Shown here one piece after another: positions 1 through 64,000 of a stretch of 64,000 nt of DNA. The notes under the pieces were generated by a model. That model had not been told where the DNA came from. It was given only the letters and a program-made list of their open reading frames with translations, and made no database searches. Within the stretch, counting starts at the first letter, position 1. The number at the start of each line of letters is the position of its first letter. The translations under genes and the position numbers were made by a program. Location of the stretch: contig JBAWZC010000002.1 in the NCBI GenBank assembly GCA_037143235.1, positions 47,186 through 111,185 of the forward strand, given 5' to 3'. Origin of the DNA: Candidatus Berkelbacteria bacterium. Its GTDB lineage: Bacteria; Patescibacteriota; UBA1384; XYA2-FULL-43-10; 1-14-0-10-43-13.

Positions 1-438
1 GTCAAATTGACAAGACATCGAAAAATCCGTTGGGCATTTTAGATCCAAAGCAGTGTCAGTGTTAAATACAAATTGATCATAGGTACTGCCATCTTTTTCA
101 AGTACAACTTTTTGAATCATATTATCAGTATCGATTGTCACTTGATCGGTCAAACAATTCAAATCATTGGATTTATATAATCTAGCGGCAGGCACAACAC
201 CTCCACCAGCATCAGGTGTTAGATTATCAAACCTCACTCCGTAGCATTTCACGCTACTATCAGCAGGATTTTTCGAAAGTGTATACGCCTGATTTATCAA
301 TTCTTTGACTTCGTCTGACTTCTGACGAAACGCTACATCTTTGCCAAACTGACTATATGCAGGTATGCCAATCCCTGCCATCAATCCGATGATAGCAATC
401 ACAACCAAAAGTTCAATTAGGGTATAAGCTTTTTGCAT
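1..438 (-). CDS. type IV pilin-like protein (N-terminus at 438; C-terminus runs off window start)
   Basis: The reverse strand reads MQKAYTLIELLVVIAIIGLMAGIG..., a prepilin leader plus hydrophobic N-terminal helix with Glu at +5. This ORF is not in the supplied track because it reaches the window edge. Confidence 0.6.
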   Translation of the reverse strand, partial: MQKAYTLIELLVVIAIIGLMAGIGIPAYSQFGKDVAFRQKSDEVKELINQAYTLSKNPADSSVKCYGVRFDNLTPDAGGGVVPAARLYKSNDLNCLTDQVTIDTDNMIQKVVLEKDGSTYDQFVFNTDTALDLKCPTDFSMSCQFD

Positions 439-461
439 AACGATATGGTATTCGTCTGTAA

Positions 462-1019
462 TTATTGACAAGTCGCAGTCTTCCAAAGAGGAAGATTATC
501 AAGCGGAACACTGTTCGGCTGTCCAGCATAGTAACACTTACCATTTGGCGAATTTCCCCCAGAGCCAGTCTCCAGAACTGTAAACAATAGATATGTAGTA
601 TAAAAGGTAGAAGACATCGGTTTATATATATATTTAAGCTTCCAGTCGTTAGATGTTGCGTTTTTATCTCTTTGGTCGACTGGAACGGGGCTTAAGTATT
701 TAGACAAAGAATCGTACAATGTGTGGTCTGTACCATTAGAACCCAGAGTTTTTTCTCCCTGAATATACTGATATTCACCAACGCCAGTGCCATAAAAATC
801 TCCTGCCGAAATAGTATCTAATTTGGGATAAGTCCCGTTTGCCTGTTTGTACATCTCTAACGCTGTGGAGATCTGATCGATATCAGCCTTGCGAGTATTA
901 TCTCGCACCTTTGCCTGTGCACCCGAAGCACTGTATACCACAATGCCGGCCAAGATACCGATGATGGCAATCACGATCATTAGTTCGATAAGCGTAAAAG
1001 CCCGTTTGTATAAATTCAT
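462..1019 (-). CDS. type IV pilin / pseudopilin family protein
   Basis: N-terminus MNLYKRA|FTLIELMIVIAIIGILAGIV is a class III signal peptide with Glu at +5. Size 185 aa. Confidence 0.75.
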   Translation of the reverse strand: MNLYKRAFTLIELMIVIAIIGILAGIVVYSASGAQAKVRDNTRKADIDQISTALEMYKQANGTYPKLDTISAGDFYGTGVGEYQYIQGEKTLGSNGTDHTLYDSLSKYLSPVPVDQRDKNATSNDWKLKYIYKPMSSTFYTTYLLFTVLETGSGGNSPNGKCYYAGQPNSVPLDNLPLWKTATCQ

Positions 1020-1094
1020 AACCCTCCCCGATAATAATTACTAATATTATATCACAATCAGTTGGTATAAATACAACAAACCGAAACTTTGGCT

Positions 1095-1180
1095 ACGAGC
1101 CCACGTAGATCAAGCTTTAGCTTGCTAGGCGGCACACGGTGAGCCGTAATCGACAATCCGTAGATCAAGCTTCAGCTTGT
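1095..1180. repeat. REP-like palindromic repeats (family A) flanking the RAYT gene
   Basis: Motifs gtagatcaagctttagcttgc, ggcggcacacggtgagccg and gtagatcaagcttcagcttg. Imperfect palindromes caagcNNNgcttg. Confidence 0.6.
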
Positions 1181-1184
1181 TTGC

Positions 1185-1730
1185 CTAAAAATCATCAGAA
1201 AACGCTTTAAAATCAACTACCGGATACTTTTCAAAACTATCGTTCATATATTCTTTACCCTTTTTCCTGACCCACTCGTCGTAACTGGAAAATTCATAGC
1301 TAAATTCCTTTGCAATCCCATGCTTGATTGGGTTTTGATGAATATAATTCAAATGTTTGAAAAAGTCTTCTTCGTCACGAATCACATGGTCGTAATAATT
1401 CCACCATATTTTACGATCAATTACAAAATCAGCTTTGTTGATCGACCGCGAGCTCGCGCCGTTTAACTCGGCAATAAACTTTTTAAGTGTCGATGCGTCT
1501 TTGACCTTTAACAATACATGGTAGTGATTGTGTAATATTGCATAAGCCAGTAGAGAATAATCGAACTTCTTGGTTTTTTCTTTGATAATATTCAGAAGCA
1601 AAGATTTATATTTGTCTGGCTGCAAAAACCACTGCGCATCGACGCATCTACTGGTTATGAAATAAATCGAATTATCATGGATGATGTGCTTAGGACGATT
1701 GGTAAAAGTTGGTTTATATTTCGGCTGCAT
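1185..1730 (-). CDS. rayT: REP-associated tyrosine transposase (IS200/IS605 Y1 transposase family, RAYT)
   Basis: 181 aa. The HuH motif AILHNHYHVLL plus a downstream catalytic Tyr region (WWNYYDHVIRDEEDF) are typical of TnpA_IS200/RAYT. REP palindromes flank it on both sides. Confidence 0.75.
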   Translation of the reverse strand: MQPKYKPTFTNRPKHIIHDNSIYFITSRCVDAQWFLQPDKYKSLLLNIIKEKTKKFDYSLLAYAILHNHYHVLLKVKDASTLKKFIAELNGASSRSINKADFVIDRKIWWNYYDHVIRDEEDFFKHLNYIHQNPIKHGIAKEFSYEFSSYDEWVRKKGKEYMNDSFEKYPVVDFKAFSDDF

Positions 1731-1749
1731 GGATTAATTTTATCACAAA

Positions 1750-1910
1750 CAAACTAAAGTTTGAGCTACATTTTCCCCGCAGCTCAAGCTTTAGCGTGCT
1801 GGGCGGCACACGGTGAACCGTGGTCTACCAGAGCGTACCGCACGCTTTAGCGTGTTTACAACAGCCTGAAGGCTGGGCTACGATCCGTATCTCACGCTTT
1901 AGCGTGCAAT
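1750..1910. repeat. cluster of REP-like palindromes (family A)
   Basis: agctcaagctttagcgtgctgggcggcacacggtgaaccg, cacgctttagcgtgt and cacgctttagcgtgc. The same units recur at 1095-1180, 12181-12270 and 26540-26640. Confidence 0.6.
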
Positions 1911-2665
1911 TAGAACATCGTATATCCCAAATACAAACCAACAATATAATTTCCCACAAGCAAAGAGATGAAGATAGCCAGCACGAGGAATGGCGCGAAG
2001 GGCACAGAGTCCTGCATCGACTTTCTCTTTAGACCCATCATAATCAGCCCGATAACGCTACCGAGCACAAAAGCCATTAACAATCCCAGCAAGATAACGC
2101 CAGATCCAAGCAAAAAACCCATAATGATGCCGATTTTGATATCACCAGATCCCATCCACTTGCCCTTTGATACCGTCACGATCGCTCCGAGAAATCCGCC
2201 GCCGATCAGACCACCTAGCAACATCTGCCAAACGTCAAAGCCGCCGGCCAAAAAACCAAACACTGAGAGTCCAAGAGCGATCCAAATAAATATTTCTGGT
2301 ACCTCCTCAGTCTTGATATCATGAATAACAGCCACCATCAAGATGGAAAATATGGCTGCATAGTAAAAAGTTGCAACATTTAATCCGAAAAAGTAATACA
2401 GGAGTACAAATACGGCGCCTGTGGATAACTCAACGACAGGATACTGCCACGAAATCGGTTTATTACAATATCTACACCTCGTTTTCAGAATAAAAAAAGA
2501 TAATACTGGTATCAAGTCGTACCACACCAGCTTCGTCTTGCAGTTTGGGCACTCTGAACGGCCAGTCAAGACCGACGCCAGATCATCAGTTCGCAAGACC
2601 AGAACATTTATAAAAGACCCGATAATTAGACCAAAAAGTGCAAATAGGATTAGATTTAATGTCAT
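1910..2665 (-). CDS. pilD: prepilin peptidase (A24 family)
   Basis: 251 aa. N-terminal CPNC...CRYC zinc motif, polytopic membrane profile and a GSGDIKIG motif (GGGDVKL-like). Confidence 0.8.
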   Translation of the reverse strand: MTLNLILFALFGLIIGSFINVLVLRTDDLASVLTGRSECPNCKTKLVWYDLIPVLSFFILKTRCRYCNKPISWQYPVVELSTGAVFVLLYYFFGLNVATFYYAAIFSILMVAVIHDIKTEEVPEIFIWIALGLSVFGFLAGGFDVWQMLLGGLIGGGFLGAIVTVSKGKWMGSGDIKIGIIMGFLLGSGVILLGLLMAFVLGSVIGLIMMGLKRKSMQDSVPFAPFLVLAIFISLLVGNYIVGLYLGYTMF

Positions 2666-2711
2666 ATAATTATTATATCAAAACAAATCATTTTCTACAT
2701 TTCTAAATTAA

Positions 2712-2741
2712 AAAAGCGGAAGTCGCAACTTCCGCTTTTTT
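2712..2741. terminator. bidirectional intrinsic terminator hairpin
   Basis: aaaaagcggaagtcgcaacttccgcttttttt: perfect 10-bp stem, A-tract on one side and T-tract on the other, between pilD and the pilin gene. Confidence 0.7.
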
Positions 2742-2749
2742 TGTAGCAT

Positions 2750-3175
2750 TTAATTGGCTACACAACTTGTTGCGGTACATTTAATACCACCAGTGCTGCC
2801 AATAGTAATCGAAACTATTGCACCAGAGTTAATATTCATCGCAGATGGCTTGTTAAGATTATTTTTAAACAAAGCAGAATCTGGCCATGAACCAGTTATG
2901 GTAGTGCTTGGTGCCAATGTACCAGTAGAGTTTTTAACACAGACTGAAGTACCAGCGGCTGGATAAATAGTCATAGGTCTTAGATACTCACCCGCGGCCA
3001 AACATTGTTGAGCCAGCTTTACAGCATTATCCAAATTAGCCGCATCGGTGGTATTTTTAGCTTTGGTTGATGCCCCAGCTGACGAATAAATCACTACACC
3101 TGCCAAGATGCCGATGATGGCGATGACAATCAAAAGCTCGATCAAGGTAAAACCCTTTTTAATTCCTTTTAACAT
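2750..3175 (-). CDS. type IV pilin (candidate major pilin)
   Basis: MLKGIKKG|FTLIELLIVIAIIGILAGVV is a canonical G-1/F+1/E+5 prepilin leader. 141 aa with paired C-terminal Cys (disulfide loop). Confidence 0.8.
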   Translation of the reverse strand: MLKGIKKGFTLIELLIVIAIIGILAGVVIYSSAGASTKAKNTTDAANLDNAVKLAQQCLAAGEYLRPMTIYPAAGTSVCVKNSTGTLAPSTTITGSWPDSALFKNNLNKPSAMNINSGAIVSITIGSTGGIKCTATSCVAN

Positions 3176-3458
3176 ATTCCCTCCTAATTATAATTCGGTT
3201 TATTGTTACTTCTCGATTCGCGGACTCACTCGAAGAATAAAATGCTTACGATAAAGAATTTATTGTACGAGCCTGTCGAGAACCGACCACTTATTTTACT
3301 TCCCTTTTAATTTGCTTGCTCTCTGATCGACCAGCCAGAGAAGCAAAATATCTATAATAATATTATATATTCTATTACCACATCAGTGCAAGAGCACAGA
3401 TGAAATTTCTAAATTTCCAATTTCTCAATCAAACGATCAACCAAATAAATAATCTTGA

Positions 3459-4688
3459 TTACGCTCCCGCGCTGCCGGCAATACTGTATATGGGCAACAA
3501 GATAGAAAAGACGAGAAACGCCACCGCAGCACCGATGATAACCAAGACGACAGGCTCTACGAGAGTACTAATAATCTTGATATTCTCCTCTGAATTCTCT
3601 TCGTAATAAATGGCTACTTTATCTAAGATCTTGCCAAGCTCACCCGTTTCTTCACCAACAGACATCATCTGTGACAAAAGTACTGGAAAAACAGGGTCCT
3701 TGGACATCTGCACAGATAGCGGCACACCTTTTTCGACTTGTTGCGACGCAAGCACGATCGCCTCTTCGTAAATAACATTGTTCATAATAGTCGCACCGAT
3801 CTTCAAAGCATCTAACAGAGGTACGCCAGCCTCAATCAGCATCGCCATCACTCGAGAGAACCTTGTCATCGCTACATTTTCCGTCATCTGACGAAGTCCT
3901 GGCATCTCGAGCTCAAACCTATTCCACCACCTAGCCCCAGACTCAGACGAGAGCCAGAAACGAACCAAAAGAAATATAACCAATAGACCAAGAATCACTA
4001 CCCACCAATACGAAGCCATAAAGCCGGACATCGCCAGCAAGATCTGAGTTGAGATCGGCAAAGCCTTGCCAGACTGTTCGAAAACGGTCGCTAACTTTGG
4101 CACGACCGATGCCATCATATAAGTACCAATCAGGAGCATAACGATCAAGATAAAGGCAGGATAGTAAAGTGCACCACGAACCTTGGACATAAAGTTGTGA
4201 TCAGCCTCGAGTTTCTTGGATAACTGATCAAGTACCACATCAAGCTTACCAGTGCTTTCACCAGAAGCAACGATGCTGATATAAAGTCGATCAAAAACAT
4301 CCGGATGTTTTGCGAGTGCGCCAGAAAGATTGAAACCTTCTTCCAGGTCCTTATAGACTTCCAGAAAAATACTCTTTAGATATGGTTTTGCCGCCTGAGC
4401 TGCCAACATACTGATTGCTTTGGTCAGAGAGATACCAGAAGACAACATCGTTGCCAACTGACGAGAGAATACGGCTTTTTCCTTGACAGAGACAGTCGGC
4501 TTGAACCAATTGTCGACTTTCAATATCTTGTGCTCGAGCATCATATTGACCGGCACTAGATTGTGTCGTATTAATACACTCTCAGCGAGAGACTGATTTT
4601 CAGCGCTGACTGAGCCAGTAACTATTTCACCCTGCTCGTTTTTTGCTTTGTATAAAAACTTTGTCATAACTATCCTCCATGGTTTCAT
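3459..4688 (-). CDS. pilC: type IV pilus inner-membrane platform protein PilC (GspF family)
   Basis: 409 aa with two T2SSF-like repeats and three TM segments. Syntenic with pilT and pilB. Confidence 0.8.
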   Translation of the reverse strand: MKPWRIVMTKFLYKAKNEQGEIVTGSVSAENQSLAESVLIRHNLVPVNMMLEHKILKVDNWFKPTVSVKEKAVFSRQLATMLSSGISLTKAISMLAAQAAKPYLKSIFLEVYKDLEEGFNLSGALAKHPDVFDRLYISIVASGESTGKLDVVLDQLSKKLEADHNFMSKVRGALYYPAFILIVMLLIGTYMMASVVPKLATVFEQSGKALPISTQILLAMSGFMASYWWVVILGLLVIFLLVRFWLSSESGARWWNRFELEMPGLRQMTENVAMTRFSRVMAMLIEAGVPLLDALKIGATIMNNVIYEEAIVLASQQVEKGVPLSVQMSKDPVFPVLLSQMMSVGEETGELGKILDKVAIYYEENSEENIKIISTLVEPVVLVIIGAAVAFLVFSILLPIYSIAGSAGA

Positions 4689-4873
4689 CTATTATTATAT
4701 GACCATTTGGAAACCAATGCAATAAAACAAATTTAATCATTTGGTCATTTACTCATTTTTCAATTCAATTTTCAAATGATTAAATATCTAAATCAATGGC
4801 TAAATGGATAAATAATCAAATGAATAGATAATACACTAACTAAATGATTAATTGATTAAATGATTAAATCTCC

Positions 4874-5953
4874 CTAGTACACCATCATCTTGAACGCTTT
4901 GGGGTCGAGTGAATAATTCAAAGCATCCTCGAGAGTGATATCACCTCGTGAAACATACTCGGCCAGAACTTTATCCAGACTAATCATACCTTCGGCCGCG
5001 GAAGTCTGAATGATATTTGGAATCTGGAAATTCTTGCCTTCACGAATCAAGCTCTTAACGGCTGTATTTGCCATCATTATCTCCGCTGCAAGTACTCGAC
5101 CACCATTTATCTTCGGGATCAGACGCTGCGAAACAACCCCGAGCAAGACAGAAGCCAATTGCGAGGCAACCTGCTGTTGTAGATGAGGCGGGAATATATT
5201 GATAATACGGTCAGCTGTTTGCGCTGAAGAGTTGGTGTGCAAAGTGGTGAAGACCAAGTGGCCAGTCTCAGCCAGGTTCAGTGCAGCCTCAACAGTCTCA
5301 AGATCGCGCATCTCACCGACCATGACGACATCTGGATCTTCGCGCATCGCAGATCGCAAGGCTCGAGAAAATGTTTCCGTATCAGAACCAACTTCACGCT
5401 GGGAGATGACGCTTTGTTTATTTTCAAAAACATATTCGATCGGATCTTCAATCGTAATGATATGCTTGCGCTTTTCGCTATTGATCTTGTCAATCATAGC
5501 CGCCAAGGTTGTGGATTTACCTGAGCCGGTAGGGCCAGTAATAATCACAAAACCCTGATTATGCTCGGTGAATTTCTCCAAGATAGGTGGCAAACCGAGA
5601 TCGCCAAACTGGCGAATTTCTTTCGGAATAATACGCAAAGAAGCAGCTACTGTCCCCTTTTGATAGTAGATGTTAGCACGAAATCTCATCGCCTTGTAAC
5701 CAAACGAAAAATCGACATCCTTGCTGCGCTTCAGACGGATGAGCAACTCAGGCGGAGTGAAGGAACCAACAATTTTCTCAGCTCCAGCGAGGTCAACATC
5801 AGGAGAGTCTGGTATCGACATCAAATTGCCGTCAATACGGACGGTTATTGGTAGGCCGACAGAGACATGAATATCAGAAGCATTATGCTCGATCGCATAA
5901 TCCAAATATTTAGCAAAACCGTTTCCAGTTACTTCAGCCACAATCCCCTCCAA
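4874..5953 (-). CDS. pilT: twitching-motility retraction ATPase PilT
   Basis: 359 aa. Walker A GPTGSGKST, Walker B/Asp box DPDVVMVGEMRD, His box. Lacks the N-terminal GspE_N extension, which fits the PilT length. Confidence 0.8.
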   Translation of the reverse strand: MEGIVAEVTGNGFAKYLDYAIEHNASDIHVSVGLPITVRIDGNLMSIPDSPDVDLAGAEKIVGSFTPPELLIRLKRSKDVDFSFGYKAMRFRANIYYQKGTVAASLRIIPKEIRQFGDLGLPPILEKFTEHNQGFVIITGPTGSGKSTTLAAMIDKINSEKRKHIITIEDPIEYVFENKQSVISQREVGSDTETFSRALRSAMREDPDVVMVGEMRDLETVEAALNLAETGHLVFTTLHTNSSAQTADRIINIFPPHLQQQVASQLASVLLGVVSQRLIPKINGGRVLAAEIMMANTAVKSLIREGKNFQIPNIIQTSAAEGMISLDKVLAEYVSRGDITLEDALNYSLDPKAFKMMVY

Positions 5954-6210
5954 AGCGTCATTAATTCAATATAAAAGTAATTGTTTGACCCTTCCGTAGC
6001 TCGAAGAGCGAAGGAGGGCTTAATTCAATTTGCAAGTCTGTTCTCCACAAGGTCGAACCATAACTTTTTATTCTTCGAGCGAGTCTGACGAGTCGAGAAG
6101 TCCAACTCTGTTCTCGATCCATAAACACCATTTCTGTCTATATATATTCTACTCGAATAGCACTGCACAAGCAAACTATTGGCCTGCAACCGTTTACATA
6201 CAACCACAGA

Positions 6211-8925
6211 TTACACCACTGGAGCATCCTCGCTCTTGTTTTCGACAACAGCTTGAAATATTTCATCGATAGTCGTCTCGCCAGCAAAAGCTTTCAATAT
6301 CCCATCTTGCCGCATCGTCAACATCCCATTTTTGATCGACTGTTCCTTGATCTCGTTTGCTGGCCTTTTCCCGATTGCCAACTCTTCGATCTCGGGAGTT
6401 ATCTTCATCACCTCATATATGCCCAATCGTCCTTTAAATCCATTGTTACACTCGTCACAACCCTTGCCATAATAGAGTTTCCACTCTTTCGGAAATCGAG
6501 CCCTGTCCTCAACGTTTTGTGGTGAAATTTTGTCTAACTCGCCCTTGATCTGTTCCATTAGCTTCTCAGGAACTTTCATCTCCTGCTTACATTTCGGACA
6601 GATACGACGCACTAGACGCTGTGCGATAATCAAATTAATCGCCGAAGTAATCAAAAATGGTTCTATGCCCATATTGATCAAGCGTGGTAGGGCTCCAGCA
6701 GTATCATTTGTATGTAAAGTCGAAAGCACTAGGTGGCCAGTCAATGCAGCGTGTGTAGCCATATTTGCAGTCTCAGAGTCACGAATCTCACCAACCATAA
6801 TAATATTCGGGTCTTGTCGCAAAACGCTGCGAAGACCAGAAGCAAAGGTAAAACCAATCTCCGGCTTGACCTGACACTGGTTTATGCCAGCAATTTCGTA
6901 TTCAACAGGATCTTCAAGCGTAATTACATTCACCCCAGGGACGCTAATGCGGTTTAGAATAGCGTAAAGAGTTGTTGATTTACCCGAACCCGTCGGACCA
7001 GTCGCAAGAATGACCCCAAAAGGCTTACCAATCGCCTCTACCGTATCTTTCTGCGCTGTCCCCATCACCCCAAGATCTTCGAGGGAAAGAATGCTCTGAC
7101 TTTTATCCAAGATCCTCATCACTACTTTTTCACCATGAACGGTCGGCAAGGTCGAAACACGCACATCGACTTCTCTCTTGTTGAAAACAACATCGAAACG
7201 GCCATCTTGCGGAATTCTCATCTCATCAATTTTGAGCTTGGAAAGAATCTTGATACGACTGACAAAGGGCGGATGAAACGATAGAGGGAGATCAAGCGCC
7301 TCTTTCATCACACCATCAACACGACACCTGATACGCAGAGACTTCACCAGAGGCTCAACATGAATATCCGAGGCTCGCGTTGTCAAGGCATAGTTTATAA
7401 CCGAAGCAACAATCTTGGGGATATAGCCACCTTTGCAAGACTCAGCCAGCATCTTTTCGTCCCTGATATCTTCTTTGACCAAAGATCCGATATCTTCATT
7501 TGCAAGGCCAGAGGCATCGCGAGCCTGCGACTCAGTGTCCAAGATTTGAGGCGCAGACGAAACAGCTGTATCTTCAACTTTCGCAGGCTGATCAGCTTGA
7601 CTAGTCAACAGACCACCATTTTGATTTATTTTCTGATCATTTTCAGTTGATCCCTGTTCTATTCCTTCTGACTCCTGCTTGCCCCGCGTAGCCTCGGCGG
7701 AGTGGGGATTACCAGACTTATCCACAGATTCTAGTTTTTGTTTACCAGACTTATTATTATCAGAATTATCAACCAAATCACTAGTCCCATTTTCAATATT
7801 GGTAACTTTAATACCAGCCGCCTGCAAACTTTCTTTGTCGCCGGCTCGAATACCCTCAGCAATCTGATCACGCTTTTGCTGCTGCGAAGGATCTATTGCA
7901 AGAGTATTTTTTATTTGATCGTCTTTTTTCGGAGTCGATATATCATCGATCGTCATCTCTGCTCTTTCGTTGACACCGAGCAAGCTTCCAACCATACTCT
8001 TAAATGACACCGCATCGCCACCCTTCGGTGCACTTTCTACCATAGGAGGGCTACTTGTCTCAACTTTTTCAATCTTATCAACCGTAAAATCAGGCAGATT
8101 TTGAATTGACTCACCCTTCTGCACAGTTTTTGATTCTGGGGACTGACTCAATTCCTTCAGTTTTGTTACCACAAAATCAATATCAGACCTAGATGTCGCA
8201 AAGAGCTCAACCTTAATATTATTTTCCTGACGTAATGACTGAACTATTTTCAAGGTTCTAGCATCATCAGGTTTCTCGCAAGCCAATAAATATTCTCCTG
8301 CTTGGTTTTGACCAATGACGACCACACGATTCTTTTCAATGAAATCCAAAGGCAATTTGTGAATATATTTCTCTGCAATCGCTTGATTTTGCAGGTACAC
8401 CACCGGCAAACTACCTTTTTTCAGTAAAGACTTGTTAGATTTTGGGGGGCGATATTGTTTTACGGCTTCGCTAAAATCAGTTTCACCCGTGACAAATAAT
8501 TCAATCTCGACTCCTTTTTTGTCAAAGAAATCGAGCAAACCAGTCTTGAAACCAACTAGCATATCTGCTGGATGAGCGACGGCTAGGCGAAGCAAGTTGT
8601 CAGTAAACGCAAAAGGTATTGCACCATATTTTCTGGAAATATTCTCGGGAAATATTTTCCTCGCCTCCACAGGGATCAAAACATTTTTCAGCTCGATATA
8701 AGGTAATTTAAGTAAAATACCATAGGCTTTGTTGATCGAGTCACGGGTCACTAGATTATTTTTTACCAAAAAGGTCTCAAGTTCGCGGTTGGTCTTGAAC
8801 ATCGTTCGCAAAGTGGATGCATCGTCCTGATCAATCACATTTTGCAACACAAAAACATCCAAAATAGACTGTGTTGACACAGCCTGCGGCAGATATCTTA
8901 AATTTGATTTGACAATATCGGCCAT
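6211..8925 (-). CDS. pilB: type IV pilus assembly ATPase PilB/GspE with an unusually long acidic low-complexity insert
   Basis: 904 aa. The C-terminal ~420 aa hold Walker A GPTGSGKST, a His box and the tetracysteine CPKC...CDEC. The N-terminal MshEN-like region is followed by a ~220-aa Ser/Glu/Asp/Gln-rich segment. Confidence 0.8.
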   Translation of the reverse strand: MADIVKSNLRYLPQAVSTQSILDVFVLQNVIDQDDASTLRTMFKTNRELETFLVKNNLVTRDSINKAYGILLKLPYIELKNVLIPVEARKIFPENISRKYGAIPFAFTDNLLRLAVAHPADMLVGFKTGLLDFFDKKGVEIELFVTGETDFSEAVKQYRPPKSNKSLLKKGSLPVVYLQNQAIAEKYIHKLPLDFIEKNRVVVIGQNQAGEYLLACEKPDDARTLKIVQSLRQENNIKVELFATSRSDIDFVVTKLKELSQSPESKTVQKGESIQNLPDFTVDKIEKVETSSPPMVESAPKGGDAVSFKSMVGSLLGVNERAEMTIDDISTPKKDDQIKNTLAIDPSQQQKRDQIAEGIRAGDKESLQAAGIKVTNIENGTSDLVDNSDNNKSGKQKLESVDKSGNPHSAEATRGKQESEGIEQGSTENDQKINQNGGLLTSQADQPAKVEDTAVSSAPQILDTESQARDASGLANEDIGSLVKEDIRDEKMLAESCKGGYIPKIVASVINYALTTRASDIHVEPLVKSLRIRCRVDGVMKEALDLPLSFHPPFVSRIKILSKLKIDEMRIPQDGRFDVVFNKREVDVRVSTLPTVHGEKVVMRILDKSQSILSLEDLGVMGTAQKDTVEAIGKPFGVILATGPTGSGKSTTLYAILNRISVPGVNVITLEDPVEYEIAGINQCQVKPEIGFTFASGLRSVLRQDPNIIMVGEIRDSETANMATHAALTGHLVLSTLHTNDTAGALPRLINMGIEPFLITSAINLIIAQRLVRRICPKCKQEMKVPEKLMEQIKGELDKISPQNVEDRARFPKEWKLYYGKGCDECNNGFKGRLGIYEVMKITPEIEELAIGKRPANEIKEQSIKNGMLTMRQDGILKAFAGETTIDEIFQAVVENKSEDAPVV

Positions 8926-8998
8926 CCCCTCCCGAACATCATTAATTCAATATACAAGTCAGTTCTCGGAATAACGAACGTTTCTTCCATTATTTTTT

Positions 8999-9178
8999 GT
9001 CATTGCGAGGAGTCTGCGACGAAGCAATCTATCATTTAGTCTATTCTCGACAAGCTCGAACCATAACCGTTTACTCTTCAAAAAATGAAAAATGATCTTT
9101 GGAACAAATCTTGCTAGCTGAGAAGTAATGATAGATTGCCACGAGCCGAACGAACAGATCGGCTCTCGCAATGACAAG
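8999..9178. mobile_element. MITE-like element with ~40-nt terminal inverted repeats (TGTCATTGCGAG ... CAATCTATCATT)
   Basis: Left arm tgtcattgcgaggagtctgcgacgaagcaatctatcatt. The right arm is its inverted counterpart, aatgatagattgccacgagccgaacgaacagatcggctctcgcaatgaca. A solo arm lies at 12271-12312. Confidence 0.5.
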
Positions 9179-9243
9179 CATTTATTACTCTTCGAGCGAG
9201 TTCCCGAGTCGAGAAGTAACCAATCCAAAAGAAACAACCAAAT

Positions 9244-9507
9244 TTATAGTCCAGTAAAAGGATTGGTCCGTCCTACGCCTTCTGTAGGCGCAGCCAATGG
9301 CATACCCACCAAATTCTGCCTGCCAGTCATAATTTTATCAACTTGCGTCTTGTAGCTGTTTATATCAATAGTTGCGTAATCATCAGATGCAGGAGTCACT
9401 TCGGAAACCGCAATAGCATTTGACCATGACCAGAAAAACCCAATCGCCACGACGGCAACAAAAACCAAAGTAATGATTAGGGGTGTCTGCTTTTTTATAT
9501 CGTTCAT
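9244..9507 (-). CDS. small membrane protein in the pilus locus (possible PilP-like)
   Basis: 87 aa with one N-terminal TM helix. Lies between the PilO-like gene and pilB. Confidence 0.4.
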   Translation of the reverse strand: MNDIKKQTPLIITLVFVAVVAIGFFWSWSNAIAVSEVTPASDDYATIDINSYKTQVDKIMTGRQNLVGMPLAAPTEGVGRTNPFTGL

Positions 9508-9527
9508 ATCTCCTCCCGTTTTAGAAT

Positions 9528-10052
9528 TTATCTTGTGTAAGTTTTCAGCCCAATCGTTGCTGACATACCGGTGTCAGTTGATGACATCGTGATATTATCG
9601 ATAGTCATAAACTTAACATCTTTTTCGATAGACTTGACCAATGCGTTGATCGCCTCGAACGAACCATTGACGGTGAAGCCAAGAGTTACGGCGTCACTTG
9701 AAGCTGTAGCATCAGCACTAGCAGTTTCGCCAGATATTTGGATGGACGGTATGACAAGCTTTTGAGCAGAAGCCAAAGCCTCAATCTCAGCAATAGTATT
9801 TTCGGTATCAGATCCCTGGGCAACCGCGACCAAAGTGTTCGTAACCAGATCTTTGTTGTTGGCAATCGCAGCCTTGGTCTGAACCAAAGAATTGTATTTA
9901 TCTTGAGCCATTTTCACTTCATCGCTAATCCGATCAATATCTGCAGCCTTTGACTTATAGCCGCCAAAGCCAGAAACATAACAGTAAGCCCATGAAGCCA
10001 CGATGATCAAGACAGCAAAGACGATCGAAAAATAAGAATTATCGCGTTTCAT
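9528..10052 (-). CDS. PilO-like pilus assembly protein
   Basis: 174 aa with N-terminal TM, a coiled-coil and a periplasmic domain. Its stop overlaps the next gene's start. Confidence 0.45.
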   Translation of the reverse strand: MKRDNSYFSIVFAVLIIVASWAYCYVSGFGGYKSKAADIDRISDEVKMAQDKYNSLVQTKAAIANNKDLVTNTLVAVAQGSDTENTIAEIEALASAQKLVIPSIQISGETASADATASSDAVTLGFTVNGSFEAINALVKSIEKDVKFMTIDNITMSSTDTGMSATIGLKTYTR

Positions 10053-10711
10053 ATTGCCTCCCCTGTCGCAAAGCTAGCTTTGCCGCTAATAGTAAATTTA
10101 AAGGAACTATTCTTGCCTTCAAGATCGTTACTGACCGAACCGATAGTAACTCCAGACAACTTATTCCAAGTCATCAAGGTCAGTGATTCATCAGCAATCG
10201 AACGATAATTCTTGGTCACACCGTCAAAGCTAAAGGTACCATCAGATGCCAAGGCCAGATTTTTTACCTGTATGCTAGAATTGACCTTGAGATAAAAACC
10301 ATCAAGAAATGTCCCGACTGAGACCGTTTTGTTGTTGGCATCGATCAGTTTGGTCGCAGCCAATTTAAAATCTTTGGCTTGCTTTTCAACTGCAGCATAG
10401 TCTGAACTGTTGATACTTTGAACGACATCGTTTCTCTCGTTTGTTTTGGCAGCGATATCTTGATCAAGGGACCTATTCATAAAATAAAGACCGCCAACGA
10501 CAACAAGAGAAAAAGCAGTAGTTATCCACAGGATGATGACCGGCCAATTGGTCGATTCCTTACTAACCTCGAACTGCAAATCTTCCAAGACACTATCTTT
10601 GCTCGATGTTGTCTTTTTTTCAGGAATAGGCATCGGCGAAGTTGTGTTTGGTTTGCTATTATCGCTACCAAAACTGCTACCGAAGCCACCATTGTTTTTT
10701 TCTGGTTCCAT
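10049..10711 (-). CDS. PilN-like pilus assembly protein
   Basis: 220 aa with a low-complexity cytoplasmic N-terminus, a single TM (WPVIILWITTAFSLVVVGGLYF) and a periplasmic domain. Confidence 0.45.
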   Translation of the reverse strand: MEPEKNNGGFGSSFGSDNSKPNTTSPMPIPEKKTTSSKDSVLEDLQFEVSKESTNWPVIILWITTAFSLVVVGGLYFMNRSLDQDIAAKTNERNDVVQSINSSDYAAVEKQAKDFKLAATKLIDANNKTVSVGTFLDGFYLKVNSSIQVKNLALASDGTFSFDGVTKNYRSIADESLTLMTWNKLSGVTIGSVSNDLEGKNSSFKFTISGKASFATGEAI

Positions 10712-10992
10712 ATTACCCTCCAGAGTAATCCATAAATATGCTTAATATTATTGTATAATACATTAAAGCTAATGACAAGCGAACGCTATTTATTCATTTA
10801 ATCATTTGATCAATTAGTCATTTATTTCACTATTTGAACACCAAATTTATTGTTTCTGTGATTTGGTCCGTTTTTCTCCCGACTAACTCCTGCCTGCCCC
10901 GAGTAACCCTGCCGTGCCATCCGTAATTTTAATGAAGGATAGGCGAAGTGGGATCTCCTGTCTTCTGTCTCCTGACTCTTAGCTGCTATCTC

Positions 10993-12168
10993 CTAGTTAG
11001 TATTTCCCACTTCCCCGCTACTAAGTCCTGAAATATTTCTAAATCCTGGCGGCTGCAAGCTATCAAGCTTCGTGTCGTACAAGATTTGGATGTTGTTTTT
11101 GACAGGAAAATCGAAAGAATTCGCTATATAGAATCCAGTCAATTTATTATTATTATAGATTTTAATCGTCCCACCAGCGCCATAGGCACTACTCTTGATC
11201 GCCATGATTGGCGCTTTTATCTCACAACCAGCCTCTATAGTCACATCACCGTAGACAATAAAACCGAGCGCAGCTGTTGACGAAGTCGGTAAAATTTTTG
11301 AGCCAGTCCTGAACCTCATATTACCATTCACAATGATTATACCCTGACCAGAATAATTTTTTTCAATATTTTTAAGATTAGGAGCAATTGACGACGAATT
11401 TATCACAACATCGCCATCCACTGTCCAAACCTTTCCCTCTGGATATTTGAAAGTCTCATCAGCAGAGCTAGGGAGTGAAATTGTTTTTTTCTGCAATTCC
11501 CACGGACCAGTAGAGATCGCTGCAAGATTCGTAAGATCTATATCAGCCCCTTCTCCTTTTAGAGTATTAATCTTAGCCACATTTGCATCGTCATCCTTCC
11601 CGTTCCAATACGCCATTGATTTTGAGTCAATGTTATAACTGCCCATGCCCCAAGTTTCGCCATTGCTGCCGTTAGGAGTAATACTGTTTCTCGACTGCGC
11701 CAAAGCTTTGCCCCAATAAGTGAAATTACTATAATCAGTCGAGTAAGTATCCCCGATCACATTGATACCGCCGAGAAAAAGTGCCGGCAACTCATACATC
11801 ACAGTCCCACCGACCGTGGTGCGACTGGTCATCAGTCGTGTTGAACTACTAATGTTCCCGCCTGTCCCATTAGATCCCGTGCCAATGATAAAACAAACAG
11901 GTGAGGCATTGATCAAAATTCCACAATCGTCATCGGTCAATCTTGTAGTATCAAATCCATAACTTGAGTTCGGTTCACCATTGAAAATGGCATAGTTCCC
12001 CGTCATCCCGCCATAATATGTATTTCCCCCACTCACCACCGTTGTCTGCCCGACCATCATATCGGGCAAGACCGACTCAGCGAAAACTTGAAAAGGAAAA
12101 ACAAAAACAAACGCGACAAGGCCAATCGCCGTGAAAGAAACTAAGATTTTAGAATACATTTTTCGCAT
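10993..12168 (-). CDS. secreted protein of unknown function (candidate pilus-associated/adhesin)
   Basis: 391 aa with a signal peptide (ILVSFTAIGLVAFVFVFPFQVFA), Gly/Ser/Thr/Asn-rich composition and no recognisable catalytic motifs. Confidence 0.5.
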   Translation of the reverse strand: MRKMYSKILVSFTAIGLVAFVFVFPFQVFAESVLPDMMVGQTTVVSGGNTYYGGMTGNYAIFNGEPNSSYGFDTTRLTDDDCGILINASPVCFIIGTGSNGTGGNISSSTRLMTSRTTVGGTVMYELPALFLGGINVIGDTYSTDYSNFTYWGKALAQSRNSITPNGSNGETWGMGSYNIDSKSMAYWNGKDDDANVAKINTLKGEGADIDLTNLAAISTGPWELQKKTISLPSSADETFKYPEGKVWTVDGDVVINSSSIAPNLKNIEKNYSGQGIIIVNGNMRFRTGSKILPTSSTAALGFIVYGDVTIEAGCEIKAPIMAIKSSAYGAGGTIKIYNNNKLTGFYIANSFDFPVKNNIQILYDTKLDSLQPPGFRNISGLSSGEVGNTN

Positions 12169-12180
12169 AAAATTGTTTAA

Positions 12181-12270
12181 TACTTACAAGCTGAAGCTTG
12201 ATCTACTTAATTCCCGTAGCCCACGCTTTAGAGTGTTGCTCCACAAGCTGAAGCTTGATCTACGGGGCGA
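12181..12270. repeat. REP-like palindromes (family A)
   Basis: caagctgaagcttgatctac, cacgctttagagtg and a second caagctgaagcttgatctacgg. Same family as the RAYT-flanking REPs. Confidence 0.55.
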
Positions 12271-12315
12271 TTTTGTCATTGCGAGCCATCGGGTTTTCCG
12301 AGGCGCGGCAATCTA

Positions 12316-14064
12316 TCATTCCACCCTACACTGATACGACACGGTCGCCTTGTGAGTAGTGGCGTTCTGGGGAATATCGGAAAAAGTGACCTGACTACTT
12401 AATGCGGGGAAAGTTGCAGCCGCGCCAAATTCAGAACCGTTTACACCCCTACAAATATGCGCATTCGCTCCCTTTGTTACCAAATATTCGTCCGTCAAGG
12501 TATCTAGCGTCCCCGTCATATTTGAGATCTCAATCTTCACTATTATTACATCACCCATCTGTAAAGAATAAGGATTAAACGGAGTTGTCGCTGCAGGAAC
12601 ACCGTTTCGACTCACTGGCTCAAGTGTTTTCTTGATCGAAAGCCCCGCTGGCTTGCCATTGATGACGATAATACCGCCACCACCAGGAGCATCATATTCT
12701 CTTGTGAAAGCCGAACTACCCCCATTAGCTGTAATATTTGCCGCAGCAGTAGGGACTGTATTTTTCCCTAAAACATCGTTATCTGTGCCAGCAATAGTCT
12801 TAGGATTGCCAACTTGACTTGACAACTCTTGACGAATAACATTGCTAATTGTGACAGAGCCAGCCCCCGCATTCGCAGGAGAATCATCAACTACGCCGGC
12901 GCCAGCCAACACAGCGCCACTGGTTAGAGTTCCAGTAAGATTAATGCTAATTGTTCCTCCTGCTCCACCGCCACCAGATGATTGTGAGTCTCCACAACTC
13001 CCACCATTTCCAGCAGCTCCGTCTGCAGAAATAAACGAATTAGCCGAAACACTTAATCTATTGGCACTAAGAAATATCTTCCCGCCGCCAGCACCACCAT
13101 AAGCGGAGCCAATACAATCCCAACCAGGAGCATAGCTTGCGCTACCACCACCAGATCCAAAATCAACCGGAGGAGAAACCAAATCATATGTGCCCCCGCC
13201 GACAGCTTTCATATAATCGCTGACCTTGTAAGGATAATCATCTTTATATGTAGTAGATCCACCTTTTCCACCATGGCCACCACCAGAAGCGAACATAGCA
13301 TTTGGATTAAAATTATATCCCGGAACAACCACCGGAGGTTGACCTCCTCCCAAACCATAGCCATCAGGATGTGGTTGAGCTCCTTCTTGGGGTACTTGCT
13401 TGTCACCTCCTGGATACCCCTTGCCGTCAACATCAATCCTACTACTTCCGTATATAGCAATAGTACCACTTACCACAAAATCAACTTTTTTCCAGCGACC
13501 TGTGCCAGTCGTTTGACTGATTGATTTCGCATATACGTTGCCGCTGCCACCAGTAGCCTCCATGTCGGACCGATTTATCGCACTATGTGTTAAAATTGCG
13601 CCATTTTTCAATTCCAAACTATCGAAATGTCTTTGAGTATCACAGGAAGAATCTTGAGTATCGGTATAATCATCGACTTCATCTGGATGATTGTAACATT
13701 CAGTAATTGCACCAGTGACATTATGTTTGACCTTTACTGCATCAGCATAAACTATCGCTTTACCCTCAGGAGCATCCACGCCGTCGATAACAATATTTTT
13801 CCTCTCACAATCAGCAGGAATACCACCCATGTCGTCGTGGCCAGTGACATATTTAATAGTGCATGTTTTCCCATCTCCACTGTAAACGACTTGCGCCAAT
13901 GTCTTCTTCGTCCCCTGACTAACCAAGACTAGAGAGAAAGAAACAAGCAAGATCGCAAGAGCGCCAAAAGAATAAAGACGAATCTTGTGCTGACGAGCAA
14001 AGAACTGTTTGATCGATACTTTAGCCATAGAACCCTCCGAATATATATCAAGTTTATTATACAA
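12316..14064 (-). CDS. glycine-rich membrane-anchored surface protein
   Basis: 582 aa. N-terminal TM anchor and a long Gly-rich repetitive core (GGGHGGKGG, GSGGGSASY, SGGGGAGGT), likely beta-helix-like. Confidence 0.55.
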   Translation of the reverse strand: MYNKLDIYSEGSMAKVSIKQFFARQHKIRLYSFGALAILLVSFSLVLVSQGTKKTLAQVVYSGDGKTCTIKYVTGHDDMGGIPADCERKNIVIDGVDAPEGKAIVYADAVKVKHNVTGAITECYNHPDEVDDYTDTQDSSCDTQRHFDSLELKNGAILTHSAINRSDMEATGGSGNVYAKSISQTTGTGRWKKVDFVVSGTIAIYGSSRIDVDGKGYPGGDKQVPQEGAQPHPDGYGLGGGQPPVVVPGYNFNPNAMFASGGGHGGKGGSTTYKDDYPYKVSDYMKAVGGGTYDLVSPPVDFGSGGGSASYAPGWDCIGSAYGGAGGGKIFLSANRLSVSANSFISADGAAGNGGSCGDSQSSGGGGAGGTISINLTGTLTSGAVLAGAGVVDDSPANAGAGSVTISNVIRQELSSQVGNPKTIAGTDNDVLGKNTVPTAAANITANGGSSAFTREYDAPGGGGIIVINGKPAGLSIKKTLEPVSRNGVPAATTPFNPYSLQMGDVIIVKIEISNMTGTLDTLTDEYLVTKGANAHICRGVNGSEFGAAATFPALSSQVTFSDIPQNATTHKATVSYQCRVE

Positions 14065-14160
14065 AAAATCCCCGAAAATCCTTCACTTATTATTATAGTT
14101 GTATTAGCAAAACCATGTCAACTATTTGGCGGCAAGCCAGTAAACTAGACAGCTGGCAAG

Positions 14161-14215
14161 TGTTTGAGTGTTTAAGTGTTTAAGTGTTTAAGCTGGTAAG
14201 CGTTTAAGATTGCGA
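14161..14215. repeat. short tandem repeat (gtgtttaa units)
   Basis: gtgtttgagtgtttaagtgtttaagtgtttaagctggtaagcgtttaag. Confidence 0.5.
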
Positions 14216-14225
14216 AAGAAAACAA

Positions 14226-14298
14226 CTGTCATTCCCGCGCAGGCGGGAATCTACCAAAAGGTTTACTGTTTGTGGATTCCCGCCTGCGCGGGAATGAC
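14226..14298. repeat. 73-nt palindromic element (tgtcattcccgcgcaggcgggaatc ... gattcccgcctgcgcgggaatgaca)
   Basis: Perfect 25-nt inverted arms around a 23-nt spacer. A related copy lies at 22296-22395. Confidence 0.6.
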
Positions 14299-14411
14299 AA
14301 ATGAATCGGGAGAGACATTTTTTTTATTCTTCGAGCGAGTTTGACGAGTCGAGAAGTATCAGACTGTTCTCCTCAAGCTCGAACCATAGCTATTGAGATG
14401 ACCGATATTAT

Positions 14412-15743
14412 CTATTGCCTGATCTCGTACCTTGGTTTGCCAAAAGGAATGCGATCAGGTGCGGACTGACGAGAGGTGAACATCGAAGCACTACAAACCG
14501 TATCCGCACCATAAATATCGTTGATCTTGTCCTGTGCCTTAGAAATGCCAGCTATTTTCCCCAAATCATCAAATATACTCAACTGTGAGGCTTTGCTGCT
14601 CGATAAATTAAAGAAGGAGATCGCCAGATGGATCGGCCGACTTTCAAATTTACAGTCAAGGAGAAGGTATTTCAGTTTTTCCCAAGCCGTAGCATCGTCA
14701 CAAAAAGGGACAAATTTTTTGCTGATATGAAAATTACTATGATCGAGAAATGAGATCGAGGCCATCAAGCCTCCTGCCAAAAAATTCCCCGCTCGCAGCC
14801 GATAGCTTGCTTTGAAAATTAACTTTCGCAGGATAGCCATCGCCCCTTCGCGAGTACGAAACTCTGGCGCTAGCACATGCGAGTGCCCAATCGTCTTAGT
14901 GGTCGTCAAATCCATTCGCGGAGAGCTGGTCGAATCTACCTGTGGTGAGCTTGTCGAATCCATCCATGGTGAGCCTGTCGAATCCACCTCATACCCCCGC
15001 AAACGAAAATACCAAGCCCTGCCACAATGTTTTAACCTCTGAGTCATTTCCCCCGCCGACAGATGAAATAATTGAAGCGGGGAAATTACGCCCAGACGAT
15101 TTAGCTGCGCTTCCATCCGCACATTGATACCAGTCAGATCAGTTAATTTGAGCTTGGAATAAAAATCTTCAAGTTCGTTTAATCGCACGATTGTAAAACC
15201 ATCTGGTTTTTGCCGCTCGGCTGCCATCTTGGCCAAGAATTTTGACGGACCCACGCCGACCGAGCAGCGCAAGCTATCCCCCACCTCGTCACGAATTTTT
15301 TTCTTTAATTTCGCAGCTATCTGTCTCGCCACCACTTCGTTTTGCTCGCATCGATCCAACTTCAGGGCAAATTCATCGACACTACACACCTCGAAATATG
15401 GCGTGACCGACTCGATCACCTTTTTTATCTTCTGGTGATAAGAAATATAGAGCGCTGGTCTCGCTTCGACAATTTCGATCTGTGGACAAAGCCTTTTAGC
15501 CTGTTCGTTTCGACAAATCCGCACACCCATCGCCTTGGCCTCATAGGAGGCAGCGATGATGCAACCAGATGGACCAGTGTACGGAGACACACCGATCGGC
15601 TGCCCCCTCAACTCTGGCCGAACCTGCTGTTCGACCGACGCAAAAAAAGAGTTCATATCAAGAAAAAGAGTTGAAAAATCTTTTGGTGGTTGCATAACAC
15701 CATCATACATCAAAAATCGAACAAATACCGAACATTTATCCAC
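14412..15743 (-). CDS. dinB: Y-family DNA polymerase IV (DinB/UmuC family)
   Basis: 443 aa. The N-terminal motif FLDMNSFFASVE corresponds to DinB's DMDAFFASVE, with palm/finger motifs. An in-frame 3x ~9-aa repeat insert (VDSTGSPWM-DSTSSPQV-DSTSSPRM) lies mid-protein. Confidence 0.75.
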   Translation of the reverse strand: MDKCSVFVRFLMYDGVMQPPKDFSTLFLDMNSFFASVEQQVRPELRGQPIGVSPYTGPSGCIIAASYEAKAMGVRICRNEQAKRLCPQIEIVEARPALYISYHQKIKKVIESVTPYFEVCSVDEFALKLDRCEQNEVVARQIAAKLKKKIRDEVGDSLRCSVGVGPSKFLAKMAAERQKPDGFTIVRLNELEDFYSKLKLTDLTGINVRMEAQLNRLGVISPLQLFHLSAGEMTQRLKHCGRAWYFRLRGYEVDSTGSPWMDSTSSPQVDSTSSPRMDLTTTKTIGHSHVLAPEFRTREGAMAILRKLIFKASYRLRAGNFLAGGLMASISFLDHSNFHISKKFVPFCDDATAWEKLKYLLLDCKFESRPIHLAISFFNLSSSKASQLSIFDDLGKIAGISKAQDKINDIYGADTVCSASMFTSRQSAPDRIPFGKPRYEIRQ

Positions 15744-15768
15744 AACTCACCACCTGCCCACCGCTATC

Positions 15769-15795
15769 AAAACACCTCAGACACCTGAGGTGTTT
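15769..15795. terminator. conserved hairpin terminator (family aaacacctca-N-tgaggtgttt)
   Basis: aaacacctcagacacctgaggtgttt with a 10-bp stem, between two minus-strand genes. Confidence 0.6.
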
Positions 15796-15822
15796 ATTAG
15801 ACAAAGTACATATCGATTAGTC

Positions 15823-16170
15823 TTATTCTTTTTTATAGCCTGGAGATGATTCGATATTCTGGCCACGATATAAATCACGAAGCATACTAGAAGCCACAGT
15901 CAGCACACCGGTATATCGCGACACAGGTCTTGACAATGATTCCTCATCGAGCTCATCGGCTTTCGAGAGCAATGCTACCCGGTATTCCGCGTTTGTTTGT
16001 CCAGGATTTATATCCTTCAATTCCCTTGCTAACCTCATCGCCACTACGCGACCTTCTTGCGCAACTTGTTTTCGATCTTCATCTTCATTCAAATATCGCG
16101 AGTCAATCATATTTTTGCTTACCCCGTCACCCAAAAATTTGCCACCAATCGGGCTACCTTCCCTGAACAT
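15823..16170 (-). CDS. hypothetical protein
   Basis: 115-aa ORF upstream of dinB with no recognisable motif. Confidence 0.35.
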   Translation of the reverse strand: MFREGSPIGGKFLGDGVSKNMIDSRYLNEDEDRKQVAQEGRVVAMRLARELKDINPGQTNAEYRVALLSKADELDEESLSRPVSRYTGVLTVASSMLRDLYRGQNIESSPGYKKE

Positions 16171-16472
16171 ATTACCCCCTTTAAATATTATCTTTTTAAA
16201 TTATATTAACGCATTGATCAGAACAAGAGCTATGATCGATCCCAGAATGCATATCTATTTACTTTAATTTTAACCTATTTTGGGTGTTTTGGGCAAAATC
16301 TTCGTTGTCATAAATATTAACCTCTCCCGTAGTGATTTCCTTATCCTCGCTGAAGACAAGGTCGCTCTCGCAAATTTGCAAACAACTTAATAAATTCGAA
16401 CCTGTTAAATTGAAGGACTACCCACAACTTCAAGCGGTTGATATGCAAACAAAAGCAAAGTATCATTGAATT

Positions 16473-16727
16473 ATGAATCATATTTTAACAATAATTTTTG
16501 GTTTTTGGTTTACGGGCTGTTTCATTTTAATTATTCCCTGGGCAGCATTCTCGTTTTATACAGGACATTGGAGTGGATGGCGGGGCGAAGGATATAAAAA
16601 TACAAACGCGCCAGACTGGACTCTAACAGTACATCAGTTGTTAGAGTTTTGGTTTTATCTCCCGATGACAATTATTACATCCCCATTTGTTTTTATCGGC
16701 TGGTTGCTTAATAAAATATATAAATAA
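16473..16727 (+). CDS. small membrane protein
   Basis: 84 aa with two predicted TM helices. Its stop abuts the next start (TAAATG). Confidence 0.4.
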   Translation: MNHILTIIFGFWFTGCFILIIPWAAFSFYTGHWSGWRGEGYKNTNAPDWTLTVHQLLEFWFYLPMTIITSPFVFIGWLLNKIYK

Positions 16728-16901
16728 ATGAAATACGAATTTTTAACAGTGGAAGAAACAGCGAAAATTCTCAAGGTTACTAAGATGACCATTTATCGCT
16801 ATATCAAGGCTGGCAAGCTGACGGCTTATAAAGTTGGTAAAGATTTTAGGATAAACAAAGAAGAATTTGATAAGTTTTTAAATGAAATACGAAAGGGATA
16901 A
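16728..16901 (+). CDS. excisionase-family helix-turn-helix DNA-binding protein (Xis-like)
   Basis: 57 aa: MKYEFLTVEETAKILKVTKMTIYRYIKAGKLTAYKVGKDFRINKEEFDKFL, the classic excisionase/MerR-type HTH signature. Below the 60-aa cutoff of the ORF track. Confidence 0.6.
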   Translation: MKYEFLTVEETAKILKVTKMTIYRYIKAGKLTAYKVGKDFRINKEEFDKFLNEIRKG

Positions 16902-16904
16902 TTT

Positions 16905-17339
16905 ATGGATACATTATTTTTGATTATTACAGCACTTGGGGCTTTGGTTATTGGTATTCCATTGCTAATCTTTGTTTTAATCCCTTTGTGGTATATATGC
17001 ATTCCAATTATATTTACTATTCTACTTGGCTGGATTGGTTTATTTTTCGGAATTGGATTGGTGACTGTAATCTTCTGTGTTAAATGGATATTAACCGATA
17101 ATAACGACAAAGAAAAAGCACCGACAAAAAAGGAAGATAAACCAGATTCCAAAAAAGCATTTTTAGCTTTTATTACGGTATTCAGTATTTGGGGATTATC
17201 AAATTGGCTCTTCACTGATATTTTAGTACGACTTCACGGAACAAATAACGATTCAGACGGTTTGCTAATAATTATTTTTATGGCAGTGTCTGGCTTTGCC
17301 AGCTATAAGGTTGGGCAAAAAATGATAGAGGCCAAATAG
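16905..17339 (+). CDS. membrane protein (4 TM), unknown function
   Basis: 144 aa, hydrophobic, with a Lys-rich loop. Confidence 0.45.
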   Translation: MDTLFLIITALGALVIGIPLLIFVLIPLWYICIPIIFTILLGWIGLFFGIGLVTVIFCVKWILTDNNDKEKAPTKKEDKPDSKKAFLAFITVFSIWGLSNWLFTDILVRLHGTNNDSDGLLIIIFMAVSGFASYKVGQKMIEAK

Positions 17340-17343
17340 CAGA

Positions 17344-17655
17344 ATGAAATCAATTATTCTTGCCAGAGTATCAACAGAAGACCAAAAAGAGGCTGGCAAT
17401 TCATTGCCCACTCAAATTAAGCGTCTGAAAGATTATTGCAAAAGAAAAGATTTGGAGGTTATCAAAAAATTCAGCTTTGACGAATCAGCCTATAAAACCA
17501 AAAGAGATAAGTTCGATCGTATTCTTGAGTATCCGAAAGGCAACAAAGTAAAGATTGCTGTTTGCTTTGATAAGGTTGATTACTTTTCTAGAGCACCTGG
17601 GGACGCTCCCCAATTAGATACGGTTTTTGCAATAAGAAAATTTCTCAGAGAATAA
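17344..17655 (+). pseudogene. serine recombinase (resolvase/invertase) N-terminal fragment, truncated
   Basis: 103 aa, MKSIILARVSTEDQ..., the catalytic Ser motif (Y/L-ARVST-x2-Q) of serine recombinases. The ORF ends after about half the catalytic domain and lacks a DNA-binding domain. Confidence 0.6.
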
Positions 17656-17674
17656 CTCGATCAGTTGACCATCA

Positions 17675-17708
17675 AAACAAACACCTCACATGTATGAGGT
17701 GTTTGTTT
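17675..17708. terminator. conserved hairpin terminator (same family as 15769, 40017, 42433)
   Basis: aaacaaacacctcacatgtatgaggtgtttgtttt with a 14-bp perfect stem. Confidence 0.6.
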
Positions 17709-17736
17709 TGGCAGAGGCAAGAGGAATCGAACCCCT
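17709..17736 (-). other. tRNA 3' fragment (T-arm + acceptor 3' strand + CCA), possibly an att-site duplication or the 3' exon of a split tRNA
   Basis: Minus strand AGGGG-TTCGATT-CCTCT-TGCCTCT-G-CCA. No contiguous D or anticodon arm upstream. Confidence 0.4.
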
Positions 17737-17777
17737 AATAAAGGTTTTGCCTGTCCTCCGTAGCATTAAATCAATTT

Positions 17778-17851
17778 TGGCAGGCCTTAGAGGAGTCGGA
17801 CCTCTGACTAAGGTTTTGGAGACCTTCGTTATACCGCTTAACTAAAGGCCT
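17778..17851 (-). tRNA. tRNA-Trp(CCA)-like, 74 nt, unusual T-loop
   Basis: Hand fold: AGGCCTT/TA/GTTA-AGCGGTA-TAAC/G/AAGGT-CTCCAAA-ACCTT/AGTC/AGAGG-TCCGACT-CCTCT/AAGGCCT/G/CCA. Anticodon CCA. The T-loop has C at position 55. Confidence 0.5.
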
Positions 17852-17880
17852 ATCAAAATTGATTTGAGAAGGAGGAGAGA

Positions 17881-17939
17881 CCTCCAGCCTACACTTCAAG
17901 CTACGGCCGGCAAGCCGTTATACCATTTAACTATACCCC
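17881..17939 (-). other. tRNA 5'-half-like sequence (acceptor + D-arm) lacking a contiguous anticodon/T arm
   Basis: Minus strand AGGGGTA-TA-GTTA-AATGGTA-TAAC-G-GCTTGCCGGCCG... The acceptor strand AGGGGTA can pair (with G-U pairs) with TGCCTCT of the fragment at 17709-17736. Confidence 0.35.
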
Positions 17940-18339
17940 TAAAGACAAGCAATAAGCTTGCAAGCAGTAAGAATTAAGCTGAATACACTTAAACACTTAC
18001 CGGATTACTTGCCACAAAGTGGCCCCTTTGGGGCTTACCAGCCTGTCTTACTTTGTTTCTTTGTGATTGGTGCGAACTTTGCAAGTTTTGCAATACTTTG
18101 GCAGTTCGATCCGCTTGATAACGTCTTGCCCCTTCATACGCTTCTCAGTATGGTAACCTCTGCTTTTGCATGTTTCACATTCCAATGTGATCAATTTTCT
18201 AGCTTCCTTGGCCATGGATTCCTTGTTTCTATTACCCCGGATTTAATCCGGCATCTATTTAATGTTTCTCTGGATCCTGAATCAAGTTCAGGATGACATA
18301 CATTTTTTTGTCCCGCATAGCCCGTAGGGCGACGTGAGA

Positions 18340-18414
18340 TGGAGCCGATGGAGGGAATCGAACCCGCAACCTTCACTTTACAAAAGTGTTGCTCTACCAT
18401 TGAGCTACATCGGC
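18340..18414 (-). tRNA. tRNA-Thr(TGT)
   Basis: GCCGATG/TA/GCTC-AATGGTA-GAGC/A/ACACT-TTTGTAA-AGTGA/AGGTT/GCGGG-TTCGATT-CCCTC/CATCGGC/T/CCA. One mismatch each in the anticodon stem and T stem. Confidence 0.6.
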
Positions 18415-19010
18415 ATTTTAAATTTTTCTATCCACCCAACAATAACCTTAAGCAAATTCTTGTCGGAATATCTCAAAGAGGCCGTCCCATACTTTGATAT
18501 TTTCTTGTAACTTCCATTTGAATGGGCGTGACAATATGTTTTGCTAAACTGGCTTGTGGGAATTTTCGTACGATCAGACCAATATTTTTTCAGCTCTATC
18601 TCGTTTTGGTCATCGTATATATGAAGCAATAACCTAAGCCTCTGCTCCGACACTCCACATATCTCTCTCAAAAAACGAAGGAAATAACTCACCATATTAG
18701 GATCACTGTTGCTAAAAACAACACTATTGCCGTCTTTCGTGCCCTCGCCCCAGTACAGCATAACTCCAGCTATGCGCAAAACCTCTTGTTCTGGAGTTAA
18801 ATTTGTCAACACATTGCAAGAGTGTCTTCCAAATTTTGTTTCATGCAACAATCGACTTGCACTACTGTGATCCCTTCTGGGAACATTGCCAGCTATCAGC
18901 ACCTGATTTATACGAGACGATCCGATTCCAATTTTATCAGAAATTTGCTTGACTGAAAAACCAGACTGGTACATTTCAACGATTAATTTTGTTTCATGCA
19001 TACTTAACAT
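18405..19010 (-). CDS. HTH-domain protein, possible degenerate LAGLIDADG-type homing endonuclease
   Basis: 201 aa with an N-terminal HTH (FSVKQISDKIGIGSSRINQVL). MLYWGEGTKDGNSVVF resembles a LAGLIDADG/GDG motif. It sits between tRNA genes and its 5' end overlaps tRNA-Thr by 10 nt. Confidence 0.4.
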   Translation of the reverse strand: MLSMHETKLIVEMYQSGFSVKQISDKIGIGSSRINQVLIAGNVPRRDHSSASRLLHETKFGRHSCNVLTNLTPEQEVLRIAGVMLYWGEGTKDGNSVVFSNSDPNMVSYFLRFLREICGVSEQRLRLLLHIYDDQNEIELKKYWSDRTKIPTSQFSKTYCHAHSNGSYKKISKYGTASLRYSDKNLLKVIVGWIEKFKMPM

Positions 19011-19059
19011 AACAATGTTATACCAGACCTACTGTTATGCAACAACTATTTGAGTCGAG

Positions 19060-19145
19060 TGGTGCTGGGAGCAGGATTCGAACCTACGAAGGCATAAGCC
19101 GCCTGATTTACAGTCAGGTGCATTTGACCGCTTTGCTATCCCAGC
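19060..19145 (-). tRNA. tRNA-Tyr(GTA), long variable arm
   Basis: GCTGGGA/TA/GCAA-AGCGGTCAAA-TGC/ACCTGA-CTGTAAA-TCAGG/CGGCTTATGCCTTCG/TAGGT-TCGAATC-CTGC/TCCCAGC/A/CCA. Confidence 0.65.
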
Positions 19146-19373
19146 ATGCATCTCGCATTTCACCATTTCATCACTTTTTCATTTAAACATTTATAAATAA
19201 ATGACTAAATGATTAATTGATTAAATGGATGCATTTGGCCCTTCGACAAACTCAGGGTCATTCGACTTTACGACCAAGTTAATTAACTCACAGAATGGTT
19301 CACCATCCCTCGACCATGAGCCTCTCGGGATCGAATGGTGAGCGAGAGACCAGATTGTTGGTCTCGAGTCGAA

Positions 19374-19449
19374 TGGAGCCGTTGACGGGAATTGGACCCG
19401 TGACCTCGCCCTTACCAAGGGCGTGCTCTACCAACTGAGCTACAACGGC
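19374..19449 (-). tRNA. tRNA-Thr(GGT)
   Basis: GCCGTTG/TA/GCTC-AGTTGGTA-GAGC/A/CGCCC-TTGGTAA-GGGCG/AGGTC/ACGGG-TCCAATT-CCCGT/CAACGGC/T/CCA. All stems are perfect. The T-loop has C at position 55. Confidence 0.7.
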
Positions 19450-19623
19450 GCTAGGCAACTGACGAGCAGGCCTGCCAACTGCTCCGCATCAGCCTATGGT
19501 TGAGCAGGAGTCCCTGCTTCCACACAGTGGAATGCGGGAAGCTACAACGGCGGGAGTGGTCGACAACGACAACAAAAAAAATTATAGCATTTTATCCGCT
19601 TTCATTCAACCTCTGTCAGAAAT

Positions 19624-20349
19624 TTATTTCATTCTGGCAACATTCGCATGCGAACGCATTTTTTCTTCAGCCATATTGGCTAATTCTTTGTAATCTTTAT
19701 TGTCTATATCCAAACTTGCAGCCCGCTTCAAAGCTTTCGATGCCTTTGCGAACTGTCTCACTTCCAGATAGGCTTCGCCGAGCTGCGCTAACCACTCAGG
19801 CTGAGTCCTACCGAGACCAACCGCGCTCTGTAAATATTCGATCGCACCGGTATAATTTTCATTTTTCAACTCGATTCGCCCAAGCCAAAAATATGTTTCA
19901 CCGATTTCATGATTGCATTTCAAAGAAGCTTTCAAGGATTCCTTGGCTTCCTCGAAATTACCACGAGAAAAAGCAACCTTACCCACCATTAAATAGGCAC
20001 TAGCGCAGCGCTTGCTACGGTTCAGTGCATCAATAGCCAATTCTTCGGCGACTCTCAGATCATTATTATTGTATGCGTCTGTTGCTTGCATCAAGATACC
20101 TGCCAGTTCTGGATCAGACTCGGCAAATGCCTTCTGGGCGTTTTCGATCTCCACTGGCGCAATCATCGGCTCACTCTTACCCAAAACTGCTTCCTCAATC
20201 TCAGACAGAGCAATCAGCTTGCGCCTCTTGCGAAATAAATCCCAAAAACGAAACTTCTTTTTAGGACCGTCAGGATTGGTTTCCGGAAAATGGCGGAGCA
20301 ATAAGAACAGCGCCGCGGCCAAACAAACTATGATTATTATTTCGTACAT
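19624..20349 (-). CDS. tetratricopeptide-repeat protein with N-terminal TM anchor
   Basis: 241 aa. Repeated A/Y/L/G TPR-like helices (AYLMVGKVAFSRGNFEEAKESLKASLK...). Confidence 0.6.
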   Translation of the reverse strand: MYEIIIIVCLAAALFLLLRHFPETNPDGPKKKFRFWDLFRKRRKLIALSEIEEAVLGKSEPMIAPVEIENAQKAFAESDPELAGILMQATDAYNNNDLRVAEELAIDALNRSKRCASAYLMVGKVAFSRGNFEEAKESLKASLKCNHEIGETYFWLGRIELKNENYTGAIEYLQSAVGLGRTQPEWLAQLGEAYLEVRQFAKASKALKRAASLDIDNKDYKELANMAEEKMRSHANVARMK

Positions 20350-21134
20350 TCTGCCTCCATGTATCCTTTCTCACCAAGATACACCGTTACACTATTTTTT
20401 AAAATGTTTTGTGAAACAATCTTGCCGACACCCTTGGAAGTTTTGTATTGAGTCCCGATCGCTGGCATCTTCTTCTTAGCTTCGACATAGCCTTCGAGCT
20501 CATGACGCAAGCAGCACATCACCTTACCACAAGATCCAGTCACTCTTCCTGGCCCCATCTGACCGAGATTTTGTACGGCTGCCATATCCAGCGTCGCTCC
20601 GTCAAGATTGCCTTTCATAAATCTCTTGCAACAATATTCTTCACCACAGCGTCCGATACCGCCAACACACTTTGCTCGTTCTCGTGCACCAACCTGTTGC
20701 AAGCGAATTAATTTGTGAAAACTTGAAGCTAACTCCGAAACCATCGAACGAAAATCAACTCGTCCTGGGGCAGTAAAATAAAAAGTTAATTTCTTGTCAT
20801 CAAAGGATAGATCAGCGTCCGCGAGCTCCATCGGTAGATTGTGGCGAAGAATTATTTCTCGACAAGTCGCGATATTACTTCTGGCACTTTTTTGCTTCTC
20901 GATATCGTGAGCCTCATCTTTTTCATTCACTCGGCGGATAATTGCAGTCGGCAAAATCGGATTTTTATTGTTTTCACTGTCAGAAACAGCACATTTTTTT
21001 GATATTACCTTGCCGATCTCCTGACACTGTTCATTTTCAAAGAGCACAGCTGTGCCCTCATCTATCTCCATCTTTTCGTCTTTGGTCTCAAATATCCGAC
21101 CATCGCTTCTAGCCCTAATATAATATGTGCTCAT
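20337..21134 (-). CDS. ricT: PSP1-domain protein (YaaT/RicT family)
   Basis: The segment LTFYFTAPGRVDFRSMVSELAS is the PSP1 C-terminal domain signature. A Cys-rich tail (CGRCGEEYCC ... CGKVMCCL) follows. Adjacent to holB as in Bacillus. Confidence 0.65.
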   Translation of the reverse strand: MSTYYIRARSDGRIFETKDEKMEIDEGTAVLFENEQCQEIGKVISKKCAVSDSENNKNPILPTAIIRRVNEKDEAHDIEKQKSARSNIATCREIILRHNLPMELADADLSFDDKKLTFYFTAPGRVDFRSMVSELASSFHKLIRLQQVGARERAKCVGGIGRCGEEYCCKRFMKGNLDGATLDMAAVQNLGQMGPGRVTGSCGKVMCCLRHELEGYVEAKKKMPAIGTQYKTSKGVGKIVSQNILKNSVTVYLGEKGYMEAECTK

Positions 21135-21811
21135 ACCAAATCCCTTATTTTTAGATAAACATTCTCCAAGATCAGTCGCTGATTAGCATTTGTGGATAAC
21201 TTCTCAGTCGCCGCAAAGATCTCCCTGAGCGCGTCAGCATACTTTTCACTCTTAGATAATAGCATTTTTTTTTCAAAATGTCTTGTGATTTGCAGCATCA
21301 ATTCTTTGCTTCGCCCATCTTTTGCCAAAATATCGGCCTGAAGTGAAAATTGATAGAAATCTTTCTGGAAATACTCCACAAGATCACTTCCATCTCCGAT
21401 GCTTGTATTCTCAGAGATCAATCGACATCGGGAAACAATCGTCGGCAAGATAGCTAAAGTTTTGGCCGAAATGAAAAAATATGTATCAGCGGGAGGCTCT
21501 TCCAGCATCTTTAGCAAGACATTGCCAGACGCAGGATTTAACTGGTCAGTCTGCGGGATAATACCAATTTTTGCTGGACCGAAGGCTGATTGTGACATCT
21601 TTTGAACAAATATTTTTGCTGCCTCAGCCTTGATCTGAGTTTTATCATCCTCGGGATCATCGGATTCAAGCCGAAAAATATCCATCTTTTCGATACCATA
21701 ATGCGATATCAAAATTTCCGCCAGTTTATCGCTCATCTGTGACGAGCCCACAAACAAAAAAGCATGGAAATTGTCAGCCAGCCCAGTTTTGAATTTTTCT
21801 ATTATATCCAC
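21131..21811 (-). CDS. holB: DNA polymerase III delta' subunit-like (short)
   Basis: 226 aa with a degenerate P-loop (AFLFVGSSQ) and the LLKMLEEPP motif. Overlaps yaaT by 4 nt. Confidence 0.55.
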   Translation of the reverse strand: MDIIEKFKTGLADNFHAFLFVGSSQMSDKLAEILISHYGIEKMDIFRLESDDPEDDKTQIKAEAAKIFVQKMSQSAFGPAKIGIIPQTDQLNPASGNVLLKMLEEPPADTYFFISAKTLAILPTIVSRCRLISENTSIGDGSDLVEYFQKDFYQFSLQADILAKDGRSKELMLQITRHFEKKMLLSKSEKYADALREIFAATEKLSTNANQRLILENVYLKIRDLV

Positions 21812-21906
21812 TTCCGTAAATTAGCAACTTTGGAGGCAAAAGACAATGACACTTTTACTATTTTCACTAAAATATGATAAAGTGAGATCACAACAAGGAA
21901 AGGACT

Positions 21907-22245
21907 ATGATGAATAAATCAGGTGTCAGCGAGGCCGATCTCGAAGAAAAAATCTTGATCTGCAAGGATTGCGGTAATAAATTTGCCTTTACCACAGGCG
22001 AACAAAAGTTTTTTATTGATAAGGGCCTACAAAATATCCCCAAGCGCTGCAAGCCATGCGCCGCAAAGTTCCGTGCTGCGCTACACGAAAAGCACCCTGT
22101 TTGGTGGATCAAATGTAAAAATTGTGGCAAAAAAGCCGAAGTTCCCTTTGAGCCTCTGAGCGAAGATATTTTGTGCGAGAGTTGTTTTGGCGCCGAGATT
22201 GAAAAAAGAGATAAAGCGATATCAGAGCTTAAAGACAAGAGCTAA
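21907..22245 (+). CDS. zinc-ribbon domain protein (three CxxC pairs)
   Basis: 112 aa with CKDCGNK...CKPC, CKNCGKK...CESC. Confidence 0.5.
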   Translation: MMNKSGVSEADLEEKILICKDCGNKFAFTTGEQKFFIDKGLQNIPKRCKPCAAKFRAALHEKHPVWWIKCKNCGKKAEVPFEPLSEDILCESCFGAEIEKRDKAISELKDKS

Positions 22246-22295
22246 ATCGACAAACCACAACCTAAACTTAAAATTATTATTTATTTTATTTTTTC

Positions 22296-22395
22296 TATTC
22301 TCCTTGTCATTCCCGCGCAGGCGGGAATCTACAAATAGTTGTATTATTCTGGATTCCTGCCGGAGTTTATCCTGAACTCGTTTCAGGGCAGGAAT
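22296..22395. repeat. palindromic element related to the one at 14226-14298
   Basis: Left arm tgtcattcccgcgcaggcgggaatctac. Right arm attcctgccggag...cagggcaggaatgacaa. Confidence 0.5.
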
Positions 22396-22416
22396 GACAA
22401 ACGAAGAAATAACAAA

Positions 22417-22452
22417 AAAACTCCCGAGAGCAATCTCAGGAGTTTTTGTTTT
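22417..22452. terminator. bidirectional intrinsic terminator between convergent genes
   Basis: aaaaaaactcccgagagcaatctcaggagtttttgtttt. Confidence 0.7.
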
Positions 22453-22460
22453 AGATCAAT

Positions 22461-22688
22461 TTATTTGACTGATTCAACCTCAGCTGTCTCAGCAGGAGCT
22501 ACAGTTTGAGCGGCATACGCTTGCTCATTTCTCAAATTTGTTTTGATAGTTTTCAAACATTTTGTACACAAGATAACGCCGTTAACCTTTTGCAGGTTAG
22601 CTTTAAATTGTCTCTTGGTATGAACCTTTGAGTGTGAAATATTACTACCGGCTGAAACGCCTTTTTTACAGATTAAACAATGAGCCAT
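22461..22688 (-). CDS. rpmB: 50S ribosomal protein L28
   Basis: 75 aa, MAHCLICKKGVSAGSNISHSKVHTKRQFKANLQKV, the L28 signature. Confidence 0.8.
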   Translation of the reverse strand: MAHCLICKKGVSAGSNISHSKVHTKRQFKANLQKVNGVILCTKCLKTIKTNLRNEQAYAAQTVAPAETAEVESVK

Positions 22689-22862
22689 TTGTGCCCTATT
22701 CTAAGCTAATTTTTTTTGATAAGATTGCTTTGTATCATCATAACTTATTCTTCGAGCGAATTTGATGAGTCGAGAAGTATATAATAGTTTTCAACGGACC
22801 CGAACAAGAATTTCGATACTTGCCAATATTAACACAATTTCAATTATATTTCAAGGACAAAT

Positions 22863-23501
22863 ATGCTTATACTCACACTGTTAGACAACCCGCTGGCTTT
22901 TGCCGCCTATATTCTCGCCCTGATCATCGGTTTCACTGTTCATGAATTTGCCCACGCTTTCGCCGCCAATCAGCTTGGCGATGATACGGCAAAACTGATG
23001 AGGCGATTAACTTTAAATCCCCTAGCCCACCTCGATCCGCTCGGGACTATCTTTCTACTAGCTTTTGGTTTTGGCTGGGGCAAACCAGTGGAGATAAACC
23101 CAAATCGTCTCAAAAGTCGCACCGACGAAATCATCGTCTCTCTTGCTGGCATCTTCGCAAATTTAGTTTTGGCCACACTTTTCTATCTACCAATCAGACT
23201 GGGTTTGATCGATACCAATTCACTTGCCTCAGTACTCCTTCATTTTATCGTCCTGATAAACTTATACCTTGCCGCTTTCAACATCCTGCCAATACCGCCA
23301 CTCGATGGTTCACATGTGATCAGCGTATTTTTGCCGATAATAACTAGAAATATAATTGCTTCACTGGGCACATATCTTCTACTGTTTATCTTGATCTTCA
23401 GCTCTTTTGGTGGTGGCGCTTCTCTCCTTAGTACTATTATGAACCCGATCGTCTCATTTTTCTCCCTGTTGACCACTGGCAACTCCTCTTTCGCTTTTTA
23501 G
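22863..23501 (+). CDS. site-2 protease family (M50) zinc metalloprotease
   Basis: 212 aa with an HEFAH motif in a TM helix and a downstream LDG motif. Polytopic membrane protein. Confidence 0.7.
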   Translation: MLILTLLDNPLAFAAYILALIIGFTVHEFAHAFAANQLGDDTAKLMRRLTLNPLAHLDPLGTIFLLAFGFGWGKPVEINPNRLKSRTDEIIVSLAGIFANLVLATLFYLPIRLGLIDTNSLASVLLHFIVLINLYLAAFNILPIPPLDGSHVISVFLPIITRNIIASLGTYLLLFILIFSSFGGGASLLSTIMNPIVSFFSLLTTGNSSFAF

Positions 23502-23502
23502 C

Positions 23503-24969
23503 ATGAATAGAATCGCGAAATTTATGCAAAGATACGCCTTATTATTGGCAATCATGATTGTCACGATTTCGAGCTTTTCAATTTATTTTTTTCGTTACAA
23601 TGTGCCAAATTCACCCTACTGGGACGAAAACTACCACATCGCCTCAGCCGAAAAATATCTCACCGGGACTTTCTTTTTTGAACCACACCCGCCCCTCGGC
23701 AAGATGCTAATTGCCCTAGGCGAAAAGGTCACCCATTCGAACAGCGACATCGACAAATCCAGCTTCAACAATACTGATTTTATTAAAAACTTTCCAACGA
23801 ATTACAGTTTTTTTGGCGTCAGACTATTGCCAACAATTTTTGCTGTTATTGCTTCAATTCTGTTTTTTATCTTAATTTTTACTCTCACCAAAAGCATCAT
23901 TATTTCGCTCGCAACTTGGTTGTTTTATCTACTCGACACCGCCATCATCCTTCATTTTCGAGGTGCCATGCTCGACGGCATCCAAATCACATTTTCGCTC
24001 GCCGCTCTAATTTTCTTTGCAACTCTCGTACAGGATAAGACAAAATCATATTTTTGGAAAATGACATTTCTCGGACTTTTTGTCGGTTTGGCTGTTGCCA
24101 CCAAGCTAAATGGACTTTATCTCCTTTCTTTATATCTCTTTCTAATCCCATGGAAACAAATCAGACACATACTCAGCAGAGACTTTTGTCGAGAAATTAT
24201 AGCAATTTTTTATTCAATCTTGGTTGGTTGCCTTGTCGTCCTCTCAATCTATATCACCCACTTAGCGATTACCGAAAACATTGTCGACGACAGAACTTAC
24301 GAGCTCGACCAGACACCGATCGACATAGTGAAAAATGGTTACAAAAACCCAACTGATTATCTCACCATGACGGTCAAATATATTGAATATGAAAATAAGT
24401 ATAATACCAAAGTCCCAGCGCTAAACCTGACCAGCCCGACCGAAAACGGGAGCCCACCACTAACTTGGGCCTTCGGCATCAAACCGATCAGATATCGTTA
24501 CGACACTAACTTTGTCGATACTTCCTACCTATATTTGACACCCAATCCTGTGGTTTGGGGCATCGGTCTCATCGGCCTCATCCTATCGATTTCACTAATC
24601 ATCTCAAAATTCTTATTTAAACTAGAAGTGGTCGACAAGAAACTGTATAAACTGATTACTGTTTTCTGTTTTCTTTACTTGTCGTATATGGTTCCGATGT
24701 TTTTCATTTCCCGTGTTATGTACCTCTACCACTATATTCCAGCCCTCGTCATCTCAATCATCTTGTTTGGCCTAAATCTTGCTTATCTCCGGTCGATCTA
24801 TCGTCGCCGAGAAACAATTTTTACCATCGTGATTGCTCTGCTCATTGCGATGACGGTCTATGTTTTTTGTCTTTACAGCCCACTAGTTTATTACAAAAAA
24901 ATTAGTTGTCCAGAACTGAAAGGTCTCGAGATTAGTAAACTCTGGCAGATGAGCTGCCCAACCAAATGA
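23503..24969 (+). CDS. polytopic membrane glycosyltransferase (GT39/PMT- or ArnT-like, lipid-carrier dependent)
   Basis: 488 aa, multi-TM, with an N-terminal loop containing the acidic DE motif (YWDENYH). Confidence 0.5.
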   Translation: MNRIAKFMQRYALLLAIMIVTISSFSIYFFRYNVPNSPYWDENYHIASAEKYLTGTFFFEPHPPLGKMLIALGEKVTHSNSDIDKSSFNNTDFIKNFPTNYSFFGVRLLPTIFAVIASILFFILIFTLTKSIIISLATWLFYLLDTAIILHFRGAMLDGIQITFSLAALIFFATLVQDKTKSYFWKMTFLGLFVGLAVATKLNGLYLLSLYLFLIPWKQIRHILSRDFCREIIAIFYSILVGCLVVLSIYITHLAITENIVDDRTYELDQTPIDIVKNGYKNPTDYLTMTVKYIEYENKYNTKVPALNLTSPTENGSPPLTWAFGIKPIRYRYDTNFVDTSYLYLTPNPVVWGIGLIGLILSISLIISKFLFKLEVVDKKLYKLITVFCFLYLSYMVPMFFISRVMYLYHYIPALVISIILFGLNLAYLRSIYRRRETIFTIVIALLIAMTVYVFCLYSPLVYYKKISCPELKGLEISKLWQMSCPTK

Positions 24970-26474
24970 AATTACTCTATCACATTTTTTCATCGATAAT
25001 TGCCCTTGGCATTATCTTTTTTCTGATTACAGGCGGACACCAAGCAAGTACAACTTTGACCAAAGCAAATGAGTCAACGATTCCACAAAACAAAAAAGAA
25101 CTAGTCGCGACTCATTACTTCGTTCCAGTCACGAGTTTTGCTGACTATCGAACCAATATTTCCTCCACTGACCTTGGCAAACAAAACCTTTGTGCGAGCA
25201 TTGACGATAAACGATATTTGGAAAAGATTTTGCCAGATATGACGATATCATACTTTAATACGACGAAGATCAAACCAACTTTTGACAACAAAATTTGGTT
25301 GCTTTCGCCTGACGACATTGATTTTTCGATGAAAACATTGAAAATAGATAATCAAAATTTCTGGGACAAAGGTACTGATTTATCATTATATCCACTGAAA
25401 TCAACTGAGTTATCAGACACGAATACCGAAGCCAAAGACCTACGCGAACGATTTTTCGTTGGAGGCGAAATCATCCCTGCTCGAGCTGTCGATCGACTCG
25501 CTCTCAATAAATATAACAATTACACTTATCTTTTCGATTTCTTCCGACACGATATCGAAACTGCCGACCTTTCGCTGGCCATGTTGGAAAATCCCATTAG
25601 CGGCGACCCAGAGCCCTGCACTGGTTGTATGTCCTTTGTCGGCGATGAGAAAAATGCCGCCGGACTATCGACAGTTGGTTTTGATATGCTTAGTCTCGCC
25701 GGCAATCATGCTGGCGACGGCAATCAATCCGCTTACGCCCGAACTATTGAAGTTCTAAAAGCCGCCGGTATCGAAACAACCGGTACTGGCAAAAGTGACG
25801 AGGACAAGATTCGCCCAGCAATCAAGGTAGTCAACGGCCAGCGCATCGGCCTGATCGGCGCCGACAGCATCTCTAGCTACTACTGGAACAAGGGTACCAA
25901 TCGCTACGGCACGAACTGGTTTTCAAACCAAATGAATAACGGCACAGACCAAGATCGCGTCGACCTGATCAAAACACTAAAAGCACAATATCAGATCGAC
26001 TATCTCATCATCTATATGAGTTGGGGTATCGAGTACACCAATGTCGCCACCAAATTTCAGACCGATCTTGCCCACGATCTGATCGATCACGGCGCTGACC
26101 TGATTGTCTCAAGTCATCCACACTGGGTTCAAAATATGGAAATATACAAAGGCGTGCCGATCTTTTATGCTCTCGGCAATTTTATCTTTGATCAAACGCA
26201 TACCGACCCAACCAGAGAAGGAGTTGTCCTCAATCTTTACTATTACAATCACACACTGAAATCGATCGAAATTGTACCACATCTGACATGCAGTGTTCAC
26301 ATGACTTCGAACAATCTGACAGAAAAATATCTAAACGGTCAGATAGATAAAAATTTTCTCAGCTCTCATCCTGAGAATCAGGGCTGTGTCTATCTGCAAC
26401 CTCGAGCACTGACAAAATCAGACTCTCGCTACAAAGAAATACTCGACCGGATGATGCAATACACAAAATTCTAG
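24966..26474 (+). CDS. capA: CapA-family metallophosphatase (poly-gamma-glutamate capsule biosynthesis protein CapA/PgsA-like)
   Basis: 502 aa with an N-terminal TM and a C-terminal metallophosphoesterase domain (GNHAGD, SSHPHWVQ, ALGNFIFDQ). Confidence 0.65.
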   Translation: MKLLYHIFSSIIALGIIFFLITGGHQASTTLTKANESTIPQNKKELVATHYFVPVTSFADYRTNISSTDLGKQNLCASIDDKRYLEKILPDMTISYFNTTKIKPTFDNKIWLLSPDDIDFSMKTLKIDNQNFWDKGTDLSLYPLKSTELSDTNTEAKDLRERFFVGGEIIPARAVDRLALNKYNNYTYLFDFFRHDIETADLSLAMLENPISGDPEPCTGCMSFVGDEKNAAGLSTVGFDMLSLAGNHAGDGNQSAYARTIEVLKAAGIETTGTGKSDEDKIRPAIKVVNGQRIGLIGADSISSYYWNKGTNRYGTNWFSNQMNNGTDQDRVDLIKTLKAQYQIDYLIIYMSWGIEYTNVATKFQTDLAHDLIDHGADLIVSSHPHWVQNMEIYKGVPIFYALGNFIFDQTHTDPTREGVVLNLYYYNHTLKSIEIVPHLTCSVHMTSNNLTEKYLNGQIDKNFLSSHPENQGCVYLQPRALTKSDSRYKEILDRMMQYTKF

Positions 26475-26539
26475 TCTCAAATATTCAATGGCTCAGGGAT
26501 ATCTACCTGTGAGCCATTGAGCTTACTCCGTAGTAAGTG

Positions 26540-26640
26540 ATCACTACCATATTCTTCTCTTTCGTCGTAGCCCAGACTTTAGTCTGTTTGCATTAGCAAC
26601 AAGCTGAAGCTTGGGCTACGGTGAACAGTTACACTCCGCA
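26540..26640. repeat. REP-like palindromes (family A)
   Basis: tcgtcgtagcccagactttagtctg and caagctgaagcttgggctacggtgaac. Confidence 0.5.
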
Positions 26641-26713
26641 CTCTTGCATTTTTACCCTCTTTGCTCTACAATCACATCAATTCTCCAGGATGGACCACGG
26701 CTCAAGATGAGCA

Positions 26714-27415
26714 ATGTCAAAACAAAGGAGAAGATGCACTATGAGAACTCTAATCAAAGTAGTCGAGTATGTTCTAGAAACAAAACTCGACCATCCAATC
26801 AATATCCCACCGGGGATAACGAGGAAAGAGATTCTAGAAGTTTGTCCGACGGTCTGTGGCCAAGAAATATCAGAATTCCTGATGATGCGTGTCTGCTCGG
26901 ACAACAACGATGTGTTCGAAGGGGCATGCTGTTGTCCTCACTGGGATTTACTTCTGAAGGGCTCAGCGCTTCTGGGAATTGGAAGAGACAACATCGTCGA
27001 ATATGCAGAATTCTTCTGCGGGGAAGACGAAGAGAAGGTTGACACCCTCTCTGTCCTCTCTGGCCGGCGAGGCAGCGAATATCAAGCAAACTGCTACTGT
27101 CGACGATTGCTCCTTGCCCTTAAATTGGTGCAAGACGCAATGAAAACTCGGGAGCAACCACCAGATAACAGGATAGTTAACGAGCTGACTTCATCCGAAT
27201 TGTACGCTGCCGCATCCATTGCCGAGTTGCGAGAACTTGCCGAGTGTATACAGTGGGCGGAAGACGAAGAGAAAAAAAAGCTCCTCAACGAGATCATTCG
27301 CCGAATCAAGGGAGAAATACTCGTCACCGACGAGACGAGACTTCTCTCCACAGAGCCAGTTAAGACTGGCTGCCCGATAGCTCCCCAAAATCACTTTAAC
27401 GGTGTAGCAGCATAA
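26714..27415 (+). CDS. Cys-rich hypothetical protein on a high-GC island (alternative start ATG at 26735)
   Basis: 233 aa with about 48-50% GC against about 40% for the surrounding sequence. Many overlapping antisense ORFs arise as a GC artefact. Flanked by REP on the left and a hairpin at 27438-27466 on the right. Confidence 0.5.
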   Translation: MSKQRRRCTMRTLIKVVEYVLETKLDHPINIPPGITRKEILEVCPTVCGQEISEFLMMRVCSDNNDVFEGACCCPHWDLLLKGSALLGIGRDNIVEYAEFFCGEDEEKVDTLSVLSGRRGSEYQANCYCRRLLLALKLVQDAMKTREQPPDNRIVNELTSSELYAAASIAELRELAECIQWAEDEEKKKLLNEIIRRIKGEILVTDETRLLSTEPVKTGCPIAPQNHFNGVAA

Positions 27416-27505
27416 CAGACACTGCGCACATTACAGAAACCCGGTCGCATTGCGGCCGGGTTTGCCTGTATATTTTCAAATCAATTTATAACAACACGAA
27501 GAATT

Positions 27506-28591
27506 TTATTCATCATTCAGGCGGAACTTCCAAGAAGCGATCGCCAGACAACCAACTATCCAAGCGCCAACTATAATCAGATTATTTGGATCAGCAAAGA
27601 TAGAGGCCCCTTCCAAGATGACACCTCGCATTATTCGCAATAGCGGAGCTAAGGGCAGAAACTGAACGATTGAGTAAAGCCACTTGGGCAGAGTATCGAT
27701 CGGAAAAAAGATACCGCCCAAAAACATCATCGGGATTGTAATCGCCATCGCCGCTCCTTGGGCTGCATCTACAGTCCGGACGATCGAAGCGAGAGCAAAA
27801 CCGATTAGTTGAAACATGACCGCGCCAATCAAAGCGACCAAATAAATCATGTAAACACTACCGTAGATGTGAGCGCCAAAAACATATTTACCAATGATAT
27901 AGATGATCGTAATCTGAAGAAAATTGAGCACGAGCCTCGACAAGACTTCTCCGGTAATAAACCACCAAGTTTTGATCGGGGCGGTGATGATACGCTTCAG
28001 GATCTTGTCTTCACGATATTTATTCATCCCTATCGCAATGCCCATGATTGAGGCATTCATCAAGGCCAGACCGAACATACCAGCCAAAACAAAATCAAAA
28101 TAAGTCAATTTGTTCGTATTTGTCTTTTCTTCTTTGATCGCAAAAGCCTCGGACCGAATATTGTTCTGTTGATAGGTCATTTGAGTATTGAACTTATTCA
28201 AAAATCCCAACAAGATAGTATTTGTTGTAGCATTGCCAGGATCATCAATGACCGTAATTTCTCGCGGTGCGCTAGTAGATAGATCACCAAAACCTGACGG
28301 GATCACGATAGCTCCTCCGGCCTTACCCTTTTTGACTGCAGCTCTCGCTTCGTCAACATTTTTTATCGAAGTGTTAATAGCAAACAATTTAGAATCAACG
28401 ATAGTTGTTTCAATATTTTTGGCGATCACTGACTGAGAGTTATTGATGATTATGACCGTACCGTTCGTCGAATCTTTGCCAAAAAATAAACCAAAAATAA
28501 CCGTAAACATCAGCGGGAACATCAGCGCCCAGAAGGAAGCCTGACGGTTTCGAAACAACATTTTTAAGTCGGACCAAAATAGTTTAATCAT
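27506..28591 (-). CDS. ABC-2 type transporter permease
   Basis: 361 aa with an N-terminal TM, a large extracytoplasmic loop and a C-terminal 5-TM ABC2 membrane domain. Confidence 0.7.
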   Translation of the reverse strand: MIKLFWSDLKMLFRNRQASFWALMFPLMFTVIFGLFFGKDSTNGTVIIINNSQSVIAKNIETTIVDSKLFAINTSIKNVDEARAAVKKGKAGGAIVIPSGFGDLSTSAPREITVIDDPGNATTNTILLGFLNKFNTQMTYQQNNIRSEAFAIKEEKTNTNKLTYFDFVLAGMFGLALMNASIMGIAIGMNKYREDKILKRIITAPIKTWWFITGEVLSRLVLNFLQITIIYIIGKYVFGAHIYGSVYMIYLVALIGAVMFQLIGFALASIVRTVDAAQGAAMAITIPMMFLGGIFFPIDTLPKWLYSIVQFLPLAPLLRIMRGVILEGASIFADPNNLIIVGAWIVGCLAIASWKFRLNDE

Positions 28592-29516
28592 CTGACTCCT
28601 CTTTTTTGATTTCTTTGCCTGTCAATTCGATAAACAAATCTTCGAGCGAAGCTCTGCCCACCGTCATACTCTCTGGATTCATCTTGTTGATAATTTCAGT
28701 TGCTTTATTTACATCAGCCTGTGTTTTCAACTTCAATTCAAAATGATTTGATTTGCCAGCTAGATTTTCGATATTACCAAGCAATCTCAATTTTTCAATT
28801 TGAGCTTTTGAGACACCAGAGGAGAAAAAACTAATCTTGTAGGGATTTTCCGTACTTTCTATCAGCTTGTGAGTTTCATCCAGAGCGATGATCTTGCCAT
28901 GATCCATAATGGCGATCCGATCACACAAAACCTCTGCTTCCTCCATATAATGAGTTGTCAGCACGATCGTTTTGCCCATTTTTTTGATATTTGCAATCAG
29001 CTCCCACAGACTTCGCCTTGCCACAGGGTCAAGGCCAGTGGTTGGTTCATCGAGAAAAACAACATCCGGATCATTTACCAGACTAGCCACGATCGAAAAG
29101 CGTTGTTTCTGCCCACCCGAAAGATTTGCGACCAGTGATTTCTTTTTCTCCAGTAAGTCCACCATTTCCAATAATTCATCAGGGTTTTTGGCCGTTTTGT
29201 AGAACGATCCAAACAGATCAAGAATTTCATGCAAAGTTAAAAATTGATAATAAGCGGAAGACTGGAGCTGGACGCCAATTCTTTCTTTGACACAATCAGC
29301 ACAGCCATGCGTCACATCTTCGCCAAGCACCTTCACCTTGCCACTATCAGGCGAACGCAAACCCTCAATAATCTCCAGTGTTGTCGTCTTGCCAGCGCCA
29401 TTTTCACCGAGCAAACCAAAAACCTCGCCTTTCTTCACATCAAAAGAGATGCCGTCAACGGCGTTGAAGTTCCCATATTTTTTGACCAAATGATCGATCT
29501 CAATAACTTTTTCCAT
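28584..29516 (-). CDS. ABC transporter ATP-binding protein (partner of ABC-2 permease)
   Basis: Walker A GENGAGKTT, signature LSGGQKQR, Walker B VVFLDEPT. The most likely start is MEKVIEIDH at 29516. The 345-aa ORF in the track extends upstream without motif support. Confidence 0.75.
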   Translation of the reverse strand: MEKVIEIDHLVKKYGNFNAVDGISFDVKKGEVFGLLGENGAGKTTTLEIIEGLRSPDSGKVKVLGEDVTHGCADCVKERIGVQLQSSAYYQFLTLHEILDLFGSFYKTAKNPDELLEMVDLLEKKKSLVANLSGGQKQRFSIVASLVNDPDVVFLDEPTTGLDPVARRSLWELIANIKKMGKTIVLTTHYMEEAEVLCDRIAIMDHGKIIALDETHKLIESTENPYKISFFSSGVSKAQIEKLRLLGNIENLAGKSNHFELKLKTQADVNKATEIINKMNPESMTVGRASLEDLFIELTGKEIKKEESDD

Positions 29517-29627
29517 TTTTTTCCCTTTTAATACCAAACAAATTATATGCCTTGATGTCATAGTTTTCAACATCAACGGCTCAATGACAAATGCCATCAA
29601 GCCGTTGGATATCAAGATCAATAAAAC

Positions 29628-30323
29628 TTATTTTTCGATCTGACCGTCACACATACTGATAATATTTTTGCAATCATTGGCCACAGCCATGTTATGAGTC
29701 ACGATCAGAAAGGTCTGCTTGTTATCTTTGTTCAATTTCTTTAATATTTCCATAATCTCCAGAGATGTCTTGGTATCCAACTCCCCTGTCGGTTCATCCG
29801 CCAATATTATCGCGGGGTTATTCATCAAAGCACGAGCGATCGCCACTCTTTGCTGCTGTCCACCAGAAAGCTCATTGGGACGGTGATGAGATCTGTCTTT
29901 CAAACCCATCAGATCAAGCAACTCTGCCGCCCGCTGTTTGCGCTCGGCCAACTTCATCCCGCCATACTTGCCCGCCAAGACAACATTTTCAAATGCGGTC
30001 AAAGTTGGGATCAGGTTGAAACCTTGAAAGATAAAACCAATCTTCTTGGCTCGCAATTTATACATCTGATTGTCTTTTATCGATGCCATATCAACGCCAT
30101 CAATCTCGAGCGATCCCCTGTCAGCCTTTTCAAGTAAACCAAGGATTGTCATCAAGGTTGATTTGCCACAGCCACTTGGGCCGATAATGGCCGAGAAATC
30201 ACCTTCCTTGACCTCCAGATCAACGCCATTTAATGCTTTCACTACATTCAACTTCGACATCTTAAATGTCTTCTCGAGACCCTTTGCTTTGATAATAATT
30301 TTTTCCGCCATATTGTTCTCCAA
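29628..30323 (-). CDS. ABC transporter ATP-binding protein, MacB/LolD/FtsE-like
   Basis: 231 aa with [24 protein letters not shown] and ILADEPTG. Confidence 0.8.
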
Positions 30324-30389
30324 TTGATTATTGTACCAATGAAAATTAATTCATCATTGACCATTGACACTTGATAATTGCGAATTGTC

Positions 30390-31676
30390 TTACAATTCGC
30401 GTATTGCCTGCACCACCTTCAGTCTTGCTGCGCGAAGAGCAGGGAAAAATCCAGCCACGATACCGACAACAAAAGAGAAGAAGACAACCCCGATCAAAAA
30501 GCTCGGATCGAGCAAAAATATCTCCGCACCCTTTTCGGCCATCTTGCTGTTTATCAGCAATGCAGTCAAAGCGCCAAGTGACATACCCAAGATACCGCCG
30601 ATAATACTCAAGGCTCCAGCTTCTAGCGTATATTCAATTGCGATTGACGAACCAGAGGCACCAATCGCCTTCTTGATACCAATTTCCTTGGTACGCTCAG
30701 AGATTGACATAATCATGGTATTTACGACCGAAAAAAGCCCGACAATCAAAGCCAAGAGCGCGCTGCCTAGAATAATTGCATTCATCGTCGTTGACGCCTT
30801 ATCTATCTGCTCCCCCATTTTCTTTGGTGACAAGACCAAAACTTCGTTCTTGTATTTATCCTTAATCGTATTGAACAGTTGATCAGGATCGACACCATCT
30901 TTCCACGAAACCGATGCTGAGGTAGAAATGTCTTCCATCCTGAATGATTTTGATTGGACGATCTGTGCCCTTGCTTCCGGCGACAACTTTGATAACTCGG
31001 CGTCGGAAATATTGGCCACACTATCGGCTTGAGTTTTCAGAGACTTCAAGAATGGATTTGAGTCAACATATAGTTCTCGTGCAGGCTTGATATTCATAAA
31101 TACATAGGAGTCTGGTCCAGTCATAGTTTTAGTTAAAATCCCAACCACATGAAATTCTCGGCCGCGAATCTTGACTGTATCACCAACTTTCCATTTTTTA
31201 TCCAAAGCCACTGTCGATCCAATCGAAATATCATTTTCTGCTGAATTTTTATCTATTGCCACCCCTTTGTCCATATCAAGAGTTGCCCAGTTCTTATTTT
31301 TGAAATTCGAATTTGGATCCATGCTATAAATTGTCGCTGGCTGACTTATACCCATCGATCCGCCGGTCGGATCATCTGGGTTTGGCTCGTCGACAGCAAG
31401 TGAAACCGATCCTTCAACCGCTTCAACACCGTCGACCTTGGCAATTTTATCCAACAGGTCGACAGGCATAGTACCAGAGGTACCACTCATAAAATCACTT
31501 CCCTTGGGCGAGATAGTAATCTGACCCGTGATATATCTCTTGCCGCCATCAATCATTTTGTTAAGTTTCAATGCCATGCTGCCCATCACCGTAAAAGCAA
31601 AGATACCGACGGCAATGCCAGTGATCGTGAGCAAAGCACGAAATTTTCTACGCCAGATGTTACGAAAAATTTCCAT
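30390..31676 (-). CDS. ABC transporter permease, FtsX/MacB-like with periplasmic domain
   Basis: 428 aa with an N-terminal TM, a large periplasmic domain and a C-terminal 3-TM FtsX-like domain. Confidence 0.7.
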   Translation of the reverse strand: MEIFRNIWRRKFRALLTITGIAVGIFAFTVMGSMALKLNKMIDGGKRYITGQITISPKGSDFMSGTSGTMPVDLLDKIAKVDGVEAVEGSVSLAVDEPNPDDPTGGSMGISQPATIYSMDPNSNFKNKNWATLDMDKGVAIDKNSAENDISIGSTVALDKKWKVGDTVKIRGREFHVVGILTKTMTGPDSYVFMNIKPARELYVDSNPFLKSLKTQADSVANISDAELSKLSPEARAQIVQSKSFRMEDISTSASVSWKDGVDPDQLFNTIKDKYKNEVLVLSPKKMGEQIDKASTTMNAIILGSALLALIVGLFSVVNTMIMSISERTKEIGIKKAIGASGSSIAIEYTLEAGALSIIGGILGMSLGALTALLINSKMAEKGAEIFLLDPSFLIGVVFFSFVVGIVAGFFPALRAARLKVVQAIREL

Positions 31677-31699
31677 AATATTTTCCTATTAAATATAAA

Positions 31700-31830
31700 T
31701 ACGAATGGTCGGACGCTAAACGCTGTTTTAACGACACTAGATGTCCTGCGGCGCCAAGCGCTGCTATAACGACGCTAAATGTTGTGGTCGGACGCTAAGC
31801 GTCCGTTAAACCACGCTCAGCGTGGTCGGA
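31700..31830. repeat. REP-like palindromes (family C: gacgctaaacgctg / gacgctaagcgtcc / cacgctcagcgtgg)
   Basis: At least four palindromic units. The last overlaps the 3' end of tRNA-Pro by 3 nt. A related copy lies at 63441-63480. Confidence 0.55.
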
Positions 31831-31898
31831 GCGCCGAGACTTGAACTCGGAATCTCACGAACCCGAATCGTGTGCCCTACCAATTAGGCCACGCTCCG
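31823..31898 (-). tRNA. tRNA-Pro(CGG)
   Basis: CGGAGCG/TG/GCCT-AATTGGTA-GGGC/A/CACGA-TTCGGGT-TCGTG/AGATT/CCGAG-TTCAAGT-CTCGG/CGCTCCG/A/CCA. Confidence 0.7.
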
Positions 31899-31931
31899 AC
31901 ATTTTATAGTAAAAGCCGATATCAGAAATAT

Positions 31932-32144
31932 TTATTTATTTCTGATCAGCTCTAGCTGCAAGATGATATAGCCAAGTGGCATGATGACCAAACCGCCAAT
32001 GATTTTTGATGATGGCAAGACAAAACTGTAGTCGGTGAAAATATTAAACAACCAGCCGACTACGCCAAATGCAAAAACAAAGGCCCCAGCTGTGATGATC
32101 GCGATGGCGATCGACTTGAAATTCACTTTTCCTGTCTCTGTCAT
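31932..32144 (-). CDS. small membrane protein
   Basis: 70 aa from MTETGKV with two TM helices. The longer ORF in the track has no RBS support. Confidence 0.35.
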   Translation of the reverse strand: MTETGKVNFKSIAIAIITAGAFVFAFGVVGWLFNIFTDYSFVLPSSKIIGGLVIMPLGYIILQLELIRNK

Positions 32145-32154
32145 ATACCTCCTG

Positions 32155-32364
32155 TTAAAATATTTTGTACAAAAGCATGGCCAAAGTCGCATGGACAATC
32201 ATCAAGAAAACGAAGATCACCCATAACCACTTGCGATGCCAAATAGAATTACTAGGGTTTGGCCGTAAGCCGATATAGAGCTGAACCATCAAAACGACAA
32301 AAGCTAAGGCGGTAACGCCAAGCCAGATCATATGAACGAGTTGATATACCAAATAATTGTACAT
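32155..32364 (-). CDS. small membrane protein
   Basis: 69 aa with two TM helices. Confidence 0.35.
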   Translation of the reverse strand: MYNYLVYQLVHMIWLGVTALAFVVLMVQLYIGLRPNPSNSIWHRKWLWVIFVFLMIVHATLAMLLYKIF

Positions 32365-32451
32365 ACCATTATTATATTACTGATCGAAGGTCAATTCAAG
32401 CTAGTGATAAATGTCTGCTTCGGATCATTAGGTTCGATCGAGCGCTAAGTA

Positions 32452-32527
32452 TGGTCAGGGTAGTCGGACTTGAACCGACGATCTCCGGACCCCCAGCCCG
32501 GCGCTTTACCAACTAAGCCATACCCTG
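32452..32527 (-). tRNA. tRNA-Pro(GGG)
   Basis: CAGGGTA/TG/GCTT-AGTTGGTA-AAGC/G/CCGGG-CTGGGGG-TCCGG/AGATC/GTCGG-TTCAAGT-CCGAC/TACCCTG/A/CCA. Confidence 0.7.
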
Positions 32528-32627
32528 ATCATATCCAATTTATCATATGTTGAATAATTTGAATATGTTTGCGCTCTAACAATTTCAACCTAGTTTCATA
32601 TCTCGCCGGAAGTGGTAAAATAAGATT

Positions 32628-33818
32628 ATGAAAATACTTTTAGCCTCAGAATCGTTTCCACCAAATGTTTCTGGTGTGGCCACAGCCACAAAAAACTTGG
32701 CACAAAATCTGGTGAAATTTGGACATACTGCTATCGTTATAACTCCGGGCAATGTTCGCCAAAACAAAAAAGACGATCGTTTTCCTGATTACGATGTCAT
32801 ACGCATCGCCTCCATTCCAAATCCTTTTCGCAAAGGCTTCCGCATTGCTTTCTCCTCAAAAAATCGCATCAAGAAAATATTATTAGAAACGAAACCAGAC
32901 CTAGTCCACCTCCAAGACCCAGCTGCTATCGGTACCTTGGTACGCGATACGGCCAATGACCTAGGTATCCCAGTCGTCATCACCAATCATTTTTCTCTCG
33001 AATATGCCCTTTCCTATGTCAAAGGCTTATCTCCGATCATCCCCTTGCTCAGACAAGGACTGATCACTTATCTGGCGAATTTTTACAATCATTGTGATCA
33101 GGTCGTCACACCGACAGAAACTTTCGTCAAGCAGGTGCGACAATGGGGTGTGAAAAAACCAGTTATTGCAGTTTCCAACGGCATTGATGTTAGCAAATTC
33201 ATCACTCATTTTACCAAAGATGAACTCGACGACTTTCGCAAATCTCACCTCTTGCCTGATGGTCACATCATCCTCTATCTCGGCCGCGCAGACAAAGACA
33301 AAAGCATCGATGTTATCATCCGCTCCATACCAGAGGTAGCTAGTAAATGCGACGCACATTTTGTCATCGCGGGCACAGGCGGTGAGATCGAAAATCTCAA
33401 AAAGCTGGCGACTGAACTAAATGTTGATAAAAATGTGACCTTCCTTGGTTTTCTGGATCAAAAGAATGACGATAAAATCAAAATGTTCAAAAGCGCCACC
33501 GTCTTTGCAATACCTTCAACAATCGAAACACAAAGTATCGTTACTCTTGAAGCTCTTGCTTCGCGTGTGCCTGTCGTCGCCGCTGATGCCGGTGCCCTAC
33601 CAGAGCTAGTCATTGACGGCAAAGATGGCTACCTGATCAAGCCAGGCGACCACCAAGCACTTGCGAAACACCTCATCGAGATCATCAAAGACAAAAAGAA
33701 GCAGCAAGATATGGGCGACTACGGCTTCACTATCGCCATGCACCATCAGATGGATACCGCCTTCAAAGAAATGCTAGCCCTATATAAAGAAGTGATTGAG
33801 AGAAAGAAAAAGTCCTAG
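32628..33818 (+). CDS. GT4-family glycosyltransferase (glycosyl transferases group 1)
   Basis: 396 aa with a C-terminal GT-B fold carrying the EX7E-like signature (FAIPSTIETQSIVTLEALASRVPVVAADAG). Confidence 0.7.
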   Translation: MKILLASESFPPNVSGVATATKNLAQNLVKFGHTAIVITPGNVRQNKKDDRFPDYDVIRIASIPNPFRKGFRIAFSSKNRIKKILLETKPDLVHLQDPAAIGTLVRDTANDLGIPVVITNHFSLEYALSYVKGLSPIIPLLRQGLITYLANFYNHCDQVVTPTETFVKQVRQWGVKKPVIAVSNGIDVSKFITHFTKDELDDFRKSHLLPDGHIILYLGRADKDKSIDVIIRSIPEVASKCDAHFVIAGTGGEIENLKKLATELNVDKNVTFLGFLDQKNDDKIKMFKSATVFAIPSTIETQSIVTLEALASRVPVVAADAGALPELVIDGKDGYLIKPGDHQALAKHLIEIIKDKKKQQDMGDYGFTIAMHHQMDTAFKEMLALYKEVIERKKKS

Positions 33819-34229
33819 ACTGATATTGAATAGTTTCATTTAGTCATTTAGCCAATTGATCGTTTAATCATTGATTGAAGAATTGGAAATTGGATATTGG
33901 GAAATTAACTGATTATTGTTTCTTGGTTATTGTATCTTGGGGTCACTTCTTGACTATTGCTTCTTGCCAGTTTAGGTAATTAGAAATTAGAAATTAGAAA
34001 TTTTCTCAGCGTCCGCCCCACCCTCTAAATTGGTTATAAATAACCAAGTGGGCGACCTCACGCTCTGACCACGGCCAGAGCAAATATTAGAAGCCCTTAA
34101 AAGATTTGTTAGCCAATTTATGATAGATAGGACGGACAGACACATCTTATCATAACTTCAAATATCGCCAAAACCTTTTATATCAACTCTGATTCTGGTA
34201 AAATAGTCTTGTTAATATCGGAATGACCT

Positions 34230-36389
34230 ATGGGCAAACCGCAGCTATTTGTTCAATCATATTTTTTGGCAACACAGGAAAAAACCCTGGGCAGACATTT
34301 GGCGACTGGTAAAATCCTTTTTAATGATCTTACTGATTCATTTTTCTTTTATTTGATCGAAATTACGCCAGAAACCGCTTTTGACACCGTGATTGAGCGT
34401 ATCATCGTCGATACGATGGAAAGTTTTTCTGACACCTCTGCTGTAAATGAAGCAAGTTTCGAAAAAGTTTTGACCAAGATAAACGCAGGTCTTGGAGAAC
34501 TGGCCGACTCAAGCCAGAGTCATTGGGCTGATCATCTAAATGCTATCGTCGGAGTTGTCGATGGCGACAATATCCTGATCTCTCAATGTGGCAAGATTAT
34601 CGGCTATATTTTTCGCAAAAACCGTATCTCCTCGCTGACAGACAACAGCAAAGTTACCGCCACCGCTCACAGCGTTTTTGATGAAATTATGGCTGGGCAG
34701 ATTGCCACCAACGATCGCATCGTCTTTGGCACCTCCGAATTTTTTGCCCATATCTCACTCGATAGGACGAGAAAACTCGGCACAGACCGCTCTCTGCTGG
34801 AAGACCTCTACTCCATCCAGAAATACTTTCAGCGACAGCGCTCAGCCACCGCCAACGCCATCTTCTTTGAAATTGATTGCTTGCCTGACGAGGTTGAAAC
34901 CAGAACTCTTTTTCTCGACGAACCTGAGATCAGCTCGACTGATATTTTTTGGGCAAAAGCAAAACCAATTTTAACGAAAATTGCCAAAAATATTGCTCTG
35001 GCCAGTGCCTTTCTCTGTAAATACATCGCAATTGGCAGCAAAAAATCCCATGGCTTTATCAAAAAAAGTATTTCACCCAAACTTTCTCACTACACTGGAG
35101 AAATCACCGAGTCAATCAAGAAAAAGTTGCCAAAGATAGACTACTCCGAGCGATTTTCACCACAACGAGCTTTTAACCCGACCGGCATTCGAGTCAAAGG
35201 TGCAAATTATTCTCCCCGAACCAGCAAGAAAAACTTTCTCACCTATGCCTTATTTTATTTCTCATTACTGGGGCTATTATTTGAAAAGAAAAACCGCAAA
35301 TATCTATACGCTACCCTAATAGCCTTGGCAATCATCATCGCTTTCTGCAAGATAACTATCAACAATTCAGAGCGTGGCAAGATCGCCGATCAAGCTGACC
35401 AAACACTCGCCTATGAAAAAGCTTTGACTCTTTACAACTCTGGCAAACAAGATATCGCTCTAGGGAAAACTACCGGCAAAGACCAGCTCAGCCAAGCCCT
35501 GAGCCAAGCCGAGGAAGCCCAGAAAAACAAAGATTACGCCGAGAAAAGTACCGCTCTGATCAAGAGCATCAACCAGGTTTTTGACAAACAAATTGTAGCC
35601 ACTAGAGTCTATACTGACAACGCCAATATCTCCTTACCAGCTGATACAGTTTTTGCGATCAGCGTTGGCAACGATATCTATTCTATCTCCAAAAACAACC
35701 ACATTTTCTCAGGGTCAGCCAATAACTACACTCCGACAGAGATAAAGAATTTCCCTATTTCATCACCACAAATCTCAGCCATCACTTATTCTGGCTATCT
35801 CAACAAAATATTTTTCCATGCAGATGCCAAAATGTTCACCATGGATGTTTCTTCCAAAAGCTTCTCAGAACTAATGATCAGCGATGCCACTAGCTTATGG
35901 GAGACAGCGACAACTTTTGCCAGTTATCGTTCCAGCCTCTACCTTATGGATTCCAACAGCAAAACAATATTTAAGCATGTAGCTGACAACGCAAATTACA
36001 GCAAAGGCCAAGTCTACCTGACAGCTGCCAAAAATACTTTGGCGAACGCCATCGACATCGCTATCGACGGTGATGTCTACCTACTTTATAAAGATGGCTC
36101 AGTCAATAAATATCGTCAAAGCACCCTACTTTCAGAATTTAAATTGCGCAACATCCCCTCTCCAGATTCAGCTATCTCGGGCGCCAGCAAAATCTTTACG
36201 GACGAAGATACCAACAACATCTTTGTGATGGACAAAGCCAAAAATCGCGTCATCGTTTTCGACAAAACTGGCAACTATCAGAAACAATATATTTTAGATA
36301 ATACCGATCTGACCGGTTTTACCGTCAACCCCAAATTACAAAAAATCTGGCTCCTCTCGGGAAACAGATTATTCGAAGCCGGACTATAA
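34230..36389 (+). CDS. bitopic membrane protein with N-terminal PP2C-like (PPM) phosphatase-like domain and large extracytoplasmic C-terminal domain
   Basis: 719 aa. NAIVGVVDGDNILISQCGKIIGYIFRKNRISSLTDNS resembles the PPM motif (GDSR...lT.DHS). Two TM helices around residue 340 and a beta-rich C-terminus. Confidence 0.4.
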   Translation: MGKPQLFVQSYFLATQEKTLGRHLATGKILFNDLTDSFFFYLIEITPETAFDTVIERIIVDTMESFSDTSAVNEASFEKVLTKINAGLGELADSSQSHWADHLNAIVGVVDGDNILISQCGKIIGYIFRKNRISSLTDNSKVTATAHSVFDEIMAGQIATNDRIVFGTSEFFAHISLDRTRKLGTDRSLLEDLYSIQKYFQRQRSATANAIFFEIDCLPDEVETRTLFLDEPEISSTDIFWAKAKPILTKIAKNIALASAFLCKYIAIGSKKSHGFIKKSISPKLSHYTGEITESIKKKLPKIDYSERFSPQRAFNPTGIRVKGANYSPRTSKKNFLTYALFYFSLLGLLFEKKNRKYLYATLIALAIIIAFCKITINNSERGKIADQADQTLAYEKALTLYNSGKQDIALGKTTGKDQLSQALSQAEEAQKNKDYAEKSTALIKSINQVFDKQIVATRVYTDNANISLPADTVFAISVGNDIYSISKNNHIFSGSANNYTPTEIKNFPISSPQISAITYSGYLNKIFFHADAKMFTMDVSSKSFSELMISDATSLWETATTFASYRSSLYLMDSNSKTIFKHVADNANYSKGQVYLTAAKNTLANAIDIAIDGDVYLLYKDGSVNKYRQSTLLSEFKLRNIPSPDSAISGASKIFTDEDTNNIFVMDKAKNRVIVFDKTGNYQKQYILDNTDLTGFTVNPKLQKIWLLSGNRLFEAGL

Positions 36390-36455
36390 ATATATTATAT
36401 TATTTGTTCTAGTTTGGTGCGCCGAACAGAGTTAGACCCTGTCCGACGCTAGTTA

Positions 36456-36722
36456 CTAATCCTCCTCTGGGTGCTTCGCGGTCAATTCCGCAATCGAGTT
36501 CGAGATTCGCCAAGCAGCAAGCAGCCCGGCCGCTAAGTCAAAATTTTTTCCAGCGAGCTGCACTCTTCCCGCCGCAAAATCATTCGCGGCCTCGGCCCTG
36601 ATAGCTTCCATCAAAAAGAGAATTAATTCCGCTCTTGCGGAATGGCCAAGGTGTGCAATTTCCTCAGCCAATTGTTTCAGAGTTCCATCGAACCCCAAAA
36701 CTACAGATAGATGTTCAGACAT
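36456..36722 (-). CDS. small alpha-helical hypothetical protein on high-GC patch
   Basis: 89 aa from MSEHL. A strong RBS (aaaaaggagg) lies 8 nt upstream of this ATG. Local GC is about 50%. Confidence 0.5.
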   Translation of the reverse strand: MSEHLSVVLGFDGTLKQLAEEIAHLGHSARAELILFLMEAIRAEAANDFAAGRVQLAGKNFDLAAGLLAAWRISNSIAELTAKHPEED

Positions 36723-36824
36723 TTTACTTTCCTCCTTTTTGCCTGTATCTAACCGCAGATTAACATTATTACACAAAAATATCAAGTCCAGCAGGCAAGA
36801 AAATGAAATCGCCACCCGCGTATT

Positions 36825-37397
36825 TTAGTCTCTCTTGACCAACCCATTAAAAGTCAATTCTTTGTAATCAAGCATCCTGATACCGTTTTGCTTGTAAATT
36901 TGCGTCGTCGAAAACATCTTCTTGTCTTTGGGGTCAAGACCGAGCATCTCAATCGCTTTATCAACTTTTTCCCAGCTGTTACTCTCAATCTCAAGATATG
37001 GATTTAGCTGGGGACAAAAGTCAATGTCAAATTCGACATCACCAAAGAAATATCGAATGCGCCTCTTTTCCTCATAAAATTTCTGAGTAAGTCCGATACT
37101 CTCCAATATTTTCGCTGTTTGCACAAAATCGGTGACGATTGTCTCATGCTCAAGCATGCCATCATCATTTTTGATCCCGTCTTTAGCGCCCAGTCTGTGC
37201 TTGAAAGTCAATGTGATCTTATCTCCCTCGTCCCGAAGCCTGACCCAAGAATTTTCTTGGTCCAGTCGAAGATCAGGATAATCAAAAACCTTGATCTTAA
37301 AAATACGGTCAAAAGCTTTCTTTGACCCAATCTCCAAAATTTTCTTTTCAATTTTTTCTGCGTCAATATCCAAAAACTTTACTTCTATTTCTTCCAT
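36825..37397 (-). CDS. CYTH-domain protein (triphosphate tunnel metalloenzyme; class IV adenylate cyclase / thiamine-triphosphatase family)
   Basis: 190 aa. The N-terminal EIEVKF motif is the CYTH ExExK signature and the length fits. Confidence 0.55.
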   Translation of the reverse strand: MEEIEVKFLDIDAEKIEKKILEIGSKKAFDRIFKIKVFDYPDLRLDQENSWVRLRDEGDKITLTFKHRLGAKDGIKNDDGMLEHETIVTDFVQTAKILESIGLTQKFYEEKRRIRYFFGDVEFDIDFCPQLNPYLEIESNSWEKVDKAIEMLGLDPKDKKMFSTTQIYKQNGIRMLDYKELTFNGLVKRD

Positions 37398-37463
37398 AAT
37401 CTTCCTTTTTACATTTCTCGACTTAACTGTATAATATCCTTACCGACCAACCAATGAATTTGA

Positions 37464-38285
37464 TTAAATCCGATAAATCTCTCTGTTGTACTCCCCTACG
37501 CCAACAAATTCGGCTTTGCCCGTAATGATTTTTTCCATTGCCTCGCAAGCATAGCAACCAGATCGCTCGCATGCAAAATCATTGTTCTTCCGTGCTTCTT
37601 TGATCTTCGTCGCTATTTCCATCACTCTTTTCTCCGACTCAACTAGCGATGGCAATTCGGCATCAACCATCTCGCCCTTGTCTAGATACCAATAACTCGC
37701 TTTTCTAATTTTGCGCTTCTGACAGTGTTCCAAAAGTAATCTATAGATAGCCAACTGGAGAGAATTTTTCGATTCTTCGTTCTTGCCGGTCTTGAAATCA
37801 ATAATATCGACGGTGTCATCGTCAGGATTATATTTGACCCAGTCAACTTTGCCACAAAGAATAATATTTTGCGCTTCGCTCAGCCAGTACCATGGCAGAT
37901 CCTGCTTCAGCTTAATCGCTTTTTCCAGCAGTGGCCCAGGATTTCTCTCCACATTCTCTAGCATAGTCAGTGCTCTGGCCTTATATTGCATTTCTTCTGT
38001 CTCATCTTTGAAACCACCAATCTTGCCCTGGACTTTTCGCCATTTGACACTCAGAAGAACTTTGAAAGGAATATCAAAGCGTTTCTCGGCTGGCAACTCA
38101 GACAAAGACTCTAGCACATCATGCACCACCAGACCGAGCGATAGATGAGGATTGGTCAAGGTAACTTTGCGTCCAGTTTCTGGATTTTTATAAACATTAT
38201 TCAAAAAATACAACCTCGGACAGCGAAGGAAGTCATTGATAGACGAATGTGAGACCCAAATTGCACTAAATTTATCACCTGCCAT
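37464..38285 (-). CDS. PD-(D/E)xK nuclease, Cas4/RecB-like with Fe-S Cys cluster
   Basis: 273 aa with a VDIIDFKTGK core (D...D/E-x-K). Cys22 near the N-terminus plus the C-terminal CERSGCYAC matches the Cas4/AddB 4-Cys pattern. Confidence 0.6.
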   Translation of the reverse strand: MAGDKFSAIWVSHSSINDFLRCPRLYFLNNVYKNPETGRKVTLTNPHLSLGLVVHDVLESLSELPAEKRFDIPFKVLLSVKWRKVQGKIGGFKDETEEMQYKARALTMLENVERNPGPLLEKAIKLKQDLPWYWLSEAQNIILCGKVDWVKYNPDDDTVDIIDFKTGKNEESKNSLQLAIYRLLLEHCQKRKIRKASYWYLDKGEMVDAELPSLVESEKRVMEIATKIKEARKNNDFACERSGCYACEAMEKIITGKAEFVGVGEYNREIYRI

Positions 38286-38321
38286 AGTTCTATTCTAGTC
38301 GAAATATCACATTAAAGCTAA

Positions 38322-38819
38322 TCAATCATTGTCAGAAAATGCCCCGAAAATATCATAAGAATATACTGTCGTCGGTTCGTCCCGATCATTTGTCGTCTCA
38401 CTAAGATATTTCCAGCCCATCTTCTCGTATAGTCCATGAGCAGTTTCAGTATGAAGGTATATTTTCTTTATTCCCATATCTTTTGCTTTTCTTATAGCCG
38501 CCTCGATCAATCGCTGAGCGATACCATGGCCGCGAAAATCTTTATCGACATAGACAGAGGCAAGCCATGGCGTAAGATCTAGCCGTTTTTCTAGATCATC
38601 CTCGACTATTGCGATAGTCCCGATGCATTGGTCTTTTTCGAAAGCGATTATGATCTGCGGCACTTTGTCCAAGCTTAACCCTTGCTCAATTTTCACCTTC
38701 TTTTTCGCAATTCCCTGTTCGGTTTTATCGCTCCCCCACTCCAAACACCAAAATTCTGCAACCTTACCAACAAATTGATTTTGATTCACCAAATTATCAA
38801 TTTGAATATTATTTTTCAC
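38322..38819 (-). CDS. GNAT-family N-acetyltransferase
   Basis: 165 aa with an acetyl-CoA motif (RGHGIAQRLIEAAIRKA). Confidence 0.7.
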   Translation of the reverse strand: MKNNIQIDNLVNQNQFVGKVAEFWCLEWGSDKTEQGIAKKKVKIEQGLSLDKVPQIIIAFEKDQCIGTIAIVEDDLEKRLDLTPWLASVYVDKDFRGHGIAQRLIEAAIRKAKDMGIKKIYLHTETAHGLYEKMGWKYLSETTNDRDEPTTVYSYDIFGAFSDND

Positions 38820-38839
38820 CTAAATGAACATATTTTTAT

Positions 38840-39466
38840 TTAGACTTTACACAACAAATCTATCGCCTCAACTAGTTTGCCACTAAAATTGACATCCATA
38901 TTAATCGCCTGACAGCTATATTTCTCACTTTCTTTTTCAAAGTATTTGCTATATTCAGAAATCATAGCTGCAATTTTCCCATAAGTGTCTTCATTTTTTG
39001 TCCGAGCGATAATCCAATCATTTGGAGTAGTACTTTTTCGAATGTTTTGAACAAATAATTCTTGATCAAGTTTAATCAAAAATATACTCTTAATTTTCCC
39101 TTCGAATTTTTTACTTAGCCCTGCAACTAACTCAGGCTCCACATGATAGCCTTCGATAATAAAATCGTTTCCATCAGCTATCTCACATTCTGCAAACATT
39201 TCAATCGCTCGATAAACGGTTTTTGCCTGTTCTGTGTAAGCATTGATAATCTCATGGGCCGAATATTTCCCGTATTTTTCATCATTACTACCGCACCTCT
39301 GACCTCCAACTGGAAATTTGGTCGTTAAATCATTCTGACCCATATATGGTTTTATAACGTTTTGGAGGGTATCGGTGGAGACCCACGGCATTCCAAGGGT
39401 TTTTGATAATGTTTTTGCCAGTGTAGTTTTACCACATTTTGGTGGACCGCCAATCAAATAAATCAT
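38840..39466 (-). CDS. P-loop NTPase, small-molecule/nucleotide kinase-like
   Basis: 208 aa with Walker A GGPPKCGKTT at residue 6. Confidence 0.5.
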   Translation of the reverse strand: MIYLIGGPPKCGKTTLAKTLSKTLGMPWVSTDTLQNVIKPYMGQNDLTTKFPVGGQRCGSNDEKYGKYSAHEIINAYTEQAKTVYRAIEMFAECEIADGNDFIIEGYHVEPELVAGLSKKFEGKIKSIFLIKLDQELFVQNIRKSTTPNDWIIARTKNEDTYGKIAAMISEYSKYFEKESEKYSCQAINMDVNFSGKLVEAIDLLCKV

Positions 39467-39486
39467 TTTATTTATTTCCGTTTTTA

Positions 39487-39864
39487 TTAATTGATAATAT
39501 TTCCGCTTCTTTCTTGTGGCACAGCATTGATCTGCTCCACAGCACCGCGCAATTTCTTGTGGTTGGCGATATAGTCTTGCAACGACGCCTCCATTTCTTT
39601 CATGAGCGAATACATCAGACCCTCGGCCTGCACGAGCTGGATCATATTTTCAGCCGAAGGACTCTGCCCATCAGCAAGATTTTGTTTCCACTGATTTGTC
39701 AATTCGATCAACTTGGCCTGCATCTCTTTTTGTTCATCCCGAAGATTTACTACTTCGTTAATCAGAAAAGATAAGGTGTCACCAGCTGCACGAATCTGGT
39801 CAATTTTCATCTCCTGATCTTGAACTTCAGGCTCTTGCCCTGTATATTCAGTTCTTCCAATCAT
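39487..39864 (-). CDS. coiled-coil protein, unknown function
   Basis: 125 aa, Gln/Glu/Leu-rich heptads. Confidence 0.4.
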   Translation of the reverse strand: MIGRTEYTGQEPEVQDQEMKIDQIRAAGDTLSFLINEVVNLRDEQKEMQAKLIELTNQWKQNLADGQSPSAENMIQLVQAEGLMYSLMKEMEASLQDYIANHKKLRGAVEQINAVPQERSGNIIN

Positions 39865-40016
39865 TCTCCTCCTCTTGAGATTATATAATGCTAAATATTT
39901 TTCATCTAAATACTAGCACTTTACGCATATTTAGCAAACGGCCGGATGGGCCGTTCGAAACACTTCAGATATGCATACCCCCCCTAACTCCCCCTATCTT
40001 AGGGGGAGGAAAATAC

Positions 40017-40049
40017 TAAAACACCTCATACATCTGAGGTGTTTGTAAT
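40017..40049. terminator. conserved hairpin terminator (aaacacctca-N6-tgaggtgttt family)
   Basis: aaaacacctcatacatctgaggtgtttgtaatt. Two further hairpins lie just upstream (aaacggccggatgggccgtt, ctccccctatcttagggggag). Confidence 0.6.
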
Positions 40050-40096
40050 TACGATCAATATTACCTGATTAACTGTGAGTGTTATATTATTGTCAT

Positions 40097-40137
40097 AATG
40101 TAATAATTAGTACGCTATAGCTTGGTAATTGTTACAT
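40097..40137. repeat. 42-nt palindromic direct repeat, copy 1 (gtaataattaGtacgctatagcttggtaattGttac)
   Basis: About 90% identical to the copy at 40697-40738. Its internal arms gtaataattac / gtaattattac are exact reverse complements. Overlaps the stop codon of the PaaX-like gene. Confidence 0.6.
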
Positions 40138-40674
40138 TGGGGATTGATCGAGATTGAAATAGCGAATAAGTTTGCTCTGAATTGGGAGATGATCCGTATT
40201 TAGATAAACGACAAATGGCGCAATGCTCAGGTTTTGTGCGATGATCGCGACCTCCTCTTTACATTCATACGGATACGCCCAGAGACTCTTTTGCACTTTA
40301 TAAAATCCAGACTCTTTTAACTTGTCCTTGAAACAATCACGCTCTTTCTTGTATTTTTCCGGAACATCCCAACAGACGATATGCCACAAACCATCCCATT
40401 CCTCATCTTCAGCTGGTGCATTTATCTGAATATCCTCTACCTGAATCATCTTCAGCAGCCGCATACCTTTTTTGCTTAATGTGATCTCTTCGCCAGAAAG
40501 ATATATTAATTTATCGTCGAACAATTTCTTGATAATTTTCTTGTTGTAATATTTATCCTGTCGCTTTACAACTTTGAGTGCTTGGAGAGCATTCGGCACA
40601 AGTAGCAATACCCCGACCAAGAATGCGGCTCCTATCACTTTTAGCACTACCTTTTTCTTTTCCGATATCCTCAT
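40132..40674 (-). CDS. PaaX-C-terminal-domain-like protein with N-terminal TM helix
   Basis: 180 aa. WDGLWHIVCWDVPEKYKKERDCFKDKLKESGFYKVQKSLWAYP matches the PaaX_C pattern W-G-W-x-v-fdvPE...R...lr..L...GF..lq.SvW. Confidence 0.5.
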   Translation of the reverse strand: MRISEKKKVVLKVIGAAFLVGVLLLVPNALQALKVVKRQDKYYNKKIIKKLFDDKLIYLSGEEITLSKKGMRLLKMIQVEDIQINAPAEDEEWDGLWHIVCWDVPEKYKKERDCFKDKLKESGFYKVQKSLWAYPYECKEEVAIIAQNLSIAPFVVYLNTDHLPIQSKLIRYFNLDQSPM

Positions 40675-40696
40675 ATATACATTATACCAAATACCA

Positions 40697-40738
40697 AAAT
40701 GTAATAATTACTGCGCTATAGCTTGGTAATTATTACAT
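40697..40738. repeat. 42-nt palindromic direct repeat, copy 2
   Basis: aaaatgtaataattactgcgctatagcttggtaattattacat, 23 nt upstream of the PaaX-like start codon. Confidence 0.6.
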
Positions 40739-40820
40739 AAATATTTAGGGGGGCACCAATTTTTGCTGCTGCTTTGCGACAAGGTATTTGCGACAGGTAT
40801 CTGTGTTGCGTTCGGCTACG

Positions 40821-41165
40821 CTATCTCAAGATTTTTGACTTGAAATACTTTTCTTGGAAATTAACCATCTTCATGATCGCACCGTCATCCAAATCTTCAG
40901 CAGCACCAGGGGTGGCAACAATGAGTTTGTCATCGTCATCATCCAACCGATGAATTATCGCAATACACTTGCCAACCGATCTCTCAACAGGCTTGCTCTC
41001 ACCAAGCAAATAAACATCTATTTCTTCGCCGTCACCAGAAATCGTATCTGGCACATAACCATAGTTCACTTCGTAATATATGTCATGTTTAGGATGCTTA
41101 GTTCCGAGCGGCCGATCAATCACGACCTCTATCAGCTTGCCAATGTATTTACTAAAATCAGTCAT
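40821..41165 (-). CDS. inorganic pyrophosphatase-like protein (short)
   Basis: 114 aa. IEVVIDRPLGTKHPKHDIYYEVNYGYVPDTISGDGEEIDVYLLG resembles family I PPase motifs (EVVIEIP...DGDPLDVLV) but is truncated relative to ~175 aa. Confidence 0.4.
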   Translation of the reverse strand: MTDFSKYIGKLIEVVIDRPLGTKHPKHDIYYEVNYGYVPDTISGDGEEIDVYLLGESKPVERSVGKCIAIIHRLDDDDDKLIVATPGAAEDLDDGAIMKMVNFQEKYFKSKILR

Positions 41166-41781
41166 TTTCTTCCTTTGTGATGTTTTCTATTAGTTCGGGA
41201 AATTGTTTAACACTCACATGGCCGTAGCCATTCAAGACGACAGACTTGGCAGTTGGCAGCGATATCTGGAATTTTTCAAAATCAGTCACAGGAACTATCG
41301 GATCATCGACACTGTGATAAATATAAATCTTTCCAACCTGCTTAGTAATGTTTTCTAGGTTTTCTGGAATAGTAAAATCCGCAACTTTAACCGTGTCATT
41401 ATGAGCGGGGGCAATCAAGTGCAATTGAGAGATTATCTTCGGAAAAGTATTTTCCGCCAAATATTTAGCTAAAAATGTTCCACCAAGTGAACTACCGATG
41501 AGAATAACCTCGTCAGACAAAAACGGCAACATCCGCTCAAACCAAATTTTCCACTCCACATATCGAGCGTTTTCTTTGTTTGGCATTTGAGGCAACAGCA
41601 CTTCAAAGCCTTCGCCCAAATCTTCATCTAAAGTACTTTTCCAATCAGTCTTTTTTGGGAACCATTTTATACTTACCTCACAGGTCTTCAGATTATTTAA
41701 AAAATCATCGTTTGTTTCAAACGACTCACCGCCTCGGATAAGAATAACTTGCTTGTTACCTATCACACTATTCCTTGCCAT
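41158..41781 (-). CDS. alpha/beta-fold serine hydrolase (YdeN/RBBP9-like)
   Basis: 207 aa with a nucleophile-elbow-like LIGSSLGG and a C-terminal His (GYGHVSV). Confidence 0.5.
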   Translation of the reverse strand: MARNSVIGNKQVILIRGGESFETNDDFLNNLKTCEVSIKWFPKKTDWKSTLDEDLGEGFEVLLPQMPNKENARYVEWKIWFERMLPFLSDEVILIGSSLGGTFLAKYLAENTFPKIISQLHLIAPAHNDTVKVADFTIPENLENITKQVGKIYIYHSVDDPIVPVTDFEKFQISLPTAKSVVLNGYGHVSVKQFPELIENITKEEND

Positions 41782-41893
41782 CTTTTTTCTTCTCTTCCTC
41801 TTGCTCTTTTTGATCTTGTTCGGCCCTAGCGATCAGCTCCTGAATATCAGCCGGTAACTTATCATTTTTTGCCATTGTTTTCCTCATTCTAAT

Positions 41894-42418
41894 TTATTTT
41901 TCTATTCCGTATCCGCCAAGGACAGGATCCTTAAAAAGAAAGTTTTTGGGCGGAAAATAGGTAAAGAGCGAAAATGCCAGCAAGAGCAGCACTGTCATCA
42001 TGGCGGAAATGGTTTTGAAACCCCAAACTTTCCTTGCCGTTTCCAGACGGTAGGCCAAAATATGACCAAGTATGACAGCAACAATGAAATTTGCGATGTC
42101 GATAAGGAAAAAATCACCGACAGTAGCAAGCGATGCATAAAATACCAAGATGATGAAAACCGGCATCACAAAAAGTTTTTTTGCTTGAGCTAGACAAAAA
42201 TTTGGCACATTTCTACCGATAGAATAGTAGGCAATCGCAGAAAAGATGAACGCTGGCCAAAACGCCAACTTCAAGTGTTCCCAAGTACTTTCATTGACCG
42301 CACCAAAAAAGGCAACCGGCTTGAGATTTCCGGACCAACCATAGACAAAATGTAGCAATGATCCGATGACGATAGTGCCGACCGCACTCCAAATCTCAAA
42401 CTTCTTTAGTCTTTCCAC
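41894..42418 (-). CDS. membrane protein (5 TM), unknown function
   Basis: 174-aa hydrophobic ORF. Confidence 0.45.
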   Translation of the reverse strand: MERLKKFEIWSAVGTIVIGSLLHFVYGWSGNLKPVAFFGAVNESTWEHLKLAFWPAFIFSAIAYYSIGRNVPNFCLAQAKKLFVMPVFIILVFYASLATVGDFFLIDIANFIVAVILGHILAYRLETARKVWGFKTISAMMTVLLLLAFSLFTYFPPKNFLFKDPVLGGYGIEK

Positions 42419-42432
42419 TGGCCTCCTTTTTT

Positions 42433-42461
42433 AAAACACCTCACATATATGAGGTGTTTGG
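42433..42461. terminator. conserved hairpin terminator (same family)
   Basis: aaaacacctcacatatatgaggtgtttgg, immediately after the argS stop. Confidence 0.6.
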
Positions 42462-42464
42462 CTT

Positions 42465-44096
42465 TTACATCTTGTCTGGAGCTTCGATGCTGCACAGATT
42501 TAAAACATTTTTTAGAACTGATTTTGTAGCTAAAATAAGAGCGAGACGAGCAGTTCTGATCTCAACCGCTTCGTCAACGATCCGACAGCTACCATAAAAA
42601 TCATGAAATAGCTTCGCAATTTTGTAAGCGTAATGGGGGAGTGACTGAACTTGAAAATCAATGGCAACTTCCGACACAATTTCGGGAAATTTAATAATCT
42701 CCTTCATCAGAGAGACCTCTTTTTCGTTGGTCAGAAGCGAGAGATCGGCGCCAGCCGCGTCCTCCCCTGTCTTGGCCAAAATACTGCAGATCCTTGCATG
42801 AGCGTATTTGATATAGAAAACTGGATTTTTTTCCGAGCGGTCAGCGGCCAGATCAATGTCAAAATCAAATGGAGTATTTAGGTTCTGCGAGAGAATAAAA
42901 TATTTATAGGCATCTGGCTGAACACCCGCCTCTATCACCTCTTTCAGAGTGACAAAATTGCCGAGACGCTTGCCCATGCTGAAGGACTTCCCCGCTTTGG
43001 TCAGTCGGATAAATTGATACAGGACGATCTCCAAGATGTCCTCGCTGTAGCCGAGAGCCTTCATCGCCGCCTTCATCCTTGGGATATGACCGGAACTATT
43101 TGCACCCCAAACATCAATAATTTTATCGAAGCCGCGGCCGATCTTGTCAAGGTGGTAGCTAATATCGTTCGCAAAGTAAGTTAGGGTTTTGCCTGCGTCG
43201 CTCTTTACCAAAACTGACTCTAGGTCCTCGAGGTTGGCATCATCCGGTCGTTTGAACCAGATTGCCCCATCTTTTTCGGCCGTAAAGCCCAGCTGTTTCA
43301 GCTTTTCTATCGCCTCTTTTGACCTGCCCGTCTCTGAAAATTCACTTTCATAACTAAATTTATCAAAAACAATCCCCAGCAATTTGGCATCCTGTTTGAT
43401 TTTCTCAATCATCAACCTTAGACCCTCTTCGCGGAAAAGTTTCAACATTTCACTCTCATTATTCGCAATAATAGCAAGTTTATCAGCGTAGTTTTTCTGA
43501 ACTTCTTCAGAAGTTTCCTTGATATAGGCCGCCGGATACCCACCCTCTGGAAACTCTAGCGCTGGATTTGCTTTGACCAGATACCAATAAGCCAGCGAAC
43601 GCTCGAACTTACCGATCTGAATACCAACATCATTAACATAATATTCGCGCGTCACATCGTAACCCAAAAATTCATAAACATTGGCAATAGCGGCGCCGAT
43701 CGGACCGCTTCTGGCATTGCCAACATGTAGCGGACCAGTCGGATTGGCCGAGATATATTCGACATTAACTGTCTTACCCTTACCAACGCTCGTCCGTCCG
43801 TATAGTTCTTTTTGCTCCAAAATCTTGGCCAGCTCCGAGAGAATAATCTCTGATTTTAAGGTAATATTGATAAAGCCGGGGCCAGCTATCTCCGCTTTTT
43901 CTATCTCTGGAAGCTTGACCAAAAGCTCGATCACTTTGGCAGCATTTTCGCGTGGATTGCCCGAGATGACCATCGCCAGATTTGTCGCAAAGTCACCCAT
44001 CGAACTGCGTGGTGGCACCTCGACATTAAAATTAGCCGAGCCAAAACCCAGCTCCTCAGCAATCGCACTCAATTTTTCAGTAACAAATTTTTTCAT
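42465..44096 (-). CDS. argS: arginine--tRNA ligase
   Basis: 543 aa with the HIGH-class motif (PTGPLHVGNARS), a DALR anticodon-binding C-terminus and typical length. Confidence 0.85.
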   Translation of the reverse strand: MKKFVTEKLSAIAEELGFGSANFNVEVPPRSSMGDFATNLAMVISGNPRENAAKVIELLVKLPEIEKAEIAGPGFINITLKSEIILSELAKILEQKELYGRTSVGKGKTVNVEYISANPTGPLHVGNARSGPIGAAIANVYEFLGYDVTREYYVNDVGIQIGKFERSLAYWYLVKANPALEFPEGGYPAAYIKETSEEVQKNYADKLAIIANNESEMLKLFREEGLRLMIEKIKQDAKLLGIVFDKFSYESEFSETGRSKEAIEKLKQLGFTAEKDGAIWFKRPDDANLEDLESVLVKSDAGKTLTYFANDISYHLDKIGRGFDKIIDVWGANSSGHIPRMKAAMKALGYSEDILEIVLYQFIRLTKAGKSFSMGKRLGNFVTLKEVIEAGVQPDAYKYFILSQNLNTPFDFDIDLAADRSEKNPVFYIKYAHARICSILAKTGEDAAGADLSLLTNEKEVSLMKEIIKFPEIVSEVAIDFQVQSLPHYAYKIAKLFHDFYGSCRIVDEAVEIRTARLALILATKSVLKNVLNLCSIEAPDKM

Positions 44097-44107
44097 ATCA
44101 AATTCAA

Positions 44108-45286
44108 TTACCTTATTTTGTACACTCTCAATTTGCCGATCTGCACAATCGTGCCAACAGCTAATTTAATCGTCTCATCAAGAGCGGTAATTTTTACAGA
44201 ATCGATTTTTAATCCACCCTGCTCGACGAGCCGACGAGCATCAGATCGTGAAACGGTCGTGTCCAGCGCGACGATCAGATCGATAGGCAGATACTCTTTG
44301 CCCGAGAGAGAAACTTCAATCACATTGGCGGAAACTTCTCTATTAGAAAATACACGAGTAAACTCGTCCTTAGCCGCCTTTGCTGCTGCATCACCATGAT
44401 AAATAGTCACAATCTCGGTTGCAAGCAACATCTTTATCTCCTTGGGATTTTCGCCATCAAGTCTTTTCTTGATCTCCAGTAATTTTGCTTCACCGTAATT
44501 AGCGGCCAATTCAAAATATTCCATCAGAGCACTGTCCGGGATCGACATAATCTTGCCAAACATATTGTCTGCCGATTCGGTGATCGCAATATAATTGTCC
44601 TTTGATTTGCTCATCTTGATCTTGCCGTCAGTACCCACGAGCAATTTGAAGATCATAATATCCTGAGGTTTTTGCCCCGTCTTTTTCTGATATGAACGAC
44701 CAGCCAAAATATTGAATCTCTGATCGCTGCCGCCAACCTCAATATCGGCCCTTAGCATGACAGAATCATAGGCCTGCATCACAGGATAGAGCAATTCATG
44801 AAGCCCAATCTCAGTATTGCCTGAAAGTCTTTTCTGAAAATCATCTCGCTCCAAGATCGAGGAAACAGTAAACTTGGCGGTAATCTGCAGAATTTCAGCG
44901 AAGCTCAAATCAGCAAACCACTCAGAATTATAACGAATTTCTGTCTTGTCGATATCCAATATTTTGCCAACCTGCTCAAAATAAGTATCGGCATTGACCT
45001 TAATCTCGGAGTCTGACAAAATCGGCCGAGTTGTATTTACGCCAGACGGATCGCCGATCTTAGTCGTATAGTCGCCAATCAAGAATATAATAGTATGACC
45101 AGCATCCTGCAACGCTTTCAGCTTCCAAAGCACTACAGCATGACCAAGATGAATATCAGGACGAGTCGGATCAACACCAAACTTAATTCGCAACTTTTCG
45201 CCCGACGCTAGTCGATCACGCAAAGACTTTTCGTCAATCAGATCGAGTACTCCATTTTTGAAAAAATCTGTTGATAAATTGTTCAT
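44108..45286 (-). CDS. tyrS: tyrosine--tRNA ligase
   Basis: 392 aa with HLGH (PDIHLGHAV), KMSKS and a C-terminal S4 domain. Confidence 0.85.
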   Translation of the reverse strand: MNNLSTDFFKNGVLDLIDEKSLRDRLASGEKLRIKFGVDPTRPDIHLGHAVVLWKLKALQDAGHTIIFLIGDYTTKIGDPSGVNTTRPILSDSEIKVNADTYFEQVGKILDIDKTEIRYNSEWFADLSFAEILQITAKFTVSSILERDDFQKRLSGNTEIGLHELLYPVMQAYDSVMLRADIEVGGSDQRFNILAGRSYQKKTGQKPQDIMIFKLLVGTDGKIKMSKSKDNYIAITESADNMFGKIMSIPDSALMEYFELAANYGEAKLLEIKKRLDGENPKEIKMLLATEIVTIYHGDAAAKAAKDEFTRVFSNREVSANVIEVSLSGKEYLPIDLIVALDTTVSRSDARRLVEQGGLKIDSVKITALDETIKLAVGTIVQIGKLRVYKIR

Positions 45287-45436
45287 TTTGATACCTATGT
45301 AAAAATAATTACTAATTTATTGGCCAAATCATCATTTGTAGCCTCAGGTTTCTCCCTGATTTTTTCTTGCTTCTATTTACATCCTAACAATATCACCGTA
45401 TAATGTAAAGCTAAGAGGGGTATAAATTTTATAAAA

Positions 45437-48274
45437 ATGAAACCAAATATTTGGACTAGAGTTATTGCGTTTTTCAAACATCATCCGAAAGTCACTCCCA
45501 AAGACATCAAAACTAAGGCCGGTCGAAAGAAGATCTGGAGAGTAATTTTGATTTGGTCTGTCTACGCCCTGCTGGCTCTGATCATTTTCATAGGTCTGGC
45601 CTTTGTTTGGTTTGCCAAAGATTTGCCCACCCCAAACAATATTGCCAACCGCAAACCGACAATGTCAACCAAGATTTATGATCGCACCGGCACAATCTTA
45701 CTCTACGAGGCCGGCGACCAGAAACGCACTATCATCACCTCTGCCGATATTCCCCAAACAGTCAAAGACGCAACTGTCGCTGCCGAAGACACTCGTTTTT
45801 ATCAACACAACGGTTTCGATACCAGAGGCATTTTCATGGCTCTCTATGAAAAGATTACCGGCAAAACCAGAGTTACGAGAGGCGGATCAACAATCACCCA
45901 ACAATATGTCAAAAATTCGTTTCTGACCGCGGATCGTTCGCTCATTCGCAAATTCAAAGAGCTGATTTTGTCAATCGAACTTGAGGCAATGTATAGCAAG
46001 GACCAAATCCTGACCATGTACCTGAACGAGATTCCTTACGGCAACAACACCGGCGGTATCGAAGCTGCTTCACAGATGTATTATGGCAAACCCGCCAAGG
46101 AACTCGACCTAGCCCAATCTGCTACTTTGGTTGCTATCCCTCAATCCCCAACCAGACTCTCGCCCTACGGCACTCACCTCGATCAATTGGTTGAACGGCG
46201 CAATTATGTCCTAAACCAGATGGTAAAGATTGGTAAAATAACCGTCGAACAAGCAGACGAAGCCAAAAAAGAAGATACAACCACTCTCGGTACAGTTGTG
46301 AAACCGAAACGCGAATCGATGAAGGCACCACATTTTGCAATGTATGTTTTGAATGATTTGGCCGAAAAGTACGGTGACGACAAGATTCAAAAAGAGGGTT
46401 TGAGGGTAGTCACCACGCTCGACATGGACAAACAAAAAGTTGCTGAAGACACAATTGCCAACAACATCAAACAGCTCACTAGTCACGGCGCCAACAATGC
46501 TGCACTAGTTTCCGTCGATCCCAAAACTGGCCAAGTTCTGGCTATGATTGGTTCCAAAAATTACTTCGATACTACCATCGACGGCAATGTAAATGTCGCT
46601 GACTCTCGACGACAACCAGGGTCATCGTGGAAACCAATTGTTTACTCGACCTTGTTTAAAGGTAAATATTCCCCATCAAGCACAATCTTTGACCTCACCA
46701 CTGATTTTGGTGGCGGCTATATTCCCCATGACGCCGACGAGAAAAACCGCGGACCACTTACCGCCAGACAGTCTCTCGCCAACTCTCTAAACATTCCTGC
46801 CATCAAATCAGTCATGGTGGCTGGCATTGACAACACGATCAAGACAGCAGTCGAGCTCGGAATTACTGGCATCGATAGTGCCGCCCAACGCAAAACTTAT
46901 GGTGCATCTTTTGGCATCGGCGTTGCTGAGGTTAAGCCCATCGACATGGCCAACGCTTTTTCGGCTTTTGCTAATGGTGGATACAAGAGCGACATCACCT
47001 CAGTACTTCAAGTTTACGACGCTAATAACAAATTGATCTACGATAACGAAAAAGAAAAAGCTGAACCAAAAAAAGTTCTTGAGCCAGAAATTGCCTACGA
47101 AATTGCCAGCATGATGAGCGATAACGATGCCAGAGCTTTAGTTTTTGGTAGTCGCAGTGCACTTTATTTCCCAGACCGAACAGTCGCCGCCAAAACTGGC
47201 ACCACCAGCGACAACAAAGATGCTTGGACTGTCGGATACACTCCGTCTCTCTCGACTGCAATTTGGGTTGGCAACACCAGAGGAGAACCGATGAAGGTTG
47301 GTACCTTCGGCTCGGATATTGCCGGACCAATCTTTCATCAATTTATGGTTGGGGCTCTAAAAAGTGTTCCAAACGAAGATTTTGTCAAACCTTCCACTAT
47401 CCAAACACTCACTGTCGCCAGATATTCCAATAAGCTGCCAAGTGATACCACGACCGAAACTATTACTGACATTTTTGCCCCTTGGCAGATACCAACCGAA
47501 AAAGACGACTCATTTTCTCGTCTCAATGTCTGTTCCAACGACGGGAAGCTTGCTCCGGCTGGCGCTACTTCTAGCCTGATTGTCGAAAAGATTTTTGCCA
47601 ATATTCACTCCGAGATGCCGAATAACTCAAATTGGGAAAATCCGGTCAGAGGTTGGCTAATCAACGCTGGTTTTGCTCTCGACCCACCAACTGAGACCTG
47701 CGATCTTTCTGCTGTTGCCCCAAGTATTTCCATTACTTCACCGAAAGATCAGTCGACCGTGACAGGCTCGGCAGACATTACTGTGTCGGTAAATACAGCT
47801 ATCTCTGTCAATCAAGTAGAAATTAAGATCGACAATATCTCAGTAGCTACTCTTACTACCGCACCATATAGCGCGACCTACAATTTTGATTCTCTCTCGG
47901 GAGGCAATCACACCATTACTGCTATTATCACCGATGGCTTAAACAAAACCGCTTCAACTTCCATCGCCGTCTCGACGCCAGAAAAAGTCATTCCTATCGT
48001 GATCACAGGAGTCGAGGCAACAAATATTACTGCCACAAGTGCAACTATCAATTGGACGACAAACTCACCAGGAAACTCCCACATCACCTACTGGAAGGTC
48101 ACAGCGCCATCGCAAAAACTTACCGCTGACAGTGAAACACTCACCAAAACACATACCCTGTCGATAGCTAGTCTGTCTGCCGCTGCGACTTATATCTACA
48201 CTGTTGGTTCTACTAACTCACAGGGCACAATCACAAGTCCTGAGAAAAGCTTTACGACACCAGCAACTCTTTGA
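45437..48274 (+). CDS. penicillin-binding protein 1A (bifunctional glycosyltransferase/transpeptidase) with C-terminal Ig/FN3-like extension
   Basis: 945 aa. GT51 motifs (EDTRFYQHNGFD), TPase motifs SSWKP / SLN / KTGTT, and about 250 extra C-terminal residues of beta-rich repeats. Confidence 0.85.
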   Translation: MKPNIWTRVIAFFKHHPKVTPKDIKTKAGRKKIWRVILIWSVYALLALIIFIGLAFVWFAKDLPTPNNIANRKPTMSTKIYDRTGTILLYEAGDQKRTIITSADIPQTVKDATVAAEDTRFYQHNGFDTRGIFMALYEKITGKTRVTRGGSTITQQYVKNSFLTADRSLIRKFKELILSIELEAMYSKDQILTMYLNEIPYGNNTGGIEAASQMYYGKPAKELDLAQSATLVAIPQSPTRLSPYGTHLDQLVERRNYVLNQMVKIGKITVEQADEAKKEDTTTLGTVVKPKRESMKAPHFAMYVLNDLAEKYGDDKIQKEGLRVVTTLDMDKQKVAEDTIANNIKQLTSHGANNAALVSVDPKTGQVLAMIGSKNYFDTTIDGNVNVADSRRQPGSSWKPIVYSTLFKGKYSPSSTIFDLTTDFGGGYIPHDADEKNRGPLTARQSLANSLNIPAIKSVMVAGIDNTIKTAVELGITGIDSAAQRKTYGASFGIGVAEVKPIDMANAFSAFANGGYKSDITSVLQVYDANNKLIYDNEKEKAEPKKVLEPEIAYEIASMMSDNDARALVFGSRSALYFPDRTVAAKTGTTSDNKDAWTVGYTPSLSTAIWVGNTRGEPMKVGTFGSDIAGPIFHQFMVGALKSVPNEDFVKPSTIQTLTVARYSNKLPSDTTTETITDIFAPWQIPTEKDDSFSRLNVCSNDGKLAPAGATSSLIVEKIFANIHSEMPNNSNWENPVRGWLINAGFALDPPTETCDLSAVAPSISITSPKDQSTVTGSADITVSVNTAISVNQVEIKIDNISVATLTTAPYSATYNFDSLSGGNHTITAIITDGLNKTASTSIAVSTPEKVIPIVITGVEATNITATSATINWTTNSPGNSHITYWKVTAPSQKLTADSETLTKTHTLSIASLSAAATYIYTVGSTNSQGTITSPEKSFTTPATL

Positions 48275-49547
48275 TCTCAGATACATTTTTGATTACTTTC
48301 GGTAGCGTATAACCGAGATTTTTTGCTTCTTTTTCCCGCTCCTTTTGTCGTACCACTCTGCGGACCTCACCAGAAAGGCCGACCTCGCCAAAAATACAAA
48401 TATTTTCCTTTGCAGGTATATTTTTCTGTGAAGAAATAATTGCGACGCAAACTGCCAAGTCCACAGCCGGTTCAATCACCTTTATTCCACCAACAATATT
48501 TAAATAGATATCACAATTCGACAAATTTATGTTAGTCTTTTTTGTGATGACAGCTGCCAGCAAGTTTAATCTATTTAGGTCAAAGCCAGAACTTGTCCGC
48601 TTGGGATAACCAAAATTTGTCGGAGTTACCAGGGCCTGGACTTCAATCAAAATCGGCCGAGTCCCCTCAATCATCGCCGTCACCACGCTACCCGCCAAAT
48701 TAGTTTTTTCAGATAAGAATAACTCAGATGGATTTTTGATCTCTGTCATCCCTCTTTCATCGAGAGAAAAAATCCCAACTTCGTTCGTGGCACCGAATCT
48801 ATTTTTCACCCCACGAAGAATCCTCGCGTCGTTAAATCGATCGCCCTCCAGATACAGAACCACATCAACAATGTGTTCAAGTAACCGCGGTCCAGCAATA
48901 TCTCCCTCCTTCGTCACATGACCGATTATCAGAACAGGAATATTTAATTGCTTTGCCAATCGTTGTAAGAAAATTCCACACTCTTTGACCTGAGAAACAC
49001 TTCCTGTGCTTGATTCAACATTATCAAGGTAAACAGTCTGGATAGAATCAATAATCAAAAGCGCAGGCCGAGAAGTCTCACACTCTACTTTGATTTGCAG
49101 TAAATCGCCACTGGCAACCAGGCGGCAGCCACTTTCCTTTACGCCGATTCGATCCGCTCTCGACTTGATCTGATGCAAAGATTCCTCACCAGAAACATAC
49201 AGGACATTGCAGATATTTTGGCACAGCTGAAGCAATAAAGTCGATTTACCAATGCCAGGTTCGCCACCTAACAGAATTACTGATCCAGGAACGATACCAC
49301 CACCTAGTACACGATTCATCTCTTCGACACCAGTCGATATTCGTCTATGATTGTCAGTCTCGATCTCACTTAATCGCAAAACCTCAATCGCATTTTGAGT
49401 AGTAGAATTTTTATGTTTACCTCCAACAACTTTCACTTCTTTGATCGTATTCCACTCACCACAATAAGAGCACTTGCCACTCCAAGCACCGAACTCATTA
49501 CCACAACTATTACACATCCAGATGATTGAATTTTTATTGGCCTTCAT
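48252..49547 (-). CDS. radA: DNA repair protein RadA/Sms
   Basis: 431 aa with an N-terminal C4 zinc finger (CNSCGNE...CSYCGEW), Walker A GEPGIGKST, KNRFG and a Lon-like C-terminus. Confidence 0.85.
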   Translation of the reverse strand: MKANKNSIIWMCNSCGNEFGAWSGKCSYCGEWNTIKEVKVVGGKHKNSTTQNAIEVLRLSEIETDNHRRISTGVEEMNRVLGGGIVPGSVILLGGEPGIGKSTLLLQLCQNICNVLYVSGEESLHQIKSRADRIGVKESGCRLVASGDLLQIKVECETSRPALLIIDSIQTVYLDNVESSTGSVSQVKECGIFLQRLAKQLNIPVLIIGHVTKEGDIAGPRLLEHIVDVVLYLEGDRFNDARILRGVKNRFGATNEVGIFSLDERGMTEIKNPSELFLSEKTNLAGSVVTAMIEGTRPILIEVQALVTPTNFGYPKRTSSGFDLNRLNLLAAVITKKTNINLSNCDIYLNIVGGIKVIEPAVDLAVCVAIISSQKNIPAKENICIFGEVGLSGEVRRVVRQKEREKEAKNLGYTLPKVIKNVSEIKELLVS

Positions 49548-49561
49548 ATTCCATCCTAAAA

Positions 49562-51229
49562 TTAATTTTCGCGAGATACAGATGACTTTTTCAAATCGAG
49601 TATTTTAAGGGACACCTGCTCATTATCATTCCAGTTATCTATCTCTACATTGAAAGCCAAATCGTATTTTTGACCGTTTTCAATCTTGACCATATTCTCA
49701 CCCTTGTCGAAATATATCGATTTAAATGATTGGCCGAGAGAGAGGGAACAAAATGACGCATGCTTTGCATCTTTGCCGACCATCCGAAGATATTTTATCT
49801 CCGCATCACGAAGAACAAACACCGGACGAGGATTGGACAGACCATAGGGCTCGAGTTGATCAAGGACTTTTATGCTTTGCAAATTCATTTCGCTGGCTAA
49901 TACTTCGCAATCAATTTTCAGTTTTCGAGCAAAAATTTCCGCAGGTATTTTAGCAGACTTCGTTACCATCGCAGCGATAAATTTATCCAGATTATTCTCC
50001 GATACAGACAGACCCGCAGCCCCAGCATGCCCGCCAAATTTGATCAGATGCTGTGAAACCGCTTCCAGTAAATCAACGATATTTATACCAGAGATACTTC
50101 TGGCGCTGCCGGTGTAGGACTCTTGCTCCTTCGATAGCAATACTACAGGCTTATAATATCTTTCAACCAATCGGCTTGCCGTCGGACCCATCACTCCCTT
50201 GGGCCAGTCGCCATGGGCAATAATAATATTGTTCGAGTCCAACTTATTTTTTTCGATAATCAATACAGCCTCCTGTTCAACTGTCGCCATCTGGTCCTGT
50301 CGTTCAATATTTTTCTCTTCCAGACAGGAAGCTAGATCATCGACTTCGGATTGATCATCGCTGACTAATATTTCAAATGATTTTGTGGCATGATCAATCC
50401 TACCAGGGGCATTGATCCTTGGCGCAATCTGAAAACCGACACCATAAGACCCGATAGGCATTTTCAAAGCAGCATTTTGAATTAATTTTTTGATGCCAAT
50501 GTTTCTAGTTTTATTCAACACTGTGAGGCCATACTTTACAAAAACTCGGTTTTCTCCGACAACAGAAACTACATCCGCAATAGTTGAAATTGCTACCAGA
50601 TCCAAATTCCATTTCAGAAATGTTTCATTGAGTATGCTCGGATAATGAACCGCTAAAGCCTGTATGATTTTGTATGACACTGCGCAGCCACACAAATCTT
50701 TAAAAGGGTACTCATCCCCAGGTTTTTTGGGGTTAATCACTGCAAATGCATCAGGTATTTCTGACCCCGGCAGATGATGATCAGAAATAATTAAATCAAT
50801 TTTTTTGTCTGAACAGTAGCGAGCTTCAGCAATACTTCTAATGCCAAGATCGATCGTGATAATTAATTTTGCTCCCTCAGAAACAAGGTAGTTTATCCCC
50901 TCCTCGCTCAGGCCGTAACCAGATTCCCTGCTGGGAATATACACGACGGCTTTGGCCCCTATCGCTGTTAAGGCACGATAAAGTAACGCCGCCCCAGGAA
51001 TTCCATCCGCATCATAATCAGCAAAAATTCCAATTTTATCATTTGATTTCACAGCTTCGGCTATCCGAGCCACCGCCTTGTCCATATCGGAGAGTAAATA
51101 CGGATCAAATAAATCTCGGGCAAAATCCGGTCGCAAAAAAGAATTAAACTTATCAGCAGTGATGCCACGATTGATCAAGATCTGATTTAATAATTTTTCT
51201 TCAGTTCGTTTTTTAACAATCCATTCCAT
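49562..51229 (-). CDS. recJ: single-stranded-DNA-specific exonuclease RecJ
   Basis: 555 aa with DHH (ISDHHLPG), DHHA1 (GGHAGAAG) and an OB-fold C-terminus. Confidence 0.8.
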   Translation of the reverse strand: MEWIVKKRTEEKLLNQILINRGITADKFNSFLRPDFARDLFDPYLLSDMDKAVARIAEAVKSNDKIGIFADYDADGIPGAALLYRALTAIGAKAVVYIPSRESGYGLSEEGINYLVSEGAKLIITIDLGIRSIAEARYCSDKKIDLIISDHHLPGSEIPDAFAVINPKKPGDEYPFKDLCGCAVSYKIIQALAVHYPSILNETFLKWNLDLVAISTIADVVSVVGENRVFVKYGLTVLNKTRNIGIKKLIQNAALKMPIGSYGVGFQIAPRINAPGRIDHATKSFEILVSDDQSEVDDLASCLEEKNIERQDQMATVEQEAVLIIEKNKLDSNNIIIAHGDWPKGVMGPTASRLVERYYKPVVLLSKEQESYTGSARSISGINIVDLLEAVSQHLIKFGGHAGAAGLSVSENNLDKFIAAMVTKSAKIPAEIFARKLKIDCEVLASEMNLQSIKVLDQLEPYGLSNPRPVFVLRDAEIKYLRMVGKDAKHASFCSLSLGQSFKSIYFDKGENMVKIENGQKYDLAFNVEIDNWNDNEQVSLKILDLKKSSVSREN

Positions 51230-51261
51230 AACAATCCTAATCTAAAAAAACAAATCCATAT

Positions 51262-52071
51262 TTATTTGTAATATACCCAACCATCGATGCGCAGGTCGAC
51301 ATACTCTTTAATATCCGGCCTCTTTTGCGCCAAAACTATTTTCAAATTTTCCAACTGAGAGGCACTCGAACGAGTGGTATCGAATTTTACAAAAAAACCA
51401 GCATCGGTAGACACATTCATATCAAAAGTAGTGTCCTGAATCTCATACTTTATCGGATGAATATTGACTGCATTGAAAAACTGATTATTTAAATTAAGGG
51501 TGAACGCGACAAAATTCGGTGATACAATCTGCGTTGCATTTGATACTGGCAAATTGTGTTTATCTGCGACGAGAATGAGATTTGTATATTTATCAGCAGG
51601 AACCTCGTGTATTATCTCCCCCTGATCGCTCAACAAATAATTCTTACCGGTAGTTTGCCAAACCATCACAGGATTTCTCTCCAAAACAATAACCTTATAC
51701 GCATTTGGAATCCCACGGATCACACGAATATCTTTGATCTCAGACATTTTTTTCAAAATATTTTTTTCAATATCGCCAGTATTTGATAAAAATATATTTT
51801 GCCCTGTAGGAATTTCGGCGCGAATCGCATCAGTTTGAATTAAGACATTGCCCTCAACTATAACATCCGCAACTTTGAAATACGAAGATGTCAGAAAAAA
51901 TACAGAGGCAGAAAGAACCACTACCAAAGCAAAAACCAATTTAATTTTAAAAATCAGCCGACTTTTTTCGCCACCATCGACATTCTTACTCTCTCTTTCA
52001 GTCAACAAAATATTTCGACGACGCGGAATATTTTTATTAACAACTTTTTTGTCCCTCCAGAATCTCATCAC
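51262..52071 (-). CDS. ftsQ: cell division protein FtsQ/DivIB-like
   Basis: 269 aa with an N-terminal TM then POTRA-like and beta domains. Sits directly upstream of the mur genes with a 4-nt overlap. Confidence 0.55.
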   Translation of the reverse strand: MMRFWRDKKVVNKNIPRRRNILLTERESKNVDGGEKSRLIFKIKLVFALVVVLSASVFFLTSSYFKVADVIVEGNVLIQTDAIRAEIPTGQNIFLSNTGDIEKNILKKMSEIKDIRVIRGIPNAYKVIVLERNPVMVWQTTGKNYLLSDQGEIIHEVPADKYTNLILVADKHNLPVSNATQIVSPNFVAFTLNLNNQFFNAVNIHPIKYEIQDTTFDMNVSTDAGFFVKFDTTRSSASQLENLKIVLAQKRPDIKEYVDLRIDGWVYYK

Positions 52072-53009
52072 CAGTTCCCAATATATTCAATTTCTTCCTC
52101 AAGCTTCACATTGTATTTCTCTGCAACGGTCTCCTTGATCTTGGCAGCGAGATCCTGAATATCCTTAGCTGATGCATTGTTTTTATTGACCAAAAAATTA
52201 GCATGCTTCGACGATACGGCTGAACCGCCTACCTTCATCTTTTTCCCGCCAACTTTCTCAATCAAGTAGCCGGCAGACATCTCCTTGGTCTGACCTGGGT
52301 TTTTAAAGAAACTTCCAGCTGACGACTCGTCCAGAGGTTGGGTTTTCTTTTTCTTATCCAAACATTCTTTCATCATTGATAAAATTTCATCCTTACGACG
52401 TCGAGCCAACTGCAAGGTTACAGTCAATATTATTGGCTTTGCCGCATATCGCTTTGATTCCTTCTTCAGTGAAGATTCACGGTATGCAAAATGGAACCAA
52501 CTACGATCTACCTTTCTCGTTTCAAGTCTATCTTCGACAACAACCAGAATCGTTGCGGACTTCACAAAATCACCAATTTCATGACCAAATGCACCAGCAT
52601 TTCCATAAATTGCACCGCCCACGGTTCCAGGGATACCAAACATAAACTCAAGTCCACCAAGATCGCGACCGGCGGCTAGGTTGATCAAACGACCAATTGA
52701 AATCCCTGATTCAACTATTACTTCAGAAGAACTCGCGCTGAATATCGCTTCATTTGCATTATTTTTTATTACCATCCCTTGGAAGCCGGCGTCAGCTGGC
52801 AGGATATTGTACCCTCCCCCGAGAACAAAATATGGAACTTTATTCTCAAAACAAAAACGAATCGCCCGAGAGATATCGTCCACGGTTTTGGCCTCAATAT
52901 AATAATCAGCCACGCCGCCAACCTTCAAGGACACTTTATCGTTTAACGGCTCATTGTATTTTATCTTATCGCCAAAATAATCAGACATTTTTAGATCAAG
53001 ATCATTCAT
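52068..53009 (-). CDS. murB: UDP-N-acetylenolpyruvoylglucosamine reductase
   Basis: 313 aa with an FAD-binding region (FVLGGGYNIL) and MurB C-terminal motifs (GSFFKNP). Confidence 0.8.
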   Translation of the reverse strand: MNDLDLKMSDYFGDKIKYNEPLNDKVSLKVGGVADYYIEAKTVDDISRAIRFCFENKVPYFVLGGGYNILPADAGFQGMVIKNNANEAIFSASSSEVIVESGISIGRLINLAAGRDLGGLEFMFGIPGTVGGAIYGNAGAFGHEIGDFVKSATILVVVEDRLETRKVDRSWFHFAYRESSLKKESKRYAAKPIILTVTLQLARRRKDEILSMMKECLDKKKKTQPLDESSAGSFFKNPGQTKEMSAGYLIEKVGGKKMKVGGSAVSSKHANFLVNKNNASAKDIQDLAAKIKETVAEKYNVKLEEEIEYIGNW

Positions 53010-54271
53010 ATATTTTCCTTTGCTAGAATTTCTCCAATTTTATATACCGGTGGTATGCCCAGTGTCAATAAAACAGAATCTTTATCTATGATTTTCTCAA
53101 GATAAGTAACGATTTCTTCGTCGGTTGTCATCACCGATGTTTTTATACCATTTGCCTCAGTTAGCTTCATAATATCCTCAGAACGAACCGGCAGCTCCTC
53201 GTCACGACCAGACACAAAAAATATCGGTTTTAAGATTAATTCATCGATACCCGCAAAACAATCCCCAAATTCTGCCAACAACGGCAAGATTCTCTTGTAT
53301 TGATGAGGCCAAAAAACAACGACTTTTCTTTTTTCCGGGTAACGCTCGACCAAGCCCTCAATCGTCGCCCTGATCTCTGTTGGATGATGGCCATAATCAT
53401 CGATTATATCTGAGCCATTATACTGACCCATTCTTTCAAAGCGACGATGCGCCCCCTTGAACTTCTGCAGACAATCTTCTGTAATCTTCCGCTCAATTTT
53501 CAAGTGGTCGGCCAAAGCAACAACAGCCAAAGCATTTTCGACATTATGATGCCCAGGGATACTCAAGGGAAAATCAAGTTTGCTATAATCACCTTCGTCG
53601 CCGCCATAGTATATCACAGGCGCTTGTGACTGAGTTTTCGCAAGCAGTGCCTTAATATTAGCATCTTTTCGGCAGGCGATGATCAAGCCGTCAGAGGGAA
53701 CACGATCAATATATTGAGAAAATGTCTCCATAATTTCTGGCAAGCCACCAGGGTAACTGTCTAAATGTTCTTCCTCTATGTTCGTCAAAACCAATATATA
53801 AGGACGGTAAAATAAAATATTTTTATCGTATTCACAGGCTTCAAAAACAAACCAAGGTGAATGCCCTACTCGAAGCACATCTCCCCATTCAGTGACGACA
53901 TCACCAACCAAACAAGTTGGATCGAACCCTGCCCCAGTCAGAACCAAAGAAACCATCGAGGTGACGGTTGTCTTACCATGCATACCTGAAACTGCGATCA
54001 TCTTTTTATCCTTGAAAAGGATACCAATAAATTCCGATCGCTTGACGACCTTGATATTTCTTCTGTTGGCTTCTTCGACTTCAATCCAACCAGGCGATCC
54101 GGGTGTTACTGCTGAAGTTCTCACCACCAGATCAATATCGCCAGTAATATTTTCCTTTTTGTGACCACCGGTTTTAATGTCTGACCCAACGACAATATGA
54201 CCCTGTTGTCGCAGATACTCTGCAATTCCTTGCATAGAAATACCATTTATACCAATCAAGAAATACTTCAT
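53006..54271 (-). CDS. murC: UDP-N-acetylmuramate--L-alanine ligase
   Basis: 421 aa with the Mur ligase P-loop VSGMHGKTT. Order murC-murB as in dcw clusters. Confidence 0.75.
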   Translation of the reverse strand: MKYFLIGINGISMQGIAEYLRQQGHIVVGSDIKTGGHKKENITGDIDLVVRTSAVTPGSPGWIEVEEANRRNIKVVKRSEFIGILFKDKKMIAVSGMHGKTTVTSMVSLVLTGAGFDPTCLVGDVVTEWGDVLRVGHSPWFVFEACEYDKNILFYRPYILVLTNIEEEHLDSYPGGLPEIMETFSQYIDRVPSDGLIIACRKDANIKALLAKTQSQAPVIYYGGDEGDYSKLDFPLSIPGHHNVENALAVVALADHLKIERKITEDCLQKFKGAHRRFERMGQYNGSDIIDDYGHHPTEIRATIEGLVERYPEKRKVVVFWPHQYKRILPLLAEFGDCFAGIDELILKPIFFVSGRDEELPVRSEDIMKLTEANGIKTSVMTTDEEIVTYLEKIIDKDSVLLTLGIPPVYKIGEILAKENI

Positions 54272-54273
54272 TT

Positions 54274-55359
54274 TTACTCCTTATGATTTATTAAATCATT
54301 AGCAATATTTTCTATTGCGTCGGATTTAAAAAACTTATTGGCAGCGTCAGTCATCTTTCTCGCACGATCATTTTCGGACAATATCAAACCAATTGTGCCA
54401 GCCAACTCTTCTAATATTTTATCTTCAGTAATGACAATTGCCCCGCCACTACTTGAAATAGCCATAGCATTTTTATACTGATGATCACCTGAGGCATAGA
54501 TATATGGCACCAGTATCATTGGCTTCCCAGACACAGCTGTCTCAGCCATCGTTGTCGCACCCGCTCGGCAAACGACCACATCAGCCGATGAAAGGATATC
54601 GGTGATGTTCGGCTTTTCGTCATAATGAAGAAAATCAGCTATTTTATAATGCTCTTGAAATTCAATCGATAATTGTTCAAAAATATTTCTCGCTTCAATC
54701 AAATTTTCTCTGCCAACCTGATGAAACAAATTATATTTCGGCAATATTTCGCCAAGCAACTGATAAATTAACTTATTTAGAGACTGAGCGCCCTGACTGC
54801 CGCCTAGGACAACAACTGTTGGCAGATCATTTTTGAAAATTTTTACATCATTCTTCGGCGGTAGTTTTATCATCTGCCCGACATAATGAGCATTGGAAAG
54901 ATCATAAAAACTTTCAGGAAAACCCGTGTAAACTTTTATTGCTTTATCAGCTGCATAAAGATTTGATTTGCCCATCACAATATCTGATTCATGAATAAAA
55001 TAAGGCCGTCGAAATAGCTTTGCCCAAAAGATAATCGGCACAGACGCGTAGCCGCCCTTCGAGAAGATTACATCGGGACGATACGAGAGCAAAATACCAA
55101 GTGATTGCAAAAGACCCCAAAACAATTTAATCAGCTCAACGATATTTTTATATTTTTTGTAACGATGAAATTTCCCGGTCACTATTGAGCTATAACCTGC
55201 AACTTTTGAAAAATATGCTCTTTCAATCTCAGTACCAGAACCTATAATCTTTATTCTTAACCTTGGATCAATCGATTTTATCTTCTGTGCTAGTAAAAAT
55301 ATCGGAACGAAATGACCGCCCGAACCACCACCAACCAATAATAACTTTTTATTTTTCAT
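54274..55359 (-). CDS. murG: undecaprenyldiphospho-muramoylpentapeptide beta-N-acetylglucosaminyltransferase
   Basis: GGGSGGHFVPI N-terminal motif. Start taken at MKNKKLLLVGGG (55359). The ORF in the track extends 19 codons upstream into ftsW. Confidence 0.8.
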   Translation of the reverse strand: MKNKKLLLVGGGSGGHFVPIFLLAQKIKSIDPRLRIKIIGSGTEIERAYFSKVAGYSSIVTGKFHRYKKYKNIVELIKLFWGLLQSLGILLSYRPDVIFSKGGYASVPIIFWAKLFRRPYFIHESDIVMGKSNLYAADKAIKVYTGFPESFYDLSNAHYVGQMIKLPPKNDVKIFKNDLPTVVVLGGSQGAQSLNKLIYQLLGEILPKYNLFHQVGRENLIEARNIFEQLSIEFQEHYKIADFLHYDEKPNITDILSSADVVVCRAGATTMAETAVSGKPMILVPYIYASGDHQYKNAMAISSSGGAIVITEDKILEELAGTIGLILSENDRARKMTDAANKFFKSDAIENIANDLINHKE

Positions 55360-56455
55360 ACGAACTCGCTGATTTGGATATATTTGTAAGTATACCAACT
55401 GCCGCCAAAAGCACAATCATTGAAGTTCCGCCATAGCTGATAAACGGCAACGGGATACCAGTAAGTGGGACAAGAGACATCATGGCGCCAATATTGATAA
55501 TCATCTGAAAAAATATCCAACTAGTGATACCAATCGCTAAATACTTGCCAAAATTATCGGATATTCTCTCGGCAATCTTAAAGCCGCGGAAAGCGATAAA
55601 GACAAAAACAGCAATCACTACCATCGATCGAACCATGCCAAGCTCTTCGGCAATAATCGCAAAGATGGAATCAGTATGTGCCTCCGGCAAATATAAAAAC
55701 TTCTGTTTGCTTTGGCCAAAACCCAGCCCCCACAGCCCACCGGAACCAATCGCGATCAAAGCATTTTTAATATGATAGCCAGATCCAAGAGCGTTATCTT
55801 CGGGATTCAAAAAGGTCAAAAATCGCTGCATCCGATATGGTTCTATCTTGATAGCTAGCCATACTACGAAAGCACCCAGCCCCATTCCGCCGACAATGTT
55901 AGTTACTGGCGCACCAGAAGCAAAATACACCGCCGCTGTAATTACCACAAAGATTAACAGAGTACCTAAATCCTTTTGTAACATCATGATTGCCGCTACG
56001 GTTCCCAGAATCGCCACCACGGACCAAAACAATTTACCCGCAGGAACTGCCTGCTTGGTTTTGTTGGCCAGCCAACCGCAAAGATATAATAAGTATGTCA
56101 ATTTCGCAACCTCAGCGGGTTGAAATGAGGTAAAACCAAGATTGATCCATCTACCGGTCGATGCTATACCAAAGGGTTGTAAAATTATTGGCAACAACAA
56201 CAAACCAATCGTTACATAAAATAGCTTATCGAGATGTTTAACCCAAACGCGGTAATCTATTCCCTGAGCGACAACCCAGACGACAAGTCCAATCAAAACT
56301 GAAGTGAGCTGCTTTTTCAAAAAATATTTATCAGTCTGCTCGTGCGTTAATTGGAGAGAATAATATTTCGATACAGAATAAATCATAATCAAACCAAAAG
56401 CCACCAGTGCGAACACAGCAATAGACAACCAAACATCAGACTTTCTTTTTAACAT
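55349..56455 (-). CDS. ftsW: SEDS-family peptidoglycan glycosyltransferase FtsW
   Basis: 368 aa, 10 TM, with SEDS motifs (PEAHTDSIFA, GGTS). Confidence 0.8.
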   Translation of the reverse strand: MLKRKSDVWLSIAVFALVAFGLIMIYSVSKYYSLQLTHEQTDKYFLKKQLTSVLIGLVVWVVAQGIDYRVWVKHLDKLFYVTIGLLLLPIILQPFGIASTGRWINLGFTSFQPAEVAKLTYLLYLCGWLANKTKQAVPAGKLFWSVVAILGTVAAIMMLQKDLGTLLIFVVITAAVYFASGAPVTNIVGGMGLGAFVVWLAIKIEPYRMQRFLTFLNPEDNALGSGYHIKNALIAIGSGGLWGLGFGQSKQKFLYLPEAHTDSIFAIIAEELGMVRSMVVIAVFVFIAFRGFKIAERISDNFGKYLAIGITSWIFFQMIINIGAMMSLVPLTGIPLPFISYGGTSMIVLLAAVGILTNISKSASSYEK

Positions 56456-56487
56456 AATTCCTACCTGATTATGAAAATTGGGGTAAA

Positions 56488-57963
56488 TTACAACACAGAA
56501 TCAGCAATTTTATTTACCGCGTCCTTGAATCTTTCGCCCCTATCTTTGTAATTCTTGAACATATCAAAGCTTGCACATGCCGGAGAAAATAATACCACAT
56601 CGCCCGTGACAGCAACGGCCTTCGACTGTTTTACGATCTCATCTATATCACCAACTCCATCAATTATCTGACCAATATAATCATTTTCGAGCAATGATGC
56701 TCTGATCTTTGGACCCTCCGCACCAATAACAACGACGGCCTTAACATTGTTTTGAGTGATTACTTTTGCCATTTCTGAAAAATCAGCACCCTTAGAGCTT
56801 CCGCCCAGTATTAATATTTTCGGACTCTCAAATGATTCAATGGCAGCAATGGTCGGCCCAGGATTTGTCGCAAAAGAATCGTTGACATATGTTACACCGT
56901 CAATTTCTCTAACGAACTCTAAACGATGAGGCAAGCCGATGAATTCTTTGACAGCCGATGATATAATTTTTAAATCAATGTTAAGCAGACGAGCCGCCAA
57001 AGCTGCTGCGGCAATATTCTCCAAATTGTGCCTGCCCAACAACTTTATTTCAGTTAAATCGCATATTTTTTCTTTTCTCCCATCCTCGTGAAGAAAAACT
57101 GCATATGTATTCATATATTTCTCTATCGTAGCGTCAACATCGTTTTTTGATTTGGAAAAGTATAATTTGCGAGATTTAACCATGTTTAACTCGCCATCAT
57201 CATATGACGAGTCAGCATTGATAACAGCAAAATCATTCTCCGTTTGATATTGAAAAATATTAAACTTCGCCTTGCGATACTCTACTTCAGATTGATGATA
57301 GTCAAGATGATCAACACCAAGATTTGTAAACACAGCAATGTGCGGACTTTTTTGCAGGTCAGCAAGCTGAAAATTTGACAGCTCTAGTATTACGATATCT
57401 TCTGATTTTAATTTATCTATCAACGAGATCGCCGGATAACCAATATTTCCAGCCAAATATACTGCCGGCGCTTCGCTTTTGCCATTGGACATTTGAACAT
57501 TGGAATTTGATTGGTAATTGGTAATTGGAAATTGGAAATTATTTTTAAGTATTTCATAAACCAACGAAGCAGTGGTTCCTTTACCTTTTGTCCCAGTAAT
57601 CCCAACTATTGGACAGGGACAAAGATCAAAAAATAGATCAATCTGCGAAGTTATGCATACCCCAGATTTTTTCGCTTCGACCAATTTTGGGTCATCGAAA
57701 TAGACCGCTGGAGAACGAAACACCATATCGTATTGATCTAAATTATCCAAATATTGCGGACCGAAAATTCTACTAATATTCTCATCAGCCAAGATGCTTA
57801 CAATTTTTTCACCTAGATCGGCTGGCATTTTCTTTCGATAATCTTCTTCAGTCTCCCTATCCAAGATTGTGATCTTGGCCCCTTTTTGACTAAGAAAATC
57901 CACCATAGCGACACCTTCGACCCAGAGACCAATAACCGCGACTTTTTTATTCTCGAAATTCAT
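56488..57963 (-). CDS. murD: UDP-N-acetylmuramoylalanine--D-glutamate ligase (contains in-frame satellite-encoded insert)
   Basis: 491 aa with Mur ligase P-loop GITGTKGKGTT. A 17-aa insert (SNSNVQMSNGKSEAPAV) is encoded by a ccaatt(t/a) microsatellite. Confidence 0.8.
   Translation of the reverse strand: MNFENKKVAVIGLWVEGVAMVDFLSQKGAKITILDRETEEDYRKKMPADLGEKIVSILADENISRIFGPQYLDNLDQYDMVFRSPAVYFDDPKLVEAKKSGVCITSQIDLFFDLCPCPIVGITGTKGKGTTASLVYEILKNNFQFPITNYQSNSNVQMSNGKSEAPAVYLAGNIGYPAISLIDKLKSEDIVILELSNFQLADLQKSPHIAVFTNLGVDHLDYHQSEVEYRKAKFNIFQYQTENDFAVINADSSYDDGELNMVKSRKLYFSKSKNDVDATIEKYMNTYAVFLHEDGRKEKICDLTEIKLLGRHNLENIAAAALAARLLNIDLKIISSAVKEFIGLPHRLEFVREIDGVTYVNDSFATNPGPTIAAIESFESPKILILGGSSKGADFSEMAKVITQNNVKAVVVIGAEGPKIRASLLENDYIGQIIDGVGDIDEIVKQSKAVAVTGDVVLFSPACASFDMFKNYKDRGERFKDAVNKIADSVL
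57487..57545. repeat. in-frame AT-rich microsatellite within murD (aatttccaatt/aattaccaatt units)
   Basis: cattggaatttgattggtaattggtaattggaaattggaaattatt. The same motif family occurs in intergenic regions at 33961-34010, 62441-62480, 62741-62850 and 63290-63360. Confidence 0.55.
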
Positions 57964-58982
57964 TAGATCGTTCCCCTACCTACCAAGGCAATAGCCAAAC
58001 CAGCAACAGATGAAATAGCACTGATAATCCAAAAGCGCATCACAATCTTGCCCTCTGGCCAACCGATGGCTTCGAGATGATGATGAAATGGCGAAGACAA
58101 AAAGATCTTTTTACCATTTCTAAATTTCTTGGAAAGCATTTGGATAATAAAACTCAGACCTTCCAAAGTGAAAACGAGAGTAACCAGCGGTAACACTACT
58201 ACCGCATTTGTTTGAAAGGCAATTACTGCCAAGGTCATACCCAGAGCCATACTGCCAGTATCACCCATAAAAAAGCGGGCTGGAGGTATATTGAACCAAA
58301 GAAAAGCCAATAAAGCCCCCATGACAGTGGCGCAGAAAATTGCGAGCGGCTCTCGCCCTTCGACCAAAGCCAGCAAACCGTAGGCTCCATAAGAAAAAGC
58401 AAAGATGCCACCAGCAAGACCGTCCAAACCATCTGTCTCATTTGAAGCAAATGCTACCCAAACCAAAGTAACAATGAACAAGGGCACATACCACAGACCG
58501 ATTGTGAAATCACCAATACCGGGTAGATGAATCGAGTTCCAGCCAAGCTTGGAGTAGAACCACCAGGCCCCCACCGCTGCAATCGCGGCATAGACCGGAA
58601 ATTTCTGCCTAAAGGTTAGTCCGCCACCCTTTTCACCGATACCTTTGACATTTAAATAATCGTCAACCAAGCCAACAATACCTGTCGCAATCAAACAAAA
58701 CAGTACCAGCCAAGTGCCAGATCGAGAAAAGTTAAACAACAAAGTCAAAATTGCAACTGTGACCCAGATCAGAATTCCGCCCATGGTTGGGGTTCCCGCT
58801 TTTTTCGCATGCAAAGCCGCCATGATCGGCGCGCTTTTGGCATCACGAATCGTTTTACCAAGTTTATTTTTGTACAAAAAATCAGTCAAAAGCGGTGTCC
58901 AGAAAAAAGCAATCATGAAGCTCAGCGTTGCCATGCCGAAGAGACGGATCAAAGTGCCTGAATTAATTTCGAAAAATTCCAT
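57963..58982 (-). CDS. mraY: phospho-N-acetylmuramoyl-pentapeptide transferase
   Basis: 339 aa, 10 TM, with NIPPARFFMGDTGSMALG and DGLDGLAGG. Confidence 0.85.
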   Translation of the reverse strand: MEFFEINSGTLIRLFGMATLSFMIAFFWTPLLTDFLYKNKLGKTIRDAKSAPIMAALHAKKAGTPTMGGILIWVTVAILTLLFNFSRSGTWLVLFCLIATGIVGLVDDYLNVKGIGEKGGGLTFRQKFPVYAAIAAVGAWWFYSKLGWNSIHLPGIGDFTIGLWYVPLFIVTLVWVAFASNETDGLDGLAGGIFAFSYGAYGLLALVEGREPLAIFCATVMGALLAFLWFNIPPARFFMGDTGSMALGMTLAVIAFQTNAVVVLPLVTLVFTLEGLSFIIQMLSKKFRNGKKIFLSSPFHHHLEAIGWPEGKIVMRFWIISAISSVAGLAIALVGRGTI

Positions 58983-58991
58983 GGTACCTCG

Positions 58992-60269
58992 CTATTTAAT
59001 ACTTTTATAAAATTTATTTTTTACACTGGACCATTTCTTGCCTTGGCGAACCAAAAATTCATCAGCCTTTTTAGGATCTTGCATCAATACTTTAGTAATT
59101 TCTTCAAAATAATTATTATTCTGAGATGCTTTGACCAAGACCAAGTCACCCGCCAAGATTTCCAACCCAAGATTTTTGATGACAAGAGCCGGATGAATAT
59201 AAAAAACAGCTCTGTCGCCGATGACTTTAGCCATCGACTCTGCATTTGGTCCTGCAAGGACAAAATGGTCGATCTTGGTTTGTTTCAATTGCTCCGCGAC
59301 TGCAAGATGTTCAGGAACTTCTGCAGCACCCAACTCATTCATATTGCCAAGAATCATAACCTTGCGCAATGGAGACACCAATGAGTCCAAAAACATTGCC
59401 GCAGCCAAAACAGATGACGGATTCGCATTGTATGTATCATCGATAATCTGAACATTATTTTTTCCCAACAAAGGATTCATCCTCCCACTATAGGGATGAA
59501 TTTTCTCGAGTGATTTCGCAATCTGGATAGTCTGAATGCCAAGAGAAGATGCTATTGCAAAGGCAAAGAGATCAGCATACACAAGATGCTCACCAAGCAA
59601 CCTGCTGTTCACATGTGTCTTCTTCCCCGTAGAGACTACATCAAATTCGGTACCTGTCGAGGACAATTTAATATTCTCAGCTCTAAAATCAGCGTCCTTA
59701 TTCTTTACAGCAATAGTCGTCAACTTCAGCTCATCCAGTCGTGCCAAATGTTGATCGTCAATATTTACGAACCCTTTTTCTGCCGGAGATAAATATTTAA
59801 ATATTTTAAGCTTTTCCTGCTGATATTCTCCCAAATCCCTGAAATTTGCTAAGTGCGCACCCGTGATGCCAGTCACCGCAGCCATATTTGGTTTCACAAT
59901 TTCGCAAAGGCTCTCAATCCCTCTGGGATTGTCAATTCCCATCTCCAAAACCAAATATTTTGGGTATTTCTTTACAAATAGCCTACGCAAGGCGCCAAGC
60001 AAAAAAATCGGCCAAAAAATACCAAGCGGATAACTCGTGTAGCCCAAGATGGTCATCGGCAGACCAATTTCCGAATTTAAATTACCAAAATTTTTTCTGA
60101 CCTCTTCTGCGCCAAAATGATCAGACAAAACCTGATAAACAGCTTCTTTGGTTGAAGTTTTACCGGTAGATCCAGTAATGGCAATGACAAAAGGTTTGTG
60201 CCTAGCGATCACGAACCTGGCATAGCTAGCCAATATTTTATTCAAAATTGTTGTTAAGCTTTTTTTCAT
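58992..60269 (-). CDS. murF: UDP-N-acetylmuramoyl-tripeptide--D-alanyl-D-alanine ligase
   Basis: 425 aa with P-loop ITGSTGKTSTKE. Confidence 0.8.
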   Translation of the reverse strand: MKKSLTTILNKILASYARFVIARHKPFVIAITGSTGKTSTKEAVYQVLSDHFGAEEVRKNFGNLNSEIGLPMTILGYTSYPLGIFWPIFLLGALRRLFVKKYPKYLVLEMGIDNPRGIESLCEIVKPNMAAVTGITGAHLANFRDLGEYQQEKLKIFKYLSPAEKGFVNIDDQHLARLDELKLTTIAVKNKDADFRAENIKLSSTGTEFDVVSTGKKTHVNSRLLGEHLVYADLFAFAIASSLGIQTIQIAKSLEKIHPYSGRMNPLLGKNNVQIIDDTYNANPSSVLAAAMFLDSLVSPLRKVMILGNMNELGAAEVPEHLAVAEQLKQTKIDHFVLAGPNAESMAKVIGDRAVFYIHPALVIKNLGLEILAGDLVLVKASQNNNYFEEITKVLMQDPKKADEFLVRQGKKWSSVKNKFYKSIK

Positions 60270-60314
60270 CTATTTCACCAAATTTATTTTATCTCCAGCG
60301 GTATGGATCCAATG

Positions 60315-62033
60315 CTAGTTAATCGGCGTCAACCTATAATAATAATTTAACAGAAAAGAAGCAATTTGGCCAAATAATGGTGATGCTGTACTGCTCGAAA
60401 ATCTCGCTGAAGTCGGCTCATCAATCTTCACCAACATCACAAACCTTGGATCTTCGGTTGGTGCAACACCAGCCAAAGAGTGAATTGACTTTTTAGTGTC
60501 ATAACCGCCCTTCGGATCAGGCACCTGAGCCGTTCCGCTCTTAGCCCCGATATTAAAACCGGGAACCCTTGCCGCCATCGCCGAGCCATGCTCAGTCACC
60601 GCCTGAAGCATTCGCAGAACCTTTCCCGCCGTTTCCTCGGTAATAGCTCTCTTGCCCTCTTCGCGCACAGCTTGTTTGACCTCACCATTTGAGTAGATTG
60701 TTTTATCGATAATATGCGGCTCTATGATCACCCCCTTGTTGGCAAAGGCCGAATACGCCGTCAACAACTGCATTGGCGTCACAGAGGCACCCTGACCAAA
60801 AGAAATTGTCGCCCTGTTAATATCTCGCCAGTTTTTCAGCAAGGGAATTGTCCCCGCCACTTCATTGTTCAGCTGAGTACCAGTCTTTTCCATCAAGCCA
60901 AAAGCATCAAGATACTTATACATCATCTCTGACCCCATCTGTTCCGACAGCCAGACCATCGCTACATTATCAGAGTTCTCCAAAACCTGAGTCATCGTCT
61001 CTTCGCCGAATGCTTTTCTCTCAGCGGTTTCAATCGTATATTGACCAACTTTTACAGATTCGGCAAAAGTTCCCTTTGTCTCTGGAGTTACAATACCCTG
61101 CTCGATCGCCCCAGCCATCACTAACGGCTTCATCGTGCTTCCGGGTTCATAAACCATCGAAGTGACTGGATTGATAAACAAAGATGCATTTTCTGTTGCT
61201 GTTTTGCTGTAATTATTTGGATCAAAGCTTGGATTTGAAGCCATGGCCAAAATTCCTCCAGTTTTCACATCCATCACGATCACACTACCAGATTTTGCCC
61301 CGTACTTTTCAATACCTGCCGCCAATGTCTTCTCGACAAAATACTGAACGCTCCGATCGATCGTCAAAACATAGCTTGTGCCATTCTCTGGCGCTCGCTG
61401 AGAAAGCATAGAGATAATCCGGCCGTAAGTGTCCTTCTCTCCAGTGATACTCCCATCCTTACCTTTCAACACATCATTGTATTTTCCCTCGATACCATAA
61501 TTGCCCTCGCCGTCAGCGTTCACGAAGCCTAGGAGCTGAGAAGCCAATTGGCTTTCTGGGTAAAAACGACTATAGACAGGCACGATCAAGAGACCTTGAA
61601 AATGCTTGTCGTTAACGACTTTGGCTTCTTCGTAAGTCATGCCCGTCTTGAGCGGCGGAATATACGATTTGTTGTTGTTAATCTTGCCATAGATATCCAT
61701 CTGATTGAGCCCAAGTAACGGCGCAAGCTCTTTCGAGAGGTTCAATTTGTCTACAACCTGCATCGGTACCACCAGAATAGAATATTTCTTGATATCAAAA
61801 GCCAACGGATAATACGCCGTTGGGTCGGAAACTGAGTCATGAACATATATTTCGCCGCGATGTGCAATCTGAGTTTTTTCAAACTGCTGCTGACTCTGAG
61901 CCAGAGCAACATAATGAGAATTTTGCGTCACCTGTAGATCGAACAGTCGAAAACAAAAAATACCGGCCAGAGCAAGTACGATGATATTCAAAACCTTCAC
62001 CCGCCCATCAGTTGTTCGAGGCTGCTTGTACAT
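60315..62033 (-). CDS. ftsI: penicillin-binding protein 2/3 class B transpeptidase (FtsI)
   Basis: 572 aa with an N-terminal TM and a PBP dimerisation domain. Motifs STMKP, SDN-like and KSGTA. Confidence 0.8.
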   Translation of the reverse strand: MYKQPRTTDGRVKVLNIIVLALAGIFCFRLFDLQVTQNSHYVALAQSQQQFEKTQIAHRGEIYVHDSVSDPTAYYPLAFDIKKYSILVVPMQVVDKLNLSKELAPLLGLNQMDIYGKINNNKSYIPPLKTGMTYEEAKVVNDKHFQGLLIVPVYSRFYPESQLASQLLGFVNADGEGNYGIEGKYNDVLKGKDGSITGEKDTYGRIISMLSQRAPENGTSYVLTIDRSVQYFVEKTLAAGIEKYGAKSGSVIVMDVKTGGILAMASNPSFDPNNYSKTATENASLFINPVTSMVYEPGSTMKPLVMAGAIEQGIVTPETKGTFAESVKVGQYTIETAERKAFGEETMTQVLENSDNVAMVWLSEQMGSEMMYKYLDAFGLMEKTGTQLNNEVAGTIPLLKNWRDINRATISFGQGASVTPMQLLTAYSAFANKGVIIEPHIIDKTIYSNGEVKQAVREEGKRAITEETAGKVLRMLQAVTEHGSAMAARVPGFNIGAKSGTAQVPDPKGGYDTKKSIHSLAGVAPTEDPRFVMLVKIDEPTSARFSSSTASPLFGQIASFLLNYYYRLTPIN

Positions 62034-62059
62034 AGCTATACTATACCAGAAGATCGATA

Positions 62060-62398
62060 TTAATTTGAGGTCTTTTCAACCCCTTTGTACACTTCAAGAG
62101 GAGCTTTGGACACATCAGTGTCAATTTCTTTCAGAGCGCGTAGTCGTGTCTGCTCAGCTTCCAATCTTTCCTGTTCCAAAACCAGCTGTTCTTTGCTTCC
62201 CTCAAGGTTGCTAAATTTTGCACCTCTTGCGGCACCAGCAGTCGACTGAGTAAGATAGACAATCGCCAAAATAGCGAATATTGCTATCGTAATAAATTTG
62301 ATTGCGTTTGGTCCAATAACTATAGCCTTGTCGATCGATCGTTTTTTCTGGCCCAGATCGTTATTGTTTGAGTTTGTAAAAGTTAAAATTCTGCCCAT
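62060..62398 (-). CDS. ftsL: cell division protein FtsL-like
   Basis: 112 aa with one TM then a coiled coil (LVLEQERLEAEQTRLRALKE). Immediately upstream of ftsI. Confidence 0.5.
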   Translation of the reverse strand: MGRILTFTNSNNNDLGQKKRSIDKAIVIGPNAIKFITIAIFAILAIVYLTQSTAGAARGAKFSNLEGSKEQLVLEQERLEAEQTRLRALKEIDTDVSKAPLEVYKGVEKTSN

Positions 62399-62850
62399 GA
62401 TTCCTTTTTATTCGCTTGATTCACTTCGTTCGCTTAATTCTTAATCCATAATTCCTAATTCATGATTCATGATTCATGATTCACATTGCTATCTTCCAAA
62501 GATCACCAGCCAGCTTTTTGTTTTCGAGCGTTTTCTTGATATAATACATTTGAAACTTGATCCCGACTTCACTTTCGTGAAACGGGGTCTTTTTTTACGC
62601 TGTTAGTACGATCATTTTTGTTTTTGACTTCCCTCCCTTGTCCTCCTCCGAACGGCTCAAAGCCTCTCCAAATGAGGTCATTTGCGCTGGCTGTTGATCT
62701 CTGAAAAATAACTTTTTAATGTACCTTTTGATAAATTCCTAAATATCTAATTTCTAATTACTAAATCAATTATTAAATTCTTAAATTTTATTAATTTTGA
62801 AATTAGGATTTGATTTGAAAAATTGGATATTAGTAATTTAGAAATTTAAT

Positions 62851-63318
62851 TTAATCTGCCTGTAAGTTAGTCAATGTCTCGGCAACCTCCTCTGAACTTT
62901 CTTCCATCTCGTCTTTGAAACTCTTCCATACCTGCTCAGACCAGATCTCGATATAATCATATCCGCCAATGATAACAACTTTGTCTGTAATTTCTGCGAA
63001 ATCTTTCAGTGTCTGCGGGATATTGATCCGTCCGACCTTATCCACTTTTGCTTCATCGGCTGCAGAAAATATAAATCTTGAAAACGATCGTGCTTTTTGC
63101 GAAGTTTTGGGTAAAGCCGCTACCTTTCCTGCAATATTCTCCCACTCCTTCATCGGGTAAACCCACAAACATTTGTCCAAACCGCGAGTCACCACACAGC
63201 CATCCGCCAGTTTACCACGGAATTTTACCGGAAGAGAAACTCTCTTCTTTGCGTCAATTGCATGGTTGTATTCGCCGATGAACATATTTTTCCAAATTCT
63301 TAAATTCCAAATTTCCAA
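62851..63318 (-). CDS. mraZ: transcriptional regulator MraZ
   Basis: 155 aa with MFIGEYNHAIDAKKRVSLPVKFR and a second DxxxR repeat. Confidence 0.8.
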   Translation of the reverse strand: MEIWNLRIWKNMFIGEYNHAIDAKKRVSLPVKFRGKLADGCVVTRGLDKCLWVYPMKEWENIAGKVAALPKTSQKARSFSRFIFSAADEAKVDKVGRINIPQTLKDFAEITDKVVIIGGYDYIEIWSEQVWKSFKDEMEESSEEVAETLTNLQAD

Positions 63319-63642
63319 TTCTCTGAATCAAATCCCAATTTCTAATTCGCAAATCAACTGGAAACTGATTGGATAATTGAATCCTTAATTCCGAGAGTAG
63401 TGCCTATCTGTAAATCCGTTTAAATCTGTAATCTGTATGTTTCCACCACACTTAGCGTGGTACAAGGGACGCTCAGCGTCCCACTCTTTCCCACTTTCTC
63501 CCACTCAAGTACTATTTTATGCCAAAAATTCGTTTTATCCAATGCCCAAAGACCAGAAACTGTGGATACAAAAATCACCAGCTAGATTTAGTCGTTCTAG
63601 ACTGGTGATTTTTTGAATATTATCTTCTGTTTTTACTACAAA

Positions 63643-64000
63643 TTAGATCAATTTTGACTGTATCAGGCCGACGATATCATCTGTTGACACTCTCTCCTGT
63701 TTCATCGAATCACGATCACGCAATGTTACCATCTTATCAGTCAGAGAATCGAAATCGACGGTCACACACCATGGCGTCCCAATCTCATCCTGCCGACGAT
63801 AGCGACGACCAACCGAACCTGATTCATCATAAAAAGCACTGATGCCGGCCTTTTTCATTTTCTTGACAATTTCGCCTGCCATCTCGGGCAAATTTTCTTT
63901 CTTTACTAGTGGGAACACTGCAACTTTAACCGGCGCAATCTTGGGATCAAAACGCATCGTGACTTCCCCTGCTCCTCTCCCATCGCTACCATCTGATTCG
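63643..64000 (-). CDS. glyQS: glycine--tRNA ligase (dimeric GlyQS type), C-terminal anticodon-binding domain; 5' part beyond window
   Basis: GRRYRRQDEIGTPWCVTVDFDS is the class II GlyRS anticodon-binding domain signature. The ORF continues past position 64000. Confidence 0.6.
   Translation of the reverse strand, partial: ESDGSDGRGAGEVTMRFDPKIAPVKVAVFPLVKKENLPEMAGEIVKKMKKAGISAFYDESGSVGRRYRRQDEIGTPWCVTVDFDSLTDKMVTLRDRDSMKQERVSTDDIVGLIQSKLI

What the first reader, a model, noticed from the sequence alone, without database searches (positions are those of the whole stretch)
18405..19010. HTH / LAGLIDADG-like ORF embedded between tRNA genes and overlapping the tRNA-Thr 5' end
The 201-aa protein has a clear N-terminal HTH. 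A segment (LYWGEGTKDGNSVVFSNSD) resembles the LAGLIDADG catalytic motif of homing endonucleases. It lies inside the tRNA cluster next to the disrupted tRNA and unexplained structured RNA. That is the typical context for intron- or intein-associated homing endonucleases, and CPR genomes are known for intron-rich RNA genes. Its first codons overlap the 5' end of tRNA-Thr(TGT) by 10 nt on the same strand.
Basis: inference. Interest (0 to 1): 0.5.

Follow-up and report, generated by a model that had tools for sequence, protein, structure and literature searches.

The report
Nuclease-like gene abutting a tRNA gene
The ORF is a real, conserved gene for a DNA-binding protein with a distant homing-endonuclease-like domain. 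It belongs to a large unannotated family that almost always sits just in front of a tRNA gene in candidate-phyla bacteria, Omnitrophota and large phages, often next to tRNA genes split by self-splicing introns that carry no gene of their own.

Summary

It is not inside an intron: the flanking tRNA-Tyr and tRNA-Thr(UGU) are intact and the window holds no group I intron. It is the last codons that overlap tRNA-Thr, not the first. The stop codon is tRNA nucleotides 8-10.

At least 581 species genomes carry relatives. In 68 of 74 loci a same-strand tRNA (Thr-UGU, Tyr or Thr-GGU) starts 0-30 nt after the last conserved helix. Relatives with the same tRNA order have an empty spacer. Canonical LAGLIDADG_3 and PD-(D/E)XK nuclease genes occupy the same niche elsewhere. 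[quoted passage not shown]

Best reading: a free-standing homing-endonuclease-type gene specialised on tRNA genes. Nuclease activity, target site and mobility are inferred, not shown.

The parts
18405..19010 (-). 201-aa ORF: HTH plus LAGLIDADG-like domain, free-standing homing-endonuclease-type gene
   Evidence: ORF listing. Homologues. dN/dS 0.066 against L001. AF2 pLDDT 92.
18831..19001 (-). N-terminal helix-turn-helix region (residues about 4-60, four helices)
18420..18794 (-). C-terminal LAGLIDADG-like domain (residues 73-197)
18735..18761 (-). Motif M-L-Y-W-G-E-G-T-K (residues 84-92) at the C-terminal end of helix 73-89. E89 (codon 18744-18746) is the only invariant acidic residue.
   Evidence: Invariant columns. 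Helix ends at E89 and is followed by G90 and a strand. G-E-G aligns with the canonical G-D-G. It was two residues out of register.
18405..18414 (-). 10-nt overlap of the ORF's 3' end with the tRNA-Thr(UGU) 5' end. The stop codon TAG is tRNA U8-A9-G10.
   Evidence: Sequence and coordinates. The same -10 junction recurs at Thr(UGU), Tyr and Thr(GGU) genes in other lineages and in phages.
18340..18414 (-). tRNA-Thr(UGU), intact, immediately downstream of the ORF
   Evidence: ARAGORN. Rfam 67.6 bits.
19060..19145 (-). tRNA-Tyr(GUA), intact and intron-less, 49 nt upstream of the ORF start
   Evidence: ARAGORN. Rfam 62.4 bits.
19374..19449 (-). tRNA-Thr(GGU), first tRNA of the cluster
   Evidence: ARAGORN. 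Rfam 70.1 bits.
19581..19609 (-). Promoter-like site (TTGAAT-17-TATAAT with TG) upstream of the whole tRNA cluster. Candidate promoter for co-transcription of the tRNAs and the ORF.
   Evidence: Consensus scan: 10/12 match, but the number of sites in the region is not above chance. No minus-strand terminator-like site between it and rpmG.

Best explanation
The ORF encodes a free-standing (not intron-embedded) homing-endonuclease-type protein. It has an N-terminal HTH DNA-binding module fused to one divergent LAGLIDADG-derived domain that keeps a single catalytic-type acidic residue, E89.

Proposed mechanism (inferred):
- The gene is transcribed as part of the tRNA operon.
- The protein dimerises through the LAGLIDADG-like helix, as single-motif enzymes such as I-CreI do.
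- It cuts alleles of the tRNA locus that lack the gene.
- Recombinational repair then copies the gene into the spacer directly 5' of the tRNA gene.

The insertion point at the tRNA's 5' boundary keeps the tRNA intact. It also changes the leader/acceptor side of the presumed target, which would protect the carrier. [quoted passage not shown] That is the arrangement expected for collaborative (trans) homing of gene plus intron. The window's copy has no intron partner.

Shown: gene reality, selection, domain architecture, family distribution, tight tRNA linkage, empty sites, and other nuclease genes in the same niche.
Inferred: nuclease activity, dimerisation, target site, mobility.
For: Fold and homology:
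- AF2 pLDDT is 92 (full length) and 94 (domain).
- hhalign to canonical CPR HTH-LAGLIDADG_3 proteins: 95.5%, E 1.3e-8 over 181 columns. Domain-only: P 0.005 with GEG on GDG.
- E89-G90 are invariant.

Selection: dN/dS 0.066.

Niche:
- In 68 of 74 loci a same-strand tRNA starts 0-30 nt after the last helix.
- Protein clades follow the identity of the downstream tRNA whatever the tRNA order or upstream neighbour.
- One locus holds two paralogues in two spacers.

Patchiness:
- Of 26 metagenomic contigs sharing an identical 40-nt tRNA-Thr(UGU) core and with enough upstream sequence, only one has the ORF upstream.
- L122, L134, L144 and L133 have the window's tRNA order, but the Tyr-Thr spacer is only about 85-113 nt.

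Other nuclease genes in the same niche:
- Canonical HTH-LAGLIDADG_3 genes abut tRNA-Tyr (L137, L149, L151-L154), and a PDDEXK_5 gene does so in L138.

Phage relatives: 35 distant homologues, nearly all inside tRNA arrays, several with the same 0 to -15 nt junction.

Intron association:
- ORF-less group I introns split the adjacent tRNA-Tyr in about 30 loci, or tRNA-Thr(GGU) in L019, L121, L132, L129 and L147.

Precedents:
- T4 SegB is a free-standing endonuclease in a tRNA cluster that recognises a tRNA motif (PMC2330249).
- Collaborative and intron-less homing are reviewed in PMC3984707.
Against: - No curated LAGLIDADG model matches the window protein, appears among the 25 most-matched families of the 41 aligned members, or hits the 10 viral relatives scanned.
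- Foldseek ranks OmpA-like domains first, although with poor TM (0.37-0.43), and shows no LAGLIDADG chain in the top 50 with the domain-only model and only one weak one (7qss, rank 40) with the full-length model.
- Domain-only profile evidence is weak: E 0.04 with the small profile, 0.005 with the large one.
- The first hhalign put E89 two residues out of register.
- The strand order differs from the textbook alpha-beta-beta-alpha-beta-beta-alpha fold: a helix lies between strands 3 and 4. The second LAGLIDADG motif of the canonical relatives is missing.
- ORF-bearing and ORF-less alleles share identical tRNA-Thr(UGU) positions 8-47. Self-protection is therefore unexplained unless the target extends into the leader.
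- The empty sites come from related, not conspecific, organisms, so recent mobility is not shown.
- Strong purifying selection and universally intact copies would also fit a host function.
- ORF GC (38.9%) is within 1 sd of the window, so there is no sign of recent import.
Confidence: 0.6

Rival explanations
1. A domesticated, non-cutting descendant of a LAGLIDADG endonuclease. It would use its HTH and the LAGLIDADG saddle to bind DNA or RNA. It could act as a WhiA-like regulator of the tRNA/rpmG operon, or as a maturase or chaperone for structured RNAs (tRNA precursors, group I introns) made from the same transcript.
For: - Only one LAGLIDADG-type motif remains and it is atypical (MLYWGEG). 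The second motif of the canonical relatives is lost.
- Purifying selection is very strong (dN/dS 0.066).
- Among the 80 genome loci kept, no copy showed a frameshift or internal stop; most gave a single collinear match, though decayed copies would have been missed by the search.
- The location is fixed in one operon across two phyla.
- There is frequent adjacency to group I introns, and LAGLIDADG maturases are an established class (own knowledge).
Against: - E89-G90 are invariant at the catalytic position, whereas WhiA has lost these residues (own knowledge of WhiA).
- Distribution is patchy among organisms with identical tRNA-Thr cores, and empty spacers exist.
- The gene occupies at least five different spacer types, and one operon has two paralogues.
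- Canonical LAGLIDADG_3 genes with both catalytic Asp invariant, and a PD-(D/E)XK nuclease gene, fill the same niche.
- Relatives lie in phage tRNA arrays.
- Many carriers, including this window, have no intron nearby.
Confidence: 0.22
2. An ordinary HTH transcription factor whose C-terminal alpha/beta domain is unrelated to LAGLIDADG, for example an OmpA-like or other ligand-binding fold. The LAGLIDADG resemblance would be fortuitous.
For: - Foldseek's best matches for both models are OmpA-like domains, E down to 2.6e-4.
- Pfam, NCBIfam and PHROGs see only HTH.
- Most of the full-length hhalign score comes from the HTH.
Against: - The alignment to a canonical LAGLIDADG_3 family is collinear, with the motif in register.
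- That canonical family has a homologous HTH and the same genomic niche.
- An ordinary regulator would not be expected to abut a tRNA 5' end in 68 of 74 loci and in phage tRNA arrays.
Confidence: 0.1
3. One reading: an intron- or intein-encoded homing endonuclease sitting inside an intervening sequence of an RNA gene in this window.
For: - The domain is LAGLIDADG-like.
- CPR tRNA and rRNA genes are intron-rich (PMC13011429).
- There are pseudo-tRNA pieces nearby.
Against: - tRNA-Tyr and tRNA-Thr(UGU) on either side are complete.
- Rfam finds no group I intron in the window at gathering threshold, nor at E<=1 around the ORF.
- In intron-bearing relatives the ORF is upstream of the 5' exon, and the intron (181-290 nt) has no ORF.
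Confidence: 0.03

Closest known systems
Canonical HTH-LAGLIDADG_3 proteins of Patescibacteria (PF14528; NCBI name 'LAGLIDADG family homing endonuclease'; alignment A5, e.g. P0272 Yanofskybacteria, P0351 Andersenbacteria, P0359 Woesebacteria)
   Same: - Homologous N-terminal HTH.
- Collinear overall alignment.
- Same niche and orientation: the stop lies between 39 nt inside and 21 nt before the 5' end of tRNA-Tyr.
   Different: - They are about 260 aa with two clear motifs (LLGDG and DTDG, both Asp invariant) and are recognised by Pfam.
- The window's family is about 200 aa and has one atypical motif (MLYWGEG).
- It lacks the second LAGLIDADG helix and is seen by no curated model.
Phage T4 SegB (GIY-YIG free-standing homing endonuclease in the tRNA gene cluster; PMC2330249)
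   Same: - A free-standing nuclease gene lodged between tRNA genes.
- SegB's recognition site contains a conserved tRNA motif, and its homing carries neighbouring tRNA genes along.
- Distant relatives of the window protein also sit in phage tRNA arrays.
   Different: - A different catalytic family (GIY-YIG, not LAGLIDADG-like).
- Phage, not cellular.
- SegB activity and homing are experimentally shown; here they are inferred.
Collaborative (trans) homing: F-CphI beside the ORF-less psbA intron of cyanophage S-PM2, and T4 mobE with I-TevIII (reviewed in PMC3984707; PMC2790892; PMC6083498)
   Same: [quoted passage not shown] This is the gene arrangement of those systems.
   Different: - The window itself has no intron.
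- The hosts are bacteria, not phages.
- The interrupted genes are tRNAs.
- Cleavage at the intron insertion site has not been tested.
- Several carriers have intron-less tRNAs (L028, L050, L056, L060).
Single-motif homodimeric LAGLIDADG enzymes (I-CreI, I-CeuI, I-CvuI, I-Vdi141I)
   Different: - Those are intron-encoded and lack an N-terminal HTH.
- Sequence similarity is not detectable.
- There is an extra helix between strands 3 and 4.
WhiA (two degenerate LAGLIDADG domains plus C-terminal HTH; transcription factor)
   Different: - Domain order is reversed.
- There is a single domain.
- The acidic residue is retained.
- Distribution is patchy and tRNA-linked rather than a conserved housekeeping locus.

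Membership tests
LAGLIDADG homing endonucleases | LAGLIDADG alpha-beta-beta-alpha-beta-beta-alpha core fold | tested here: inconclusive
- Foldseek on the full and domain-only models does not recover them.
- The model has an extra helix between strands 3 and 4.
LAGLIDADG homing endonucleases | Sequence membership: match to curated LAGLIDADG profiles (Pfam LAGLIDADG_1/2/3/WhiA) | tested here: not met
   - No LAGLIDADG family hit the window protein at E<=10.
- None was among the 25 most-matched families for the 41 members.
- None hit the 10 viral relatives.
- PDB sequence searches hit only HTH proteins.
LAGLIDADG homing endonucleases | Conserved helix motif ending in a catalytic Asp/Glu followed by Gly | tested here: met
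   - E89 and G90 are invariant.
- The helix 73-89 ends at E89 in the model.
- The broad-profile hhalign aligns G-E-G with the G-D-G of LAGLIDADG_3 proteins. An earlier alignment was off by two residues.
LAGLIDADG homing endonucleases | Two active sites, from a homodimer or a tandem domain | not testable with these tools
   There is only one motif per chain, and the second motif of the canonical relatives is absent. Dimerisation could not be modelled because the tool predicts monomers only.
LAGLIDADG homing endonucleases | Site-specific DNA cleavage | not testable with these tools
   Requires biochemistry.
Free-standing homing endonuclease genes (intron-less homing) | Lies between conserved genes, not inside an intron or intein | tested here: met
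   The ORF fills the spacer between intact tRNA-Tyr and tRNA-Thr(UGU). The window has no group I intron.
Free-standing homing endonuclease genes (intron-less homing) | Presence/absence polymorphism at an otherwise conserved locus | tested here: met
   - 1 of 26 contigs with an identical 40-nt tRNA-Thr(UGU) core carries the ORF upstream.
- Four contigs with the same tRNA order have an 85-113 nt spacer instead.
- Caveat: these are related lineages, not the same species.
Free-standing homing endonuclease genes (intron-less homing) | The same site is occupied by unrelated nuclease genes in other genomes | tested here: met
   LAGLIDADG_3 (E 4.8e-13) in L137 and PDDEXK_5 (E 5.6e-32) in L138, both in the Thr(UGU)-Tyr spacer and abutting tRNA-Tyr.
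Free-standing homing endonuclease genes (intron-less homing) | Cleaves the gene-less allele and is copied in by repair | not testable with these tools
   No experiment was possible. No conspecific filled/empty pair was available to look for co-conversion tracts.
Intron-encoded homing endonucleases | ORF lies within a group I/II intron or intein | tested here: not met
   for the window. In relatives the ORF is 5' of the split tRNA and the intron is ORF-less.
Collaborative (trans) homing pairs | Free-standing nuclease gene adjacent to an ORF-less intron in the neighbouring gene | tested here: not met
   Not met in the window, where all four cluster tRNAs are intron-less. Met in about 40 related loci.
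WhiA-type regulators | Two degenerate LAGLIDADG domains without catalytic acids, plus a C-terminal HTH | tested here: not met
   The HTH is N-terminal, there is a single domain, and the Glu is invariant. There is no PF14527 or PF02650 hit for the window protein.

The most novel reading that the evidence does not exclude
This unannotated family, together with its canonical HTH-LAGLIDADG_3 cousins, would be a guild of endonucleases specialised on tRNA genes. They would colonise the 5' boundary of the tRNA gene. They would also act as the missing trans-acting mobility engines for the ORF-less group I introns of tRNA-Tyr (35/36) and tRNA-Thr(GGU) (36/37) in Patescibacteria and Omnitrophota. A recent survey judged those introns nearly immobile because it looked for endonuclease genes only inside introns (PMC13011429). 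The same lineage would operate in the tRNA arrays of jumbo phages. With only one catalytic motif and an added HTH, it may represent a new architectural type of LAGLIDADG enzyme.
Probability: 0.3. Interest if true: 0.75.

Novelty: new variant of a known kind. Interest (0 to 1): 0.6.

Why it matters
If the reading is right, a family with thousands of members that every curated library misses can be named and given a testable function (5,225 cluster representatives at E<=1e-10).

It would extend free-standing, tRNA-targeting homing endonucleases from T-even and T5-type phages to cellular genomes of Patescibacteria and Omnitrophota. It would also offer a concrete explanation for how ORF-less group I introns in their tRNA genes spread. 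Published work left that question open.

The family might add a compact HTH plus single-motif scaffold to the LAGLIDADG enzymes used for genome engineering.

There is a practical annotation point as well. The ORFs overlap tRNA genes and read into exons and introns, and the split tRNA-Tyr and tRNA-Thr genes next to them are missed by standard tRNA finders.

Tried and rejected
Negative or uninformative searches
- Pfam, NCBIfam and PHROGs scans of the window protein, Pfam on the 41 family members, and Pfam and PHROGs on 10 viral relatives gave only HTH hits.
- phmmer and hmmsearch against PDB sequences gave only HTH proteins.
- Foldseek against PDB, with the full and the domain-only model, gave OmpA-like top hits with TM below 0.45. 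I judged these not to be a shared fold; they do not confirm LAGLIDADG either.
- The afdb50 fold library was unavailable.

Introns and paralogues in the window
- Rfam found no group I intron in the window.
- ARAGORN's intron mode gave only chimeric false calls in the window.
- tblastn found no paralogues in the window.
- There are no nuclease-like ORFs near the two tRNA-Pro genes.

Models tested and dropped
- 'Cassette carries a copy of the tRNA head' was meant to explain the 12-nt tRNA-head duplicates. It is rejected: 0 of 46 ORF-bearing loci have a head-like 12-mer upstream of the ORF, with 0.3 expected.
- 'Self-immunity by a variant anticodon arm': the arm CAGACTGTAAATCTG shared by all intron-bearing tRNA-Tyr genes is rarer in ORF-bearing intron-less genes (1/36) than in the mostly ORF-less metagenomic set (6/28). 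Fisher p is 0.037 and the comparison is confounded by phylogeny, so I do not rely on it.
- For the window type, polymorphism within tRNA-Thr positions 8-47 is excluded.

Other checks
- The nearby 'structured RNAs' fold no better, or only marginally better, than shuffles (z -2.0, -1.0, -0.5).
- There is no GC anomaly.
- Literature searches found no prior description of this family or of its tRNA linkage in the held library.
Full report
THE OBSERVATION

The window has an ATG-started ORF of 201 codons at 18405..19010 on the minus strand. ARAGORN and Rfam place it inside a same-strand tRNA cluster: tRNA-Thr(GGU) 19374-19449, tRNA-Tyr(GUA) 19060-19145, the ORF, tRNA-Thr(UGU) 18340-18414, a 55-aa L33 gene (rpmG, 18048-18215) and tRNA-Trp 17778-17851. 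The ORF fills 606 of the 645 nt between tRNA-Tyr and tRNA-Thr(UGU).

It is the ORF's 3' end that overlaps. The stop codon TAG (18405-18407) is tRNA nucleotides U8-A9-G10.

A promoter-like site with a 10/12 match and an extended -10 element lies upstream of the whole cluster at 19609-19581. No minus-strand terminator-like site follows before rpmG. Co-transcription with the tRNAs is therefore plausible but not shown.

IS IT A GENE?

Yes.
- A sequence search found 156 homologues, all about 200 aa and all unnamed.
- An exhaustive profile search found 761, 5,225 and 12,837 cluster representatives at E<=1e-30, 1e-10 and 1e-3. The weakest tier includes HTH-only matches.
- Against the closest relative (L001, 90% amino-acid identity), dS is 0.81 and dN 0.054, so dN/dS is 0.066.
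- ORF GC (38.9%) is within one sd of the window mean.

WHAT THE PROTEIN IS

The family alignment has eight invariant residues: Y86, W87, E89, G90, N101, W144, G175 and L186. It also has a conserved block G-x-M-L-Y-W-G-E-G-x-K ... F-S-N-S-D-P.

Curated libraries see only a weak N-terminal HTH. PDB sequence searches agree.

AlphaFold2 gives confident models: pLDDT 92 for the full length and 94 for residues 66-201. The models show four N-terminal helices, then helix 73-89, a short hairpin, helix, strand, helix, two strands and a final helix.

Evidence for a LAGLIDADG relationship:
- While looking at ORF-less relatives I found a Pfam-recognised HTH-LAGLIDADG_3 protein in the same genomic position (L137, PF14528, E 4.8e-13). 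Its family has at least 628 members.
- An alignment of that family (A5) matches the window's family at 95.5% probability, E 1.3e-8, over 181 collinear columns.
- With a broader family profile (279 sequences, Neff 5.8), the domain-only comparison gives P 0.005. G88-E89-G90 then aligns exactly with the canonical G-D-G, with Y-W as a two-residue insertion.

Evidence that weakens it:
- Foldseek does not agree. With either model its top hits are OmpA-like domains (E down to 2.6e-4) but with TM 0.37-0.43 and rmsd about 7 A. LAGLIDADG chains are absent from the top 50 with the domain-only model, and the full-length model shows just one, weakly (7qss, rank 40, E 0.18).
- Much of the full-length hhalign score comes from the HTH. 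Against the single L137 protein sequence only the HTH region aligned, E 1.2e-4.
- The domain alone with the small profile gives only E 0.04.

In the alignments the second LAGLIDADG helix of the canonical proteins has no counterpart in this family.

My reading is that the domain derives from LAGLIDADG, with probability about 0.8. It keeps one catalytic-type acid and has a modified topology.

WHERE THE FAMILY LIVES

This is the strongest result.
- Across 80 genome loci plus the window, every locus holds the gene in or beside the Thr(UGU)/Tyr/Gly/Thr(GGU)/Trp tRNA cluster, on the tRNA strand.
- I measured from the codon aligned with residue 197. A same-strand tRNA begins 0-30 nt downstream in 68 of the 74 cases that have a downstream tRNA.
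- Of the remaining eight ORFs, five have none within 3 kb and three run off a contig end.
- The exact -10 junction, where the stop codon is tRNA U8A9G10, recurs at Thr(UGU), Tyr and Thr(GGU) genes in different lineages.
- In a neighbour-joining tree the protein clades follow the identity of the downstream tRNA. There is a Thr-UGU clade that includes the window, a CPR Tyr clade with a Thr-GGU subclade, and an Omnitrophota Tyr clade. This holds whatever the order of the tRNAs or the upstream neighbour.
- One locus (L029) has two paralogues in two spacers of one operon.
- Thirty-five distant relatives (21-38% identity) occur in viral contigs, many of them 100 kb or longer. Nearly all lie inside tRNA arrays. 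Several end between 15 nt inside and 12 nt before the next tRNA, which can be Val, Cys, Leu, His or Lys.
- The canonical HTH-LAGLIDADG_3 family sits in the same place. It abuts tRNA-Tyr in all five further loci sampled, from three proteins, including a lone tRNA-Tyr outside any cluster.

PRESENCE AND ABSENCE

I scanned metagenomes for the 40-nt tRNA-Thr(UGU) core shared by the window, L001 and L002, and obtained 33 contigs.
- Of the 26 with at least 700 nt upstream, only one (L140, essentially L001) has the ORF upstream of tRNA-Thr(UGU).
- L122, L134, L144 and L133 have the window's tRNA order. Their Tyr-to-Thr(UGU) spacers are about 113 or 85 nt, compared with 645 nt in the window.
- In other contigs the equivalent spacers hold a canonical LAGLIDADG_3 gene (L137), a PD-(D/E)XK gene of family PF11645 (L138, E 5.6e-32), a PaaX/Cas2-like gene (L135), or more distant family members (L121, L126, L129, L131).

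Taken together, empty sites, filled sites and different nuclease genes at one site form the pattern of a homing-endonuclease hot spot. The empty alleles come from related lineages, not the same species, so recent movement is not demonstrated.

THE INTRON CONNECTION

The window has no group I intron. In the relatives, however:
- In 10 of 10 and then 10 of 20 scanned loci, Rfam finds a group I intron (75-107 bits) right after the ORF.
- Reading L032 shows that the intron splits tRNA-Tyr(GUA) between anticodon positions 35 and 36. The 5' exon ends ...CUGU, the intron ends in G, and the 3' exon starts AAAUCUG.
- The intron carries no ORF. The family ORF lies upstream of the 5' exon and reads into it.
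- This holds for about 27 Omnitrophota-type loci and for CPR loci L053 and L062. L011 and L022 have the split tRNA-Tyr one gene further on.
- In L019 (a complete Wolfebacteria genome) and in L121, L132, L129 and L147, the ORF precedes a tRNA-Thr(GGU) split at 36/37 by a divergent intron that RF00028 misses.

Both intron types were recently catalogued in Patescibacteria. That study searched for endonuclease genes only inside introns and concluded that mobility is limited (PMC13011429). An ORF-less intron next to a free-standing nuclease gene is the arrangement of collaborative or trans homing (PMC3984707). Four Omnitrophota-type carriers (L028, L050, L056, L060) and most CPR carriers have intron-less tRNAs. 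The gene therefore does not depend on an intron.

MECHANISM

Shown: the architecture, the selection, the tRNA linkage, the patchiness, and the shared niche with bona fide nuclease genes.

Inferred:
- The protein dimerises through helix 73-89, as single-motif LAGLIDADG enzymes do.
- It cuts alleles that lack it, and repair copies it in.

One data-based constraint applies. ORF-bearing and ORF-less alleles have identical tRNA-Thr(UGU) positions 8-47. If the enzyme cuts this locus, self-protection cannot come from polymorphism there. The simplest alternative is a target that spans the leader/acceptor boundary, which the insertion itself rewrites.

T4 SegB is a precedent: a free-standing endonuclease in a tRNA cluster whose site includes a conserved tRNA motif (PMC2330249).

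In the -10 arrangement, RNase P processing of the tRNA would remove the ORF's stop codon. This is a possible brake on expression and is speculative.

RIVALS

- Domesticated binder (0.22). A WhiA-like regulator or RNA maturase remains possible, given the atypical single motif and the strong selection.
- Unrelated HTH regulator (0.10). This rests mainly on Foldseek's poor-quality matches.
- True intron-encoded endonuclease. This is excluded for this window.

VERDICT

The finding is real and the LAGLIDADG idea is partly right. The gene is free-standing, not intron-borne. Its family-wide attachment to tRNA 5' ends, its presence in phage tRNA arrays and its adjacency to ORF-less tRNA introns are, as far as the held literature shows, undescribed.

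I rate it a new variant of a known kind, with interest 0.6.

Noticed in passing
window 16728-17760: Remnant of an integrative element beside tRNA-Trp. It consists of an excisionase-type HTH ORF (16728-16901, +), a truncated serine-recombinase N-terminus (17344-17655, +, 103 aa) and, on the minus strand, a tRNA 3' fragment at about 17700-17760 that is 75% identical to the 3' half of tRNA-Trp (repeat D2).
   Followed up: partly
window 17860-17940 (minus strand): A pseudo-tRNA between rpmG and tRNA-Trp. Its first 26 nt are 81% identical to the 5' part of tRNA-Trp (repeat D4). ARAGORN and Rfam do not call it, and its fold is no better than shuffles (z -0.5).
   Followed up: partly
window 19450-19551 (minus strand); also L026 2873-2953, L028 2704-2779, L033 6190-6250, L058 3854-3911, L065 3858-3951, L070 3974-4095: Directly upstream of an intact tRNA (Thr, Gly or Pro) lies an exact or near-exact copy of that tRNA's first 12 nt, followed by an unrelated 45-117 nt stretch. 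In the window, L065 and L070 this is an insert of about 58-66 nt followed by D-arm-like sequence. The duplication always ends at tRNA position 12|13. The window's copy is absent from its closest relative, L001. The origin is unknown. A model linking these copies to the ORF cassette was tested and rejected.
   Followed up: partly
window 19232-19373 (minus strand): A segment of about 140 nt after tRNA-Thr(GGU) that the closest relative, L001, lacks. Its predicted fold is only marginally better than shuffles (z -2.0), and there is no Rfam match.
   Followed up: partly
L032 3593-3884 and about 26 other Omnitrophota-type loci; CPR loci L011, L022, L053, L062: tRNA-Tyr(GUA) genes are split at anticodon position 35/36 by ORF-less group I introns of 181-290 nt. 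Standard ARAGORN misses them. All intron-bearing copies share the anticodon arm CAGACUGU|AAAUCUG. The held literature reports this intron in a single Patescibacteria genome, and my search found no report of tRNA group I introns in Omnitrophota.
   Followed up: partly
L019 3660-3939; L121, L132, L129, L147 (about 250-260 nt, starting about 920-1130 nt after the tRNA-Thr(UGU) start): tRNA-Thr(GGU) genes are split at 36/37 by a divergent group-I-like intron of about 180-206 nt that RF00028 does not detect. Each lies just downstream of a family ORF: 62 nt away in L019, and with the -10 overlap in the other four.
   Followed up: partly
L137, L138, L135 (oriented copies; spacer between tRNA-Thr(UGU) and tRNA-Tyr): The same spacer holds other genes: a canonical HTH-LAGLIDADG_3 gene (262 aa), a PD-(D/E)XK PF11645 gene (131 aa) and a PaaX/Cas2-like gene (180 aa). 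The first two abut tRNA-Tyr.
   Followed up: yes
L131 (oriented copy, ORF 290-1006 relative to the tRNA-Thr(UGU) start): A distant family member (238 aa) ends inside the 5' end of tRNA-Trp, so the family also uses tRNA-Trp as its downstream partner.
   Followed up: no
P0131, P0155, P0180, P0188, P0193, P0195 and others: Proteins of 560-1,136 aa match the family profile through 7-15 tandem repeats of the HTH region only. They are probably unrelated multi-HTH proteins that inflate the E<=1e-3 count.
   Followed up: no

Follow-up and report, generated by a model that had tools for sequence, protein, structure and literature searches.

A high-GC single gene of Candidatus Berkelbacteria encodes a member of a rare four-cysteine protein family and may have been acquired horizontally

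Several described systems offer points of comparison for a high-GC gene found in a 64,000-nt stretch of Candidatus Berkelbacteria DNA, referred to here as the window. Single-gene genomic islets resemble it in consisting of one ORF with its own terminator, an atypical composition and a patchy family, but the window gene is without an integrase, a tRNA target, direct repeats or a known vector. Integron gene cassettes likewise combine one ORF with a 3' imperfect inverted repeat, and the varied contexts of the family recall them. In contrast to cassettes, however, the window gene has neither integrase nor array, seems to be driven by a promoter of its own and is followed by a terminator-like hairpin; attC core sites (RYYYAAC/GTTRRRY) were not found by eye, and assignment to this class was rejected. 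REP elements of Proteobacteria are short imperfect palindromes, multi-copy and intergenic, often arranged in inverted pairs or clusters. The repeat on the left of the window gene shares these traits, whereas its sequence is unrelated and its host is a CPR bacterium. On the protein side, small Cys4 metalloproteins such as WhiB-like (Wbl) [4Fe-4S] proteins or structural Zn(Cys)4 modules provide the nearest parallel: the window family is also small, helical, putatively cytoplasmic and endowed with four family-wide Cys, two of which form Cys-Pro dipeptides. Unlike those modules, it contains no CxxC or CxxCxxxxxC motif, its Cys are 27-91 residues apart with one located in the tail, it has no sequence or fold similarity to them, and metal binding is in its case a prediction.

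On its 5' side, the window gene is separated by 266 nt of intergenic DNA from a CapA-like capsule-synthesis gene; on its 3' side, it faces a convergent ABC-transporter operon. The features of the locus, with the basis for each, are:

26484..26521, + strand: stem-loop TCAATGGCTCA...TGAGCCATTGA, 10 nt past the stop of the CapA-like gene (inverted repeat I4; fold -21.4 kcal/mol, z -5.4)
26561..26625, no strand assigned: REP-like imperfect palindrome in which two units, CGTAGCCCAGACTTTAGTCTG and CAAGCTGAAGCTTGGGCTACG, are inverted relative to each other (RNA fold -35.4 kcal/mol, z -5.4; repeats I1, D6/D7 and I21)
26644..26672, + strand: candidate promoter, TTGCAT-17 nt-TACAAT (read by eye)
26724..26730, + strand: Shine-Dalgarno sequence AAAGGAG, 10 nt 5' of ATG 26741 (sequence)
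26741..27415, + strand: CDS of the 224-aa protein, stop codon included (ORF list, public gene call, distant homologues)
26933..27106, + strand: conserved family core, residues 65-122 (invariant and near-invariant columns in alignments A1/A4)
26933-26938, + strand: C65-P66, in the core (family alignments)
27017-27022, + strand: C93-G94, in the core (family alignments)
27056-27073, + strand: L106-S-G-R-R-G111, the GPLSGRRG loop, in the core (family alignments)
27098-27106, + strand: C120-x-R, in the core (family alignments)
27371..27412, + strand: C-terminal tail C211-P-I-A-P215-Q-N-H-F219-N-G221-V-A-A224 (near-invariant C211, P215, F219 and G221)
27437..27463, no strand assigned: G+C-rich hairpin AAACCCGGTCGCA-T-TGCGGCCGGGTTT (inverted repeat I3; -25.4 kcal/mol on the + strand, z -5.4, and -21.0 on the - strand)

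A preliminary description of this DNA had read the ORF as a Cys-rich protein of 233 aa. The Cys-rich character is clear, with 11 Cys lying in the clusters quoted there, and the first in-frame ATG is indeed at 26714 (26714-27415, 233 aa), but both the Shine-Dalgarno sequence and the publicly available gene call speak for ATG 26741 and thus 224 aa. The NCBI protein that is 100% identical to the window protein, named hypothetical protein and assigned to a Candidatus Berkelbacteria MAG, starts at this second ATG. The candidate promoter has 8/12 matches to consensus, which places it below the threshold of the consensus scan, and it is not listed by that scan. The 224-aa gene converges on the downstream ABC-2 permease gene (stops at 27415 and 27506, respectively). 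With a putative promoter, a Shine-Dalgarno sequence, an ORF and a terminator hairpin, the gene reads as a genuine self-contained single-gene transcription unit.

Relatives of the protein are few and distant. A phmmer search over 1.84 billion representatives gave 20 matches besides the query at E <= 1e-3, the best with an E value of 7.6e-13, and the nearest relative anywhere in this collection is 30% identical. One of these matches, P0007, is a 463-aa tandem-repeat protein on a 2.3-Mb contig that matched the C-terminal 22 residues eight times; it was considered spurious and kept out of the alignments, leaving about 19 relatives. A word-indexed homology search with the protein recovered the protein itself alone, and the same type of search scored only 7 members with the full family alignment and zero with a core-only alignment. 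All 29 family proteins that were looked up belong to small clusters at 90% identity, with just 1-3 sequences each. Members are 190-300 aa long, and in alignments A1/A4 they share the invariant residues C65, P66, C93, G94, G108, G111 and C120 together with the near-invariant G79, L106, R109, C211, P215, F219 and G221. C211 is present in at least 90% of alignment rows, the exceptions being truncated sequences, and the tail consensus C-P-x-x-P-x-x-x-F-x-G-x-x-S is found at the extreme C-terminus of members whose C-terminus is intact. The core also holds an HTH-like helix-GIG-helix adjoining the first cysteine, and the CPTVC and CYC pairs of the window protein are not conserved in the family. The preliminary description had seen no recognisable family, and family members indeed have zero matches in Pfam, NCBIfam, PHROGs, PADLOC and PDB sequences. 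By its alignments, the product belongs to a protein family that is very rare, has not been described before and is marked by four conserved Cys; judged in this way it is no true ORFan, and it anchors a rare family with a clear signature that is absent from curated databases.

The AlphaFold model has a pLDDT of 61 overall and gave no known-fold matches. The core is its best-modelled part (77-86 at residues 61-80 and 83 at 121-130), the 101-112 loop (GRRG) and the extreme C-terminus fall below 50, and single-sequence AlphaFold reaches a pLDDT of 37. The C-terminal half is predicted to be helical, as had been suggested, but it is only mildly acidic (pI 5.5, compared with 4.6 for the N-terminal half). 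The conserved Cys are spaced by 28, 27 and 91 residues, without a CxxC pair or another canonical metal-ligand spacing. Weak HTH_3/HTH_26 matches were obtained in only one member (E 0.16-0.19) and were counted as non-evidence. By eye, the window protein has neither a signal peptide nor a double-glycine leader; the relative P0002 has a hydrophobic, signal-peptide-like N-terminus. Our best guess is that the window protein is a cytoplasmic Cys4 metal-binding protein. It would be mostly helical, and C65, C93, C120 and C211 might form one putative metal site, occupied by Zn or an Fe-S cluster, that would anchor the C-terminal tail to the core. The HTH-like helix-GIG-helix by the first cysteine may hint at a nucleic-acid-binding or regulatory role.

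The composition of the gene is what singles it out in the window. GC reaches 49-51% over 26800-27400 against a window mean of 42.1%, so the reported rise to about 48-50% is borne out, although a comparable peak lies inside the neighbouring CapA-like gene (54% at 25.45-25.9 kb). The right edge of the island is gradual, with 45-47% persisting to about 28.0 kb. The ORF has a GC of 48.1% in its 233-aa form and 48.6% in its 224-aa form (z about 1.9 against 700-nt windows, top 1.3%), and the 224-aa gene ranks first among 47 genes (48.6% versus 42.3%; z 2.4). Its codon-position GC is 57/38/51%. The largest excess falls at position 1 (56.9%, z 2.6), which means that much of the GC excess is driven by amino acids; GC3 ranks second (51.1%), with a z of only 1.7. 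Synonymous codon usage is the most atypical of the 47 genes (z -5.3 against all genes). All + strand genes of the window deviate from the pooled usage, which is mostly that of the - strand, but relative to + strand genes only the z of the window gene is still -4.7, while the other six lie between -1.2 and +0.9. The k-mer profile points in the same direction, as the trinucleotide signature of the gene is in the top 0.8% of windows.

The preliminary description had also placed the gene between two repeat boundaries, a REP on the left and a GC-rich hairpin on the right. Both structures are real, but neither is likely to mark a boundary. Allowing up to 3 mismatches, the repeat unit CGTAGATCAAGCTTTAGCTTG is matched 6 times in the window, where 0 matches are expected; further divergent copies exist, and the 64 kb show only 6 to about 12 units. 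Every copy in the window is intergenic, including those at 1101-1180, 1749-1906 and 12186-12265, which lie between ordinary genes. The argument from repeat boundaries therefore fails, because the palindrome at 26561-26625 is one copy of a generic unit also found between ordinary genes at 1.1, 1.8 and 12.2 kb. The hairpin at 27437-27463, 1-3 nt off its earlier placement, has 13-nt arms with one mismatch; the stop at 27415 lies 22 nt before it and that of the convergent gene 43 nt beyond it. The stem has AAA on one side and TTT on the other, with GCCTGTATATTTTC after it. The strict T-tail consensus scan makes no call here; the same AAA-stem-TTT build occurs in other hairpins of this genome (family D5). 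This hairpin is a probable bidirectional intrinsic terminator between convergent genes. The stem-loop at 26484..26521 has no T-tail and likewise receives no call from the consensus terminator scan; it is probably a terminator-like end of the upstream operon, outside the unit of the window gene. The REP-like palindrome and the 27437..27463 hairpin would thus both be ordinary features of the genome and not the ends of a mobile element.

Genes surrounding the window gene encode the CapA-like protein, PMT, an M50 peptidase and the ABC transporter; an ABC-2 permease/ATPase pair and a MacB-type ATPase/permease pair adjoin it. No integrase, transposase or recombinase gene was found within the segment or among its neighbours. 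The closest trace of a recombinase, a 103-aa resolvase fragment, lies at a distance of about 9 kb (17344-17655), and the nearest tRNAs, at 31826 and 32455, are not adjacent to the gene. The longest exact flanking direct repeat is 8 nt, a length equalled in 232/300 shuffles, and a 10/11 flanking repeat is also at chance level. The only other contigs carrying the window gene, L001 and L002, both match the window at 100% identity, and searches of genome contigs with the flanking CapA-like protein yielded only a 47%-identical, 2.5-kb Dojkabacteria fragment. A literature search on Berkelbacteria and horizontal gene transfer gave nothing relevant.

In other genomes, whose GC ranges from 33 to 52%, family genes are usually monocistronic among housekeeping genes, mostly with intergenic gaps on both sides, and are likewise trailed by their own hairpin. 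Their composition often departs from that of the host, in either direction. At locus L020, where the gene lies between rpsB and rpmE, GC3 is 67% against 31 +/- 2.5% in the flanking housekeeping genes, and at L014 it is 50% against 27-36%; conversely, values of 40% against 53-64% and of 35% against 49 +/- 5% were found at L015 and L022. The gene at L021 is concordant with its host. Exact 12-nt direct repeats flank the family gene at L005 (shuffles 1/300) and L020 (7/300). At L014, the family gene has a MacB-type pair (41% and 26% identical) at a distance of 3-4 kb, and at L022/L023 it is preceded, 38 nt away and on its own strand, by a gene for an Rce1-like (CPBP) intramembrane protease. The impression, and only that, of a CPR-restricted family comes from split PolA, from DUF5652/DUF5654 neighbours and from a 0.1-um groundwater sample. 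Family contigs of about 1.08 kb were considered as small circles and rejected as such, since their ends do not overlap and chromosomal genes flank the family gene on them. No carrier of the family was found among phage, plasmid and viral contigs: phage and plasmid collections had no match to any of four members in tblastn, and two subfamily alignments gave zero matches against viral contigs. Degenerate DNA patterns picked up six viral contigs, attributed to chance, none of which passes the family HMM, and a stricter pattern found zero viral contigs; one high-GC actinobacterial contig, retrieved with a degenerate DNA pattern from a metagenome collection, was also a chance match. In consequence, no vector is known for the family.

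Altogether, we give a probability of about 50% to the joint reading that the window gene is a self-contained single-gene unit, that it belongs to a new Cys4 family with a putative metal site, and that it was acquired horizontally. Acquisition, considered on its own and from composition, is likely but unproven. It is favoured by the first rank in GC, the most atypical codons, the trinucleotide signature and a sparse, host-discordant family; against it stand the modest GC3, an excess largely at codon position 1, the concordant L021 and the lack of a mobility gene, an adjacent tRNA, a flanking duplication or a known vector. What had been proposed from composition and repeat boundaries is thus kept for its compositional part, with codons and family distribution added, while the repeats lend it nothing. 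The gene would have come in as a one-gene unit, as other members apparently did in other genomes, and the two-way disagreement with host composition points to repeated horizontal transfer of the family. A doubtful though serious alternative is that the gene is specific to the Berkelbacteria lineage and was inherited vertically, its GC and codons reflecting amino-acid composition, strand or expression level. Lineage-specific hypothetical genes are abundant in CPR genomes, and such an origin would fit the excess at codon position 1 (z 2.6, against 1.7 for GC3), the deviation of all + strand genes from pooled usage, the similar GC peak within the clearly native CapA-like gene and the lack of mobility genes or insertion scars. 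It is harder to reconcile with a lone outlier even among + strand genes (-4.7 versus -1.2 to +0.9), a trinucleotide signature in the top 0.8%, a nearest relative anywhere at 30% identity, and a gross two-way host discordance of family members beyond what amino-acid composition explains. At the other extreme, the chance that 26741-27415 is no gene, just an ORF opened by local high GC, is close to nil. High GC removes stop codons, and 8 further ORFs of at least 50 aa do overlap 26611-27394 on both strands, as the reported pile-up had it, but family conservation already refutes this idea: about 19 distant homologues from hosts of 33-52% GC share invariant residues and two conserved motifs, the start is preceded by a proper Shine-Dalgarno sequence, and codon-position GC of 57/38/51% is typical of coding DNA.

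Two further readings concern the surroundings of the gene. It seems very unlikely that 26540-27466 is a discrete mobile element delimited by the REP at its left end and the hairpin at its right end. Both structures do flank the ORF, and the 12-nt repeats at L005 (1/300) and L020 (7/300) are seldom equalled in shuffles. Yet copies of the REP unit occur genome-wide in the DNA between ordinary genes, the sequences of the two 'ends' are unrelated, the flanking repeat in the window is at chance (232/300), a recombinase is lacking, the position and build of the hairpin are those of a terminator, and GC starts to rise only about 200 nt to the right of the palindrome, around 26.8 kb. It is also improbable, if a little less so, that the protein is tied to export or processing, either as a precursor with a cleaved or modified exported tail or as a regulator or accessory of the ABC-2 or MacB-type transporters. 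The adjoining transporter pairs, the MacB-type pair near the L014 gene, the CPBP protease gene at L022/L023 and the strikingly conserved extreme C-terminal motif with its Cys could suggest such a link. The two MacB co-occurrences may be due to chance, because transporters of this type are common; moreover, the window gene converges on the transporter operon, which leaves no room for co-transcription, most family loci lack both a transporter and a protease in their vicinity, the window protein shows by eye neither a signal peptide nor a double-glycine leader, and the transporters lack a peptidase domain. A RiPP or bacteriocin precursor in particular was rejected, the protein having 224 aa and a conserved folded core, in a family of 190-300 aa unlike known precursor peptides, next to convergent ABC genes without a peptidase domain; the CPBP protease is found upstream at only one other locus.

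In kind, the window gene is unremarkable, a hypothetical gene of foreign composition in the genome of a CPR bacterium. The new family could be registered and tested as a new putative metal-binding module. A bolder and rather unlikely proposal is that the family represents an unrecognised one-gene cassette of promoter, ORF and terminator, moving without a known recombinase or vector, leaving islands of composition as marked as 67% against 31% GC3 and, in at least some insertions (L020, L005), short flanking duplications, with small, compact, probably CPR-like hosts, and encoding a new Cys4 metalloprotein fold whose tail would be its functional or processed end. As a whole, the family looks like a hopping single gene, host-discordant both ways and without a visible vector. 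If this were true in a larger sample, the hopping gene would provide a handle on gene exchange in reduced genomes with few mobile elements.

The sole substantial open reading frame between 26300 and 27700 runs on the + strand from 26714 to 27415 and reads 233 aa from its first ATG. The same frame also has an ATG at 26741, 10 nt past AAAGGAG (26724-26730), and the public gene call is the identical 224-aa product ('MAG: hypothetical protein WCG48_01160 [Candidatus Berkelbacteria bacterium]'). Because of this spacing and this call, the gene is taken here to extend from 26741 to 27415. The pile-up of overlapping reading frames reported for this region in the preliminary description is present, and the window holds no paralogue of the gene. 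Its surroundings are as follows.

ends at 26474: CapA-like gene (PF09587), upstream neighbour
26484-26521: stem-loop between the CapA-like stop and the REP-like palindrome
26561-26625: REP-like palindrome
26644-26672: possible promoter TTGCAT-17-TACAAT, spotted by eye and under the consensus-scan threshold
26724-26730, + strand: Shine-Dalgarno sequence AAAGGAG
26741-27415, + strand: window gene, 224 aa
27437-27463: G+C-rich hairpin between the window gene and the convergent ABC-2 permease gene
ends at 27506: ABC-2 permease gene, convergent downstream neighbour

The window protein matches no family in Pfam or NCBIfam, and among 5.8 billion proteins a word-indexed search found nothing but the protein itself. 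An exhaustive phmmer scan over 1.84 billion 50%-identity representatives (E <= 1e-3) gave 20 further matches (best E 7.6e-13) of 149-296 aa, with 30-43% identity over residues ~60-145. One of these 20, P0007, a 463-aa protein from an ENA contig of 2.3 Mb, carries eight tandem repeats, each with KKNCIFSAENHFNGAK, and aligned with the window protein's last 22 residues (TGCPIAPQNHFNGVAA) at E 4e-7; it was treated as a spurious repeat-driven match and rejected as a relative. In the family alignments A1 and A4 (22 sequences in A4), C65-P66, C93-G94, G108, G111 and C120 are invariant and G79, L106, R109, C211, P215, F219 and G221 nearly so. The core signature, CP(H)-helix-(L/I)G(I/V)xR(E/D)xI-helix-FCG-x6-(D/N)-x-(L/I)GPLSGRRGxE(Y/F)xPxxxCxR, is followed by a variable helical region and by CPxxPxxxFxGxxS as the final 14 residues. 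Eleven Cys are found in the window protein (at 35, 39, 52, 63-65, 93, 118, 120, 169 and 211), of which only four are conserved family-wide. Pfam, PHROGs, PADLOC and NCBIfam gave no match for any of the 22 members, and the family profile found nothing better than E 0.09 among PDB sequences. The window gene thus codes for protein and is conserved; its product has four conserved Cys and two conserved motifs and belongs to no known family. It had been described as encoding a Cys-rich protein with a helical, acidic C-terminal half; the Cys richness and the helices stand, but acidity there is only mild (pI 5.5, against 4.9 overall).

The GC content reaches 49-51% over 26.8-27.4 kb, and that of the open reading frame is 48.1-48.6%, where the window averages 42.1%; this lies within the top 1.3% of 700-nt windows. 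Among the 47 genes it ranks first (z 2.4). The excess is largest at codon position 1 (56.9%, z 2.6); GC at the third position (GC3) is 51.1% (rank 2, z 1.7). The GC island proposed in the preliminary description is real yet modest, with a soft right edge, since the CapA-like gene holds a similar internal peak of 54% and GC is still 45-47% where the ABC-2 gene has its 3' end. Synonymous codon choice in the window gene is the least host-like of the 47 genes (z -5.3). All + strand genes deviate in this pooled test, so it was repeated with + strand genes only, and the window gene was then the sole outlier (z -4.7; others -1.2 to +0.9), with A and G up and T down at third positions. Its strand-symmetric trinucleotide signature falls in the top 0.8% of windows.

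Every + strand gene (22863-26474, 32628-36389, 45437-48274) has a negative synonymous-codon z against the pooled, mostly - strand, genes, with third positions of ~33% C and ~14% G, a strong strand-specific mutational asymmetry that fits the steadily falling cumulative GC skew. The sole region with a comparable trinucleotide signature, 16.1-16.9 kb, lies by an HTH_17 and resolvase remnant; the stretch 16100-17655, with a small HTH_17 ORF (16741-16901) and a 103-aa resolvase fragment (17344-17655), is probably a decayed mobile element, and lies ~9 kb from the window gene with housekeeping genes between.

All 29 family proteins looked up fall in 90%-identity clusters of just 1-3 sequences, from metagenome assemblies. 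Their loci (L numbers) are listed below.

Third-position GC and gene context of family genes at other loci
L004: HTH_3 gene, then the family gene 19 nt on
L006: frameshifted copy of the family gene
L014: GC3 50%, housekeeping neighbours 27-36%; after rpsF and ychF, in a block with three other unannotated genes, with a 5'-3' exonuclease gene, polA and a MacB-type ABC pair beyond
L015: GC3 40%, neighbours 53-64%; in L015-17, after EamA, SNase, HEAT, HTH_3 and DUF2178 genes
L018: GC3 49%, neighbours 24-51%; adjoins a histidine kinase gene
L020: GC3 67%, neighbours 31 +/- 2.5%; between a divergent rpsB-tsf-pyrH-frr cluster and rpmE-prfA-prmC
L021: GC3 about equal to that of neighbours; between rpsT with a DHH gene and DUF6036, rpsO and pnp
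L022: GC3 35%, neighbours 49 +/- 5%; in L022/23, Rce1-like (CPBP) protease gene, then the family gene 38 nt on

In L020 (9778-10899), the gene for P0018 makes a razor-sharp one-gene GC island of 53.5% between rpsB and rpmE, with a step up at ~9.9 kb and a step down at ~10.9 kb, and it ends in its own G+C-rich hairpin (~10860-10890). The islet in L014 comprises several genes and not one: the three unknown genes adjoining the family gene are GC-rich too, and together they form a block of ~3 kb (3367-6387; four unannotated genes, GC3 44-51%), with the family gene at its end, amid the housekeeping genes of 27-36%. The two ORFs of L006:1344-2178 (1344-1796 and 1756-2178) overlap; one corresponds to the N-terminal and the other to the C-terminal part of the family profile, so the copy is a pseudogene with a frameshift or else reflects an error of assembly. 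All-against-all BLAST of the loci revealed no recurrent partner gene; the only neighbours shared by more than one locus are the MacB-type ABC pair (window and L014) and the HTH_3 gene (L004 and L015), and the family gene stands alone in most loci. No family member was found on the viral contigs, phages and plasmids searched. In one organism only, the Rce1-like ('CAAX protease') gene lies on the same strand as the family gene (L022:7433-9012, L023:3098-4677), preceded by a weak HEPN_RnaseLS match; its position upstream is of interest because family members share a conserved C-terminal tail that contains a Cys.

The window gene had been seen as bounded by a REP and a hairpin. On the left, the REP unit CGTAGATCAAGCTTTAGCTTG is indeed multi-copy (six occurrences in the window at <= 3 mismatches, 0 expected), and its copy at 26561-26625 is an inverted pair with a stable fold (-35.4 kcal/mol, z -5.4). 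Because REP-like units also lie between ordinary same-strand genes (1.02-1.18, 1.73-1.91 and 12.17-12.32 kb), this copy carries no information on mobility. The GC-rich hairpin on the right, whose coordinates are slightly corrected here, folds at -25.4 kcal/mol (z -5.4) between convergent stops. It shares its AAA-stem-TTT build with the other terminator-like hairpins in the window (repeat family D5), but does not pass under the strict T-tail rule. Its G+C content is unusually high for this genome, and in L020, L024 and L025, the loci whose downstream sequence was read, the family gene has its own 3' terminator hairpin. The hairpin of the window gene may therefore well have arrived together with it, and would then be the 3' end of a transcription unit, not a recombination site. 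In L020, the P0018 gene lies between two exact copies of a 12-nt direct repeat, TCCTCTCTTGAA (9778-9789, 10888-10899; 7/300 shuffles), which duplicates the rpsB ribosome-binding region; another such repeat, ATCCCAAGCGTA, flanks the P0024 gene in L005 (59-70, 1175-1186; length matched in 1/300 shuffles) and may be an insertion scar. These repeats exceed shuffle expectation and are suggestive, yet they are not consistent across loci.

Other intergenic repeats of the window are arrays with an 8-nt period (ATTTAATC ATTTGGTC ATTTACTC ...) in both orientations (4731-4870, 10788-10834, 19157-19230, 33838-33873), a second family around the palindromic TTATTCTTCGAGCGAGTTTGACGAGTCGAGAAGT (3205-3240, 6035-6128, 9038-9220, 14320-14402, 22741-22805), and a third repeat, TGTCATTCCCGCGCAGGCGGGAATCTAC, as an inverted pair at 14227-14300 and a single copy at 22304-22348 (94% complementary), whose ATTCCC-N8-GGGAAT core bears a possible resemblance to dRS3-type repeats of other bacteria.

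Neither a signal peptide nor a transmembrane segment is visible by eye in the window protein, which suggests a cytoplasmic location; one member, P0002, has a signal-peptide-like N-terminus. The four Cys, of which two occur as Cys-Pro, could together bind one metal centre (Zn or Fe-S) and so clamp the conserved C-terminal tail onto the helical core. The structure model has strands of a single residue at 64 and at 93, and short ones at 21-22, 194-195 and 208-209; this is compatible with the N-terminal NxP motif, core Cys and pre-tail segment packing together. The only likeness to Cys4 metalloproteins is the four conserved Cys; the spacing motifs of those proteins are lacking. Metal binding is proposed tentatively. 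The element A-x-(L/I)-L-G-(I/V)-(S/T)-R-E-x-I between two helices resembles an HTH turn and recognition helix; HTH_3/HTH_26 matched one member weakly (E ~0.2), which was counted as no evidence, and a nucleic-acid-binding or regulatory role appears rather unlikely. A1 and A4 show no invariant Asp, Glu, His, Ser or Tyr, which makes an enzymatic role less likely.

Every element observed in the preliminary description is thus confirmed, with slight changes of coordinates. That description suggested horizontal acquisition from composition and repeat boundaries, and the suggestion finds partial support: composition and the behaviour of the family favour it, whereas the repeat 'boundaries' do not. 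Since family genes depart from host GC3 in both directions, amino-acid composition cannot be the source of the discordance, which argues for repeated transfer of the family gene. Some findings speak against acquisition in the window: GC3 is by itself unremarkable, and no recombinase, adjacent tRNA or flanking duplication is found at the locus. Altogether, a probability of about 0.6-0.65 is assigned to horizontal acquisition of the window copy. In kind, the locus is a compositionally foreign, single-gene accessory locus for an uncharacterised protein. Such loci are common in CPR genomes, and the value of this one lies in a definable new family and in signs that family genes may move singly, with no vector in sight.

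Follow-up and report, generated by a model that had tools for sequence, protein, structure and literature searches.

A truncated PaaX relative of Patescibacteria encoded between two palindromic repeats, its candidate operators

Why would a single small gene lie between two nearly identical palindromes? The question is raised by a locus in 64 kb of DNA from an ultrasmall CPR/Patescibacteria bacterium, Candidatus Berkelbacteria (the window, meaning the whole stretch that was analysed). The gene, an open reading frame on the minus strand (40132-40674) with recognisable homologues, encodes a protein of 180 aa that we call mini-PaaX.

A small PaaX-like gene and its two palindromes

The repeat finder returned a 44-nt direct repeat in two copies, at 40094-40137 and 40695-40738, which are 91% identical and start 601 nt apart, in agreement with the original prediction that two palindromic direct repeats bracket the gene. 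Each copy is a near-palindrome around the centre GCTATAGC. A search with a 40-nt pattern, allowing up to 3 mismatches, found exactly two sites in the 64 kb, both at the mini-PaaX gene (0.00 expected from 100 shuffles), and no copy of the exact 42-nt unit beyond these two was present within the window.

The upstream copy (P_up; 40695-40738, minus strand), which has an equivalent upstream of the gene in homologous loci and which we propose as a promoter-proximal operator, reads ATGTAATAATTAC-CAA-GCTATAGC-GCA-GTAATTATTACAT on the gene strand. Its arms, ATGTAATAATTAC and GTAATTATTACAT, are exact complements of 13 nt each with 14 nt between them, and the palindrome proper (40699-40738) ends 24 nt upstream of the ATG (40672-40674). 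The downstream copy (P_dn; 40094-40137, minus strand), the proposed second operator, is retained in most homologous loci. In its palindrome proper (40098-40137) 2 of the 13 arm pairs are broken; the arms had been predicted to be exact reverse complements in each copy, which holds for the upstream copy and not for the downstream one. The last Met codon and the TAA stop of the mini-PaaX gene (40132-40137) lie inside P_dn.

An extended -10 box, TGGTATAAT (40681-40689, minus strand), can be read from the sequence next to P_up, the order on the gene strand being P_up, 9 nt, TGGTATAAT, 6 nt and ATG. Because the box ends only 6 nt before the start codon, a leaderless or near-leaderless mRNA is implied. 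The motif TGnTAnnnT was present in 7 of 14 close homologues compared to a background of 1.5%, starting 15 nt before the ATG in six loci and 17 nt before it in L002, and three more loci carry TA(A/T)AAT at the same place without the TG. A consensus promoter scanner, which needs a -35 box, did not call a promoter at TGGTATAAT. P_up would cover the spacer and the -35 zone, a position that, by analogy with PaaX at its own promoter, appears suited to repression by occlusion.

Pfam recognised a single domain in mini-PaaX, the central Cas2-like PaaX_M (PF20803), at residues 91-164 (E = 3.2e-19; 69 bits against a cut-off of 24). The PaaX_C domain (PF08223) named in the original prediction gave no Pfam match even at E = 10, the protein ending at residue 180 directly after the Cas2-like domain, and since PaaX_C is absent that domain name has to be corrected to PaaX_M. 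The wider proposal of a relative of PaaX-like transcription factors was supported by the PaaX_M match together with a Foldseek match to PaaX (8a39). The PaaX N-terminal domain of Pfam was not matched by mini-PaaX. Among the NCBIfam models, the PaaX equivalog TIGR02277 scored 27.3 bits against a cut-off of 264.55, and cas2 (TIGR01573) scored 23.1 bits, just below its cut-off of 24.5. PADLOC gave weak Cas2 and winged-helix matches only, with no defence-system model, and PHROG gave no match. Mini-PaaX is a truncated PaaX relative, composed of a hydrophobic N-terminal helix, a predicted winged helix and PaaX_M.

The Cas2-like ferredoxin-fold domain occupies residues 91 to about 172 (40159-40404, minus strand) and was identified from Pfam, AF2, Foldseek and invariant residues. 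In the AF2 model computed from a 111-sequence alignment, which replaced a first run with 22 sequences (pLDDT 41), residues 90-175 form a beta-alpha-beta-beta-alpha-beta ferredoxin fold with pLDDT >90. The best Foldseek match in the PDB was E. coli PaaX 8a39 with 140 aligned columns, followed by many Cas2 structures (probability about 1.0) and Rv0674. D103, the Asp of the Cas2 'YD(I/V)PE' motif, is invariant in the 111 sequences, and this motif and 'Q.S' are kept in the mini-PaaX family; the Asp is absent in E. coli PaaX and Rv0674.

The two regions that precede this domain are modelled with lower confidence. Residues 29 to about 81 (40432-40590, minus strand) probably form a winged-helix-like DNA-binding region of helix, two-strand wing and helix, as suggested by the AF2 topology (helices 29-32, 38-53 and 68-81, strands 56-59 and 62-65; pLDDT 42-75) and by weak profile matches around residues 45-90 to Sso10a (1r7j; E = 0.056-0.078) and to PADLOC WH_III-A (E = 1.9e-4). 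Ahead of it, residues 9-27 (40594-40650, minus strand) make up a hydrophobic segment where AF2 places a helix at residues 5-19 with low confidence. The Kyte-Doolittle hydropathy of this segment is 2.57 compared to a family median of 1.63, and values of at least 1.6 are seen in 58 of 111 members. The hydrophobic segment of the transmembrane helix initially suggested for the N-terminus is therefore real. AF2 pLDDT in this part is below 50, and the segment may either anchor the protein in the membrane or be a first helix that is buried in the fold; if it does cross the membrane, a classical repressor role would be harder to reconcile with it.

The bracket and its site across the family

Homologues of mini-PaaX are nearly all about 175-185 aa long. 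An initial 22 were extended to 198, and a profile search returned 4589 representatives of 50%-identity clusters at E <= 1e-3, or 2237 at E <= 1e-10. CPR/Patescibacteria MAGs (Saccharibacteria, Berkelbacteria, Daviesbacteria, Paceibacterota and others) account for nearly all of the 34 genome loci recovered, and family members go by the database names 'hypothetical', 'Cas2' (NCBI or JGI) and 'PaaX'. The neighbours of the gene are tRNA synthetases, hydrolases, GNAT, PD-(D/E)XK and CYTH genes, and there are no paa genes nearby. A link with a Cas4-like PD-(D/E)XK gene was considered and rejected, that gene being common to L002 only.

The layout of one gene between two palindromes is a trait of this family. 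In the first four homologous loci, at 55-60% protein identity, palindromes of about 40 nt stand on both flanks with the same centre and quite different arms. A strict palindrome scan (at least 16/20 paired) missed most of the sites, and a test of flank-to-flank identity was used instead, taking the best ungapped 30-mer common to 220 nt upstream and 260 nt downstream of the gene. Identity of at least 24/30 was found in 26 of 33 CPR loci compared to 0.8% of 760 shifted control placements. The spacing from centre to centre is 532-730 nt, equivalent to one gene length, and the bracket is still present at 28-31% protein identity (L030 and L034, arms with 19-24 perfect pairs). The centres across loci are GCTATAGC, GCGATCGC, GCTATCGC, GCGATAGC, GCTATTGC or CGATCG. 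Paralogues within one MAG share the same core and have different arms (L010 versus L012; L016 versus L023), and L003 and L010 each carry two adjacent downstream sites. Aligned in direct register, the two copies at a locus match better than in inverted register in 16 loci, equally well in 9 and less well in 3.

An alignment of 51 copies from 26 loci revealed the anatomy of the site. Its length varies from 38 to 44 bp; the centre GC(T/G)AT(A/C)GC is conserved, with core columns at 90-100%, and the arms have no consensus. Arm positions are nevertheless paired in 77.5% of cells compared to 44.9% after shuffling (0 of 500 shuffles reached the observed value) and 35-44% with slid partners. The dyad is most regular at 12-18 bp from the centre, with broken pairs in only 1-7 of the 51 copies, and least regular beside the core, with 15-20 of the 51 unpaired, suggesting two distal half-sites some 30 bp apart with a central element between them. 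This is not the geometry of a stem-loop under structural selection. Mismatches in the arms comprise 42 G.T and 50 A.C, and the absence of a G.T bias fits sites in double-stranded DNA.

The arms diverge together with the protein. Arm identity is 65% for protein pairs that are at least 65% identical and drops to background for protein pairs under 50% (Mantel, 0/2000), and arm similarity follows the N-terminal half of the protein marginally better than the Cas2-like half. Four positions flanking the core are asymmetric and oriented with the gene across clades (A/G 7 versus 0 for the mirror image, A/C 5 versus 0, C/T 5 versus 1). In L057 all four copies have one orientation, and the four copies of L009 do likewise by eye.

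Together, these results suggest that mini-PaaX is an autoregulated repressor with two cognate operators, a reading drawn from sequence and predicted structure to which we assign a probability of about 0.6, and that the 40-bp palindrome is most likely the protein's own binding site. Paired operators had been one of two options in the original prediction, and they are favoured by the PaaX-like protein, the operator geometry, the promoter-abutting P_up, the divergence of the arms with the protein and the different arms of paralogues; the other option, the ends of a small mobile cassette, has circumstantial evidence on its side, namely variable context and direct orientation. Mini-PaaX would probably be a dimeric DNA-binding protein that dimerises through its Cas2-like domain and has no effector-binding C-terminal domain. 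The two winged helices of the dimer could read the two distal half-sites about 30 bp apart, and the conserved Cas2-like dimer may touch the central GC(T/G)AT(A/C)GC, or this element may be required to bend the DNA. It is speculative to match the conserved centre to the conserved Cas2-like domain and the variable arms to the variable winged helix. The extended -10 promoter directly 3' of P_up would fire the leaderless mRNA, and occupancy of P_up would block RNA polymerase, resulting in the proposed negative autoregulation.

The downstream copy calls for a separate account. The gene that follows P_dn runs in the same direction in 11 of 24 loci and is convergent in the other 13, and in these 13 the notion that P_dn serves as the next gene's operator breaks down. 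Since the downstream copy is kept whatever the orientation of the next gene, it is a part of the module rather than of the adjoining gene. P_dn probably cooperates with P_up through a loop of about 600 bp, acts as a protein roadblock insulating the gene from convergent or read-through transcription, or does both. In some genomes, further operator copies at adjacent promoters might constitute a small local regulon. Extra copies in L030 precede TGaTATAAT, a 36-aa hydrophobic (TM) peptide and a GGDEF gene or operon; those in L009 precede TGgTATTAT promoters of membrane-protein genes on the other strand; and L027 has three tandem units of about 210 nt, each with a palindrome, a TATAAT box and hairpins.

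Several observations speak against the repressor reading. A symmetric dimer explains neither the direct orientation of the two copies nor the gene-oriented asymmetry beside the core. Simple half-site recognition would lead one to expect conserved arms around a variable centre, the opposite of the observed pattern. No obvious target presents itself for a regulator that, over 64 kb, has recognisable sites only on either side of its own gene, and in L005/L057, where four copies fall within 3 kb of a 20.5-kb stretch, three of the four are situated between convergent 3' ends and not at promoters.

Cassette, processing and hairpin alternatives

The unit of palindrome, gene and palindrome might instead be a small mobile or excisable cassette, its palindromes serving as recombination or cleavage sites whose arms the wHTH-Cas2-like protein would recognise while acting at the conserved centre. 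We consider this unlikely. It would account for the direct orientation of the copies, and also for close homologues in unrelated contexts: L007 and L009 encode proteins that are 88% identical and have zero flanking ORFs in common, and in the related loci L015, L018, L019 and L020 the unit is placed differently with respect to the genes that these loci share. Other genes, too, are flanked by runs of palindromes in L005 and L030. A metagenome scan with a 17-mer of the repeat gave 17 matches, of which 16 were chance occurrences without a palindrome and one was a solo palindrome (L040) with no mini-PaaX gene within its 6 kb. The invariance of D103, a residue lacking in E. coli PaaX and Rv0674, and the resemblance of some neighbourhoods to defence islands (HsdR, GmrSD, HNH and PD-(D/E)XK genes) point the same way.

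Against mobility, no recombinase, transposase or integrase was seen beside the units in the window or in the loci examined, and no relatives of mini-PaaX were found on viral contigs. A search for an empty site with the exact neighbour proteins found none, and two independent assemblies showed the identical arrangement. The clear promoter context of the upstream copy also argues for an operator. Furthermore, when L007 is compared with L009, upstream copy resembles upstream copy and downstream copy resembles downstream copy at the inner flanks; this match by position indicates that the two sites are old and have been evolving separately, and were not regenerated by insertion.

A related proposal, which we regard as improbable, is that the module is a self-contained nucleic-acid-processing unit in which the winged helix reads the lineage-specific arms and a catalytically competent Cas2-like dimer, with its invariant YD...Q.S motifs, acts on the conserved and polar centre GC(T/G)AT(A/C)GC. 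It could nick or recombine DNA and so move the cassette, or it could process its own transcript at the hairpins. If true, the module would represent a surviving link between nucleases of the Cas2 type and regulators of the PaaX type.

The palindromes could also act as hairpins in RNA or single-stranded DNA, as a 3' stabiliser, a terminator, or a hairpin on the transcript bound by the RRM-like Cas2 fold; we think there is little chance of this. An intrinsic-terminator-like hairpin, AAACACCTCAGATGTATGAGGTGTTT, with a T-rich tail (40019-40044, minus strand) was found by a terminator scan and probably ends the mini-PaaX transcript, and P_dn is therefore transcribed, as it lies between the stop codon and this hairpin. 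Members of the same hairpin family occur at 15770, 17679 and 42434, and other, unrelated families of repeated intergenic hairpins are also present in the window. Both palindromes fold better than their shuffles (P_dn -7.9 kcal/mol, z -2.5; P_up -14.2 kcal/mol, z -5.3), the arms covary, the inner flanks have a polarity that follows the gene, and P_dn stands between convergent 3' ends, the usual location of terminators, in the 13 of 24 loci mentioned above. However, P_up lies upstream of the -10 box and hence outside the gene's own transcript, and of the two hairpins in the window it is the transcribed one that is weaker. The mismatches that G.U pairing would tolerate in RNA are not in excess over A.C, and the stem pairs best in its distal part and worst beside the putative loop. 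No U-tract follows the palindromes, and the idea that P_dn always stands ahead of an intrinsic terminator was rejected, since terminators followed it in 8 of 28 loci compared to 19% in the control, which is no enrichment. Rfam had no family at the site at either threshold.

These results indicate that the cassette and RNA-hairpin readings are weaker than the operator reading; both are kept alive by the polarity of the site, the direct orientation of the copies, the unrelated contexts and the retained Cas2 Asp. A chance position of the gene between generic intergenic repeats of a REP-like or terminator-like kind has a negligible probability: the several unrelated hairpin families of the window would make it conceivable, and it is refuted by the two-site result of the pattern search and by the recurrence of the bracket, with lineage-specific arms, at 26 of 33 loci spread over different CPR lineages.

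Significance and comparison with known systems

To our knowledge, hardly anything is known of how CPR/Patescibacteria regulate their genes, and with 4589 clusters at 50% identity mini-PaaX appears to be a very large CPR regulator family. In most members the cognate DNA site should be readable straight from the two flanks of the gene, which may yield a protein-to-operator code for regulon prediction. The pairs of repressor and operator would be naturally orthogonal and, including their leaderless extended -10 promoters, could serve new genetic tools for CPR bacteria; the family would also be a test case for the Cas2 fold in DNA recognition. Both the polarity of the sites and the conservation of the downstream one point beyond simple promoter occlusion, to looping, a roadblock or processing. 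Family size, flank-readable sites, the unexplained downstream copy and the unexplained polarity make the module worth a targeted experiment. A full-text literature search returned no paper naming PaaX with Cas2, or PaaX with CPR, Patescibacteria or Saccharibacteria, and the bracketed module is, to judge from the literature searched, a PaaX-like variant for which we found no description.

With Cas2 and the VapD toxins mini-PaaX shares the ferredoxin-like fold and the 'YDI' and 'Q.S' motifs, it scores just under the NCBIfam cut-off for cas2, and some family members are annotated as Cas2. Unlike Cas2, it is fused to a predicted DNA-binding region. No cas1 was present among the ten ORFs scanned next to the gene and no CRISPR-like array in the 64-kb window, nor was cas1 or a CRISPR array seen near the homologues examined. 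The locus also differs from a CRISPR in having only two 'repeats', 560 nt apart, with a gene between them. Mini-PaaX is not a CRISPR Cas2.

The imperfect palindromes that flank a single small gene in the same orientation are reminiscent of integron attC sites, REP/RAYT elements and IS200/IS605 ends, as are the palindrome arrays that separate different genes in some loci. In attC the outer R''/R' cores are conserved, whereas mini-PaaX sites have a conserved centre and variable outer arms, and no tyrosine integrase was seen in the window or the loci examined. The protein differs from those of REP/RAYT and IS200/IS605 in being PaaX/Cas2-like and not an HUH Y1 transposase, and the copies are local (two in 64 kb here, and four within 3 kb of the 20.5 kb of L057) and not dispersed. 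In contrast to all three systems, mini-PaaX paralogues in one genome have different arms.

The looping repressors lambda CI (OL/OR), lac (O1/O2) and gal (OE/OI) are comparable in that the regulator or its operon lies between two operators of the same kind. Their clustered operators recall the adjacent downstream sites of L003 and L010. They belong to an unrelated family; looping by mini-PaaX is a proposal, and the mini-PaaX gene has its downstream site precisely at its 3' end.

The closest comparison is with PaaX of E. coli W (8a39; TIGR02277; Pfam PaaX, PaaX_M and PaaX_C), the repressor of phenylacetate catabolism, in which a winged helix, predicted with low confidence for mini-PaaX, is followed by a Cas2-like dimerisation domain. 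Mini-PaaX is not a PaaX orthologue: it falls far below the equivalog cut-off, has no paa genes nearby and, at 180 aa compared to about 316 aa, is without the C-terminal effector (phenylacetyl-CoA) domain. It has in addition the hydrophobic N-terminal helix and the Cas2 'YD' Asp, and its proposed operators differ from that of PaaX in their conserved 8-bp centre and in bracketing the regulator gene itself. The E. coli PaaX operator, TGATTC(N27)GAATCA, is a 39-bp palindrome with distal 6-bp half-sites (PMC9493321), a geometry matched by the predicted mini-PaaX sites of 38-44 bp. PaaX represses its own promoter by steric hindrance (PMC9493321), and autorepression through promoter occlusion is what we likewise propose for mini-PaaX.

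Sequences and genes downstream of the mini-PaaX gene

The probable terminator of the transcript of the mini-PaaX gene, which encodes a 180-aa protein with a Cas2-like PaaX_M domain, is separated from the next gene by an interval of 150 nt (window 39865-40018). This interval contains two further GC-rich hairpins, CTCCCCCTAAGATAGGGGGAG and AACGGCCCATCCGGCCGTT, followed by a TATAAT box with GAGGAGG directly 5' of a 125-aa gene. In a Logan assembly of the same organism, the contig break falls within this same interval (L001 ends and L059 starts there).

A gene for a Cas4-like PD-(D/E)XK nuclease (37464-38285, minus strand; PADLOC Cas4, E = 8e-13) was found 1.8 kb downstream of the mini-PaaX gene. 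Its homologue in L002, 82% identical, also lies close to a mini-PaaX gene, and no homologue was found near any mini-PaaX homologue other than that of L002. At three loci (L013, L015, and L020), a gene starts directly downstream of P_dn, the downstream one of the two palindromes bracketing the mini-PaaX gene, and judged by eye only its product looks like the N-terminus of excinuclease UvrC.

Repeat families within the window

A terminator-like hairpin, AAACACCTCA-N6-TGAGGTGTTT, occurs in at least 4 near-identical copies within the window (15770-15796, 17679-17705, 40019-40045, and 42434-42460), and the same hairpin was found in a second CPR genome (L005, 3084-3110). A second palindromic repeat family (3205-3240, 6035-6128, 9038-9220, 14324-14402, and 22745-22805), composed of TTATTCTTCGAGCGAGT..GACGAGTCGAGAAGTA with an adjoining 42-nt repeat, is unrelated to the palindromes bracketing the mini-PaaX gene. 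Four intergenic sites (4731-4870, 10788-10827, 19157-19230, and 33838-33873) hold AT-rich blocks whose sequence repeats every 8 nt (ATTTAATCATTTGGTCATTT...), and such blocks are present on both strands. The window also carries a perfect-looking 34-nt inverted repeat, TGTCATTCCCGCGCAGGCGGGAATCTAC (14227-14300), with another copy 8 kb away (22304-22348), and three tandem units of ~40 nt (TGGTCGGACGCTAAACGCTG...; 31706-31817) that directly adjoin tRNA-Pro (31823-31898).

Palindromes at other loci

At L033 (about 5620-5700), the downstream palindrome is apparently split at its centre by a ~26-nt insertion. A groundwater contig (L040) bears a solo palindrome, CCATCCAATTACCAcGCTATAGCtTGGTAATTGGATGG (5470-5520), flanked by a terminator hairpin on either side, with no mini-PaaX gene in the 6 kb of that contig that were covered. 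At L027, the flanks of the mini-PaaX gene itself hold only a degenerate half-copy of the palindrome, and 3 kb away there are 3-4 tandem units of ~210 nt each (1430-2050), every one combining the palindrome of the locus (GGAACAAATAGCACGCTATAGCGTGCTATTTGTTCC) with a pair of conserved hairpins and a TATAAT box. These units look like small RNA genes under operator control.
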